Shown here piece by piece: positions 1 to 64,000 of a DNA stretch of 64,000 nucleotides. How positions within the stretch are numbered: the stretch's first letter is position 1; each line of letters begins with the position of its first letter. This stretch comes from Octopus sinensis. Taxonomy: Eukaryota. Location: positions 18,538,001-18,602,000 of the forward strand of contig NC_043023.1 of NCBI RefSeq assembly GCF_006345805.1. The letters run 5' to 3'. The notes below the pieces were generated by a model that had not been told where the DNA came from, ran no database searches, and saw only the letters and a list, made by a program, of their open reading frames with translations. A program made the position numbers and the translations under genes.

Positions 1-461
1 TGTATATATAAAAGTATACATATATATACACATATAGAGAAATAAAAAGGTATGATGTGTGAATAAACAATATTGTATAAAGAAAAGAAAAAGATAAGCA
101 ATTATAAGATATAAAATAATATACATAAAGTAAAAATATACATATATATATAAATATACATATATATATATATATAAATATACATATATATAAAAATATA
201 CATACATATATATATATATATATATACATATAAAAGTTATATGCACATTAACAGATATTTTGTTGGATGGCCGTTGACTGTTCAGGAGTTCATTATACAT
301 ACATACATACATTTATATATAATCATCATACATACATACCTACATACATGCATACATACATACAGGCATACATACATACATAAATATATATACACACACA
401 TATATATGCATGTATGTACGTAATGTATGTATGTATGTAAGTATGTATGTATGTATGTATG

Positions 462-495
<34 letters not shown>

Positions 496-1593
496 TGTTT
501 GTTTGTATGCATGCACAAAATGCTTCTCTTGATGTATCATATTCACATATATGCAACAGGCACTCGTAGTCCATCACGCAAGTTCACAAACAAATACGTG
601 CTGCAACTGGGTGTGTGTGAAATTATACGAAATGACAAGTTGAAAGAGCGGGAAAGAGAAGATGCGATGAATATATCAAGAAGACTGGTCTAACTTACAA
701 ATATCTTAAATTGGGAAGATTTTGGAAGGTTCCTGGTTTGATTTCGTTTATATGATTGGAATACGTTGTCCTGTAACATAAATTTCAGTTGATTAGAAAT
801 TGTGTAGAACAATATCGGTGATAAAATGTCACGCATTGTGGATAAAGAACTGGATGATGGAGAAAGGGTAACTAGATTATAATGACGTTGAAGATCATGA
901 TGATGGGTATGATGGTGGCGATGTTAGTGGTAAATATTATATGAAGGAGGAGGAGGGGGAGGGGGAAGAGGGGAGGAGAAGGAAGAATGTGGTGATGGTG
1001 TTGATGACGATGATGTTATGATGCTAATGATGGGATTAATTAACTTGGTTGTAATTATTTGTGAGGGTGTTGTCGATTATGGTTCAGGATACTGATGATG
1101 ATGATGTTGATGGTGATGGTGTTATGATGATGAAGCAAACGATGATGAACTATACGATATTGATGATTAAAATACAGATGGCAAAGACCCTGGGGTCATT
1201 CATGATGACAAGAACGGGGACGATTAGGGTTAGGGTGAGGGTTAGGTCATGGCGTCGATGGTGGTGACATAAATAGTGCAAGTATTAGTTGAGAAGAAAA
1301 GAATAAAAATAGTTGAAAGAGTAAGAAGGAGAAAAAGGAAAAGAAGTTGAAGAAGAATGAAGAGAAAAGAAAGAACAGAAGAAGAAGAAGAAGAAGAAGA
1401 GAAGACGAAGAAGGAGAACACATGTTAATACCGTTACATACAAGAATCTATGCACAATATGAGTGTGTGTGTGTGTGTGTGTGTGTGTGTCGAAATAGAC
1501 ACACTCTTACATAGATCTCTATATATGTATACACATGTATACATTTCCGTGTGTGGGCTCGCATGGGGGGGGGGCAGAAGTATGTAGAATTGG
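1..1593. repeat. Segmental duplicate of 15304-17203 (carries LRR exon E6/E2)
   Basis: Colinear; the intron next to the exon is ~97% identical (4 differences in 130 nt at 771-900 vs 16020-16148). The 15.3-kb copy has a larger (GAA)n tract. Confidence 0.9.
699..770 (-). CDS. LRR exon E6 (72 bp, phase 2/2), paralogue of E2
   Basis: tatgttacag|...|gtaagt; (L)TTYSNHINEIKPGTFQNLPNLRY(L). One consensus Leu is replaced by Thr. Confidence 0.82.
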
Positions 1594-1595
1594 GG

Positions 1596-3190
1596 TGCTC
1601 AATTGTAAATGAGATTAAGATAAAGAAACATTGATTAAAGAACAAACATCAAATGTGAGTCAACCATTTTATATATAACACCATACCTCAATCATTTAGT
1701 CATATGTAAATATTACCATGGTCCTTAAACATATAAAATATACATTTACATAAAAACAGAGAAGGTAAAAATATATATGCGAATAAAATAAAAAATATAT
1801 AGAACAGCCTATCAAAAAGGTAAATATAAAAGACTAAAAATTCCTAAGAATTATAAAGCGTGTCATGCTACAAAAACAACTAATAAACTAAGATAAAACA
1901 AAATATCAAACGACTAAAAATATTTTTAAATGTTCTTTTTTACTCCCTTCACAAAACGTACGTCCAAAAAGTTCAATTCTTAAAACCATGGTTTGTTACA
2001 GTCCATGAGCAAAGAGATTTCCACAAGGTCAATTCAAACAAACCTATGGCCATTTCGATTTTATTAAAGTGCATAACGGCAATGTCCCCCTCTTCAGGAT
2101 GAACAGGAACCAGGAAACACGCACAGAGCAAAACTAAAAAGTTCATACAACGCCACATGGCTAATTTTAAGATAAACCCGTCATTGCAACAAAATTTTCT
2201 AACACATAAAGAAACACCGAATTATTTTATTGCTAAACATGCAGGTGGCTGTTGTTAAGAGAAATTTATACTCGCTGGTTTCAAAACCCTATAAAATTTA
2301 CCCTTATTTACTACATCTACTTTCATTTCTAAACTCTTTCGGAAAAGTAGACGAAAACTTATGGGTGTAAAAAGGGATCACCTCAATAAATTTATTTAAG
2401 CCCAAAAGACTTAAGGATGGCAAGGGATTCCCTTACACATAACTTTCACTTATTGAAATTAACTCTGAAATAAGGAGCCCTCGAAATAACAGACCATTCA
2501 AGAGAATATCTTTTAGTTATTCCTCTTTAAACTGTGTATATAAGAATCAAGTGTAGTAGAATAACAGTATTCTTCGTTGGAAAACGAATTCATGTGAGCC
2601 CTATACATAGTCTTAAGATTTACAGCACTGCCTATATAAAACTTATCCAAATTAACATCCTCTTTAACAAAGCATTTATATATTGTTTAATAGAGAGGCA
2701 AAGCCAATCAAGGAGACATAATACAGTGTTTCTACAATTATACGATTTACCAAAGCCATTCCTAACTTTATTACTACAACTGACATTATTTGTCTGGCTT
2801 CCCACCTTCTTTCCTTCAGATATCCCATTACTGGGATTCGATAAGACCGGTGGGAGCAAATGGTTTGTAGCACTAAACTTAGGCATATAAGAGAATACCT
2901 GGCCAGAACCAGGGTTTTCCAGCAGAAGAATACTTCCTCAGCCCTTTCCCAATTAACTTGCTTCTATTAAGAGACGCAATAATGGAGGTCATACTTGGCG
3001 TTACTGAGTAAGAGAATTTGATGGAAGACTTATTGCAAATGCTGCAGTATTTATGATTGTTTGGGAAATTCTTCTTCAGAATCTTAAACAACAATTTGGT
3101 CAAGGTTCTTTCTCTAAGAGAAAAAGGCAGGGGCGAACCATATTGTATCCTGTATGCTAGAACGTGAGTTCTTGCTTTTATTGTCTCCTC
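1596..3190 (-). mobile_element. Penelope-like element 3' portion (RT C-terminus + GIY-YIG endonuclease + pLTR), copy 1, decayed
   Basis: Minus-strand frames give IWFAPAF..TKLLFKILKKNFPNNHKYCSICNKSSIKFSYS (RT thumb), YNCRNTVLCLLDWLCL, and IYKCFV...FYIGSAVNLKTMYRAHMNSF (GIY-YIG), with stops and frameshifts. Confidence 0.85.
2040..2101 (-). ncRNA. Hammerhead-like motif in Penelope pLTR (also 6153-6214 and 9053-9114)
   Basis: CATC-CTGAAGA-G(G/A)...TC-GAAA-TGGCCA-TA^GGT: intact core and palindromic stem III ATGGCCAT, but weak stems I and II. Confidence 0.5.
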
Positions 3191-3546
3191 TCTTCTAGTA
3201 TTTCGCTTCCTCTATCTATTCCTAACATCTTTACATATGTCACACCCTACAATCTCGATGGACTGGATCCACCCACTACCAGAACACATGATAACGACCC
3301 ATATATATATATATACATGCGTGCATAAAATGGTTCGTCTGATGTGTCACACTCACATATATAAAAACAGATACTCTTATTCCCTCAGAGATGACATTCA
3401 AAAGCAATCATACGTTCTTATTAGGGGAGAGAGAGAATATTGGGAGTGAACAAATGAGAGAGTAGGAAAGTAAGGATATGAAGATATTAAATATTTAGAA
3501 AGATATTGTCAATGAAATGCTAGCAACAAGTCTGATCTTTACTTAC

Positions 3547-3618
3547 AATGTTCTTAAACTGGGGAGATTTTGGAAGGATCCGGCTTTGAGTTCTTTTATA
3601 TCATTGTTATTCAAATAT
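3547..3618 (-). CDS. LRR exon E5 (72 bp, phase 2/2), paralogue of E3
   Basis: cttacag|...|gtaagt; (L)YLNNNDIKELKAGSFQNLPSLRT(L). Confidence 0.88.
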
Positions 3619-4188
3619 CTGTAAGATTAAATTAATTTGAAAAGAAATATCATGGATTAGGTATCTGATAAAATGACACATATTATGACAAAATAATAAG
3701 ATGAGGGACAAAGAAAGTAGGTAATGATGAGGATGAATTTCATGATGATGGAGATAATGGAGTCGGTAGTAGTGATAAATATGAGGCGGAGGAATGTACT
3801 GGTAGTGGTGATGAAGATACTGTCATGCGGTTGAAGGTGGGAATAATAATATTGGTGATGATGAAGACAATAATAAGGTAGACAATGTTGATGCTTCAGT
3901 ACAGAAGATGATGACGAAGATCTTGATGACGGTGGTGGCGACTAAAACGCGACAGCATAATGATGATGGATGGTGAGCATGGAGGTGATGATTTAGTAGA
4001 AGTATTAGATGAATAGGAAAACTTGTGACATACAAGAATAAATTGTATTTCCTCTCACACCGTCTCCGATGAAGGGATATTATTACTTAATATCCCAGAA
4101 ACAGCTGTAAGACCTTCTATCTATAAATGCTCTAATATCTATAGAGCCTTGGTTTTTATCTCATTACGAAAAAAATTCTTATATAAGT

Positions 4189-4660
4189 ACGGGAAGGATG
4201 ACTTTGCAATACTGACAGACACAGAAAGTCTGTCTATGAGCGGAGGAGTGTGTCCTGGGGCTAAAACTACGTACCATCCACCCTTAGGGTTAGCCATATT
4301 GAAATGGCAAAAATACGTCACGTTGTGTTACCGCACTGTATATAACTCACATTGATATTTATCATTGTTTGATTTCACTTTTCAATATCAGCGACAGTGG
4401 ACCTGGAAAAGTATAAGTATTTGTGAAGGAAATCGAATTCTCGGCGAAACTATGATGTCACACGCTGACGAGAGGTCAATACCTCGAACTCGAGTCCGGT
4501 GTATATAAGTTAAGACGGGAAGGATCTTCCCTTTGCAAATACTGACAGGACACAGAAAGTGTGTCTATGGCCATGGAGAGTGTGTCCTCCTGGGCTAAAA
4601 ACTACAGTAGCATCCACCCTTAGGGTTAGCCATATTGAAATGGCAAAAATACGTCACGTT

Positions 4661-4662
<2 letters not shown>
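4189..4662 (+). mobile_element. Retrozyme-like / pLTR partial-tandem insertion (~322-bp monomer, ~1.5 copies)
   Basis: Absent from the paralogous site at ~8295-8305. Internal direct repeat 4189-4324 vs 4514-4660 with the hammerhead between the copies. Confidence 0.65.
4460..4502 (+). ncRNA. Minimal type I hammerhead ribozyme motif, slightly degenerate
   Basis: ACACG-CTGACGA-GAGGT(CAAT)ACCTC-GAA-CTCGA-GTC^CGGTGT: perfect 5-bp stem II, palindromic stem III (A)CTCGAGT, GUC triplet. One A of GAAA and one stem I base are missing. Confidence 0.7.
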
Positions 4663-4734
<72 letters not shown>

Positions 4735-4983
4735 GTGTGTGTATGTTTGTAGACAACAAATATGTGTATTAGTATAACGCTCGGGAAGTGAAAAATCTTT
4801 AACTTTTCGAGCCAACGCCTCCACAGGAAAGATCACAGAAAGAAACAAGGATAGATAAAAAGGAGTGAAAATAAAGAAAATAGAAAGAAAAAATAAAGTG
4901 AAAAAATGAAAAGAGAATATATATATATATATATATATATACAAATATATATATACATATATATATAAATATACATATATATA

Positions 4984-5053
<70 letters not shown>

Positions 5054-5345
5054 TTATACATATCTATACATATATATACACACATATATACATGTATATA
5101 AGTGTGGGTGAGCAAAGTGATTACCCACATGCATCACACACCCGTATATACCAAATGTATACCAACACACTCTCATATTCCCTCTCAGACACATTCAAAG
5201 CTATTCACAAACAATCTCTTACTGCGGGAGAGTGAAAATATAGGGAGAGATTAGTTGAGAGAGCAATACAAGGATGATGTGAAAAATTAAATACTTCGGA
5301 ATATATCATCAATGAAATGTTATCACTGAGAGTGTTCAAACTTAC

Positions 5346-5417
5346 AAATCTACTAAGTTGGGAAGTTTCTGGAAGGCTTCTACATGGATTTCACTAATAT
5401 TATTTTCATGTAAATAC
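5346..5417 (-). CDS. LRR exon E4 (72 bp, phase 2/2)
   Basis: tattacag|...|gtaagt; (L)YLHENNISEIHVEAFQKLPNLVD(L). Confidence 0.88.
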
Positions 5418-5705
5418 CTGTAATATAAAATTCAGCTGAGGAAAAATTGTATGCAATACATGTGGTTAAAATTCATTAGGTGATGGTAAAAATGGATGCA
5501 GATTAAAACGATGATGATAGCGGCGTTATTAGTGATTAATGAGAGGAAGAGGGGGAGAAGGAATATGGAGAACGAGTTAGCGATGATGACGTTGGTATTA
5601 TTATAGGCATCGTGGTGGGAGAGTGAAGCCGATTCTTCTTATAATGATGTTCATATTTGTCTTTTTTTATGGAAATTTAAGGATTTATAGGACTGCAAAA
5701 AGAAG

Positions 5706-7300
5706 TGCTCAATTGTAAATGAGATTAAATTAAAGAAACATTGATCATAGAACAAACATCAAATGTGAGTCAACGATTTTATATATAACACCATACCTCG
5801 ATCATTTAGTCATATGTAAATATTACCATGGTCCTTAAACATATAAAATATACATTTACATAAAAAAAGAGAAGGCAAAAATATATATGCGAATAAAATA
5901 AAATATATTTATAGAACAGCCTATCAAAAAGGTAAATATAAAAAACTAAAAATTCCTAAGAATTATAAAGCGTGTCATGCTACCAAAAAAAACTAATAAA
6001 CTAAGATAAAACAAAATATCAAATAACTAAAAATATTTTTTAAAGTTCTATTTTACTCCCTTCATAAAACGTACGTCCAAAAAGTTCAATTCTTAAAACC
6101 ATGGTAGGTTACAGTCCATGAGCAAAGAGATTTCCACAAGGTCAATTCAAACAAACCTATGGCCATTTCGATTATATTAAAGTGTATAACGGCAATGTCC
6201 CCCTCTTCAGGATGAACAGGAACCAGGAAACACGCACAGAGCAAAACTAAAACGTTCATTCATCGCCACATGGCTAATTGTAAGATAAACCCGTCATTAC
6301 AGCAACATTTTCTAACACATAAAGAAACACCGAATTATTTTAATTGCTAAACATGCAGGTGGCTGTTGTTAATAGAAATTTATACTCGCTGGTTTCAAAA
6401 CCCTATAAAATTAACTCTTACTTACTACATCTACTTTTATTTCTAAACTCTTTCGGAAAAGTAGACGAAAACTTATGGGTGTAAAAAGGGATCACCTCAG
6501 TAAATTTATTTAAGCCCAAAAGACTTAAGGATGGCAAGGGATTCCCTTACACATAACTTTCACTTATTTATATTAACTCTGAAATAAGGAGCCCTCGAAA
6601 TAACAGACCATTCAAGAGAATATCTTTTAGTTATTCCTCTTTAAACCGTGTATATAAGAATCAAGTGTAGTAGAATAACAGTATTTTTCGTTGGGAAACG
6701 AATTCATGTGAGCCCTATACATAGTCTTAAAATTTACAGCACTGCCTATATTAAACTTATCCAAATTACCATCCTCTTTAACAAAGCATTTATATATTGC
6801 ATTAGTAGAGAGGCAAAGCCAATCAAGGAGACATAATACAGTGTTTCTACAATTATACGATTTACCAAAGCCATTCCTAACTTTATTACTACAACTAACA
6901 TTATTTGTCTGGCTTCCCACGTTCTTTCCTTCAGATATCCCATTACTGGGGTTCGATAAGACCGGTGGGAGCAAATGGTTTGTAGCACTAAACTTAGGCA
7001 TATAAGAGCCTACCTGGCCAGTACCAGGGTTTTCCAGCAGAAGAATACTTCCTCAGCCCTTGCCCAATAAACTTGCTTCTATTAAGAGACGAAATAATAG
7101 AGGCCATAGTTGGCGTTACTGAGTAAGAGAATTTGATGGAAGACTTATTGCAAATGCTGCAGTATTTATGATTGTTTGGGAAATTCTTCTTCAGAATCTT
7201 AAACAACAATTTGGTCAAGTTTCTTTCTCTAAGAGAAAAAGGCAGGGGCGAACCATATTGTATCCCGTATGCTAGAACGTGAGTTCTTGCTTTATTGTCT
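5706..7300 (-). mobile_element. Penelope-like element 3' portion, copy 2
   Basis: Near-identical to 1596-3190; ORF 6627-7001 contains AIYKCFVKEDGNLDKFNIGSAVNFKTMYRAHMNSF. Confidence 0.85.
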
Positions 7301-7659
7301 CCTCTCTTCTAGTATTTCGCTTCCTCTATCTATTCCTAACATCTTTACATATGTCACACCTACAATCTCGATGGACTGGATCCACCCTCTACCAGAACAC
7401 ATGATAACGACCCATATATATATATATACATGCGTGCATAAAATGGTTCGTCTGATGTGTCACACTCACATATATAAAAACAGATACTCTTATTCCCTCA
7501 GAGATGACATTCAAAAGCAATCATACGTTCTTATTAGGGGAGAGAGAGAATATTGGGAGTGAACAAATGAGAGAGTGGGAAAGTAAGGATGTGAAGATAT
7601 TAAATATTAAGAAAGATATTGTCAATGAAATGCTAGAAACAAGTCTGATCTTTACTTAC

Positions 7660-7731
7660 AATCCTCCTAAACTGGGGAGATTTTGAAAGGATCCGGCTTT
7701 GAGTTCTTTTATATCATTGTTATTCAAATAT
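7660..7731 (-). CDS. LRR exon E3 (72 bp, phase 2/2)
   Basis: ctaacag|...|gtaagt; (L)YLNNNDIKELKAGSFQNLPSLGG(L). Confidence 0.88.
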
Positions 7732-8318
7732 CTGTTAGATTAAATTTATTTGAAAAGAAATATCATGGATTAGGTATCTGATAAAATGACACATATTATG
7801 ACAAAATAATAAGATGAGGGACAAAGAAAGTAGGTAATGATGAGAATGAATTTCATGATGATGGAGATAATGGAGTCGTTAGTAGTGATAAATATGAGTT
7901 GGGGGAACGTACTGGTAGTGGTGATGAAGATACTGTCATGCGGTCGAAGGTGGGAATAATAATATTGGTGATGATGAAGACAATAATAAGGTAGACAATG
8001 TTGATGCTTGAGAACAGAAGATGATGACGAAGATCTTGATGACGGTGGTGGCGAAAAGAAAGCGACAGGATAATGATGATGGATGGTGAGCATGGTGGTG
8101 ATGATTTAGTAGAAGTATTAGATGAATAGGAAAACTTGTGACATACAAGAATAAATTGTATTTCCTCTCACACCGTCTCCGATGAAGGGATATTATTACT
8201 TAATATCCCAGAAACAGGTGTAAGACCTTCTATCTATAAATGGTCTAATATCTATACAGACTTTGTTTTTATCTCATTACGAAAAAAATTCTTATATATA
8301 AGTATATGTATATATATA

Positions 8319-8356
<38 letters not shown>

Positions 8357-8611
8357 TATATATATTATATATATATATATATTATATATATATATATTAT
8401 ATATATATATTTGTGTGTGTGTGTGTGTGTATGTATGTTTGTAGACAACAAACAGGTGTATTGCTATCACGCTCGGGAAGTGAAAAATCTTTAACGTTTC
8501 GAGCCAACGCTCCTCCACAGGAAGGAACACAGAAAGAAACAAGGAAAGATAAGAAGGAGTGAAAATAAAGAAAATAAATAGAGAAAATAGAGTGAAAAAA
8601 TAAAAAAAAGG

Positions 8612-9278
8612 GCTCAATTGTAAATGAGATTAAGATAAAGAAACGTTGATCATAGAACAAACATCAAATGTGAGTCAACGATTTTATATATAACACCATA
8701 CCTCAATCATTTAGTCATATGTAAATATTACCATTGTCCTTAAACATATAAAATATACATTTACATGAAAACAGAGAAGGTAAAAATATATATGCGAATA
8801 AAAAAATTATATATATAGAACAGCCGATCAAAAAAGTAAATATAAAAACAAAATTCCTAAGAATTATAAAGCGTGTCATGCTACCAATAAAACTAATAAA
8901 CTAAGATAAAACAACATATCAAACGACTAAAAATATTTTTAAATGTTCTTTTTTACTCCCTTCACAAAACGTACGTCCAAAAAGTTCAATTCTTAAAACC
9001 ATGGTTTGTTACAGTCCATGAGCAAAGAGATTTCCACAAGGTCAATTCAAACAAACCTATGGCCATTTCGATTATATTAAAGTGCATAACGGCAATGTCC
9101 CTCTCTTCAGGATGAACAGGAACCAGGAAACATGCACAGAGCAAAACTAAAAAGTTCATACAACGCCACATGGCTAATTTTAAGATAAACCCGTCATTGC
9201 AGCAAAATTTTCTAACACATAAAGAAACACCGAATTATTTTATTGCTAAACATGCAGGTGGCTGTTGTTAATAGAAAT
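8612..9278 (-). mobile_element. Penelope-like pLTR only, copy 3
   Basis: Direct repeat of 5706-6379 and 1596-~2266; shares the same left terminus (gctcaattgtaaatgag) and is truncated at 9278. Confidence 0.75.
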
Positions 9279-9304
9279 AATTACATCACTTTGTTAATGT
9301 GATT

Positions 9305-9957
9305 AAATGTGTTACTGATCAAACCAACGAAATAGTCTGCTTCTTACTGTCAAATTTAAAAACTATATTTGTTCGTAGTTGTTTTTTAGGTTTCTAAACA
9401 AACTTCTATGTGCTTTCGATCCAAATGGTTTTGCTAAACGGTGTCAAGTTTTACTATTCTGTAATTTAAAATAATGGTATTTATTAAGTTTAAAGCTGAT
9501 AGCGATCGCCGTGCAACGACTAAGGACAATAGTCTAATAATTGGGTAAATTAAACCTCGACAGAAAAAAGTAAGCTTTCCCATCCTCGTGGGACTCGAAC
9601 TCACATCCTTTTGTTAACGCGTCGAAGTGTAACCGTCTATACCAGCGAAATGGCCTGCTTCTTTATTATTATTTAAAGAAAAGTAAAACTCAACACCGTC
9701 TAATAAACTCATTTGCACCGAAAGCGCATAGAAGTTTGTTTAAAAAAAAACACTATGAGCTAATATAGTTCTTAAATTTGACAGTAAGAAGCAGCCTAGC
9801 TCGCTGGTATAATCGGTAACACACGTAGGGATTGAGGGATGTGGTTTCGGGTCCCACGCGGATGGGAAAACCTACTTCTTTTTCTGTCGAGAGTTTATAT
9901 ACTCCATTATTACACTATTTTCCTTAATCATTGCACGTTGGTCGCTTTAAGCTTATA
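9305..9957. repeat. Inverted/tandem cluster of tRNA-like (pol III A/B box) units
   Basis: 9490-9665 is an inverted copy of 9790-9955; 9335-9480 is an inverted copy of 9668-9795. Heads show TGGTATAGACGG (A-box-like) and a T-arm GTGAG-TTCGAGT-CCCAC. The cloverleaf is imperfect. Confidence 0.55.
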
Positions 9958-10027
9958 AATTACTATATATATATATACATACATATATATATATATATCA
10001 AAAATAAGCAACAAGAATGATTCCAGT

Positions 10028-10119
10028 AATTTGGTACAATTGTTTCATACTACAACATTTTATTAAAAGCTGTAAATATTACAGCAGATTTAAGATGCTG
10101 AGTACTCTTCAGCCAATTT
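10028..10119 (-). ncRNA. Type I hammerhead ribozyme, apparently intact (Penelope pLTR type)
   Basis: Minus strand: AAATTGG-CTGAAGA-GTACTCAGCAT...ATGTTGTAGTAT-GAAA-CAATTG-TA^CCAAATT. Full core, stem I AATTGG/CCAAATT, extended stem II, palindromic stem III ACAATTGT, GUA cleavage triplet (cut between 10035 and 10034). Confidence 0.8.
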
Positions 10120-10270
10120 ATATAGGTTTTCCAATAATATAACAGCTTTCAAATCAAGTCGTAACATTTTAGGGAAGGTAAATATACAGATAAAGATGTG
10201 AATATGAATCTTAATAACATATGAGGGTATGTAGTTCAGATGCTAACTGACCAAAGCTCTGCTTGCAACT

Positions 10271-11128
10271 GACTGCTATAAGAAATTTTTAGTTTTAGGA
10301 ATGAGGGTAAGGGAAGGTTTTAGAATACCATAAAAGGAATTCAAGTTGGCTGTACTTCTAACAGTAGCTTTCTTTATCTCGGATGTTCGGTGGATTTTAA
10401 AAAACGTTTTAACAACCATTTTTCCTTTTTTAGACTAAAACATAAGGCAGGTTGCACTACACTATCTATCAAAATTTGGGGACTAAAAACAAATAATATA
10501 GGATACAACCTAAAATGGGATATAGTTAGAAGGACAAAACCTTATAGTAGGGTAGGCTGTGAACTTTGTTCTATGGAAACCTATGAAATTTTAAAGTATC
10601 GAAGTAATAAAAATCTGTTGAATAATCGTCTCGAGTTGAGATAATCTTGCATACATTCCACAACTCGAACTTTTAAATACTTTAAATAATTATTTGAGTA
10701 TTCCTATATTTTTCAAACTTTAACTTTTTAATATAATAATAATATGAAATATACTATACTAACCTTTATCTTAACTTTCATAGATGACTAGAAAAACTTC
10801 ACTGTAATCTTGAAATTGGAACTTTCCCTAAATCTAATCTAGTTTTAAAATTTAAAGCTATTCCCCAGTTATAAAATACGATATCTACTAAAAATAAGTG
10901 ATAGTTTTGTTTCCCTTACCCTTTGTAAAAGAATTTAATGATCTCTCGACACTGACCTAGTTTACTTCTCACCACATAGAAAAATTGGCTTTTTGTTTAG
11001 TGACAACCTGAATTCCTTTATGGAATTCTGAATTCCTCCTCTTTCTACAACCAACTTGAATTCCTTTTAAGGTATTCTAAAACATTCCCTTACCCTCATT
11101 CCTAAAACTAAAATTTCTTATAGCAGTC
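10271..11128 (+). mobile_element. Penelope-like fragment (GIY-YIG C-terminal half) with ~83-bp inverted termini
   Basis: ORF 10390-10644 DFKKRFNNHFSFFRLKHKAGCTTLSIKIWGLK..LKWDIVRRTKPY..CELCSMETYEIL..LLNNRLEL; 10271-10354 is the reverse complement of 11046-11128. Confidence 0.8.
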
Positions 11129-11149
11129 TGACGTTGGATTTGCAAGCTT

Positions 11150-14100
11150 TCTAGCATACATTGCATTCAACGGTCAACACAGACATATAGGCAAAATAGT
11201 TGTTGGAGGTTCGTTTTCCATGCGTTCGCAGATGAGATTTGAGGCCAGCAAAAGACAGGCATGATATGTCACAGACTGTGCATACAAAAGGTCATTGTTA
11301 TTCACCTTTTCGATCGTTACATTCTTCCTTAGATCTCGTTTGAGCCTTATTTGCGTTATCCTCACCCCACTCCACACCTTTGTTCGCCATCCAACTCGAT
11401 CCGAAGCAAGGGTTTCTATATCTTCCGGAACCATTCCAAGTGACTTCATAGTAGTCCTTATACAGTCCTTAAACCTCTTTTTAGATTTACGCCAATAGCA
11501 TTCCCCCTCTGCAAACTCGCCATAAAACAGCTGTTTCGGCATGCGTTCATCTGCCGTTCGAACAATACGGCTACACCATCTCGATTGGTTCCTCAAAATC
11601 ATAGCTTTAATCGAGGTGATGCCTGCAGATGCAAGGACTTCTGTGTTTGGAATAAAATACCTCCTTTTAATTTTTAAAATGCGTTGAAGGCATTTTTGGT
11701 GGAATTGTTGTAACAGTTTAAAATGCCTTTCATAACAAGTCCAAGTTTCACAGAAATACAACAGGGATGGTAAGACAAATGATATTAAAGTCACAGCTTT
11801 GTATTCTTATTTATATTTCGCTGGTACCAAACGCGTTACACCAAGCCACCAAATGCTTTTGCTGCCCTTTGAATTCGCTGCTGTATTTCTGTATCAAGAT
11901 TTCCATCATTTTGAAGAGAGCCTCCAAGTTAAATGAACGAATCAACAGCCGCGAGTAACTTTCCCTTGACAAAAATTTTAGTGTGGTTACAAACAGCACC
12001 ACACACAGGGTGATGCATAACAACTGGTTTTTTTTTCAAGTCGATGGTCAAACCAAAATCAACACAAGCAGAGACAAATGCAGATACCAGAGACTGCAGA
12101 CCTGTTTGAGAATTACTGACAAGATCGCAATCTTCAGCGTACAAAAGTTCCCTAATGAATGAAGTAAAAACCTTCGTTTTCAATTTCAGTCTGGTCAGAT
12201 TATAAACATTCCCTGTTGTTCGATATTTTATGTAAATACCCTCCTCAGAGTTTTAAAAAGCGATATATATTGCAACAGCATTATATATTGCAAAGAGGGT
12301 GGGTGCATAAAGGTCATTACAGCAGTTTCCACAACAAAAAGATTTCGAGGGCCTACCACTATAAGTAACTTTAGCTTTTATATCTTGATGCAAAGCTCTG
12401 ACCATATTTACAAATTTTCAGGGCAACATTTTCTCTAAGAATTAGTCACAGAGCCTTTCGATTAACAGTTTCGAATGCGTTGCTCAAATCAACAAAGCAA
12501 TGGTATAGAGTAAAATTCTGTTTAATGCACTTTTCTAGTAATTGTCTGACAGTAAAGATACAATCATCTGTGCTCCTGGAGGAACGAATACCACTCTAAG
12601 ATTCAAACACTATATTTGGAACTATGAAGATATTTAAACGCTCTAACCAGAGACGAAAGCGAAATCCCACGATAATTACCACACAGATCCTTTGGCTCCG
12701 ATTTCTTCGAGGAGACTAAAATGGCATGAATCCAGTCTTGAGGTACTTTCTCAGTTCTCCGACAGTGGCAAATTAATATATTTAAGAGTTCAAACATTTT
12801 GTCCACCTTATATTTCAAGACTTCTGCACAGATTCCATCAGACCCTGGATACTTTTTCACAGTTAAATAAATGTCATTCAGAGTAGGTTCAAATGCCATC
12901 TCTTCTATAACTGGAAGGTGATCAATTTTTTTCTATCGTCCCCAGCTCAACGGCTGAGAGTCTATTCAAAAGTGAAGAAAAATATTCTACCCAAAGATTA
13001 TGAATAAAAGCACTGCCAGTCAGAAGAAAATGTCCATTTGCTGTTCTCACTGGAGCAATTGAAGACGATTTGAGGCCATATACCTCCTTCACATAAGACT
13101 ACAAACCCTTGGCATCATTTCTATCAGCTTTTGTGCCCTTTTTGCTCTATCATTTCATCATTACTGTTTAATTTTCCTTGGAGCAGTCTGCACTTTCCTT
13201 TTCAGTTTTCTGTAAACTTCGTTAGAGATGGCGTTCAAGGACTGAGAAAGAAGTGTATTGTGCCTACGTTTTGCTTTTCTAAAAGTAGATTATGAATTTC
13301 TGCTGATCTATCTGAGTACCAGTCACTGGATTTATGAGATTTAAATCCTATTGACGAACTTGCAGCCTGAAATACTTTTGTTTTGAAATCTTCCAATAGA
13401 TTGTTTGGGTCAAGATTGGTACTTTCTATAGCATCGTGGAATCTTTGCAAGTTGCTTGATAATTTAATGTTTACAACATTTAACTTTTTGGGTACGTTAG
13501 GACAAGACTGTCGATATTTTAGGCATTATCGAAAAATCTATTTTTCCACGCACTAGATAATGGTCAGTTCAGCTTTCTGCTCTACTCATGACCTGAATGA
13601 TAGAAACGTCTTCCATATCACGTTTCCTGATCAGAATATTATCTATGAGATGCCAGTGCTTAGATCTTGGGTACAACCAGGTGGTTTTATGTTTATTTTT
13701 CTGCTTAAACAGACTGTTGGTGACAACCGGATTATTCTCAGTACAAAACGTCAAAAGAGCTACTCCATTTTTATTGCATTTTCCAATCTCACATCGACCT
13801 AAAACAGGCTATGAAACATAGTCCTTTCCACCTCTTACATTGAAATCTCCCAATATGACCGGCTTGTCAGAAATTGGTACTTTCCTCAAAATTGTGCTAG
13901 ATCGTCAAAAATCTGTCCTACAGTTTCATCAGAATGGGACATTGTTGGCGTATAAATACTGACAACGGTAAGAAACCTACCATTTGTCAGTTTAGTATGG
14001 CATGACGTGGTTCGTTCAGATATACCACTTGGAAGCTCTGCAATGGAGGATACTAATGAATTCTTGAGAGCAAATCCAACACCAGATTCTCTACGTTGAC

Positions 14101-14700
14101 CCTTGTGTATGCCTCTCCAAAAGATAGTATATCCATAAGTAGGTTCATTTACTTGACCCTTACCAGAGAGACAAATTTCAAAGAGCGCAACTATATCATG
14201 AAAATATTTCTTGAGCTCACATGCAATAAGTGCAGTACACCTTTCTGGCCTCTTATTGAAATTATCATCGAGACGTGTGCGCACATTGCAGAAACCAAAA
14301 TTCAAAGGATGTCTATTTTGCTTTTCCTTGAAGATTGTTTGACCATAGTGACAGGAGGACGACCGGGTCCCGCCTGTGATACACTGGGACACCTGCCGAG
14401 CTAGACCTGTTCCACTGACGTTCCCAATCCTTTTTTGCCATTTACTGAATCTGTTTGTGACATCTTAGAGTAAGTTACAAGTGAATTTTTAGGTTTCTGC
14501 CAACCAACCAATTCAATGATTTTTGCCATGGAGTACAGGAAGTACCTGTGCAGATAAATAGTTTTCTGTGGGTGTAGCTTGCACTGCAATATTGGCCCAG
14601 AAGACTTTCGCCAGTGTGACATAAAAATTGACAAAACCAGGAACATCCAAGATCTCAGGTTTTATTTCGGAAATTTCCTTCTCCTAGGTAGATTACCAAC
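11150..14700 (-). mobile_element. Decayed near-full-length RTE-clade LINE (APE + RT)
   Basis: Fragments in order: LNFGFCNVRTRLD..RPERCTALIACEL (APE); FCTENNPVVTNSLFKQKNKHKTTWLYPRSKHWHLID; PGSDGICAEVLK..NYRGISL; RELLYAEDCDLV (YADD); LPSLLYFCETWT..RMPKQLFYGE. Many frameshifts. Confidence 0.92.
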
Positions 14701-14916
14701 CAAGATTAAATAGCTTCTATAAGCCCTTGACGTAAGCTATCCCATTCCAGACACCAAAGCAACACTCAGACATTCTATAATGTGATCAAATATCACTCTG
14801 GTGATCGACGTGGAGTAGCACATTCATAAAAAAGGAAGGTACGATATGTGATTTGAAAATGTAAATAAGTATTATATATAAATATAAAAATGTAAAAGAT
14901 ATGCGATAAATATAAA

Positions 14917-15303
14917 TCTCTCTCTATATATAAACGGCAGTTTGTCTGTGTGTGTTTCTGTGTGTCTGTTTGGTTGTACCCTCACCCTGACCACGGCTTT
15001 CAACCGATTCTGATGAAACTTGACACACACATAGCCCAATGTCATAATTCAAAACTAACGCAGCGAAAATTTTGAAAAGTTCCCCCAGTTCTGAAAAAGA
15101 TCGATAAATTCGACATGGGGTCGACAATCAGAAACACAAACCACAGATGGTCTAGGGAACGCAACTCGACCTTTTTAACTATCAAAAAAAATTTACCATC
15201 ATTATTTTTCCAATTTCTTTGCTATTTTTTTGCTATAACTCTCTAAAAATGCTTTATAGTTATTTCCTTTACAAACCCGAGCAACGCCGGGCGATACTGC
15301 TAG
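14917..15303 (+). mobile_element. Non-autonomous Helitron-like element
   Basis: 5' TC(TC)nTATATATAAA after an A; 3' hairpin CCCGAGCAACGCCGGG then CTAG before a T (A|T insertion, no TSD). Confidence 0.75.
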
Positions 15304-15947
15304 TGTATATATAAAAGTATACATATATATACACATATAGAGAAATAAAAAGGTATGATGTGTGAATAAACAATTATAAGATATACAATATATACATAAA
15401 GTAAAAATATACATATATATATAAATATACATATATATATATATAAATATACATATATATAAAATATACATATATATATATACATATAAAAGTTATATGC
15501 ACATTAACAGATATTTTGTTGGATGGCCGTTGACTGTTCAGGAGTTCGTTATACATACATACATACATACATACATACATTTATATACATCATACATGCA
15601 TACATGCATACATACATACAGGCATATAGGCATGCATACATATACATACATAAATATATATACACACATATATATATATATGTATGTACGTAATGTATGT
15701 ATGTATGTACGTATGTATGTATGTATGTATGTATGTATGCATGTTTGTTTGTTTGTATGCATGCACAAAATGCTTCACTTGAGGTATCATATTCACATAT
15801 ATGCAACACGCACTCGTAGTCCATCACGCAAGTTCACAAACAATACGTGCTGCAACTGGGCGTGTGTGAAATTATACGAAATGGCAATTTGAAAGAGCGG
15901 AAATGGAAGATGCGATGAATATATCAAGAAGACTTGGTCTAACTTAC

Positions 15948-16019
15948 AAAGTTGTTAAATTAGGAAGATTTTGGAAGGTTCCTGGTTTGATTTCGTTTAT
16001 ATGATTGAAAGTCAGGTTC
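15948..16019 (-). CDS. LRR exon E2 (72 bp, phase 2/2)
   Basis: tatgttacag|...|gtaagt; encodes (L)NLTFNHINEIKPGTFQNLPNLTT(L), a canonical 24-aa LxLxxNxIxxIxxxxFxxLxxLxxL repeat. Confidence 0.9.
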
Positions 16020-16559
16020 CTGTAACATAATTTCAGTTGATTAGAAATTGTGTAGAACAAGATCAGTGATAAAATGTCACGCATTGTGGATAAAGAACTG
16101 GATGATGGAGAAACGGTAACTAGATTATAATGACGTTGAAGATCATGATGATGGACATGATGGTGGCGTTGTTAGTGGTAAATATTATATGAAGAGGAGG
16201 AGGGGAGGGGGAAGAGGGGAGGAAAAGGAAGAATGTGGTGATGGTGTTGATGACGATGATGTTATGATGCTAATGATGGGATTAATTACCTTGGTTGTAA
16301 TTATTTCTGAGAGTGTTGTCGATTATGGTTCATGATACTGATGATGATGATGGTGATGGTGATAGTGTTATGATGATGAAGCAAACGATGATGTACTATA
16401 CGATATTGATGATTAAAATACAGACGGCAAAGACCCTGGGGTTAGGTTGAGGGTTAGGTCATGGCGTCGATGGTGGTGATATAAATAGTACAAGTATTCG
16501 ATGAGCAGAAAAGAAAAAAAATAGTTGAAAGAGTAAGAAGGAGAAAAAGGAAAAGAAGT

Positions 16560-16873
16560 TGAAGAAGAATGAAGAGAAAAGAAGGAACAGAAGAAGAAGA
16601 AGAAGAAGAAGAAGGAGGAGGAGAAGGAGGAGGAGGAGGAGAAGAAGAAGAAGAAAAAGAAGAAGAAAATAAGAAGAAAAAGAAGAAGAAGAAGAAGAAG
16701 AAGAAGAACGAGGAGGAGGAGGAGGAGAATAAGGAGAAGGAGAAAAGGAGAAGAAGAAGAAGGAGAAGAAGAAGAAGAAGAAAAAGAAGAAGAAGAAGAG
16801 AAGAACAAGAACAAGAAGTAGAAGAAGAAGAAGAAGAGGGAGAATGAATGAATGAATGAATGAATGAATGAAT
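16560..16873 (+). repeat. (GAA/GGA)n purine tract followed by (GAAT)n
   Basis: Direct reading. Confidence 0.95.
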
Positions 16874-17420
16874 CACCCTCTTAGAATAGATTTTTCGTAG
16901 AAAACGATGGAAAAATAGACATTTTAGCAGGAATTTAAAACCTGATGAATGAAGTTTTAATTACAGAAATAGAAGCAAGATTCAAGTATAGTAATCAGTG
17001 TTAATCTAAAGATAAAAACAGTACATGACATACAGACAGAATTACAAACACATGTTAATACTGTTGCATACACGAATCTATACACAATATGTGTGTGTGT
17101 GGAAATAGACACACACTTATATAGATCTCTATATATGTATACACATGTACACATTTCCGTGTGTTGGCTCGCATGGAGGGCGGGCAGAAGTATGTAGAAT
17201 TGGTGTGTGCACAGATGTTTGTGTTCATTATGAATACAATTACTGCAGTGACCTTCTTTGACAAATTGCAGCCCTTCTGTCTCTGGCCATCTTCGACTCC
17301 CTGCAGTTCCATATTTTTTCGAATTTCCGCCTTTTTGGCGAAAAGTCGCGTTAGGATTTTAAAATCTTTAATTAGCACAGAATTTGAGTCAAATAGTTTT
17401 CATCCATATATATATATATA

Positions 17421-17567
<147 letters not shown>

Positions 17568-17570
17568 TAT

Positions 17571-18118
17571 ATATTATTGGTGAATTGAAGAAATGGAGCT
17601 GAACGAAGATTGAACAGAAATCGTTTTATTTCATTCTACACGTGTTTCGAAAGGCACAATTTACCAAAATCCGATTGAATAATGAGACCATATTGTGTCT
17701 TTATCTTCAGGAAGAAATAGGAAATCCGTTGGAAAAAACAAAAACAGAACAGAGGCGGAGCAAAACAAATCGAACTAGGCTCCTAAGAGCCCATGGCAAA
17801 ACTGTTTATCAGTGTATGTTGAGAACCGGGGGTTGAAGATTTTAACGGGTCAGGCAGCGGTCATTCCTGTGGGTGCACAGGAATGACCGCTGCCATGGGC
17901 TCTTAGGAGCCTAGTTCGATTTGTTTTGCTCCGCTTCTGTTCTGTTTTTGTTTTTTCCAACGGATTTCCTATTTCTTCCTGAAGAGAAAGACACAATATG
18001 GTCTCATTATTCAATCGGATTTTGGTAAATTGTGCCTTTCGAAACACGTGTAGAATGAAATAAAACGATTTCTGTTCAATCTTCGTTTAGCTCCATTTCT
18101 TCAATTCACCAATAATAT
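17571..18118. mobile_element. Foldback/MITE with ~228-bp arms and an internal 19-bp perfect hairpin
   Basis: 17571-17798 is the reverse complement of 17891-18118; GGCAGCGGTCATTCCTGTG-ggtg-CACAGGAATGACCGCTGCC at 17853-17894. Confidence 0.85.
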
Positions 18119-18267
18119 TAAAATTCAATTATCCGCACCAACGCACGGTTGCAACACCATATGTTCGTACCTCCAACCGTGCTGTCTTCTGCTGTGATTT
18201 TTGCTACCAAGGTATCGGCTAAACTTTTGATTAATCTGCTACAAGATTATTCATCTTTCTATTTCAC

Positions 18268-18335
<68 letters not shown>

Positions 18336-18943
18336 ATGTTTCCCAGCTCTGATCGCCCAAATCTGATTAGCAAATGACCGACAATTCGCGTTCCATCACT
18401 AGTATAAATTGTCCACCCCACAGTAAAATCGTACAAAATCAGTCACGTCATCCATAAAGATTACTTCTCATTAGAATGGATTATAGATCCATGCTTGCTT
18501 TTCTTTTTATAGAACTAGAGAACAATATTTCGATTTCGAGCAGTACCATTTAAAATTACATTTATCAGAATAGTTCTTCCATTTTATACCCTCCGTCATA
18601 ATAAAAATATATACAGCTGGTTTTGCTAAGACCAACAGTTTTCATATTTTCCATTCCTGGAATATTGCCATAAAGAATTTTGATGTGATAATTAACATCA
18701 TCAAAGTTCAGATATTGGTCTCACCCTATCTTTCTGTGCAATACTGTAAAATATAGATTCCATATAAGTTAATATGTACATGGAAAAAGTCTACTTGACT
18801 TCGCGGTGGGTAACGTATTTACTACAACATAACATCATGTTTTAAACCTGAAATCAACACCTCAAGGTATTAGTTAAGAATATAATCGACAAGAAATTAA
18901 AGCATTGAATGTGGAAAATATACAGAAATGGTCCAAAACTTAC

Positions 18944-19122
18944 AGAGTTTGAGTATTCGGTGGAATGGGTCGAGGGACCGAAGTCAGGTTGCGAGATGAA
19001 CAATCTATAGATGTAAAACTCCGACAAGTGCATTTAATGCAAATGTCCAATGCAGCACGAGATTCCAGAAATAATCTCAAAAAGAGTACCAACACAAAGG
19101 TCGATTTAAGTTGATGAAACAT
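18944..19122 (-). CDS. First coding exon of an extracellular LRR protein: signal peptide + LRRNT cap
   Basis: Translates MFHQLKSTFVLVLFLRLFLESRA-ALDICIKCTCRSFTSIDCSSRNLTSVPRPIPPNTQT(L): hydrophobic leader, then the C-x2-C-x-C...V/IDCSxRNLTSVPxxIP LRRNT pattern. Polypyrimidine acceptor (ttttcttctttaacag) at 19141-19142, 18 nt before the ATG. Phase-2 donor CT|GTAAGT at 18943. Confidence 0.9.
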
Positions 19123-19374
19123 TTTCAGACGTAGATTAATCTGTTAAAGAAGAAAATACAAAATATCAGAAACTTCAGTGTTATTTTTTTTTGTGGCTTC
19201 TTCGAAGGACAAAGATTGCCTCCTCTTCCATGAGATGAATTTAGCTTTGATTTCTCTTATTTTCAGTTTGATATTGAAACATTCAAAACTTAATTCAATG
19301 ATAATTCAATGTGGAGAACATAATTATAAATTATAGCTTTAATGAGTGGTAATGTCGAATAAAAACTGAACATA

Positions 19375-19776
19375 GGCGCAGGAGTGGCTGTGTGGTAAGT
19401 AGCTTGCTTACCAACCACATGGTTCCGGGTTCAGTCCCACTGCGTGGCATCTTGGGCAAGTGTCTTCTGCTATAGCCCAGGGCCGACCAATGCTTTGTGA
19501 GTGGATTTGGTAGACCGAAACTGAAAGAAGCCTGTCGTATATATGTATGTATATATATATGTGTGTGTTTGTGTGTCTGTGTTTGTCCCCCGAGCATTGC
19601 TTGACAACCGATGCTGGTGTGTTTACGTCCCCGTCACTGAGCGGTTCGGCAAAAGAGACCGATAGAATAAGTGCTAGGCTTACAAAGAATAAGTCCTGTG
19701 GTCGATTTGGTCGACTAAAGGCGGTGCTCCAGCATGGCCGCAGTCAAATGACTGAAACAAGTAAAAGAGTAAAGAG
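19375..19776 (+). mobile_element. tRNA-derived SINE family A (other copies 26292-26706 -, 27251-27692 -, 60737-61010 - partial, 20679-20742 + head only)
   Basis: Head GGCGCAGGAGTGGCTGTGTGGTAAG...GGTTCCGGGTTCAGTCCC, internal (TA)/(GT) tract and shared 3' body in all copies. Confidence 0.85.
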
Positions 19777-19861
19777 AGTATCAATCGCCCTTGCACACAC
19801 ATACACAAATAGAAACATACACACAAACACACATAAACACACACACACACACTTATATATA

Positions 19862-19901
<40 letters not shown>

Positions 19902-20744
19902 GTTCTTGCTATTTTTGCTGTTTTTGCTTTCCATCAACATTTCGTCTCCCTTCCGAATCCCTTGGGATATTTTATGAAGTTACTCTCCAACCCCTCACGA
20001 AGTTACTGTCAAACAACATCACACTCATCTTTCTGCCCTCAATTAAAGAAACTGAAGCCACAACCACAACAGCCCCATGAATGGCTGAGGGCTCCTACAC
20101 AGGAGCATCGGCAGCGGAAATGTTTACTCCTTGCTCTCACTGAAGCTCAAGCTCTTCCCAAACGTCCTGCTCTCCAAACCAACAACAACAACAACAACAA
20201 CCTAAATAGTTCTTTCTACAAGACTTGCCTGTCCCCCACCGATGCCTTGAAAGTGATTTGGAGGGGAAAATATCAGGTCAAAAGGTGCCAAATAATCTCC
20301 AAAAAGAGAAAGCGAAAACGGAGTGGGGTACAGAGAGTAACTTCGAATATACAACACTTCAACAGAACACTTCTCAATAGCTCCAACAACAACAACTGCA
20401 ACATCAATAACGGTAACAGCATTATCAATATCAGTAAGAACCATGTAAACTCTGCAAAAACCAAAACTGAAATTATTAAAACAACAATTTAAACTGTATA
20501 CTAAACGTATCCATCAACTTTCCTATTGTGAACTAAAACAAGGAGTTGATAGACTCCTTAATTGAAGATACAAATAAAACCGAGGCGGAGTAGGGAGAAT
20601 TTCATCGTCAAATCCGCAAGGGACAAACTGTTAATTAAAACCTTTCCGAATTTTACAAAATAATACCAGAAAAATTCTTAGGCGTAGGAGTTGGCTGTGT
20701 GGTAAGTAGCTTGCTTACCAACCACATGGTTCCGGGTTCAGTCT

Positions 20745-21898
20745 CAGACGAAATAACTATTTCTTTACTACCCACAAGGGGCTAAACACAGAGAGAACAA
20801 ACAAGGACAGACAAAGGTATTCAGTCGATTACATCGACCCCAGTGCGTAACTGGTACTTATTTAATCGACCCCGAAGGATGAAAGGCAAATTCGACCTCG
20901 TCGGAATTTGAACTCAGAACGTAGTGGCAGACGAATAACTATTTCTTTACTACCCACAAGGGGCTAAACACAGAGAGAACAAACAAGAACAGACAAAGGA
21001 TTAAGTTGACTACATCGACCCCAGTGCGTAACTTGTACTTATTTAATAGACCCCGAAATGATGAAAGGCAAAGTCGACCTCGTCGGAATTTGAACTCAGA
21101 ACGTAGTGACAAACGAAATAACTACTTCTTTACTACCCACAAGGGACTAAACACAGAGAGAACAAACAAGAACAGACAAAGGGATAAAGTTGATTACATC
21201 GACCCCAGTGCGTAACTGGTACTTATTTAATCGACCCCGAAAGGATGAAAAGCAAAGTCGACCTCAGCGGAATTTGAACTCAGAACGTAGTGGCAGACGA
21301 AATAACTATTTCTTTACTACCCACAAGGGGCTAAACACAGAGAGGAAAAACAAGGACTACAAAGGGATAAAGTTGATTACATCGACCCCAGTGCGTAACT
21401 GGTACTTATTTAATCGACCCCGAAAGGATGAAAAGCAAAGTCGACCTCAGCGGAATTTGAACTCAGAACGTAGTGGCAGACGAAATAACTATTTCTTTAC
21501 TACCCACAAGGGGCTAATTATAGAGGAGACAAACAAGGACAGACAAAGGGATTAAGTTTATTACATCGACCCTAGTGCGTAACTGGTACTTATTTAATCG
21601 ACCCCGAAAGGATGAAAGGCAAAGTCGACCTGGGCGGAATTTGAACTCAGAACGTAACGTCAAACGAAATACCTATTTCTTTACTACCCACAAGGGGCTA
21701 AACACAGAGAGAACAAACTAGAACAGACAAAGGGATTAAGTCGATTATATCGACCCCAGTGCGTAACTGGTACTTACTTAATCGACCCCGAAAGGATGAA
21801 AGGCAAAGTCGACCTCGGCGGAATTCGATCTCGGAACGTAACGGCAGACGAAATACCGCAAAGCATTTCGCCCGGCGTGCTAACGTTTCTGCCACCTT
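20745..21898 (-). repeat. Tandem array (~183-bp period, 6 units) built from a tRNA-derived SINE body
   Basis: Marker ttctttactacccacaag at 20761, 20943, 21126, 21310, 21493, 21677. A single SINE head (GGTGGCAGAAACGTTAGCACGCCGGGCG) lies at 21860-21898. Diverged single copies occur at 25165-25370 and 29040-29235. Confidence 0.85.
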
Positions 21899-22156
21899 AT
21901 ATGTTCGTGTTCTTCTCATTCATGTTATTAATGTTTTCTCAATCGTGGCGGCTGCTGCTGATGTGAACGTTGCGGTTGTTTTCTTTGTTAATGTTTTTGT
22001 TTTTTAATCGCCGTGGCTGCTGCTGTTGTGGAAGCTCTCACTGGTCTTTCCGGTTGCTGCTGCTGCTGCTGCTGCTGCGTTGAGCGCCATTGTTTATATG
22101 TTGCGTTATTGCTGCTGCTGATTACACTGTTATTGTTCCTGTTGTTTCGTTACCAC

Positions 22157-22190
<34 letters not shown>

Positions 22191-22209
22191 GCTGTTTGTT
22201 TGTTTGTTT

Positions 22210-22555
22210 GTGGAACGAAGCGGTCTTCGTCCCAGAGTGAGAGAAATCCGAAGCGTGGTCCTTTGCTATTCGTAAGACCCGCAGAAGAGAGAGCAGGTCA
22301 ACCCCCGACACCGAGAGCATCGACGGATGGATGAATGCGCATCCAGGCTCAGCGGTTGAGTAGGAAGTCGGGGACAAAAAAAACAAAAAGAAAGAGTGAG
22401 AGAAAATTGGGGCGAAAGAGTACAACAGGGGTCGCCACCACCCCCTGTCGGAGGTCTTTACGCTCAATAAACACACACAACGCCCGGTCTGGGAATCGAA
22501 ACCACGACACTCCGACCACGAGTCCACTGCCCTAACCACTGGGCCATTGCGCCTC
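22210..22555 (-). mobile_element. tRNA-derived SINE family B (other copies 22821-23203, 23388-23697)
   Basis: Head GAGGCGCAATGGCCCAGTGGTTAGGGCAG...GGTTTCGATTCCC with A and B boxes; three related copies. Confidence 0.85.
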
Positions 22556-24218
22556 CTCTGCTGCAACTGTTGTTGTTGTTGTTGTTTAACCACATGTCAA
22601 CCTTGATTCAGCAGAGCCATGATCAAAAGCGCTCCACCTATGACCATCCCATCAGATATTCATAATAGTGTATCCGGACTACATTAATGCATATTATAGT
22701 AGTTAGTTTTAGTGGCTATAGTTGTTGCTGTTTAGACCTAGGCCAATCCTAATCTAGCAGACATATGATCAAATATGTTCCAGCTGTGACCATTCCATTT
22801 TATTCAGAGATGGAATGGAATGGAAGCACTCCGTCGGTTACGACGATGAGGGTTCCGGTTGATCCGATCAACGGAACAGCCTGCTCGTGAAATTAACGTG
22901 TAAGTGGCTGAGCACTCCACAGACACGTGTACCCTTAACGTAGTTCTCGGGGATATTCAGCGTGACACAGAGAGTGACAAGGCCGGCCCTTTGAAATACA
23001 GGTACAACAGAAACAGGAAGTAAGAGTGAGAGAAAGTTGTGGTGAAAGAGTACAGCAGGGATCACCACCATCCCTGCCGGAGCCTCGTGGAGCTTTAGGT
23101 GTTTTCGCTCAATAAACACTCACAACGCCCGGTCTGGGAATCGAAACCGCGATCCTACGACCGCGAGTCCGCTGCCCTAACCACTGGGCCATTGCGCCTC
23201 CACATTCAGAGATAGTGTATATGTGACTATGTATATGTTGTTTAGCCCCAGGTCAATCGTGGTCCAGCAGACATATGATCAAAGATGCTGTAACCATCCC
23301 ATCTTTTATTCAGACATAGTGTATCAATGACTTCATTATCTAATGTATAATAGGTAGGCTAGAAATAACAGCCAGATCTCCTGGCTGTGACTGCCGGAGC
23401 CTCGAGGAGCTTTAGGTGTTTTCGCTCAATAAAGCAGGTCAATCACCGACACCATCGAGGGATGGATGAATGCGCATCCAGGCTCAGCGGTTGCGTAGGA
23501 AGTCGGGGACAAGAAACAGGAAGAAAGACTGAGAGAAAGTTGGGCGAAAGAGTACAACAGGGGTCGTCACCACCCCCTGCCGGAGCCTCATGAAGCTCTA
23601 GGTGTTTTCGCTCAATAAACACATACAACGCCCGGTCCGGGAATCGAAACCGCGATCCTCCGACCACGAGTCCGCTGCCCTAACCACTGGGCCATTGTTG
23701 TTGCAGTTGTCACATTTCCTACTAATATTATTGTTGTCATTGTTGCTGTAGTCATCGTCATCGTCGCTGTTATTATTTATTGTTCTTCCCATTGTATTGT
23801 TCGTAATTTCTTAGCCGGTTTAAACGGGAGTGGTATCCGCCTCGGATGGCTCGCCACTATGGCTGATCGTCTAAGTCCGGTGTAAGTGGTGACGCGGATA
23901 CATTTTATCTTAAATCTGTTCGACTCTATTTAAAAATGCGCTGATCATATTTTTGGGAAAGGAATTAATGGATGAAATATATCGGGAAAATTCTCGGAAC
24001 AAACCAATGCCATTTCCGTCATTAGAATTGGGAGAATCATCTACGTATTTCGTACTAGATAGTTATATATAGGGAACGAAAATAGAGCCCCTGAAATGAC
24101 AAACTTCCTCAAATATAAAAGAAGAATCTCTTACAGGAGGACCTCAGAACGTAACAAAGGGCGAAATAACTCTAAGCATTTCGTCCAGCTCACCGCCTTA
24201 ACAATAATAATAATAATA

Positions 24219-24532
24219 AAAAAATTTCAAAATACAAAGACCTAGAAATAGAGGTAACCAGAATGTGGAATCTGAAAACAAAAACAATTCCTATCATAGT
24301 AGGTGCATTAGGCATGATAAAAAATATTCAGACAAATACATAACAAAAATACCAGGACTTTCAAACACATATAACATACAGAAAATCGCACTACTGGGCA
24401 CTGCACACATCCTACGCAGAACACTTTCAATACAGTAACCATCAGAGCATCAAAACAAATCACTGCACATACCCAGGGCACACAAAGCTGTGATAGGTAG
24501 AGAAGTGAAAGCACGTGATAAAAATAAAATTA

Positions 24533-24535
<3 letters not shown>
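24219..24535 (+). mobile_element. 3' end of an RLE-type (R4/Dong-like) non-LTR element (also 27936-28250 +, 62222-62472 -, 61905-62155 -)
   Basis: KYKDLEIEVTRMWNLKT..IPIIVGALGMIK..QKIALLGTAHILRRTLSIQ*, the C-terminal restriction-like endonuclease motif; each copy is flanked by (AAT)n. Confidence 0.8.
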
Positions 24536-24581
<46 letters not shown>

Positions 24582-24584
<3 letters not shown>

Positions 24585-25122
24585 GCCCTGATGCAGGCCA
24601 AGGCATAGCTCTCGTGGCTTCTGATCTTAAACGATTGGAAGTGTTATCATGTATATTGTTTTGTGTTGGTATAAAAGATGGGCTACAGCAAATATTCTGC
24701 TCAATACCACAGATTTGCTTGTCGGTTGTTTGACCTTAACCAGTTAAGCATGTCCCTTAGTGGCTGACGATATGTGCATCTCTGATCACGAGCAGAAGTT
24801 GTGGGGGAGCATGATAGCCGTGTGTTGAGAGGGATTCTTTGGGGATTAAATAATTCACCTCTGGAAACATGGGTGTTTCCTTCAACATCCTTAAACAACC
24901 CTTACTCAAGGACCTTTTGAGCAGGATGGGTTACTCGACCAGAAGAACATTCTAACTGAACCCCATCTGCAAGGTCATGCGCTGTTTATCTTGATGTCGC
25001 GCACATATGGTTGTGATGCATGTGCCTAGTGTACCCTTATCAGACGGGTAGTCATGATGGGTATACTGGACTTCGTATATTTTACCCCAGTCTCACTTTG
25101 ATGGCATTCACTGCTCTCTCAT
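24582..25122 (+). repeat. Unclassified ~540-bp interspersed repeat (family C; also 28354-28911 +, 62577-63119 -)
   Basis: Three ~85-90% similar copies, each bounded by (AAT)n; no recognisable ORF or pol III head. Confidence 0.75.
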
Positions 25123-25806
25123 TCAATAATAATAATAATAATAATAATAATATAATAATAATAATGGTTTCGAATTTTGCCGCAAGAGCAGCCAATTCAG
25201 GGGAGAGAATGGGTCGATTAGATCGACCTCAGTGTACCACTGGTACTTAATTTACGAACACCAAAAGGATGAGAAGCAAAGTCAATATTATTGGCAATAT
25301 TTGAACTCAGAACGTAGCGACAAGCCACTAAGAATTTCCACCCGGGTGCTAACGATTCGACCACCTTGATATTAATAATAATAATAATAATAAAATGTAG
25401 ATATCAATATGTCAATTGTGATAGAAGACATCGATTTCTATTTCCACATCAAGATTGCAACGTATCACAAGAATAGTGTAAGAGAAAGAAAAACTGTGTC
25501 CTTACCTGGGTTTATCAGCGGGCCATGTATTTTATATCTACTCCGAAGGTGTACTTCCCTTTCTTTTATCCAAAACAATGTAAGTAATGTATTTAGTTAT
25601 AAACTTGTCAGCCAGGATCTAACTTTTCTCAACCAATCAAAACAAAACATTTCAACTGCTTTCTTCAGTCTATTGTACCGTTAACCACTTCTTTCCCACG
25701 TCTTCTTCGCGTCAGTCCTCTCCCCCACTCTCTCTCTCATGCACACACACACACACACACACATGCATACATATAATATATAAACTATATATTATACTGT
25801 ATTATG

Positions 25807-25841
<35 letters not shown>

Positions 25842-25930
25842 CAACAATTGAGGGTAAAATTAATTAATTAATCAATTTCACCAAGTTTTCAGTATGCAAA
25901 GGGACCATTTAAGGCGAATTCAATTATTAC

Positions 25931-26078
25931 ATTATATAAAAGGGCTTAGTAAAATAAATTACTTTGCCGCATACTGAACTCATTAGAAATAGCAGCTAAA
26001 AAAGATTTTTTAGCTGCTATTTCTAATGAGTTCAGTATGCGCCAAAGTAATTTATTTTACTAAGCCCTTTTATATAAT
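25931..26078. repeat. Near-perfect 148-bp palindrome
   Basis: 73-bp arms (25931-26003, 26006-26078), 2-nt loop, one mismatch. Confidence 0.95.
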
Positions 26079-26725
26079 ATATATATATATATATATTTAT
26101 ACGTGTATATATATGCATATATGTGCGATATATATATATATATACACACACACACCCTTGTACACACACATAACTATATTTTATATCATTCTCTCTCTCA
26201 CTCCTTCTCTCTCTCTCATGCACACATACACACACACCCACACGCACATGCATGCATATAATATATGCATATATGTGCGTTATATATATATACTCTTTAC
26301 TCTTTATTCTTTTACTTGTTTCAGTCATTTGACTGCGGCCATGCTGGAGCACCGCCTTTAGTCGAGCAAATCGACCACAGGACTTATTCTTTGTAAGCCT
26401 AGCACTTATTCTATCGGTCTCTTTTGCCGAACCGCTGAGTGACAGTGACGTGAACACACCAGCATCGGTTGTCAAGCAATGCTGGGGGGACAAACAGCAC
26501 ACAAAACATATACACACACACTTATATATATATATACATATATACGACAGGATTCTTTCAGTTTCCGTCTACCAAATCCACCACAAGGCATTGGTCGGCC
26601 CGGGGCTATAGCAGAAGACACTTGCCTAAGATGCCACGCAGTGGGACTGAACCCGGAACCATGTGGTTGGTTAGCAAGCTACTTACCACACAGCCACTCC
26701 TACGCCTATAATATATATTATGACA

Positions 26726-26898
26726 CTACAACCAGCCAGGAACAGTCTTCGCTACATTTGCGGTACCTGCCAGAGGGAGTGTTTGTCCAGGATAGGACTA
26801 CACAGCCACAGCAGGAAATGTATCAGGACATGGAAGATAAAAGCCGGACTGGACTATTTTATGCGCAACTCCATTGTCTCCTGAGACAAAAAGGATGC

Positions 26899-26902
<4 letters not shown>
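26726..26902 (+). mobile_element. RTE LINE extreme 3' fragment
   Basis: Encodes YICGTCQRECLSRIGLHSHSRKC (RTE C-terminal zinc finger) and ends ccattgtctcctgagacaaaaaggatgcc, an RTE-type tail. Confidence 0.7.
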
Positions 26903-26976
<74 letters not shown>

Positions 26977-27477
26977 TTAATCCATACAAGAAAGCACAAA
27001 AAAACACAACAACGCGAGGACGTGGACAAATATAGTATATTATTGGACGCTCAGGAAAGAAGGAAAGAAGGGGGTTTAACGTTTCGAGCGGAGCTCTTCG
27101 TCGGAAGCATAGGAGAAGGAAAGATCCAGAGAAGGGAATATATATACATATATATATCATACACACACACTTGTACACACACATAACTATATTTTATATC
27201 ATTATCTCTCTCTCTCACTCTCTCTCTCTCTCTCTCACTCTTTCTGTATATCTCTTTTACTCTTTTACTTGTTTCAGTAATTTGACTGCAGCCATGCTGG
27301 AGCACCGCCTTTAATCGAGCAACTCGACCCGGGACTTATTCTTTTGTAATCCCAGTACTTATTCTATCGGTCTCTTTTGCCGAACCGCTAAGTAACGGGG
27401 ACATAAACCACCAGCATCGGTTGTCAAGCAATGCTAGGGGGACAAACACAGACACAGACACACAAACACACACACGC

Positions 27478-27527
<50 letters not shown>

Positions 27528-28258
27528 TACGACGGGCTTCTTTCAGTTTCCGTCTACCAAATCCACTCATAAGGCTTTGGCCGGCCCGAGGCTATAGTGG
27601 AAGACACTTGTTCCAGATGTCACGCAGTGGGACTGAACCTGGAACCATGTGGTTGGTAAGCAATCTACTTACCACACAGCCACTCATGCGCCTATATATA
27701 GTTATTTCGTAATAGATAGTTATATATAGGGAACGAAAATAGAGCCCCTGAAATGACAAACTTCCTCAAATATAAAAGAAGAATCTCTTACAGGAGGACC
27801 TCAGAACGTAACAAAGGGCGAAATAACTCTAAGCATTTCGTTCAGTATGCTAATGATTCTGCCAGCTCACCGCCTTAACAACAACAACGACAACAACAAC
27901 AACGACAACAACAACAACAACAACAACAATAATAATAAAACTTTCAAAATACAAAGAACTGGAAATAGAGTTAACTAGAATGTGGAATCTAAAAACAGAA
28001 ACAATTCCTATCATAGTAGTTGCATTAGGCATGATAAAAAATATTCAAATACATAACAAAAACACCAGGACTTACAAACACATATAACATAAAGAAAATT
28101 GCACTACTAGGCACTGCACACATCCTACGCAGAACACTTTCCATACAATAACCATCAGAGCATCACAACAAATCACAGCACATACCCAGGGCACACAGTG
28201 CTGCACTCGGTAGTGAAGTGAAAGCACGTTATAAAAATAAAATTACTGAATAATAATA

Positions 28259-28353
<95 letters not shown>

Positions 28354-28948
28354 AAATGCCTTGATGTAGTACCAAACAGTGGCTCTCGTGGCTTCTGATC
28401 TTAATTGATTGGAAGTGTTATCATGTAGATTGTTTTGTCTTGGTATAAAAGATGGGCTACAGCAAATATTCTGCTCAATACCACAGATTTGCTTGTTAGT
28501 TGTTTGACCTTAACCAGTTGAGCAACTCCCTTAGTGGCTGACGATATGTGCATCTCTGATGACGAGCAGAAGTAGTGGGGGAGCATCATAGCTGTGTGTT
28601 GAGAGGGATTCTTTGAGGCTTGAATAATTCACCTTTGGAAATATAGGTGTTTCCTTCAACATCCTTAAACAACCCTTATTCAGGGACCTTTTGAGCGGGA
28701 TGGGTTACTCGACCAGAAGAACATTCTAACTGGATCCCACCTGCAAGGCCATGTGCTGTTTAATTTGATATGAGATCACCATGTCACGCACACATGGTTG
28801 TGATGCATGTGCCTAGTGTACCCTTATCAGATGGGTAGTCATGATGGGTATAAGGGCTTTGTATATTTTACCCAAATGTCACTTTGATGGCATACACTTC
28901 TCTCTCATTCAATAATTATAATAACAACAACAACAACAACAATAACAC

Positions 28949-28979
<31 letters not shown>

Positions 28980-29675
28980 TAATAATAATGATAATAATAA
29001 TAATAATAATAAATAATAATAATATAATAATAATAATAATGGTTTCGAATTTTGCCGCAAGAGCAGCCAATTCCTGTGGAGAGGATGAGTCGACCACAGT
29101 GTACCACTGTACTTAATTTACGAACACCAAAAGGATGAGAGCAAAGTCAATTTATTGGCAGTATTTGAACTCAGAACATAGCAACAAACCACTAAGAATT
29201 TCAACCCGGGTGCTAACGATTCGGCCACCTTGATATTAATCTAATAATAATAAATGTAGATATCAATATGTCAATTGTGATAGAAGACATCGATTTCTAT
29301 TTCCAACATCAAGATTGCAACGTATCACAAGAATAGTGTAGAGAAAGAAAAACTGTGTCCTTACCTGGGTTGATCAGCGGGCCATGTATTTTATATCTAC
29401 TCCGACGGCGTTTCTTCCCTTTCTTTTATCAAAACAATGTAAGTAATATTTAGTTATAAACTTGTCAGCCAGGATCTAACTTTTCTCAAACCAATAAAAA
29501 AAAACATTTCAACTGCTTTCCTCAGTCTATTGTAACCGTTAAAACCACTTCTTTCCCACGTCTTCTTCGCGTCAGTCCTCTCCCCCCCACTCTCTCCTCT
29601 CATGCACACACACACACACAACACACATGCATACATATAATATATAAACTATATATTATACTGTATTATGCTATA

Positions 29676-29710
<35 letters not shown>

Positions 29711-29752
29711 ATATATATTTATACGTGTATATATATATGCATATATGTGCGT

Positions 29753-29793
<41 letters not shown>

Positions 29794-29915
29794 CATACAC
29801 ACACCCTTGTACAACACATAACTATATTTTATATCATTCTCTCGCTCACGCTTTCTCTCTCTCTCTCATGCACAACACACACACACACACATGCATACAT
29901 ATAATATATAAACTA

Positions 29916-30205
29916 CGGAGGACGTTCAATAAGTAAGCCTCTGAGCCACTTGCAGTTGTTTGATCTAGCTGAAACTTTGCATGTGCAATCATTCATATCT
30001 CTATAGAGTAAGTGGCAAATTACAGCTCTGAATTAATTGTGGTCTCTGATTTACAGGTGTTTGAACCGAGTCAAGTGTGAAATGGAGACTGTTGAGTATC
30101 GAGCAGTGATCTGGTTTTTGTATTTGAAAGGACGCACACCACGGGGGACTTTTGATGAAATGAAAGTAACTTATGTTGATGATGCCCCATCATATGACCT
30201 TGTAA
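29916..30205 (+). mobile_element. Mariner 5' fragment (TIR + transposase N-terminus)
   Basis: TA|CGGAGGACGTTCAATAAG TIR; ATG at 30082 gives METVEYRAVIWFLYLKGRTPRGTFDEMKVTYVDDAPSYDLV (mariner HTH). Truncated. Confidence 0.8.
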
Positions 30206-30516
30206 ATTGTTGTCTTCGAGGAAGTGAGTCATTCGTGATCTCACCACCCTCTCAAATACTTTAATGATATGAGAAGTGAGTGAAATCGAACGGTAGTTCA
30301 CTGGAAGACATTTGTTTCCCTTTCTGAAGATTGGAACGACAGACTGGGAAAAGAAAAGGATCAGCAGGAATGCAGCCTGCATCAAGGGAGTTTCTCCAGA
30401 GCTCAGCTAGAAGGAGTGCAATTTGATGTCGACACATCTTCAGGACAATGGCCGGGAATTTATCGGGACCTACGGCTGAGTTGTGCTTGAACTTATCTAT
30501 TTCTCTTAGGATATCA
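30206..30516 (-). mobile_element. LINE ORF2 fragment (region just before the RT core; CR1/L2/Jockey group)
   Basis: DILREIDKFKHNSAVGPDKFPAIVLKMC..LWRNSLDAGCIPAD / QSVVPIFRKGNKCLPVNYRSISLTSHIIKVFERVV..FLEDNN. Confidence 0.85.
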
Positions 30517-33500
30517 GAATATCAAGACTCCAGGATATCAAGATTACAGGATATCAAGATACCAGGATATCAAGATTCCAGGATATCAAGATACCAGGAT
30601 ATCAAGATTCCAGGATATCAAGATTCCAGGTTATCAAGATTCCAGGATATCAAGATTCCAGGTTATCAAGATTCCAGGATATCAAGATTCCAGGATATCA
30701 AGATTCCGGGATATCAAGATTCCAGGTTATCAAGATTCCAGGATATCAAGATTCCAGGTTATCAAGATTCCAGGATATCAAGATTCCAGTATATCAAAAT
30801 ACCAGGTTATCAATATTCCAGGATATCCAGATTCCAGGATATCAAGATTCCAGGTAATCAATGTTCCAGGATATCAAGATACCAGGTTATCAAAATTCAA
30901 GGATATCAAGATTCCAGGATATCAAGATTCCAGGATATCAATATTCCAGGTTACCAAGATTCCAGGATATCAAGATTGCTGGATATCAAGATTCCAGGAT
31001 ATAAAGATTCCAGGATATCAAGATTCCAGGTTATCAAGATTCCAGGATATCAAGATTCCAGGTTATCAAGATTCCAGGAAATCAAGATTCCAAGATATCA
31101 AGATTCCAGGTTATCAAGATTCCATGATATCAAGATTCCAGGATATCAAGATACCAGGTTATCAAGATACCAGGTTATCAAGATTCCAGGATATCAAGAT
31201 TCCAGGATATCAAGATTCAAGTATATCAAGATTCCAGGATATCAAGATTCCAGGATATCAAGTTACCAGGTTATCAAGATTCCAGAATATCAAGATTCCA
31301 GGTTATCAAGATTCCAGGATATCAATATTCCAGGATATCAAGATACCAGGTTATCAAGATTCCAGGATATCAAGATTCCAGGATATCAAGATTCCAGGTT
31401 ATCAAGATTCCAGGATATCAAGATTCCAGGATATCAAGATTCCAGGAAATCAAGATTCCAGGATATCAAGATTCAAGGATATCAAGATTCCAGTTATCAA
31501 GATTCCAGGATATCAAGATTCCAGGTTATCAGATTCAAGGATATCAAGATTCCAGTATATCAAGATTCCAGGTTATCAAGATTCCAGGATATCAAGATTC
31601 CAGGATATCGAGATTCCAGGATATCAAGATTCCAGGATATCAAGATTCAAGGATATCAAGATTCCAGGTTATCAAGATTCCAGGATATCAAGATTCCAGG
31701 TTATCATGATTCCAGGATATCAAGATTCCAGGATATCAAGATTCCAGGATATCAAGATTCCAGGTTATCAAGATTCCAGTATATCAAGATTCCAGGATAT
31801 CAAGATTCCAGGATATCAAGATTCAAGTTTATCAAGATTCCAGGTTATCAAGATTCCAGGATATCAAGATTCCAGGTTAGCAAGCTTCCAGGATATCAAG
31901 ATTCAAGGTTATCCAGATTCCATGATATCAAGATTCCAGGATATCAAGATACCAGTTTATCAAGACACCAGGATATGAAGATTCCAGGTTATCAAGATTC
32001 CAGGATATCAAGATTCCAGGATATCAAGATTCCAGGATATCAAGTTTCCAGGATGTCAAGATTCCAGGTTATCAAGATATAAGGAAATCAAGATTCCAGG
32101 TTATCAAGATTCCAGGATATCAAGATTCCAGGATATCAAGATTCCAGGATATCAAGATTCCAGGTTATCAAGATTCCAGGATATCAAGATTCCATGATAT
32201 CAAGATTCCAGGATATCAAGATTCCAGGATATCAAGATTCCAGTAAATCAAGATTCCAGGATATCAAGATTCCAGGATGTCAAGAATCCATGTTATCAAG
32301 ATTCCAGGATATCAAGATTCCATGTTATCAATATTCCAGGATATCAAGATTCCAGGATATCAAGATTCCAGGATATCAAGATTCCAGGATATCAAGATTC
32401 CAGGATATCAAGATTCCAGGTTATCAAGATTCCAGGATATCAAGATTCAAGGATATCAAGATTCCAGGATATCAAGATACCAGTTTATCAAGACACCAGG
32501 ATATGAATATTCCAGGTTATCAAGATTCCAGGATATCAAGATTCCAGGATATCAAGATTCCAGGATATGAATATTCCAGGTTATCAAGATTCCAGATATC
32601 AAGATTCCAGTATATCAAGATTCCAGTATATAAAGATTCCAGGATATCAAGATTCCAGGATATCAAGATTCCAGTATATGAAGATTCCAGGATATCAAGA
32701 TTCCAGGATATCAAGATTCCAGAATATCAAGATTCCAGGATATCAATATTCCAGGTTATCAAGATTGCAAGATATCAAGATTCCAGTATATCAAGATTCC
32801 AGGTTATCAAGATTCCAGAATATCAAGATTCCAGGATATCAAGATTCCAGGATATCAAGATTCCAGGATATCAAGATACCAGGATATCAAGATTCCAGGA
32901 TATCAAGATTCCAGGATATCAAGATACCAGGTTATCAAGATTCCAGGATATCAATATTCCAGGTTATCAAGATACCAGGTTATCAAGATTCCAGGATATC
33001 AAGATTCCAGGATATCAAGATTCCAGGATATCAAGATACCAGGATATCAAGATTCCAGGATATCAAGATTCCAGGATATCAAGTTTCAAGGATATCAAGA
33101 TTCCAGGTTATCAAGATTCCAGGATATCAAGATTCCAGGTTATCAAGATTCCAGGATATCAAGATTCCAGTATATAAAGATTCCAGGTTATCAAGATTCC
33201 AGGATATCAAGATTCCAGGTTATCGAGTTTCCAGGATATAAAGATTCCAGGATATCAAGTTTCCAGGATATCAAGATACCAGGATATCAAGATTCCAGGT
33301 TATCAAGATTCCAGGATATCAAGATTCCAGGATATCAAGATTCCATGATATCAAGATTCCAGAATATCAAGATTCCAGGATATTAAGATTCCAGGATATC
33401 AAGATTCCAGTAAATCAAGCTTCCAGGTTATCAAGATACCAGGATGTCAAGATTCCATGTTATCAATATTCCAGGATATCAAGATTCCAGGATATCAAGA

Positions 33501-36500
33501 TTCCAGGATATCATGATTCCAGGTTATCAAGATTCCAGGATATCAAGATTCCAGGTTATCAAGAATCCAGGATATCAAGATTCCAGGATATCGAGTTTCC
33601 AGGATATAAAGATTCCAGGATATCAAGATTCCAGGATATCAAGATTCCAGGATATCAAGATTCCAGGTTATCAAGATTCCAGGATAACAAGATTCCAGGA
33701 TATCAAGATTCCATGATATCAAGATTCCAGAATATCAAGATTCCAGGATATCAAGATTCCAGGATATCAAGATTCCAGTAAATCAAGATTCCAGGTTATC
33801 AAGATACCAGGATGTCAATATTCCAGGTTATCAAGATTCCAGGATATCAAGATTCCATGTTATCAATATTCCAGGATATCAAGATTCCAGGATATCAAGA
33901 TTCCAGGATATCAAGTTACCAGGTTATCAAGATTCCAGAATATCAAGATTCCAGGTTATCAAGATTCCAGGATATCAATATTCCAGGATATCAAGATACC
34001 AGGTTATCAAGATTCCAGGATATCAAGATTCCAGGATATCAAGATTCCAGGTTATCAAGATTCCAGGATATCAAGATTCCAGGATATCAAGATTCCAGGA
34101 AATCAAGATTCCAGGATATCAAGATTCAAGGATATCAAGATTCCAGGTTATCAAGATTCCAGGATATCAAGATTCCAGGTTATCAAGATTCAAGGATATC
34201 AAGATTCCAGTATATCAATATTCCAGGTTATCAAGATTCCAGGATATCAAGATTCCAGGATATCGAGTTTCCAGGATATCAAGATTCCAGGATATCAAGA
34301 TTCAAGGATATCAAGATTCCAGGTTATCAAGATTCCAGGATATCAAGATTCCAGGTTATCATGATTCCAGGATATCAAGATTCCAGTATATCAAGATTCC
34401 AGGATATCAAGATTCCAGGTTATCAAGATTCCAGTATATCAAGATCCAGGATATCAAGATTCAGGATATCAAGATTCAAGTTTATCAAGATTCCAGGTTA
34501 TCAAGATTCCAGGATATCAAGATTCCAGGTTAGCAAGCTTCCAGGATATCAAGATTCAAGTTATCCAGATTCCATGATATCAAGATTCCAGGATATCCAG
34601 ATACAGTATCAAGACACCAGGATATGAAGATTCCAGGTTATCAAGATTCCAGGATATCAAGATTCCAGGATATCAAGATTCCAGGATATCAAGATTCCAG
34701 GATGTCAAGATTCCAGGTTATCAAGATTTCAGGAAATCAAGATTCCAGGTTATCAAGATTCCAGGATATCAAGATTCCAGGATATCAAGATTCCAGGATA
34801 TCAAGATTCCAGGTTATCAAGATTCCAGGATATCAAGATTCCATGATATCAAGATTCCAGGATATCAAGATTCCAGGATATCAAGATTCCAGTAAATCAA
34901 GATTCCAGGTTATCAAGATTCCAGGATGTCAAGAGTCCAGGTTATCAAGATTCCAGGATATCAAGATTCCATGTTATCAATATTCCAGGATATCAAGATT
35001 CCAGGATATCAAGATTCCAGGATATCAAGATTCCAGGATATCAAGATTCCAGGATATCAAGATTCCAGGTTATCAAGATTCCAGGATATCAAGATTCAAG
35101 GATATCAAGATTCCAGGATATCAAGATACCAGTTTATCAAGACACCAGGATATGAATATTCCAGGTTATCAAGATTCCAGGATATCAAGATTCCAGGATA
35201 TCAAGATTCCAGGATATGAATATTCAGGTTATCAAGATTCCAGATATCAAGATTCCAGTATATCAAGATTCCAGTATATAAAGATTCTAGGATATCAAGA
35301 TTCCAGGATATCAAGATTCCAGTATATGAAGATTCCAGGATATCAAGATTCCAGGATATCAAGATTCCAGAATATCAAGATTCCAGGATATCATATTCCA
35401 GGTTATCAAGATTGCAAGATATCAAGATTCCAGTATATCAAGATTCCAGGTTATCAAGATTCCAGAATATCAAGATTCCAGGATATCAAGATTCCAGGAT
35501 ATCAAGATTCCAGGATATCAAGATACCAGGATATCAAGATTCCAGGATATCAAGATTCCAGGATATCAAGATACCAGGTTATCAAGATTCCAGGATATCA
35601 ATATTCCAGGTTATCAAGATACCAGGTTATCAATATTCCAGGATATCAAGATTCCAGGATATCAAGATTCCAGGATATCAAGATACCAGGATATCAAGAT
35701 TCCAGGATATCAAGATTCCAGGATATCAAGATTCAAGGATATCAAGATTCCAGGTTATCAAGATTCCAGGATATCAAGATTCCAGGTTATCAAGATTCCA
35801 GGATATCAAGATTCCAGTATATAAAGATTCCAGGTTATCAAGATTCCAGGATATCAAGATTCCAGGATATCGAGTTTCCAGGATATAAAGATTCCAGGAT
35901 ATCAAGATTCCAGGATATCAAGATTCCAGGATATCAAGATTCCAGGTTATCAAGAATCCAGAATATCAAGATTCCAGGATATCAAGATTCCATGATATCA
36001 AGATTCCAGAATATCAAGATTCCAGGATATTAAGATTCCAGGATATCAAGATTCCAGTAAATCAAGCTTCCAGGTTATCAAGATACCAGGATGTCAAGAT
36101 TCCATGTTATCAATATTCCAGGATATCAAGATTCCAGGATATCAAGATTCCAGGATATCAAGATTCCAGGTTATCAAGATTCCAGGATATCAAGATTCCA
36201 GGTTATCAAGAATCCAGGATATCAAGATTCCAGGATATCGAGTTTCCATGATATAAAGATTCCAGGATATCAAGATTCCAGGATATCAAGATTCCAGGAT
36301 ATCAAGATTCCAGGTTATCAAGATTCCAGGATATCAAGATTCCAGGATATCAAGATTCCATGATATCAAGATTCCAGAATATCAAGATTCCAGGATATCA
36401 AGATTCCAGGATATCAAGATTCCAGTAAATCAAGATTCCAGGTTATCAAGATACCAGGATGACAATATTCCAGGTTATCAAGATTCCAGGATATCAAGAT

Positions 36501-39500
36501 TCCATGTTATCAATATTCCAGGATATCAAGATTCCAGGATATCAAGATTCCAGGATATCAAGATACCAGGTTATCAAGATTCCAGGATATCAAGATTCCA
36601 GGCTATCAAGATACCAGGATATCAAGATACCAGGATATCAAGATTCCAGGATATCAAGATTCCAGGATATCAAGATTCCAGGATATCAAGATTCCAGGTT
36701 ATCAAGATTCCAGGATATCAAGATTCAAGGATATCAATATTCCAGGATATCAAGATACCAGTTTATCAAGACTACAGGATATGAAAATTCCAGGTAATAA
36801 AGATTCCAGGATATCAAGATTCCAGGATATCAAGATTCCAGGATATCAAGATTCCAGGATATCAAGATTCCAGGATATCAAGATTCCAGGTTATCAAGAT
36901 TGCAGGATATCAAGATTCCAGGATATCAAGATTCCAGGATATGAAGATTCCAGGTTATCAAGATTCCAGGATATCAAGATTCCAGGATATGAAGATTCCA
37001 GGATATCAATATTCCAGGTTATCATGATTCCAGATATCAAGATTCCAGTATATCAAGATTCCAGGATATCAAGATTCCAGGATATCAAGATTCCAGTAAA
37101 TCAAGATTCCAGGTTATCAAGATACCAGGATGTCAAGATTCCAGGTTATCAAGATTCCAGGATATCAAGATTCCATGTTATCAATATTCCAGGATATCAA
37201 GATTCCAGGATATCAAGATTCCAGGATATCAAGATACCAGGTTATCAAGACTCCAGGATATCAAGATTCCAGGTTATCAAGATTCCAGGATATCAAGATT
37301 CCAGAATATCGAGTTTCCAGGATATAAAGATTCCAGGATATCAAGATTCCAGGATATCAAGATTCCAGGATATCAAGATTCCAGGATATCAAGATTCCAG
37401 GATATCAAGATTCCAGGATATCAAGATTCCATGATATCAAGATTCCAGAATATCAAGATTCCAGGATATCAAGATTCCAGGATATCAAGATTCCAGTAAA
37501 TCAAGATTCCAGGTTATCAAGATACCAGGATGTCAATATTCCAGGTTATCAAGATTCCAGGATATCAAGATTCCATGTTATCAATATTCCAGGATATCAA
37601 GATTCCAGGATATCAAGATTCCAGGATATCAAGATTCCAGGATATCAACATACCAGGTTATCAAGATTCCAGGATATCAAGATTCCAGGCTATCAAGATA
37701 CCAGGATATCAAGATACCAGGATATCAAGATTCCAGGATAACAAGATTCCAGGAAATCAAGATTCCAGGATATCAAGATTCCAGGTTATCAAGATTCCAG
37801 GATATCAAGCTTCAAGGATATCAAGATTCCAGGATATCAAGATACCAGTTTATCAAGACACCAGGATATGAATATTCCAGGTTATCAAGATTCCAGGATA
37901 TCAAGATTCCAGGATATCAAGATTCCAGGATATCAAGATTCCAGGATATCAAGATTCCACTATATCAAGATTCCAGGTTATCAAGATTCCAGGATATCAA
38001 GATTCCATTATATCGAGTTTCCAGGATATAAATATTCCAGGATATCAAGATTCCAGGATATCAAGTTTCCAGGCTATCAAGATTCCAGGATATCAAGATA
38101 CCAGGTTATCAAGAATCCAGAATATCAAGATTCTAGGTTATCAAGATTCCAGGATATCAAGATTCCAGGATATCAAGATTCCAGGATATCAAGATTCCAG
38201 GATATGAAGATTCCAGGTTATCAAGATTACAGGATATCAAGATTCCAGGATATCAAGATTCCAGGATATGAAGATTCCAGGTTATCAAGATTCCAGGATA
38301 TCAAGATTCCAGGATATGAAGATTCCAGGATATCAATATTCCAGGTTATCATGATTCCAGATATCAAGATTCCAGTATATCAAGATTCCAGGATATCAAG
38401 ATTCCAGGATATCAAGATTCCAGTAAATCAAGATTCCAGGTTATCAAGATACCAGGATGTCAAGATTCCAGGTTATCAAGATTCCAGGATATCAAGATTC
38501 CATGTTATCAATATTCCAGGATATCAAGATTCCAGGATATCAAGATTCCAGGATATCAAGATACCAGGTTATCAAGACTCCAGGATATCAAGATTCCAGG
38601 TTATCAGATTCCAGGATATCAAGATTCCAGAATATCGAGTTTCCAGGATATAAAGATTCCAGGATATCAAGATTCCAGGATATCAAGATTCCAGGATATC
38701 AAGATTCCAGGATATCAAGATTCCAGGATATCAAGATTCCAGGATATCAAGATTCCATGATATCAAGATTCCAGAATATCAAGATTCCAGGATATCAAGA
38801 TTCCAGGATATCAAGATTCCAGTAAATCAAGATTCCAGGTTATCAAGATACCAGGATGTCAATATTCCAGGTTATCAAGATTCCAGGATATCAACATACC
38901 AGATTATCAAGATTCCAGGATATCAAGATTCCAGGCTATCAAGATACCAGGATATCAAGATACCAGGATATCAAGATTCCAGGATAACAAGATTCCAGGA
39001 TATCAAGATTCCAGGATATCAAGATTCCAGGTTATCAAGATTCCAGGATATCAAGATTCAAGGATATCAAGATTCCAGGATATCAAGATACCAGTTTATC
39101 AAGACACCAGAATATGAATATTCCAGGTTATCAAGATTCCAGGATATCAAGATTCCAGGATATCAAGATTCCAGGATATCAAGATTCCAGGATATCAAGA
39201 TTCCAGTATATCAAGATTCCAGGTTATCAAGATTCCAGGATATCAAGATTCCAGGATATCGAGTTTCCAGGATATAAATATTCCAGGATATCAAGATTCC
39301 AGGATATCAAGTTTCCAGGATATCAAGATTCCAGGATATCAAGATTCCAGGTTATCAAGAATCCAGAATATCAAGATTCAAGGTTATCAAGATTCCAGGA
39401 TATCAAGATTCCAGGATATCAAGATTCCAGGATATCAAGATTCCAGGATATCAAGATTCCAGGATATCAAGATTCCAGGATATCAAGATTCCAGGATATC

Positions 39501-42500
39501 AAGATCCCAGTAAATCAAGATTCCAGGTAATCAAGATTCCAGGATGTCAAGAATCCAGGTTATCAAGATTCCAGGATATCAATATTCCAGGATATCAAGA
39601 TACCAGGTTATCAAGATTCCAGGATATCAAGATTCCAGGATATCAAGATTCCAGGATATCAAGATTCCAGTATATCAAGATTCCAGGATATCAAGGTTTC
39701 AAGGATATCAAGGTTCCAGGTTATCAAGATTCCAGGATATCAAGATTCCAGGATATCAATTTACCAGGTTATCAAAATTCCAGAATATCAAGATTCAAGG
39801 TTATCAAGATTCCAGGATATCAATATTCCAGGATATCAAGATACCAGTTATCAAGATTCCAGGATATCAAGATTCCAGGATATCAAGATTCCAGCATATC
39901 AAGATACCAGGATATCAAGATTCCAGGATATCAAGATTCCAGGAAATAAAGATTCCATGATATCAAAATTCAAGGATATCAAGATTCCAGGTTATCAAGA
40001 TTCCAGGATATCAAGATTCCAGCTTATCAAGATTCAAGGATATCAAGATTCCAGTATATCAAGATTCCAGGTTATCAAGATTCCAGGATATCAAGATTCC
40101 AGGATATCGAGATTTCAGGATATCAAGATTCCAGGATATCAAGATTCCAGGATATCAAGATTCCAGGTTATCAAGATTCCAGGATATCAAGATTCCAGGT
40201 TATCATGATTCCAGGATATCAAGATTCCAGGATATCAAGATTCCAGGATATCAAGATTCCAGGTTATCAAGACTCCAGGATATTAATATTCCAGGATATC
40301 AAGATTCCAGGATATCAAGATTCCAGGATATCAAGATTCAAGTTTATCAAGATTCCAGGTTATCAAGATTCCAGGATATCAAGATTCCAGGTTATCAAGC
40401 TTCCAGGATATCAAGATTCCAGGATATCAAGATTCCAGGATATCAAGATTCAAGGATATCAAGATTCCAGGTTATCAAGATTCCAGGATATCAAGATTCC
40501 AGGAAATTAAGATTCCAGGATATCAAGATTCAAGGTTATCGAGATTCCATGATATCAAGATTCCAGGATATCAAGATACCAGTTTATCAAGACACCAGGA
40601 TATCAAGATTCCAGTTAATCAAGATTCCAGGTTATCAAGATACCAGGATGTCAATATTCCAGCTTATCAAGATTCCAGGATATCAAGATTCCATGTTATC
40701 AATATTCCAGGATATCAAGATTCCAGGATATCAAGATTCCAGGATATCAAGATACCAGGTTATCAAGATTCCAGGATATCAAGATTCCAGGCTATCAAGA
40801 TACCAGGATATCAAGATACCAGGATATCAAGATTCCAGGATAACAAGATTCCAGGATATCAAGATTCCAGGATATCAAGATTCCAGGTTATCAAGATTCC
40901 AGGATATCAAGATTCAAGGATATCAAGATTCCAGGATATCAAGATACCAGTTTATCAAGACACCAGGATATGAATATTCCAGTTTATCAAGATTCCAGGA
41001 TATCAAGATTCCAGGATATCAAGATTCCAGGATATCAAGATTCCAGGATATGAAGATTCCAGGTTATCAAGATTGCAGGATATCAAGATTCCAGGATATC
41101 AAGATTCCAGGATATGAAGATTCCAGGTTATCAAGATTCCAGGATATCAAGATTCCAGGATATGAAGATTCCAGGATATCAATATTCCAGGTTATCATGA
41201 TTCCAGATATCAAGATTCCAGTATCAAGATTCCAGGATATCAAGATTCCAGGATATCAAGATTCCAGTAAATCAAGATTCCAGGTTATCAAGATACCAGG
41301 ATGTCAAGATTCCAGGTTATCAAGATTCCAGGATATCAAGATTCCATGTTATCAATATTCCAGGATATCAAGATTCCAGGATATCAAGATTCCAGGATAT
41401 CAAGATACCAGGTTATCAAGATTCCAGGATATCAAGATTCCAGGTTATCAAGATTCCAGGATATCAAGATTCCAGAATATCGAGTTTCCAGGATATCAAG
41501 ATTCCAGGATATCAAGATTCCAGGATATCAAGATTCCAGGATATCAAGATTCCAGGATATCAAGATTCCAGGATATCAAGATTCCATGATATCAAGATTC
41601 CAGAATATCAAGATTCCAGGATATCAAGATTCCAGGATATCAAGATTCCAGTAAATCAAGATTCCAGGTTATCAAGATACCAGGATGTCAATATTCCAGG
41701 TTATCAAGATTCCAGGATATCAAGATTCCATGTTATCAATATTCCAGGATATCAAGATTCCAGGATATCAAGATTCCAGGATATCAAGATTCCAGGATAT
41801 CAACATACCAGGTTATCAAGATTCCAGTATATCAAGATTCCAGGCTATCAAGATACCAGGATATCAAGATACCAGGATATCAAGATTCCAGGATAACAAG
41901 ATTCCAGGATATCAAGATTCCAGGATATCAAGATTCCAGGTTATCAAGATTCCAGGATATCAAGATTGAAGGATATCAAGATTCCAGGATATCAAGATAC
42001 CAGTTTATCAAGACACCAGGATATGAATCCAGGTTATCAAGATTCCAGGATATCAAGATTCCAGGATATCAAGATTCCAGGATATCAAGATTCCAGGATA
42101 TCAAGATTCCAGTATATCAAGATTCCAGGTTATCAAGATTCCAGGATATCAAGATTCCAGGATATCGAGTTTCCAGGATATAATATTCCAGGATATCAAG
42201 ATTCCAGTATCAAGTTTCCAGGCTATCAAGATTCCAGGATATCAAGATTCCAGGTTATCAAGAATCCAGAATATCAAGATTCTAGGTTATCAAGATTCCA
42301 GGATATCAAGATTCCAGGATATCAAGATTCCAGGATATCAAGATTCCAGGTTATCAAGATTCCAGGATATCAAGATTCCAGGATATCAAGATTCCAGGAT
42401 ATCAAGATTCAAGGTAATCAAGATTCCAGGATGTCAAGAATCCAGGTTATCGATTCCAGGATATCAATATTCCAGGATATCAAGATACCAGGTTATCAAG

Positions 42501-45500
42501 ATTCCAGGATATCAAGATTCCAGGATATCAAGATACCAGTTTATCAAGATTCCAGTATATCAAGATTCCAGGATATCAAGGTTTCAAGGATATCAAGGTT
42601 CCAGGTTATCAAGATTCCAGGATATCAAGATTCCAGGATATCAATTTCCCAGGTTATCAAGATTCCAGAATATCAAGATTGAAGGTTATCAAGATTCCAG
42701 GATAGCAATATTCCAGGATATCAAGATACCAGGTTATCAAGATTCCAGGATATCAAGATTCCAGGATATCAAGATTCCAGGATATCAAGATTCCAGGAAA
42801 TCAAGATTCCAGGATATCAAAATTCAAGGATATCAAGATTCCAGGTTATCAAGATTCCAGGATATCAAGATTCCAGGTTATCAAGATTCAAGGATATCAA
42901 GATTCCAGTATATGAAGATTCCAGGATATCAATATTCCAGGTTATCATGATTCCAGATATCAAGATTCCAGTATATCAAGATTCCAGGATATCAAGATTC
43001 CAGGATATCAAGATTCCAGTAAATCAAGATTCCAGGTTATCAAGATACCAGGATGTCAAGATTCCAGGATATCAAGATTCAAGGTAATCAAGATTCCAGG
43101 ATGTCAAGAATCCAGGTTATCAAGATTCCAGGATATCAATATTCCAGGATATCAAGATACCAGGTTATCAAGATTCCAGGATATCAAGATTCCAGGATAT
43201 CAAGATACCAGTTTATCAAGATTCCAGTATATCAAGATTCCAGGATATCAAGGTTTCAAGGATATCAAGGTTCCAGGTTCAAGATTCCAGGATATCAAGA
43301 TTCCAGGATATCAATTTACCAGGTTATCAAGTTTCCAGAATATCAAGATTCAAGGTTATCAAGATTCCAGGATATCAATATTCCAGGATATCAAGATACC
43401 AGGTTATCAAGATTCCAGGATATCAAGATTCCAGGATATCAAGATTCCAGCATATCAAGATACCAGGATATCAAGATTCCAGGATATCAAGATTCCAGGA
43501 AATCAAGATTCCAGGATATCAAAATTCAAGGATATCAAGATTCCAGGTTATCAAGATTCCAGGATATGAAGATTCCAGGTTATCAAGATTCCAGGATATC
43601 AAGATTCCAGGATATGAAGATTCCAGGATATCAATATTCCAGGTTATCATGATTCCAGATATCAAGATTCCAGTATATCAAGATTCCAGGATATCAAGAT
43701 TCCAGGATATCAAGATTCCAGTAAATCAAGATTCCAGGTTATCAAGATACCAGGATGTCAAGATTCCAGGTTATCAAGATTCCAGGATATCAAGATTCCA
43801 TGTTATCAATATTCCAGGATATCAAGATTCCAGGATATCAAGATTCCAGGATATCAAGATACCAGGTTATCAAGATTCCAGGATATCAAGATTCCAGGTT
43901 ATCAAGATTCCAGGATATCAAGATTCCAGAATATCGAGTTTCCAGGATATCAAGATTCCAGGATATCAAGATTCCAGGATATCAAGATTCCAGGATATCA
44001 AGATTCCAGGATATCAAGATTCCAGGATATCAAGATTCCATGATATCAAGATTCCAGAATATCAAGATTCCAGGATATCAAGATTCCAGGATATCAAGAT
44101 TCCAGTAAATCAAGATTCCAGGTTATCAAGATACCAGGATGTCAATATTCCAGGTATCAAGATTCCAGGATATCAAGATTCCATGTTATCAATATTCCAG
44201 GATATCAAGATTCCAGGATATCAAGATTCCAGGATATCAAGATTCCAGGATATCAACATACCAGGTTATCAAGATTCCAGTATATCAAGATTCCAGGCTA
44301 TCAAGATACCAGGATATCAAGATACCAGGATATCAAGATTCCAGGATAACAAGATTCCAGGATATCAAGATTCCAGGATATCAAGATTCCAGGTTATCAA
44401 GATTCCAGGATATCAAGATTGAAGGATATCAAGATTCCAGGATATCAAGATACCAGTTTATCAAGACACCAGGATATGAATTCCAGGTATCAAGATTCCA
44501 GGATATCAAGATTCCAGGATATCAAGATTCCAGGATATCAAGATTCCAGGATATCAAGATTCCAGTATATCAAGATTCCAGGTTATCAGATTCCAGGATA
44601 TCAAGATTCCAGGATATCAAGATTCCAGGATATCAAGTTCCAGGCTATCAAGATTCCAGGATATCAAGATTCAGGTTATCAAGATCCAGAATATCAAGAT
44701 TCTAGGTTATCAAGATTCCATGATATCAAGATTCCAGGATATCAAGATTCCAGGATATCAAGATTTCAGGTTATCAAGATTCCAGGATATCAAGATTCCA
44801 GGATATAAAGATTCCAGGATATCAAGATTCAAGGTAATCAAGATTCCAGGATGTCAAGAATCCAGGTTATCAAGATTCCAGGATATCAATATTCCAGGAT
44901 ATCAAGATACCAGGTTATCAAGATTCCAGGATATCAAGATTCCAGTAAATCAAGATTCCAGGTTATCAAGATACCAGGATGTCAATATTCCAGGTTATCA
45001 AGATTCCAGGATATCAAGATTCCATGTTATCAATATTCCAGGATATCAAGATTCCAGGATATCAAGATTCCAGGATATCAAGATTCCAGGATATCAACAT
45101 ACCAGGTTATCAAGATTCCAGTATATCAAGATTCCAGGCTATCAAGATACCAGGATATCAAGATACCAGGATATCAAGATTCCAGGATAACAAGATTCCA
45201 GGATATCAAGATTCCAGGATATCAAGATTCCAGGTTATCAAGATTCCAGGATATCAAGATTGAAGGATATCAAGATTCCAGGATATCAAGATACCAGTTT
45301 ATCAAGACACCAGGATATGATATTCCAGGTATCAAGATTCCAGGATATCAAGATTCCAGGATATCAAGATTCCAGGATATCAAGATTCCAGGATATCAAG
45401 ATTCCAGTATATCAAGATTCCAGGTTATCAAGATTCCAGGATATCAAGATTCCAGGATATCGAGTTTCCAGGATATAAATATTCCAGGATATCAAGATTC

Positions 45501-48500
45501 CAGGATATCAAGTTTCCAGGCTATCAAGATTCCAGGATATCAAGATTCCAGGTTATCAAGAATCCAGAATATCAAGATTCTAGGTTATCAAGATTCCAGG
45601 ATATCAAGATTCCAGGATATCAAGATTCCAGGATATCAAGATTCCAGGTTATCAAGATTCCAGGATATCAAGATTCCAGGATATCAAGATTCCAGGATAT
45701 CAAGATTCAAGGTAATCAAGATTCCAGGATGTCAAGAATCCAGGTTATCGAGATTCCAGGATATCAATATTCCAGGATATCAAGATACCAGGTTATCAAG
45801 ATTCCAGGATATCAAGATTCCAGGATATCAAGATACCAGTTTATCAAGATTCCAGTATATCAAGATTCCAGGATATCAAGGTTTCAAGGATATCAAGGTT
45901 CCAGGTTATCAAGATTCCAGGATATCAAGATTCCAGGATATCAATTCCAGGTTATCAAGATTCCAGAATATCAAGATTGAAGGTTATCAAGATTCCAGGA
46001 TAGCAATATTCCAGGATATCAAGATACCAGTTATCAAGATTCCAGGATATCAAGATTCCAGGATATCAAGATTCCAGGATATCAAGATTCCAGGAAATCA
46101 AGATTCCAGGATATCAAAATTCAAGGATATCAAGATTCCAGTTATCAAGATTCCAGGATATCAAGATTCCAGGTTATCAAGATTCAAGGATATCAAGATT
46201 CCAGTATATGAAGATTCCAGGATATCAATATTCCAGGTTATCATGATTCCAGATATCAAGATTCCAGTATATCAAGATTCCAGGATATCAAGATTCCAGG
46301 ATATCAAGATTCCAGTAAATCAAGATTCCAGGTTATCAAGATACCAGGATGTCAAGATTCCAGGATATCAAGATTCAAGGTAATCAAGATTCCAGGATGT
46401 CAAGAATCCAGGTTATCAAGATTCCAGGATATCAATATTCCAGGATATCAAGATACCAGGTTATCAAGATTCCAGGATATCAAGATTCCAGGATATCAAG
46501 ATACCAGTTTATCAAGATTCCAGTATATCAAGATTCCAGGATATCAAGGTTTCAAGGATATCAAGGTTCCAGGTTATCAAGATTCCAGGATATCAAGATT
46601 CCAGGATATCAATTTACCAGGTTATCAAGTTCCAGAATATCAAGATTCAAGGTTATCAAGATTCCAGGATATCAATATTCCAGGATATCAAGATACCAGG
46701 TTATCAAGATTCCAGGATATCAAGATTCCAGGATATCAAGATTCCAGCATATCAAGATACCAGGATCATCAGATTCCAGGATATCAAGATTCCAGGAAAT
46801 CAAGATTCCAGGATATCAAATTCAAGGATATCAAGATTCCAGGTTATCAAGATTCCAGGATAGAAGATTCCAGGTTATCAAGATTCCAGGATATCAAGAT
46901 TCCAGGATATGAAGATTCCAGGATATCAATATTCCAGGTTATCATGATTCCAGATATCAAGATTCCAGTATATCAAGATTCCAGGATATCAAGATTCCAG
47001 GATATCAAGATTCCAGTAAATCAAGATTCCAGGTTATCAAGATACCAGGATGTCAAGATTCCAGGTTATCAAGATTCCAGGATATCAAGATTCCATGTTA
47101 TCAATATTCCAGGATATCAAGATTCCAGGATATCAAGATTCCAGGATATCAAGATACCAGGTTATCAAGATTCCAGGATATCAAGATTCCAGGTTATCAA
47201 GATTCCAGGATATCAAGATTCCAGAATATCGAGTTTCCAGGATATCAAGATTCCAGGATATCAAGATTCCAGGATATCAAGATTCCAGGATATCAAGATT
47301 CCAGGATATCAAGATTCCAGGATATCAAGATTCCATGATATCAAGATTCCAGAATATCAAGATTCCAGGATATCAAGATTCCAGGATATCAAGATTCCAG
47401 TAAATCAAGATTCCAGGTTATCAAGATACCAGGATGTCAATATTCCAGGTTATCAAGATTCCAGGATATCAAGATTCCATGTTATCAATATTCCAGGATA
47501 TCAAGATTCCAGGATATCAAGATTCCAGGATATCAAGATTCCAGGATATCAACATACCAGGTTATCAAGATTCCAGTATATCAAGATTCCAGGCTATCAA
47601 GATACCAGGATATCAAGATACCAGGATATCAAGATTCCAGGATAACAAGATTCCAGGATATCAAGATTCCAGGATATCAAGATTCCAGGTTATCAAGATT
47701 CCAGGATATCAAGATTGAAGGATATCAAGATTCCAGGATATCAAGATACCAGTTTATCAAGACACCAGGATATGAATATTCCAGGTTATCAAGATTCCAG
47801 GATATCAAGATTCCAGGATATCAAGATTCCAGGATATCAAGATTCCAGGATATCAAGATTCCAGTATATCAAGATTCCAGGTTATCAAGATTCCAGGATA
47901 TCAAGATTCCAGGATATCAAGATTCCAGGATATCAAGTTTCCAGGCTATCAAGATTCCAGGATATCAAGATTCCAGGTTATCAAGAATCCAGAATATCAA
48001 GATTCTAGGTTATCAAGATTCCAGGATATCAAGATTCCAGGATATCAAGATTCCAGGATATCAAGATTTCAGGTTATCAAGATTCCAGGATATCAAGATT
48101 CCAGGATATAAAGATTCCAGGATATCAAGATTCAAGGTAATCAAGATTCCAGGATGTCAAGAATCCAGGTTATCAAGATTCCAGGATATCAATATTCCAG
48201 GATATCAAGATACCAGGTTATCAAGATTCCAGGATATCAAGATTCCAGGATATCAAGATACCAGTTTATCAAGATTCCAGTATATCAAGATTCCAGGATA
48301 TCAAGGTTTCAAGGATATCAAGGTTCCAGGTTATCAAGATTCCAGGATATCAAGATTCCAGGATATCAATTTACCAGGTTATCAAGATTCCAGAATATCA
48401 AGATTCAAGGTTATCAAGATTCCAGGATATCAATATTCCAGGATATCAAGATACCAGGTTATCAAGATTCCAGGATATCAAGATTCCAGGATATCAAGAT

Positions 48501-51500
48501 TCCAGCATATCAAGATACCAGGATATCAAGATTCCAGGATATCAAGATTCCAGGAAATCAAGATTCCAGGATATCAAAATTCAAGGATATCAAGATTCCA
48601 GGTTATCAAGATTCCAGGATATCAAGATTCCAGGTTATCAAGATTCAAGGATATCAAGATTCCAGTATATCAAGATTCCAGGTTATCAAGATTCCAGGAT
48701 ATCAAGATTCCAGGATATCGAGATTCCAGGATATCAAGATTCCAGGATATCAAGATTCCAGGATATCAAGATTCAAGGATATCAAGATTCCAGGTTATCA
48801 AGATTCCAGGATATCAAGATTCCAGGAAATTAAGATTCCAGGATATCAAGATTCAAGGTTATCGAGATTCCATGATATCAAGATTCCAGGATATCAAGAT
48901 ACCAGTTTATCAAGACACCAGGATATGAAGATTCCAGGTTATCGAGATTCCAGGATATCAAGATACGAGGATATCAAGATTCCAGGATATCAAGATTCCA
49001 GGATATCAAGATTCCAGGTTATCAAGATTCCAGGATATCAAGATTCCAGGATATAAAGATTCCAGGATATCAAGATTCCAGTAAATCAAGATTCAAGGTA
49101 ATCAAGATTCCAGAATGTCAAGAATCCAGGTTATCAAGATTCCAGGATATCAATATTCCAGGATATCAAGATACCAGGTTAACAAGATTCCAGGATATCA
49201 AGATTCCAGGATACCAAGATTCCAGGTTATCAAGATTCCATGATACCAAGATTCCAGGATATCAAGATACAAGGTTATCAAGATACCAGGTTATCAAGAT
49301 TCCAGGATATCAAGATTCTAGGATATCAAGGTTTCAAGGATATCAAGATTCCAGGTTATCAAGATTCCAGGATATCAAGATTCCAGGATATCAAGTTACC
49401 AGGTTATCAAGATACCAGAATATCAAGATTCAAGCTTATCAAGATTCCAGGATATCAATATTCCAGGATATCAAGATACCAGGTTATCAAGATTCCAGGA
49501 TATCAAGATTCCAGGATATCAAGATTCCAGGATATCAAGATACCAGGATATCAAGATTCCAGGATATCAAGATTCCAGGAATCAAGATTCCAGGATATCA
49601 AGATTCAAGGATATCAAGATTCCAGGTTATCAAGATTCCAGGATATCAAGATTCCAGGTTATCAAGATTCCAGGATATCAAGATTCCAGGATATCAAGAT
49701 TCCAGGTTATCAAGATTCCAGGATATCAAGATTCCAGATATCAAATTCAAGATTCCAGTATATCAAGATTCCAGGTTATCAAGATTCCAGGTTATCAAGA
49801 TTCCAGGATATCGATTTCCAGGATATAAGATTCCAGGATATCAAGATTCCAGGATATCAAGATTCCAGGCTATCAAGATTCCAGGACATCAAGATTCCAG
49901 GTTATCAAGAATCCAGAATATCAAGATTCTAGGTTATCAAGATTCCAGTATATCAAGATTCCAGGATATCAAGATTCCAGGATATCAAGATTCCAGTTTA
50001 TCAAGATTCCAGGATATCAAGATTCCAGGATATCAAGATTCCAGGATATCAAGATTCCAGGATATCAAGATTCCAGTAAATCAAGATTCAAGGTAATCAA
50101 GATTCCAGGATGTCAAGAATCCAGGTTATCAAGATTCCAGGATATCAATATTCCAGGATATCAAGATACCAGGTTATCAAGATTCTAGGATATCAAGATT
50201 CCGGGATATCAAGATTCCAGGTTATCAAGATTGCATGATATCAAGATTCCAGGATATCAAGATACCAGTTTATCAAGATTCCAGGATATCAAGATTCCAG
50301 GATATCAAGGTTTCAAGGATATCAAGATTCCAGGTTATCAAGATTCCAGGATATCAAGATTCCAGGATATCAAGTTACCAGGTTATCAACATTCCAGAAT
50401 ATCAAGATTCAAGGTTATCAAGATTCCAGGATATCAATATTCCAGGATATCAAGATACCAGGTTATCAAGATTCCAGGATATCAAGATTCCAGGAGATCA
50501 AGATTCCAGGATATCAAGATACCAGGATATCAAGATTCCAGGATATCAAGATTCCAGGAAATCAAGATTCCAGGATATCAAGATTCAAGGATATAAAGAT
50601 TCCAGGTTATCAAGATTCCAGGATATCAAGATTCCAGGTTATCAAGATTCAAGGATATCAAGATTCCAGTATATCAAGATTTCAGGTTATCAAGATTCCA
50701 GTATATCAAGATTCCAGGATATCGAGATTCCAGGATATCGAGATTCCAGGATATCAAGATTCCAGGATATCAAGATTCCAGGATATCAAGAATCCAGGAT
50801 ATCAAGATTCCAGGATATCAAGATTCCAGGATATCAAGATTCCAGCATATCAAGATTCCAGGTTATCAAGATTCCAGGATATCAATATTCCAGGATATCA
50901 AGATTCCAGGATATCAAGATTCAAGGATATCAAGATTCCAGTATATAAAGATTCCAGGTTATCAAGATTCCAGGATATGAAGATTCCAGGTTATCAAGCT
51001 TCCAGGATATCAAGATTCCAGGATATCAAGATTTCAGGATATTAAGATTCCAGGATATCAAGATTCAAGGTTATCGAGATTCCATGATATCAAGATTCAA
51101 GTTTATCAAGACACCAAGATATGAAGATTCCAGGATATCAACATTCCAGGATATCAAGATTCCAGGATATCAAGATTCAAGTTTATCAAGATTCCAGGAT
51201 ATCAAGATTCCAGTATATCAAGATACCAGGATACCAAGATTCCAGGATATCAAGATTCCAGGTTATCAAGATTCAAGGATATCAAGATTCCAGGATATCA
51301 AGATTCCAGGTTATCAAGATTCCAGGATATCAAGATTCCAGGATATCAAGATTCCAGTATATCAAGATTCCAGGTTATCAAGATTCCAGGATATCAAGAT
51401 TCCAGGATATCGAGTTTCCAGGATATAAATATTCCAGGATATCAAGATTCCAGGATATCAAGATTCCAGGCTATCAAGATTCCAGGATATCAAGATTCCA

Positions 51501-54500
51501 GGTTATCAAGAATCCAGAATATCAAGATTCTAGGTTATCAAGATTCCAGGATATCAAGATTCCAGGATATCAAGATTCCAGGATATCAAGATTCCAGGTT
51601 ATCAAGATTCCAGGATATCAAGATTCCAGGATATCAAGATTCCAGGATATCAAGATTTCAGGATATCAAGATTCCAGTAAATCAAGATTCAAGGTAATCA
51701 AGATTCCAGGATGTCAAGAATCCAGGTTATCAAGATTCCAGGATATCAATATTCCAGGATATCAAGATACCAGGTTATCAAGATTCCAGGATATCAAGAT
51801 TCCAGGATATCAAGATACCAGGTTATCAAGATTCCAGTATATCAAGATTCCAGGATATCAAGGTTTCAAGGATATCAAGATTCCAGGTTATCAAGATTCC
51901 AGGATATCAAGATTCCATGATATCAATTTACCAGGTTATCAAGATTCCAGAATATCAAGATTCAATGTTATCAATATTCCAGGATATCAATATTCCAGGA
52001 TATCAAGATACCAGGTTATCAAGATTCCAGGATATCAAGATTCCAGGATATCAAGATTCCAGGATATCAAGATACCAGGATATCAAGATTCCAGGATATC
52101 AAGATTCCGGGAAATCAAGATTCCAGGATATCAAAATTCAAGGATATCAAGATTCCAGGTTATCAAGATTCCAGGATATCAAGATTCCAGGTTATCAAGA
52201 TTCAAGGATATCAAGATTCCAGTATATCAAGATTCCAGGTTATCAAGATTCCAGGATATCAAGATTCCAGGATATCTAGATTCCAGGATATCAAGATTCC
52301 AGGATATCAAGATTCCAGGATATAAAGATTCCAGGTTATCAAGATTCCAGGATATCAAGATTCCAGGTTATCATGATTCCAGAATATCAAGATTCCAGGA
52401 TATCAAGATTCCAGGATATCAAGATTCCAGGTTATCAAGATTCCAGGATATCAATATTCCAGGATATCAAGATTCCAGGATATCAAGATTCCAGGATATC
52501 AAGATTCAAGTTTATCAAGATTCCAGGTTATCAAGATTCCAGGATATCAAGATTCCAGGTTATCAAGATTCCAGGATATCAAGATTCCAGGATATCAAGA
52601 TTCCAGGATATCAAGATTCCAGGATATCAAGATTCCAGGATATCAAGATTCCAGGATATCAAGATTCCAGGAAATTAAGATTCCAGGATATCAAGATTCA
52701 AATTTATCGAGATTCCATGATATCAAGATTCCAGGATATCAAGATACCAGTTTATCAAGATTCCAGGATATGAAGATTCCAGGTTATCAAGATACCAGGA
52801 TATCAAGATACGAGGATATCAAGATTCCAGGATATCAAGATTCCAGGATATCAAGATTCCAGGTTATCAAGATTCCAGGATATCAAGATTCCAGGTTATC
52901 AATATTCCAGGATATCAAGATTCCAGGATATCAAGATTCCAGGACATCAAGATTCCAGGATATCAAGATACCAGGATATCAAGATTCCAGGATATCAAGA
53001 TACCAGGATAACAAATTCCAGGATATCAAGATTCCAGGATATCAAGATTGCAGGATATCAGATTCCAGGATATCAAGATTCCAGGATATCAAGATTCCAG
53101 GATATCAAGATTCCAGGATATCAAGATTCCAGGATATCAAGATTCCAGGTTATCAAGATTTCAGGAATCAAGATTCCAGGTTATCAAGATTCCAGGATAT
53201 CAAGATTCCAGGATATCAAGATTCCAGTTTATCAAGATTCCAGGATATCATGATTCCATGTTATCAGATTCCAGGATATCAAGATTCCAGGATATCAAGA
53301 TTCGAGTAAATCAAGATTCCAGGTTATCAAGATTCCAGGATGTCAAGATTCCAGGTTATCAAGATTCCAGGATATCAAGATTCCATGTTATCAATATTCC
53401 AGGATATCAAGATTCCAGGATATCAAGATTCAAGGATATCAAGATACCAGGTTATTAAGATTCCAGTATATCAAGATTCCAGGCTATCAAGATACCAGGA
53501 TATCAAGATACCAGGATATCAAGATTCCAGGATATCAAGATTCCAGGATATCAAGATTCCAGGATATCAAGATTCCAGGTTATCAATATTCCAGGATATC
53601 AAGTTTCAAGGATATAAAGATTCCAGGATATCAAGATGCCAGTTTATCAAGACACCAGAATATGAATATTCCAGGTTATCAAGATTCCAGGATATCAAGA
53701 TTCCAAGATATCAAGATTCCAGGATATCAAGATTCCAGGATATCAAGATTCCAGGATATCAAGATTCCAGGATATCAAGATTCCAGTATATCAAGATTCC
53801 AGGATATCAAGATTCCAGTTTATCAAGATTCCAGATATCAAGATTCCAGTATATCAAGATTCAAGTATATCAAGATTCCAGGATATCAAGATTCCAGGAT
53901 ATCAAGATTCCAGGATATCAAGATTCCAGTATATCAAGATTCCAGGATATCAAAATTCCAGGATATCAAGATTGCAGGATATCAAGATTCCAGTATATCA
54001 AGATTCCAGGTTATCAAGATTCCAGAATATCAAGATTCCAGGATATCAAGATTCCAGGTTATCAAGATTCCAGGATATCAAGATTCCAGGTTATCATGAT
54101 TCCAGGATATCAAGATTCCAGGATATCAAGATTCAAGGATATCAAGATTCCAGGTTATCAAGATTCCAGGATATCAAGATTCCAGGATATCAAAATTCCA
54201 GGATATTAAGATACCAGGATATCAAGATTACCGGATATCAAGATTCCAGGTTATCAAGTTTCCAGAATATCAAGATTCCAGGTTATCAAGATTCCAGGAT
54301 ATCAATATTCAAGGATATCAAGATACCAGGTTATCAAGATTCCAGGATATCAAGATTCCAGGATATCAAGATTCCAGGATATCAAGATACCAGGATATCA
54401 AGATTCCAGGCTATCAAGATTCCAGGATATCAAGATTCAAGTATATCAAGATTCCAGTTTATCAAGATTCCAGGATATCAAGATTCCAGGTTATCATGAT

Positions 54501-57500
54501 TCCAGGATATCAAGATTCCAGGATATCAAGATTCCAGGATATCAAGATTCCAGGATATCAAGATTCCAGGATATCAATATTCCAGGATATCAAGATTCCA
54601 GGATATCAAGATTCCAGGATATCAAGATTCAAGTTTATCAAGATTCCAGGTTATCAAGATTCCAGGATATCAAGATTCCAGGTTATCAAGATTCCAGGAT
54701 ATCAAGATTCCAGGATATCAAGATTCCAGGATATCAAGATTCAAGGATATCAAGATTCCAGGTTATCTAGATTCCAGGATATCAAGATTCCAGGATATTA
54801 AGATTCCAGGATATCAAGATTCAAGTTTATCGAGATTCCATGATATTAAGATTCCAGGATATCAAGATACCAGTTTATCAAGACACCAGGATATGAAGAT
54901 TCCAGGTTATCAAGATTCCAGGATATCAAGATAGAGTATCAAGATTCCAGGATATCAAGATTCCAGGATATCAAGATTCCAGGTTATCAAGATTCCAGGA
55001 TATCAAGATTCCAGGTTATCAAGATTCCAAGATATCAAGATTCCAGGATATCAAGATTCCAGGACATCAAGATTCCAGGATATCAAGATACCAGGATATC
55101 AAGATTCCAGGATATCAAGATACCAGGATACCAAGATTCCAGGATATCAAGATTCCAGGATATCAAGAGTGCAGGATATCAAAATTGCAGGATATCAAGA
55201 TTCCAGGATATCAAGATTCCAGGATATCAAGATTCCAGGATATCAAGATTCCAGGATATCAAGATTCCAGGATATCAAGATACCAGGATAACAAGATTCC
55301 AGGATATCAAGATTCCAGGATATCAAGATTGCAGGATATCTAGATTGCAGGATATCAAGATTCCAGGATATCAAGATTCCAGGATATCAAGATTCCAGGA
55401 TATCAAGATTCCAGGATGTCAAGATTCCAGGTTATCAAGATTTCAGGAAATCAAGATTCCAGGTTATCAAGATTCCAGGATATCAAGGTTCCAGGATATC
55501 AAGATTCCAGTTTATCAAGATTCCAGGATATCATGATTCCATGTTATCAATATTCCAGGATATCAAGATTCCAGGATATCAAGATTCGAGTAAATCAAGA
55601 TTCCAGGTTATCAAGATTCCAGGATGTCAAGATTCCAGGTTATCAAGATTCCAGGATATCAAGATTCCATGTTATCAATATTCCAGGATATCAAGATTCC
55701 AGGATATCAAGATTCAAGGATATCAAGATACCAGGTTAAGATTCCAGATATCAAGATTCCAGGCTATCAAGATACCAGGATATCAAGATACCAGGATATC
55801 AAGATTCCAGGATATCAAGATTCCAGGATATCAGATTCCAGGATATCAAGATTCCAGGTTATCAATATTCCAGGATATCAAGTTTCAAGGATATAAGATT
55901 CCAGGATATCAAGATGCCAGTTTATCAAGACACCAGAATATGAATTTCCAGGTTATCAAGATTCCAGGATATCAAGATTCCAGGATATCAAGATTCCAGG
56001 ATATCAAGATTCCAGGATATCAAGATTCCAGGATATCAAGATTCCAGGATATCAAGATTCCAGGATATCAAGATTCCAGGATATCAAGATTCCATGTTAT
56101 CAAGATTCCAGGATATCAAGATTCCAGGTTATCAAGATTCCAGATATCAAGATTCCAGGATATCAAGATTCCAGGTTATCAAGATTCCAGGATATCAAGA
56201 TTCCAGTTATCAAGATTCCAGGATATCAAGATTCCAGGATATCAAGATTCAAGGATATCAAGATTCCAGGTTATCAAGATTCCAGGATATCAAGATTCCA
56301 GGATATCAATTCCAGGATATAAGATACCAGGATATCAAGATTCCGGATATCAAGATTCCAGGTATCAAGTTTCCAGAATATCAAGATTCCAGTTTATCAA
56401 GATTCCAGGATATCAAGATTCCAGGTTATCATGATTCCAGGATATCAAGATTCCAGGATATCAAGATTCCAGGATATCAAGATTCCAGGATATCAAGATT
56501 CCAGGATATCAATATTCCAGGATATCAAGATTCCAGGATATCAAGATTCCAGGATATCAAGATTCAAGTTTATCAAGATTCCAGGTTATCAAGATTCCAG
56601 GATATCAAGATTCCAGGTTATCAAGCTTCCAGGATATCAAGATTCCAGGATATCAAGATTCCAGGATATCAAGATTCAAGGATATCAAGATTCCAGGTTA
56701 TCAAAATTCCAGGATATCAAGATTCCAGGATATTAAGATTCCAGGATATCAAGATTCAAGTTTATCGAGATTCCATGATATCAAGATTCCAGGATATCAA
56801 GATACCATTTTATCAAGACACCAGGATATGAAGATTCCAGGTTATCAAGATTCCAGGATATCAAGATAAGAGGATATCAAGATTCCAGGATATCAAGATT
56901 CCAGGATATCAAGATTCCAGGTTATCAAGATTCCAGGATATCAAGATTCCAGGTTATCAAGATTCCAGGATATCAAGATTCCAGGATATCAAGATTCCAG
57001 GACATCAAGATTCCAGGATATCAAGATACCAGGATATCAAGATTCCAGGATATCAAGATACCAGGATACCAAGATTCCAGGATATCAAGATTCCAGGATA
57101 TCAAGAGTGCAGGATATCAAGATTGCAGGATATCAAGATTCCAGGATATCAAGATTCCAGGATATCAAGATTCCAGGATATCAAGATTCCAGGATGTCAA
57201 GATTCCAGGTTATCAAGATTTCAGGAAATCAAGATTCCAGGTTATCAAGATTCCAGGATATCAAGATTCCAGGATATCAAGATTCCAGGATATCAAGATT
57301 CCAGGTTATCAAGATTCCAGGATATCAAGATTCCATGATATCAAGATTCCAGGATATCAAGATTCCAGGATATCAAGATTCCAGGATATCAAGATTCGAG
57401 TAAATCAAGATTCCAGCTTATCAAGATTCCAGGATGTCAAGATTCCAGGTTATCAAGATTCCAGGATATCAAGATTCCATGTTAGCAATATTCCAGGATA

Positions 57501-59183
57501 TCAAAATTCCAGGATATCAAGATACCAGGTTATCAAGATTCCAGGATATCAAGATTCCAGGATATCAAGATTCCAGTATATCAAGATACCAGCATATCAA
57601 GATTCGAGGATATCAAGATTCCAGGATATCAAGATTCCAGGATATCAAGATTCCAGGATATCAAGATTCCAGGATATCAAGATTCCAGGATATCAAGATT
57701 CCAGGTTATCAAGATTCCAGGATATCAAGATTCCAGGATATCAAGATTCCAGGATATCAAGATACCAGGTTATCAAGATTCCAGAATATCAAGATTCCTG
57801 GTTATCAAGATTCCAGTATATCAAGATTCCAGGATATCAAGATACCAGTTTATCAAGATTCCAGAATATCAAGATTCCAGGATATCAAGATTCCAGGATA
57901 TCAAGATTCCAGGATATCAAGATTCCAGTATATCAAGATTCCAGGATATCAAGATTCCAGGATATCAAGATACCAGGTCATCAAGATTCCAGAATATACA
58001 GATTCCAGGTTATCAATATTCCAGGATATCAAAATTCCAGGATATGAAGATACCAGGTTATCAAGATTCCAGGATATCAAGATTCCAGGATATCAAGATA
58101 CCAGGATATCAAGATTCCAGGATATCAGATTCCAGGATATCAAGATTCCAGGATATCAAGATTCCAGGATATCAAGATTCCAGTATATCAAGATACCAGG
58201 TTATCAAGATTCCAGGATATCAAGATTCCAGGATATCAAGATTCCAGTATATCAAGATTCTAGGTTATCAAGTTTCCAGGATATCAAGATTCAAGTATAT
58301 CAAGATTCCAGGATATCAAGATTCCAGGATATCAATATTCCAGTTTATCAAGATTCCAGGTTATCAAGATTCCAGGATATCAAGATTCCAGGTTATCAAA
58401 ATTCCAGAATATCAAGATTCCAGGATATCAAGATTCTAGGATATCAAGATTCCAGGATATCAAGATTCCAGGATATCAAGATTCCAGGTTATCAAGATTC
58501 CAGGATATCAAGATTCCAGGATATCAAGATTCCAGGATATCAATATTCCAGGATATCAAGATTCCAGGATATCAAGATTCCAGGATATCAAGATTCCAGT
58601 TTATCAAGATTCCAGGATATCAAGATTCCAGGATATCAAGATTCCAGGTTATCAAAATTCCAGAATATCAAGATTCCAGGATATCTAGATTCCAGGATAT
58701 CAAGATTCCAGGATATCAAGATTCCAGGATATCAAGATTCCAGGTTATCAAGATTCCAGGATATCAAGATTCCAGGATATCAAGGTTCCAGGATATCAAG
58801 ATACCAGGATATGAAGATTCCAGTATATCAAGATTCCAGTATATCAAAATACCAGGATATCAAGATTCCAGGATATCAAGATTCCAGGATATCAAGATTC
58901 CAGGATATCAAGATTCCAGGATATCAATATTCCAGGATATCAAGATTCCAGGATATCAAGATTCCAGGATATGAAGATACCAGGATATCAAGATTCCAGG
59001 TTATCAAGATACCAGGATTTCAAGGTTCCAGGATATCAAGATTCCAGGATATCAAGATACCACGTTATCAAGATTCCAGTATATGAAGTTACCAGGGTAT
59101 CAAGATTCCAGGATATCAAGATTCCACGTTATGAAGATACCAGAGTATCAAGATTCCAGGATATCAAGATTCCAGGATATCAA
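30508..59183 (+). repeat. 16-bp satellite (ATATCAAGATTCCAGG)n, ~28.7 kb (~1,800 units)
   Basis: Direct reading; common variant GTTATC instead of GATATC; recurrent rare variants define higher-order periods. Confidence 0.98.
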
Positions 59184-59322
59184 AATATTGTTATTTGAGT
59201 GTTTACATCACTGATTATACCCAGATCGACCGCATTAGGGTTACTGAAGACAGAGCAGTATTGTCTCCGCAGTACACACCCGTTATAATGTAAATTTAAT
59301 AATAATAAGTAGGTAAATTTAT

Positions 59323-59985
59323 ATATCAAGATACCAGATTATCAAGATTCCAGGATATCAAGATACCAGGATATCAAGATTCCAGCATATCAAGATACAA
59401 GGTTATCGAGATTCCAGGATATCAAGATTCCAAGATATCAAGATTCCAGGATATCAAGATTCCAGGTTATCAAGATTCCAGGATATCAAGATTCCAGGAT
59501 ATCAAGATTCCAGGATATCAAGATTCCAGGATATCAAGATTCCAGGTTATCAAGCATCTAGGATATCAAGATTCCAGGATATCAACATTCCAGGATATCA
59601 AGATTCCAGGTTATCAAGATTCCAGGATATCAAGATTCCAGGATATCAAGATTCCAGTATATCAAGATACCAGTTTATGAAGACACCAGGATATGAAGAC
59701 TCCAGGTTATCAAGATTCCAGGATATCAAGATTCCAGGATATCAAGATTCCAGGATATCAAGATTCCAGGATATCAAGATTCCAGGATATCAAGATTCCA
59801 GGTTATCAAGATTCCAGGATATCAAGATTCCAGGATATCAAGATTCCAGGATATCAAGATTCTAGGATATCAAGATTCCAGAATATCAAGATTCCAGGTT
59901 ATCAAGATTCCAGGATATCAAGATTCCAGGATATGAAGATTCCAGGATATCAAGATTCCAGGATATCAAGATTCCAGGATATCAA
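59323..59985 (+). repeat. Second short block of the same satellite (~40 units)
   Basis: Separated from the main array by a ~140-bp unique segment (59184-59322) that is repeated at 59986-60122. Confidence 0.95.
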
Positions 59986-60136
59986 AATATTGTTAGTTGA
60001 GTGTTTACATCACTGATTATAGCCAGATCGACCGCATTAGGGTTACTGAAGACAGAGCAGTATTGTCTCCGCAGTACACACCCGTTATAATATAAATTTA
60101 ATAATAATAAGTAGGTAAATTTATTTCAATACATTA

Positions 60137-60430
60137 TCAAGGTAATCCAAATTGGTGAAATTCTAAGTTAACGCTTGAAAAAATTTTAGCCATTTAAAAA
60201 ACGATGATAAAATGAAGCGCCAAACGGAATTTGACTTAAACATTCATTCAACCAAAGGCAACGTCATTGAATGACTAGTTTTTGGAAATAAAATGTATAA
60301 AAATACGATACTAATTCCGTATTCTTGGAAAATTTGAAATCTATAAAAGAAACAAAATGTAAAGTAGAAAGTGAGTATTTTCATCTACGAAAGTTAATGA
60401 CGTCACTGCACTAAATTTGGATTACCTTGG
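60137..60430. mobile_element. Small MITE candidate (possibly PIF/Harbinger-Tourist type)
   Basis: TIR (T)CAAGGTAATCCAAATT / AATTTGGATTACCTTG(G), flanked by TTA and TAA. Confidence 0.55.
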
Positions 60431-60485
60431 TAACGTTGAGTTGACATAAATATTCCTGCATATTATCAATTTTAATAATATTATG

Positions 60486-60518
<33 letters not shown>

Positions 60519-60523
60519 TATAT

Positions 60524-60594
<71 letters not shown>

Positions 60595-61377
60595 TATATG
60601 TGTATGTGTGTGTGTGTGCATATGTGAATGTATACACAAATATATATATATATATACTATTACATATATACGATTAGCCAAATATTTTTACATAAATAGT
60701 TACGCTAAATATATATATATATATATATAAATTTATATCGGCTGTCAAGCGATGTTGGGGGGACAAACACAGACACACAAACATATACACACACATACAT
60801 ACACGCACCCCCCCACATATATATATATATATTTGTATATATATATACGACAGGCTTCTTTCAGTTTCCGTCTACCAAATCCACTCACAAAGCTTTGGTC
60901 GGCCCGAGGCTATAGTAGAAGACACTTGGCCAAGGTGCCACGCAGTTGGACTGAACCCGGAACCATGTGGTTGGTAATCTAGCTACGTACCACACAGCCA
61001 CTCCTGCACCTATACCGTATATGGTAACAAAACGTGTTTCTCTACAATAAGTCATAAAGTTGAATAAACAATGCTATTCTGAAATCAAAAGAATTGGTGG
61101 GAAATTGTATTGTCTGAGTCTAGATATGTTTTCTTCCTGACATATAGTTTATGACCTTGTACAGGAATCTTTACAAGAAATCTCTTAAATCTTCGTCTAA
61201 CATCGGCAACACAATGAAATTTGAGAGTAGTTCAAGGCAAAATTATGTCTGTGAGGAAAATGTATCATTGTTAAATGACGTCAACTGACTTCCGGAGCCT
61301 TTTATTGACTTTTGTGTGGAGTTTTCTCTTACGAACGGATGACACTGAAAACTTCAAAATTTGAGGATAAAACGAAC

Positions 61378-61485
61378 CAGTGTCTCGTCACTACATTGGC
61401 ATGACATGAGATCGTCACATTAGTCCCTACTTTTGTCATTGGCCAATAGAAAGTGCCATTCTTTGTTGATGTTGTGTTTTCATTA
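61378..61485 (-). CDS. Hormone-receptor-motif (HRM) exon of an adhesion/secretin-class GPCR (108 bp, phase 2/2)
   Basis: ttttcctgtggttag|...|gttcgt; (C)NENTTSTKNGTFYWPMTKVGTNVTISCHANVVTRH(C) matches the HRM pattern C-xE-x6-G-x3-W-P-x-T-x2-G-x4-I-x-C...TRxC. Exactly 36 codons long. The donor is weak. Confidence 0.7.
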
Positions 61486-61610
61486 CTAACCACAGGAAAA
61501 TAAACAAAATGCTTATATGAGATACTAATTAGGGAATTCATTGGTAGGGTTTATATACTGGAAAATACATGTATATGGATAATGGTGAGAGAGCAAGTAA
61601 CTGCATTTCA

Positions 61611-61763
<153 letters not shown>

Positions 61764-62151
61764 CATTATTATTATTTTTTCTTTCAAATTTGCTTCCATT
61801 TCTTGCCGAGTGTCTTCCCGACTCCAAGGGCAAAGAAACTCTTAGAATAAAAAAATTTGTAGGCCATTAAACTAAACTCACTAGTTCGTTCATTTTTTTT
61901 TTTTAAGTTAAATTAAAATACATGGGTAGTAATAGTTCTCACATCGACAATACTCTTCTCAATACGTGTGATGTACCAGTTAAGACAATCTTTTGCACTT
62001 CTTGCAGGGATGGTAAGCCAGGGATCATTCTCATATAATTTTCGGTTCCCTTCTTGATCATTCCTAGTGCTCCTACGATCACTGGTATTGTAACCGCCTT
62101 GAGATGCCACATTTCTCAATTTCAATGAGCAGGTCTTTATATTTTCTGAGC

Positions 62152-62210
<59 letters not shown>

Positions 62211-62496
62211 CATCATTACTATTCTGTAGTTTTATTTTTATAGCGTGCTTTCAGTTCACTACCGAGCGCAGCTCTGTGTGCCTTGGGTATGTGCTGTGAT
62301 TTGTTGTGGTGCTCTGATGGTTATTGTATTGAAAGTGTTCTGCGTAGGATGTGTGCAGTGCCCAGTAGTGCAATTTTCTGTATGTTATATGTGTTTGTAA
62401 GTCCTGGTGTTTTTGTTATGTATTTGTCTGAATATTTTTTATCATGCCTAATGCACCTACTATGATAGGAATTATTATTATTATTATTATTATTAC

Positions 62497-62575
<79 letters not shown>

Positions 62576-63389
62576 GAGTGAGAGAGCAGTGGATGCAATC
62601 AAAGTGACACTGGGGTAAAATATACGAAGCCCAGTATACCCATCATGACTACTCGTCTGATAAGTGTACACTATGTACACGCATCACAACCATATGTGCG
62701 CGACATGGTGATCTCATATCAAGATAAACAGCGCATGACCTTGCATGTGGGGCCCAGTTAGAATTTTCTTCTGGTCGAGTAACCCGTCCCGTTCAAAAGG
62801 TCCCTGAATAAAGATTAAGGATGTTGAACGAAATACCCATGTTTCCAGAGGTGAATTATTCAAGCCCCAAAGAATCCCTCTCAACACATGGCTATGATGC
62901 TCCCCCACTACTTGTGCTCGTGATCAGAGATACACATATCGTCAGCCACTAAGGGACATGCTCAACTGGTTATGGTCAAACAACTGACAAGCAAATGTGT
63001 GCTATTGAGCAGAATATTTGCTGTAGCCCATCTTTTATACCAAGACAAAACAATGTACATGATAACACTTGCAATCAGTTAAGATCAGAAGCCATGAGAG
63101 CCACTGCCTGGTACTGCATCATTATTATCATTATTATTATTATTATTATTATTCTATGTTTGACTTTTGCTTTATATTTGTACAAGTTGGCTCCAAGTCT
63201 CACCCAGAGACCTCAAGAGACAACAGGTTGGAATTTCACGTTGTTGTTATGCCTAGTGTGCCATATATATGGGGGTTTTTTGGTGTTGTACTAGTGAATG
63301 TCTAATAAATAAATAAATAAAATAAAATTAAATTAAATTAAAAAAATAAATAAATAAAAATTGTTTGTTTTAAGCCTTGTGATTACATT

Positions 63390-63404
63390 ATTATTATTGT
63401 TATA

Positions 63405-63435
<31 letters not shown>

Positions 63436-63453
63436 TATTATTACTCCTACTAC

Positions 63454-63516
<63 letters not shown>

Positions 63517-63700
63517 AGTAGTAGTAAGTAGTAGTAGTAGTAGTTGTAGTAGTAGTAGTAAGCAGTAGTAGTAGTAGTAGTAGTAGTAGTAATAGTAGTA
63601 GTAGTAGTAGTAGTAGTAGTAGCAGTAGTAGTGGTAGTAGTAGTAGTAGTAGTAGTAAGTAGTAGTAGTAGTAGTAGTAGTAAGTAGTAGTAGTAGTAGT

Positions 63701-63776
<76 letters not shown>

Positions 63777-63782
63777 TGTAGT
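63390..63782 (+). repeat. (ATT)n then (TAG)n microsatellite; other simple repeats include (TA)n, (CATA)n, (CTAT)n at 61612-61690 and (AAT)n
   Basis: Direct reading. Confidence 0.97.
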
Positions 63783-64000
63783 ACAATAGTTTAGATGTGC
63801 TAGCTGATTTGAAATCGGTGATATAGGATTTATTATCAACATAAATAGAATAACATACTTTTATACTCTAAAATCTGAATAAGTAACAAAACATCTTTTT
63901 ATAATTTGAGGCAAATCGAGGGTGAACTTAACAACAAACTATTGTTCAATTCTCTCTGTAGCGGTTCACCATGAAAATAACTTAATTCTCCTTTTAATAC

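Follow-up and report, generated by a model that had tools for sequence, protein, structure and literature searches.

LRR codons of the binding face have changed about ten times faster than introns in recently copied exons of an Octopus sinensis gene

Results

An octopus gene with one LRR per exon

We analysed a 64,000 nt stretch of the Octopus sinensis genome (NC_043023.1, positions 18,538,001 to 18,602,000; hereafter the window), in which the region of interest is the 5' half of a minus-strand gene annotated as XP_036369864.1, "LRR-containing protein 15-like". This region encodes a signal peptide, an LRRNT and ten LRRs, with one LRR per 72-nt phase-2 exon, and the LRR exon types along the whole gene run A B X B A C B C B D. 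Since all LRR exons are 72 nt long and in phase 2, each LxxLxLxx beta-strand is encoded across an exon junction, by the final two codons of one exon and the initial four of the following one. The protein matches Pfam LRR_8 (E = 9e-32), and a PDB sequence search and a fold search both returned typical extracellular LRR proteins. The whole gene encodes, in this order, a signal peptide, an LRRNT, ten 24-residue LRRs, an LRRCT and a SEA-like tail, which make up a secreted or surface ectodomain; the annotated product has 461 aa, ends after the SEA-like tail and gave no GPS or 7TM match.

The coding first exon, E1 (18944-19122, minus strand), carries the ATG, the signal peptide, the LRRNT (CxxCxC...C; Pfam E=1.4e-5) and the start of the first beta-strand, and it terminates in phase 2 at a GTAAGT donor. 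E1 is unused in the RefSeq model (P0051), whose own copy differs at 10 of 60 aligned positions; O. sinensis P0015 and O. bimaculoides P0001 have first exons that, flanks included, are homologous to E1. Five 72-nt exons on the minus strand, E2 to E6, share a common phase and the borders TTACAG (upstream) and GTAAGT (downstream), and their amino acids are 100% identical to those of O. sinensis XP_036369864.1. E2 (A type; 15948-16019; NLTFNHINEIKPGTFQNLPNLTT) encodes residues 60-82 of P0051 and has its beta-strand codons at 16007-16018 and 15950-15955 of the minus strand; E3 (B type; 7660-7731; YLNNNDIKELKAGSFQNLPSLGG) has its x2x3 codons at 7662-7667. E4 (5346-5417; YLHENNISEIHVEAFQKLPNLVD) is an older paralogue with no recent twin in the window, while E5 (B type; 3547-3618; ...SLRT) is the twin of E3 and E6 (A type; 699-770; TTYS...RY) the twin of E2. 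No LRR exons beyond those listed here were found in the window.

Two recent segmental duplications

The pairs E2/E6 and E3/E5 sit in two recent segmental duplicates, with intron divergence of 4.1% and 3.4%, respectively. Block A' (1-1590, minus strand) consists of E6 with about 820 nt of intron before it and 698 nt or more after it, its similarity reaching the window edge, and it shows 4.1% substitutions outside microsatellites relative to block A (15303-17205, minus strand), which contains E2, its flanking intron and, at 16560-16860, a (CTT)n/(CCT)n tract that has expanded. Block B1 (1595-4185, minus strand), with E5 and its introns, is 96.3% identical over 2.6 kb to its duplicate B2 (5705-8298, minus strand), which holds E3 and its introns; intron substitutions here amount to 3.4%. 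A third, partial B copy (8612-9278, minus strand) is a 3' tail only, without an exon; it is 96.4% identical to 1597-2265 and 94.3% identical to 5697-6379, and is truncated at 9279 by transposon-rich sequence.

Differences between the twin exons

The initial annotation had reported 11 differences in 72 nt between E2 and E6, and a recount confirms their positions and residues to the base (exon nt 3, 4, 5, 6, 8, 9, 12, 58, 66, 68 and 69). E2 reads NLTF..TT and E6 reads TTYS..RY, and nt 13-57 are unchanged. On the window the changes lie at 765-768, 762-763 and 759 (codons x5, L6, x7 and x8), at 705 and 702-703 (x2x3), and at 713 (exon nt 58, a synonymous Pro change). The count of 4 differences in 130 nt given for the adjacent intron matches the upstream side of E6/E2 (three substitutions plus one indel); on the downstream side, 130 intron nt contain 5 substitutions and 3 gap columns. 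E3 and E5 indeed differ at 4 nt, of which three (exon nt 65, 68 and 69; window positions 3554, 3551 and 3550) are in the x2x3 codons and make GG in E3 and RT in E5, and one (nt 46; 3573) is synonymous; their first four codons are identical at 12 of 12 nt.

The E2/E6 changes are clustered, with seven in 10 nt, several adjacent doublets and an ACT to TAT change that occurs twice, and because this clustering is so tight the independent events may number only three. E6 also has Thr in place of the buried consensus Leu6, which is not predicted by selection on exposed residues alone. Since E7 has Ser at the Leu6 position, as E6 has Thr, this may be a paired structural feature.

Binding-face codons outpace introns

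We defined the x-codons a priori as the six beta-strand codons (x2, x3 / x5, L6, x7, x8), which give 18 nt per exon pair. For E2/E6, 43 of 1048 aligned intron nt have changed (4.1%, leaving out the microsatellite), compared with 11 of 72 in the exon (binomial P = 1.7e-4); the densest 10-nt cluster of differences in the 1.4-kb alignment is the exon's 5' end. For E3/E5 the counts are 85 of 2517 intron nt (3.4%) and 4 of 72 exon nt (P = 0.23), and exon-wide this pair therefore shows no significant excess over its introns. X-codon changes amount to 10 of 18 nt in E2/E6 (P = 4e-10) and 3 of 18 nt in E3/E5 (P = 0.02), and pooling the only two young exon pairs in the window, one of which (E3/E5) is not significant exon-wide, gives 13 of 36 nt (36%) against 128 of 3565 intron nt (3.6%; Fisher P = 3e-10). 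Binding-face codons have changed about ten times faster than introns in these recently copied exons. The earlier claim that exons outpace introns at concave-face codons is thus upheld by E2/E6 and by the pooled x-codons, and is weak for E3/E5 alone.

Thirteen of the 15 exon differences fall within 25% of the exon nt (P = 9e-7), and x-codon dN is 0.69, the corresponding intron distance being 0.037. In the framework 2 of 108 exon nt have changed, both synonymously; there is no non-synonymous change in about 82 non-synonymous sites, where 2.9 replacements are expected (P = 0.05). Within the x-codons, 12 of 24 first and second positions have changed compared with 1 of 12 third positions (P = 0.015). 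This concentration at codon positions 1 and 2 favours selection on the protein over decay, base errors or a mutational patch blind to codons. In the protein as a whole, the framework shows 0/17 differences in four exon pairs, whose x positions differ at 2-6 of 6. When the variable residues were mapped on a predicted structure, as had been suggested, AlphaFold put them in the predicted beta-strand of each repeat (59-64, 83-88, 107-, 131- and 155-).

The same codons in paralogous genes

A larger set came from L003, an O. sinensis paralogue containing 11 such 72-nt exons, in which 25 within-family pairs were compared; the pairwise values are phylogenetically non-independent and the partitions tiny. 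X-codon divergence exceeds intron divergence in 25 of 25 pairs, and intron exceeds framework divergence in 24. In L003 exon family R the x-codons have a dN of 0.48 and a dS of 0.09, and the framework 0.03 and 0.14 (dN/dS about 5 and 0.2), so the expectation that dN/dS at xxLxLxx positions would lie above the rest of the repeat in a larger set held in this gene. Divergence of the family R x-codons is 0.40, 0.44 and 0.06 at codon positions 1, 2 and 3, and the minimum number of steps per site, 0.04-0.28 in introns, reaches 1.17 at x-codon positions 1-2. Along the R and S units divergence is 0.04 just upstream of the exon, rises to 0.37-0.50 over its nt 1-12, drops to 0.05-0.10 in the core and is 0.00-0.08 downstream. 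In family S the synonymous sites of the x-codons have also diverged (dS 0.62), and omega is for that reason only about 1.3. Some repeats of the O. sinensis paralogue P0015 have x-codons that are not above the framework (s5-s6: 0.11 vs 0.30). The intron flanks are conserved across 16 of 16 units of three genes.

Discussion

Probable selection on the concave face and its alternatives

We think it probable that diversifying selection has acted on the concave face after duplication of exon modules, with gene conversion homogenizing the remainder in the paralogue. The LRR array grew by tandem duplication of exon-plus-intron modules, two of these duplications being young (introns 3.4-4.1% diverged). 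After them the framework codons appear to have been kept by purifying selection, at marginal significance, and the six beta-strand codons would have been pushed apart by positive selection for amino-acid change, partly via multi-nucleotide steps. If these codons are so driven apart, each new repeat would add a different patch to the concave ligand-binding surface, not a repeat of an existing one. In older arrays of the family, as seen in L003, the exon core and the nearest 100-400 nt or so of intron stay near-identical, probably through gene conversion, and the same beta-strand codons form islands of divergence. We infer the positive-selection step because the x-codons exceed the intron rate, their changes are biased by codon position, and a paralogue shows the pattern again; the L003 dN/dS and the codon-position bias in the window support the diversifying selection on the binding face that the initial annotation had proposed. 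An x-codon excess over both framework and introns is the mark of selection for new binding specificities.

Alternatively, the E2/E6 (and E3/E5) differences could be old, and the introns and framework recently homogenized by gene conversion or unequal crossing-over, selection having discarded each conversion tract that would overwrite binding-face codons. L003 looks much like this: a core of about -100 to +400 nt per exon is 0-5% diverged among six copies and 25-40% further out, and the x-codons stand inside it as islands of 37-50% divergence. In the window, the E2/E6 x-codon divergence (0.56) is already within the range of old paralogues (0.44-0.83), and the distal part of block A' is 1.2% diverged, below the 4-5% of the proximal part. 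However, similarity there is otherwise even (3-5%) over 1.6 and 2.6 kb and stops sharply where the blocks join, which is what simple segmental duplication would give; E3 and E5 still agree in their first four codons; and old divergence should have altered the third positions of x-codons, which are near-unchanged in the window and in family R (0.056). We therefore regard this history as unlikely, and since it still needs selection for diversity at the same codons, it would alter the tempo and leave the meaning the same.

Multinucleotide mutations can produce a false signal of positive selection (bioRxiv 10.1101/165969). A handful of such mutations, or of templated events, at exon ends (polymerase-zeta-type clusters, or micro-conversion from another LRR exon), arising by chance or tolerated at unconstrained residues, might thus account for the pattern without positive selection. 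The differences do lie in runs (exon nt 3-6, 8-9 and 68-69), as about 8-10% of intron events are adjacent doublets, E6 lacks its buried Leu6, and if changes spaced by 3 nt or less are merged, the x-codons have 3 events against 1.06 expected, which is not significantly high. Yet by the same count the x-codons (36 nt) have 3 clusters of at least 3 differences and the introns (3565 nt) have 4, so that such clusters are about 74 times denser in the x-codons (P = 1e-5), and relaxed constraint cannot pass the neutral (intron) rate, which the x-codons exceed tenfold. The changes avoid third codon positions, no donor for either E6 patch is present in the window or in locus L001, the E6 residues are encoded by no LRR exon of L001-L003, and the same localization arose independently in 11 L003 exons with omega of about 5; we consider such a neutral origin quite improbable.

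Assembly or base-calling errors, or decay of E6 as a dying pseudo-exon, had been raised as a caveat in view of the consensus Leu absent from E6, and one family exon does contain at least one probable homopolymer error (L003 9068-9140, 73 nt). The codon-position bias and the intact E6 reading frame and splice sites speak against either: long-read errors are mainly indels and not codon-aware substitutions, decay runs at the intron rate, a tenth of that observed, the 45-nt core of E6 is intact while the introns carry 4% change, E6 is included in the RefSeq model, and AlphaFold folds its repeat (pLDDT about 86), so that this explanation has very little to commend it. Equally far-fetched is a dedicated mechanism, that is, somatic or targeted hypermutation or cassette copying at binding-face codons as in lamprey VLRs or AID-driven systems; the hypervariability is extremely localized on an invariant framework with conserved intron flanks, but all units are ordinary canonical-splice exons of a single germline gene with a continuous reading frame, no arrays of cassettes lacking splice sites occur in the window, x-codon changes are mainly transversions (8, with 3 transitions) and not a cytidine-deaminase signature, and somatic change cannot show in a single germline assembly. 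Of the targeted diversification or gene conversion first suggested, no sign of the targeted mechanism was found, and gene conversion is seen in L003 as a homogenizer of all but these codons.

Comparison with known systems

Diversifying selection on solvent-exposed xxLxLxx residues is familiar from plant resistance LRR genes (Cf-4/Cf-9, Xa21 and the RPP families). These share with the octopus gene an invariant hydrophobic framework, hypervariable beta-strand residues with Ka/Ks > 1, and growth by tandem duplication and unequal exchange, sequence exchange homogenizing the rest. Their LRR blocks are mostly intron-free, and the comparison is between paralogous genes or alleles, whereas in octopus what is duplicated is one 72-nt exon plus its intron, inside one animal gene. 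Because the exon is duplicated together with its intron, the intron is a built-in neutral yardstick.

Lamprey and hagfish VLRs, whose structures are among the PDB matches, have the same LRRNT-LRR-LRRCT scaffold, concave-beta-sheet diversity, constant framework and many near-identical 24-residue modules. VLR diversity arises somatically, when cassettes that are not spliced are copied into a germline gene that is incomplete; the octopus modules, in contrast, are germline exons with canonical splice sites, and their diversity is evolutionary. In primate L/M opsin genes and MHC loci exons also differ more than introns, as conversion homogenizes and selection separates functional sites. The closer introns and the islands of divergence at functional codons are a likeness clearest in L003; those systems are whole-gene paralogues, not intragenic exon repeats, and the window blocks resemble young duplicates rather than converted old copies. 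LGR4/5/6, the glycoprotein-hormone receptors and Slit likewise have one LRR per exon of about 72 bp, and LGR4/5 are among the best PDB matches. Symmetric-phase 72-nt exons of such modular genes can be duplicated or skipped without a frameshift. Their arrays are ancient and stable, unlike those described here, and we know of no recent intragenic duplicates or x-codon hypervariability in them.

Relatives and likely function

An octopus-specific adhesion-GPCR expansion ('group 3') was described by Ritschard et al. 2019 (PMC6408891), who report that 5 of 22 members have LRRs, that the genes cluster in tandem and that positive selection acted at branch level; they found no individual positively selected sites, and the exon-level pattern is not described in the passages of that paper searched. 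The present gene, whose 461-aa product has no GPS or 7TM match, is a candidate member of this group. An immune or chemosensory receptor had been suggested, which the gene may be; the relatives found are N-terminal ectodomains of octopus adhesion GPCRs. Judged by its homologues, the likely role is recognition of a ligand or partner by the ectodomain of an octopus-specific adhesion-GPCR-type receptor family. Close O. vulgaris relatives of the protein's N-terminus are annotated adhesion GPCR G6-like; one O. vulgaris protein (P0056) has Pfam LRR_8 and 7tm_2 matches, and another (P0067) a GPS-like motif by eye. A gene of 1088 residues with LRR, GPS and 7tm_2 overlaps the locus on the opposite strand.

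Exon structure and product of the gene

The gene runs on the minus strand. Its first coding exon, E1 (19122-18944), covers the signal peptide and the cysteine-rich LRRNT and closes with a phase-2 GTAAGT donor; five leucine-rich repeat (LRR) exons of 72 nt follow, E2 (15948-16019), E3 (7660-7731), E4 (5346-5417), E5 (3547-3618) and E6 (699-770), all on the minus strand, each preceded by TTACAG and followed by GTAAGT. Joined, E1-E6 form one open frame of 179 residues. Because of the exon phase each LxxLxLxxN beta-strand spans two neighbouring exons: two codons from the end of the first, a Leu codon split between them, and four codons from the start of the second. Pfam recognises tandem 24-residue LxxLxLxxNxL repeats in the 179-residue translation (LRR_8, E=8.8e-32; LRR_4, E=1.5e-18); the LRRNT match (25.0 bits, E=1.4e-5) falls slightly below the gathering score of 25.8, and the E1 sequence itself shows the CxxCxC...C pattern behind a hydrophobic N-terminus. 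An AlphaFold model (mean pLDDT 77.7) has strands at residues 59-64 and 83-88 and from 107, 131 and 155, one per repeat at LxxLxLxx, and its Foldseek matches include the Nogo receptor, LGR4, LGI1 and chondroadherin. By its repeat profiles and predicted solenoid the gene encodes a typical extracellular LRR domain. No further LRR exons, pseudo-exons or LRR-coding pieces were found elsewhere in the 64 kb; a "TFNHINKV" match at 9287-9310 lies inside a transposon terminal repeat and was taken as chance.

The gene product was located by an exhaustive, profile-free protein search with the 60-aa E1 peptide, having been missed by word-indexed searches. It is the 461-aa Octopus sinensis protein XP_036369864.1 (P0051), "leucine-rich repeat-containing protein 15-like", whose residues 60-178 are identical to E2-E6 (Pfam LRR_8, E=5.8e-65). 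In full, the protein draws on ten LRR exons, in the type order A B X B A C B C B D, and ends with an LRRCT-like cap and a SEA-like tail. The names IGFALS, LRRC15 and Slit come from best-hit automatic annotation, and in the PDB both IGFALS and LRRC15 match generically, as repeats, in many registers; among the named search matches, only octopus proteins have a related first exon. The RefSeq model, 229 kb long, begins with a first exon other than E1, and these two exons differ at 10 of 60 aligned positions. They agree over residues 1-31 and then differ in the LRRNT loop (TCRSFTSIDC against SCQG-NRINC) and in the residues ahead of the first strand Leu (NTQT against NIEY). E1 is itself intact (ATG, signal peptide, LRRNT and phase-2 donor at 18944-19122, minus strand) and lies 2.9 kb upstream of E2, but the RefSeq model does not use it; this may reflect an alternative first exon or a mis-joined annotation over 229 kb.

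Divergence of duplicated exons and introns

Two pairs of these exons, E2/E6 (A type) and E3/E5 (B type), are young duplicates that lie within larger duplicated blocks: A' (1-1590) is paired with A (15303-17205) and B1 (1595-4185) with B2 (5705-8298), and a third, exon-less B fragment lies at 8612-9278. With microsatellites excluded, intron divergence is 4.1% for the A pair (43 of 1048 nt) and 3.4% for the B pair (85 of 2517 nt); MAFFT global alignment misaligns 1416-1590 with 16629-17205 across a (CTT)n tract, and this stretch was judged by eye and left out of the counts. The differences listed in the initial annotation (11 for E2/E6, 4 for E3/E5) are exact in position and amino-acid effect. 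Its statement that the exons diverge faster than their introns holds exon-wide for E2/E6 (11/72, P = 1.7e-4) but not for E3/E5 (4/72, P = 0.23).

The further claim, that the differences concentrate at concave-face codons, is borne out strongly: 13 of the 15 exon differences fall within one quarter of the exon (P = 9e-7). With both pairs pooled, the six beta-strand codons per exon (x2, x3, x5, L6, x7 and x8; x-codons below) differ at 13 of 36 nt (36%), the rest of the exons (framework) at 2 of 108 nt (1.9%, both synonymous) and the introns at 128 of 3565 nt (3.6%), and the excess of the beta-strand codons over introns is highly significant (Fisher P = 3e-10). Replacement divergence (dN) at x-codons is 0.69 vs an intron distance of 0.037, with a framework dN of 0. 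When the variable residues are mapped on the predicted structure, as the initial annotation had proposed, AlphaFold puts them on each repeat's beta-strand. E2 and E6 show the double change ACT to TAT (Thr to Tyr) at two places, exon nt 8-10 and 68-70, and E2 has two N-x-T glycosylation sequons that E6 lacks.

The same pattern in other exons and a paralogue

Within the same protein, four exon pairs have 0 of 17 framework residue differences but differ at two to six of the six x positions. The O. sinensis paralogous locus L003 (product XP_036355612.1) contains 11 such 72-nt exons, in which six copies of family R alternate with five of family S. Of its 25 within-family pairs, all are more diverged at x-codons (0.11-0.61) than in introns (0.04-0.21), and 24 are more diverged in introns than in the framework (0.02-0.13). 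In family R the x-codon divergence at codon positions 1, 2 and 3 is 0.40, 0.44 and 0.06, and the expectation that dN/dS at xxLxLxx would be above that of the rest of the repeat is confirmed: dN is 0.48 and dS 0.09 at x-codons, against 0.03 and 0.14 in the framework, giving an omega of about 5 vs 0.2. Minimum changes per site, counted without a tree, are 1.17 at x-codon positions 1-2, 0.04-0.28 in introns and 0.06 at framework positions 1-2. Family S has the same rate excess with a weaker omega (about 1.3), its synonymous x-codon sites having diverged too. Diversifying selection on the LRR concave face is well known from plant R genes, VLRs and TLRs, and the pattern of R genes, in which replacement at x positions exceeds the neutral rate and framework replacement falls below it, is present both in the window and in L003. 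Hypervariable x-codons are common in the family but not universal, since the O. sinensis paralogue P0015 (locus L002) lacks them in some repeats.

Along the R and S units of L003, divergence is about 0.04 in the last 100 intron nt, 0.37-0.50 over exon nt 1-12, 0.05-0.10 in the exon core, 0.10-0.27 in the final 9 nt, and 0.00-0.08 in the 250 to 600 intron nt that follow, a length that varies with the family; upstream, values climb to 0.2-0.45 past about 200-350 nt, and on the downstream side of R exons they reach 0.25-0.3 past about 470 nt. This mosaic implies that gene conversion, or very strong constraint, holds the exons and nearby introns alike, with the beta-strand codons exempt; around R-type exons the profile points to a core of about -100 to +400 (e.g. 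10771-11340 of L003) that is either homogenised by gene conversion or an unusually constrained intronic element. The 250 intron nt downstream of the six R-type exons are 0-1.3% diverged, and 500 nt further on the figure is 25-30%. Intron flanks are also alike across genes and species in all 16 LRR exon units of the window, L001 (an O. bimaculoides locus) and L002, reading cTTTTATnTTACAG before the exon and GTAAGTTgga.cag.cttgttgata..atttcattgac after it. We dropped the 120 older exon pairs from these three genes as a neutral-rate test because their flanks of 80 nt on either side are more conserved than the exon framework (mean divergence 0.29 vs 0.38).

Selection or mutation

One alternative to selection is neutral complex mutation. 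The differences at x-codons are clustered and include adjacent doublets, and introns also carry doublets (8-10% of events); when differences within 3 nt are counted as one event, x-codons have 3 events vs 1.06 expected from introns, which is not significantly higher. Clusters of at least three differences are nevertheless about 74 times denser in x-codons than in introns (P = 1e-5). The changes also track the genetic code: in the window 12 of 24 first and second x-codon positions are changed vs 1 of 12 third positions (P = 0.015), and none of about 82 non-synonymous framework sites is changed, with 2.9 expected at the intron rate (P = 0.05). No simpler alignment by a compensated frameshift or small inversion was found by eye for exon nt 3-12. 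A search of the window and L001, on both strands and allowing up to two mismatches, gave no donor for the E6 patches GACAACGTATTCC and TTAAGATATTT, the two-mismatch matches in L001 being at chance level, and the E6 residues are absent from every LRR exon found in L001-L003.

The initial annotation had allowed that decay or base errors might contribute, as E6 has lost a consensus Leu; specific tests disfavour this, as they do neutral complex mutation and a dedicated somatic mechanism. AlphaFold folds the E6 repeat confidently despite the change of Leu6 to Thr. Both E6 (TTYS) and the next exon, E7 (VSHK), lack the buried Leu6 (P0051 residues 157-160 and 181-184), and because E7 carries Ser (Ser182) at the core position where E6 has Thr (Thr158), the loss suggests a paired feature rather than decay; the two positions would stack in the solenoid core. 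The changes are mostly transversions (8 vs 3 transitions) and so bear no deaminase-like signature. In a VLR-type system LRR cassettes without splice sites flank an incomplete germline gene and are copied into it somatically; the five units here have AG and GT borders and one open frame.

Proposed duplication and selection, and possible exon use

Our conclusion is that the array gained modules of exon plus intron by tandem duplication, after which selection favoured amino-acid change at concave-face positions of the new repeats. The duplicates in the window look young, and plain divergence under positive selection fits them best; in L003, homogenisation and diversity-preserving selection are evident. 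The two patterns are stages of one process, the full separation of which calls for orthologous loci. What is new here is an intragenic, exon-by-exon case with co-duplicated introns as internal control, in an octopus-specific receptor family whose selected sites had not been located. The introns copied with each exon serve as an internal neutral clock, which makes this an unusually clean case of adaptive change at an LRR binding face; the excess there is at least ten-fold, codon-position specific and replicated in a paralogue. These findings suggest that new surfaces for recognition are actively evolving in this family of LRR and adhesion-GPCR-like proteins, which is specific to octopus.

With such an exon architecture, combinatorial use of LRR cassettes becomes a testable hypothesis, one that bears on the diversity of cephalopod cell-surface recognition. 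Like Dscam1 cassette arrays, this gene family has tandem exons of equal length and phase (all 72 nt, phase 2/2). RefSeq predicts 13 isoforms for the L003 gene (409, 385, 361 and 337 aa) and several for the P0063 gene (525, 501 and 477 aa), which differ by whole 24-aa units but are models only, some of them chimeric work-arounds of a 73-nt exon; for the window's gene RefSeq lists no isoforms. Such whole-unit differences fit the symmetric exon phase and hint at cassette use as a hypothesis. We set aside the chimeric "YLSE..." isoforms as splicing evidence, their source exon being 73 nt in the assembly. This S-type exon of L003 (9068-9140) has an A8 run where paralogues have A5CA, likely an assembly homopolymer error or a real frameshift, and probably explains the chimeric units of several RefSeq isoforms. 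It seems to us rather improbable that the 72-nt, same-phase exons form a cassette system in which alternative inclusion, together with alternative first exons such as E1, yields many ectodomains per gene. In such a system duplication would supply copies, gene conversion would unify the framework and splice-proximal introns, and selection would diversify the binding-face codons; if real, it would be an LRR-based counterpart, in the peripheral nervous or sensory system of the octopus, to the diversity of Dscam1 or of clustered protocadherins.

Relationship to adhesion GPCRs

In the exhaustive search the 60-aa E1 peptide matched the O. vulgaris "adhesion GPCR G6-like" proteins P0056 (63% identity), P0065 and P0067 (49-51%). 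P0056 has LRR_8 and 7tm_2 Pfam matches, and a GPS-like motif can be seen by eye in P0067; Pfam finds neither GPS nor 7tm_2 in P0051, only LRR-type matches. Because its annotated product has no GPS or 7TM domain, we call the gene a homologue of adhesion-GPCR ectodomains, not a proven adhesion GPCR. Truncation of the P0051 model may account for this, or the gene could be a stand-alone copy of the ectodomain. Ritschard et al. (PMC6408891) report that adhesion GPCRs have undergone an octopus-specific expansion in tandem clusters, that LRRs are present in 5 of 22 members, and that positive selection was detected at branch level with no selected sites found. On the opposite strand at the P0051 locus, a gene for 1088 residues with LRR, GPS and 7tm_2 is annotated across all 249 kb, and in O. 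bimaculoides (L001, 21866-27242) a GPS and 7tm_2 gene lies 4.6 kb downstream of P0001, a small LRR gene. It may be that the small "LRR-only" models represent heads split off from adhesion GPCR genes.

Repeats around the gene

The window is AT-rich, with many microsatellites and SINE-like elements, and its long open reading frames are satellite, microsatellite or transposon only. A 29.5-kb satellite at 30515-59985, about 11 kb upstream of the first exon, repeats the 16-bp unit CAGGATATCAAGATTC about 1,845 times (88% matches) and is absent from both related loci compared, L001 and L002. Intron 2 (9279-15303) is full of transposon debris, which cuts off the third B-block copy: an inverted repeat (9308-9474/9663-9823), a foldback element (about 10290-11110) and, at about 11.2-14.4 kb on the minus strand, the degenerate remains of a non-LTR retrotransposon (weak endonuclease match, E=0.009). 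Intron 1 contains a 228-bp inverted repeat (17571-17798 / 17891-18118, 98.7% complementary) that is probably a foldback or MITE-like element. There is also a 184-bp tandem repeat in 6 copies (20745-21855), and several copies of a SINE-like element of about 400 bp lie at 19372-19781, 26260-26721, 27237-27728 and 60823-61013; this element is common to the window and to O. bimaculoides and O. sinensis loci, at 79-95% identity.
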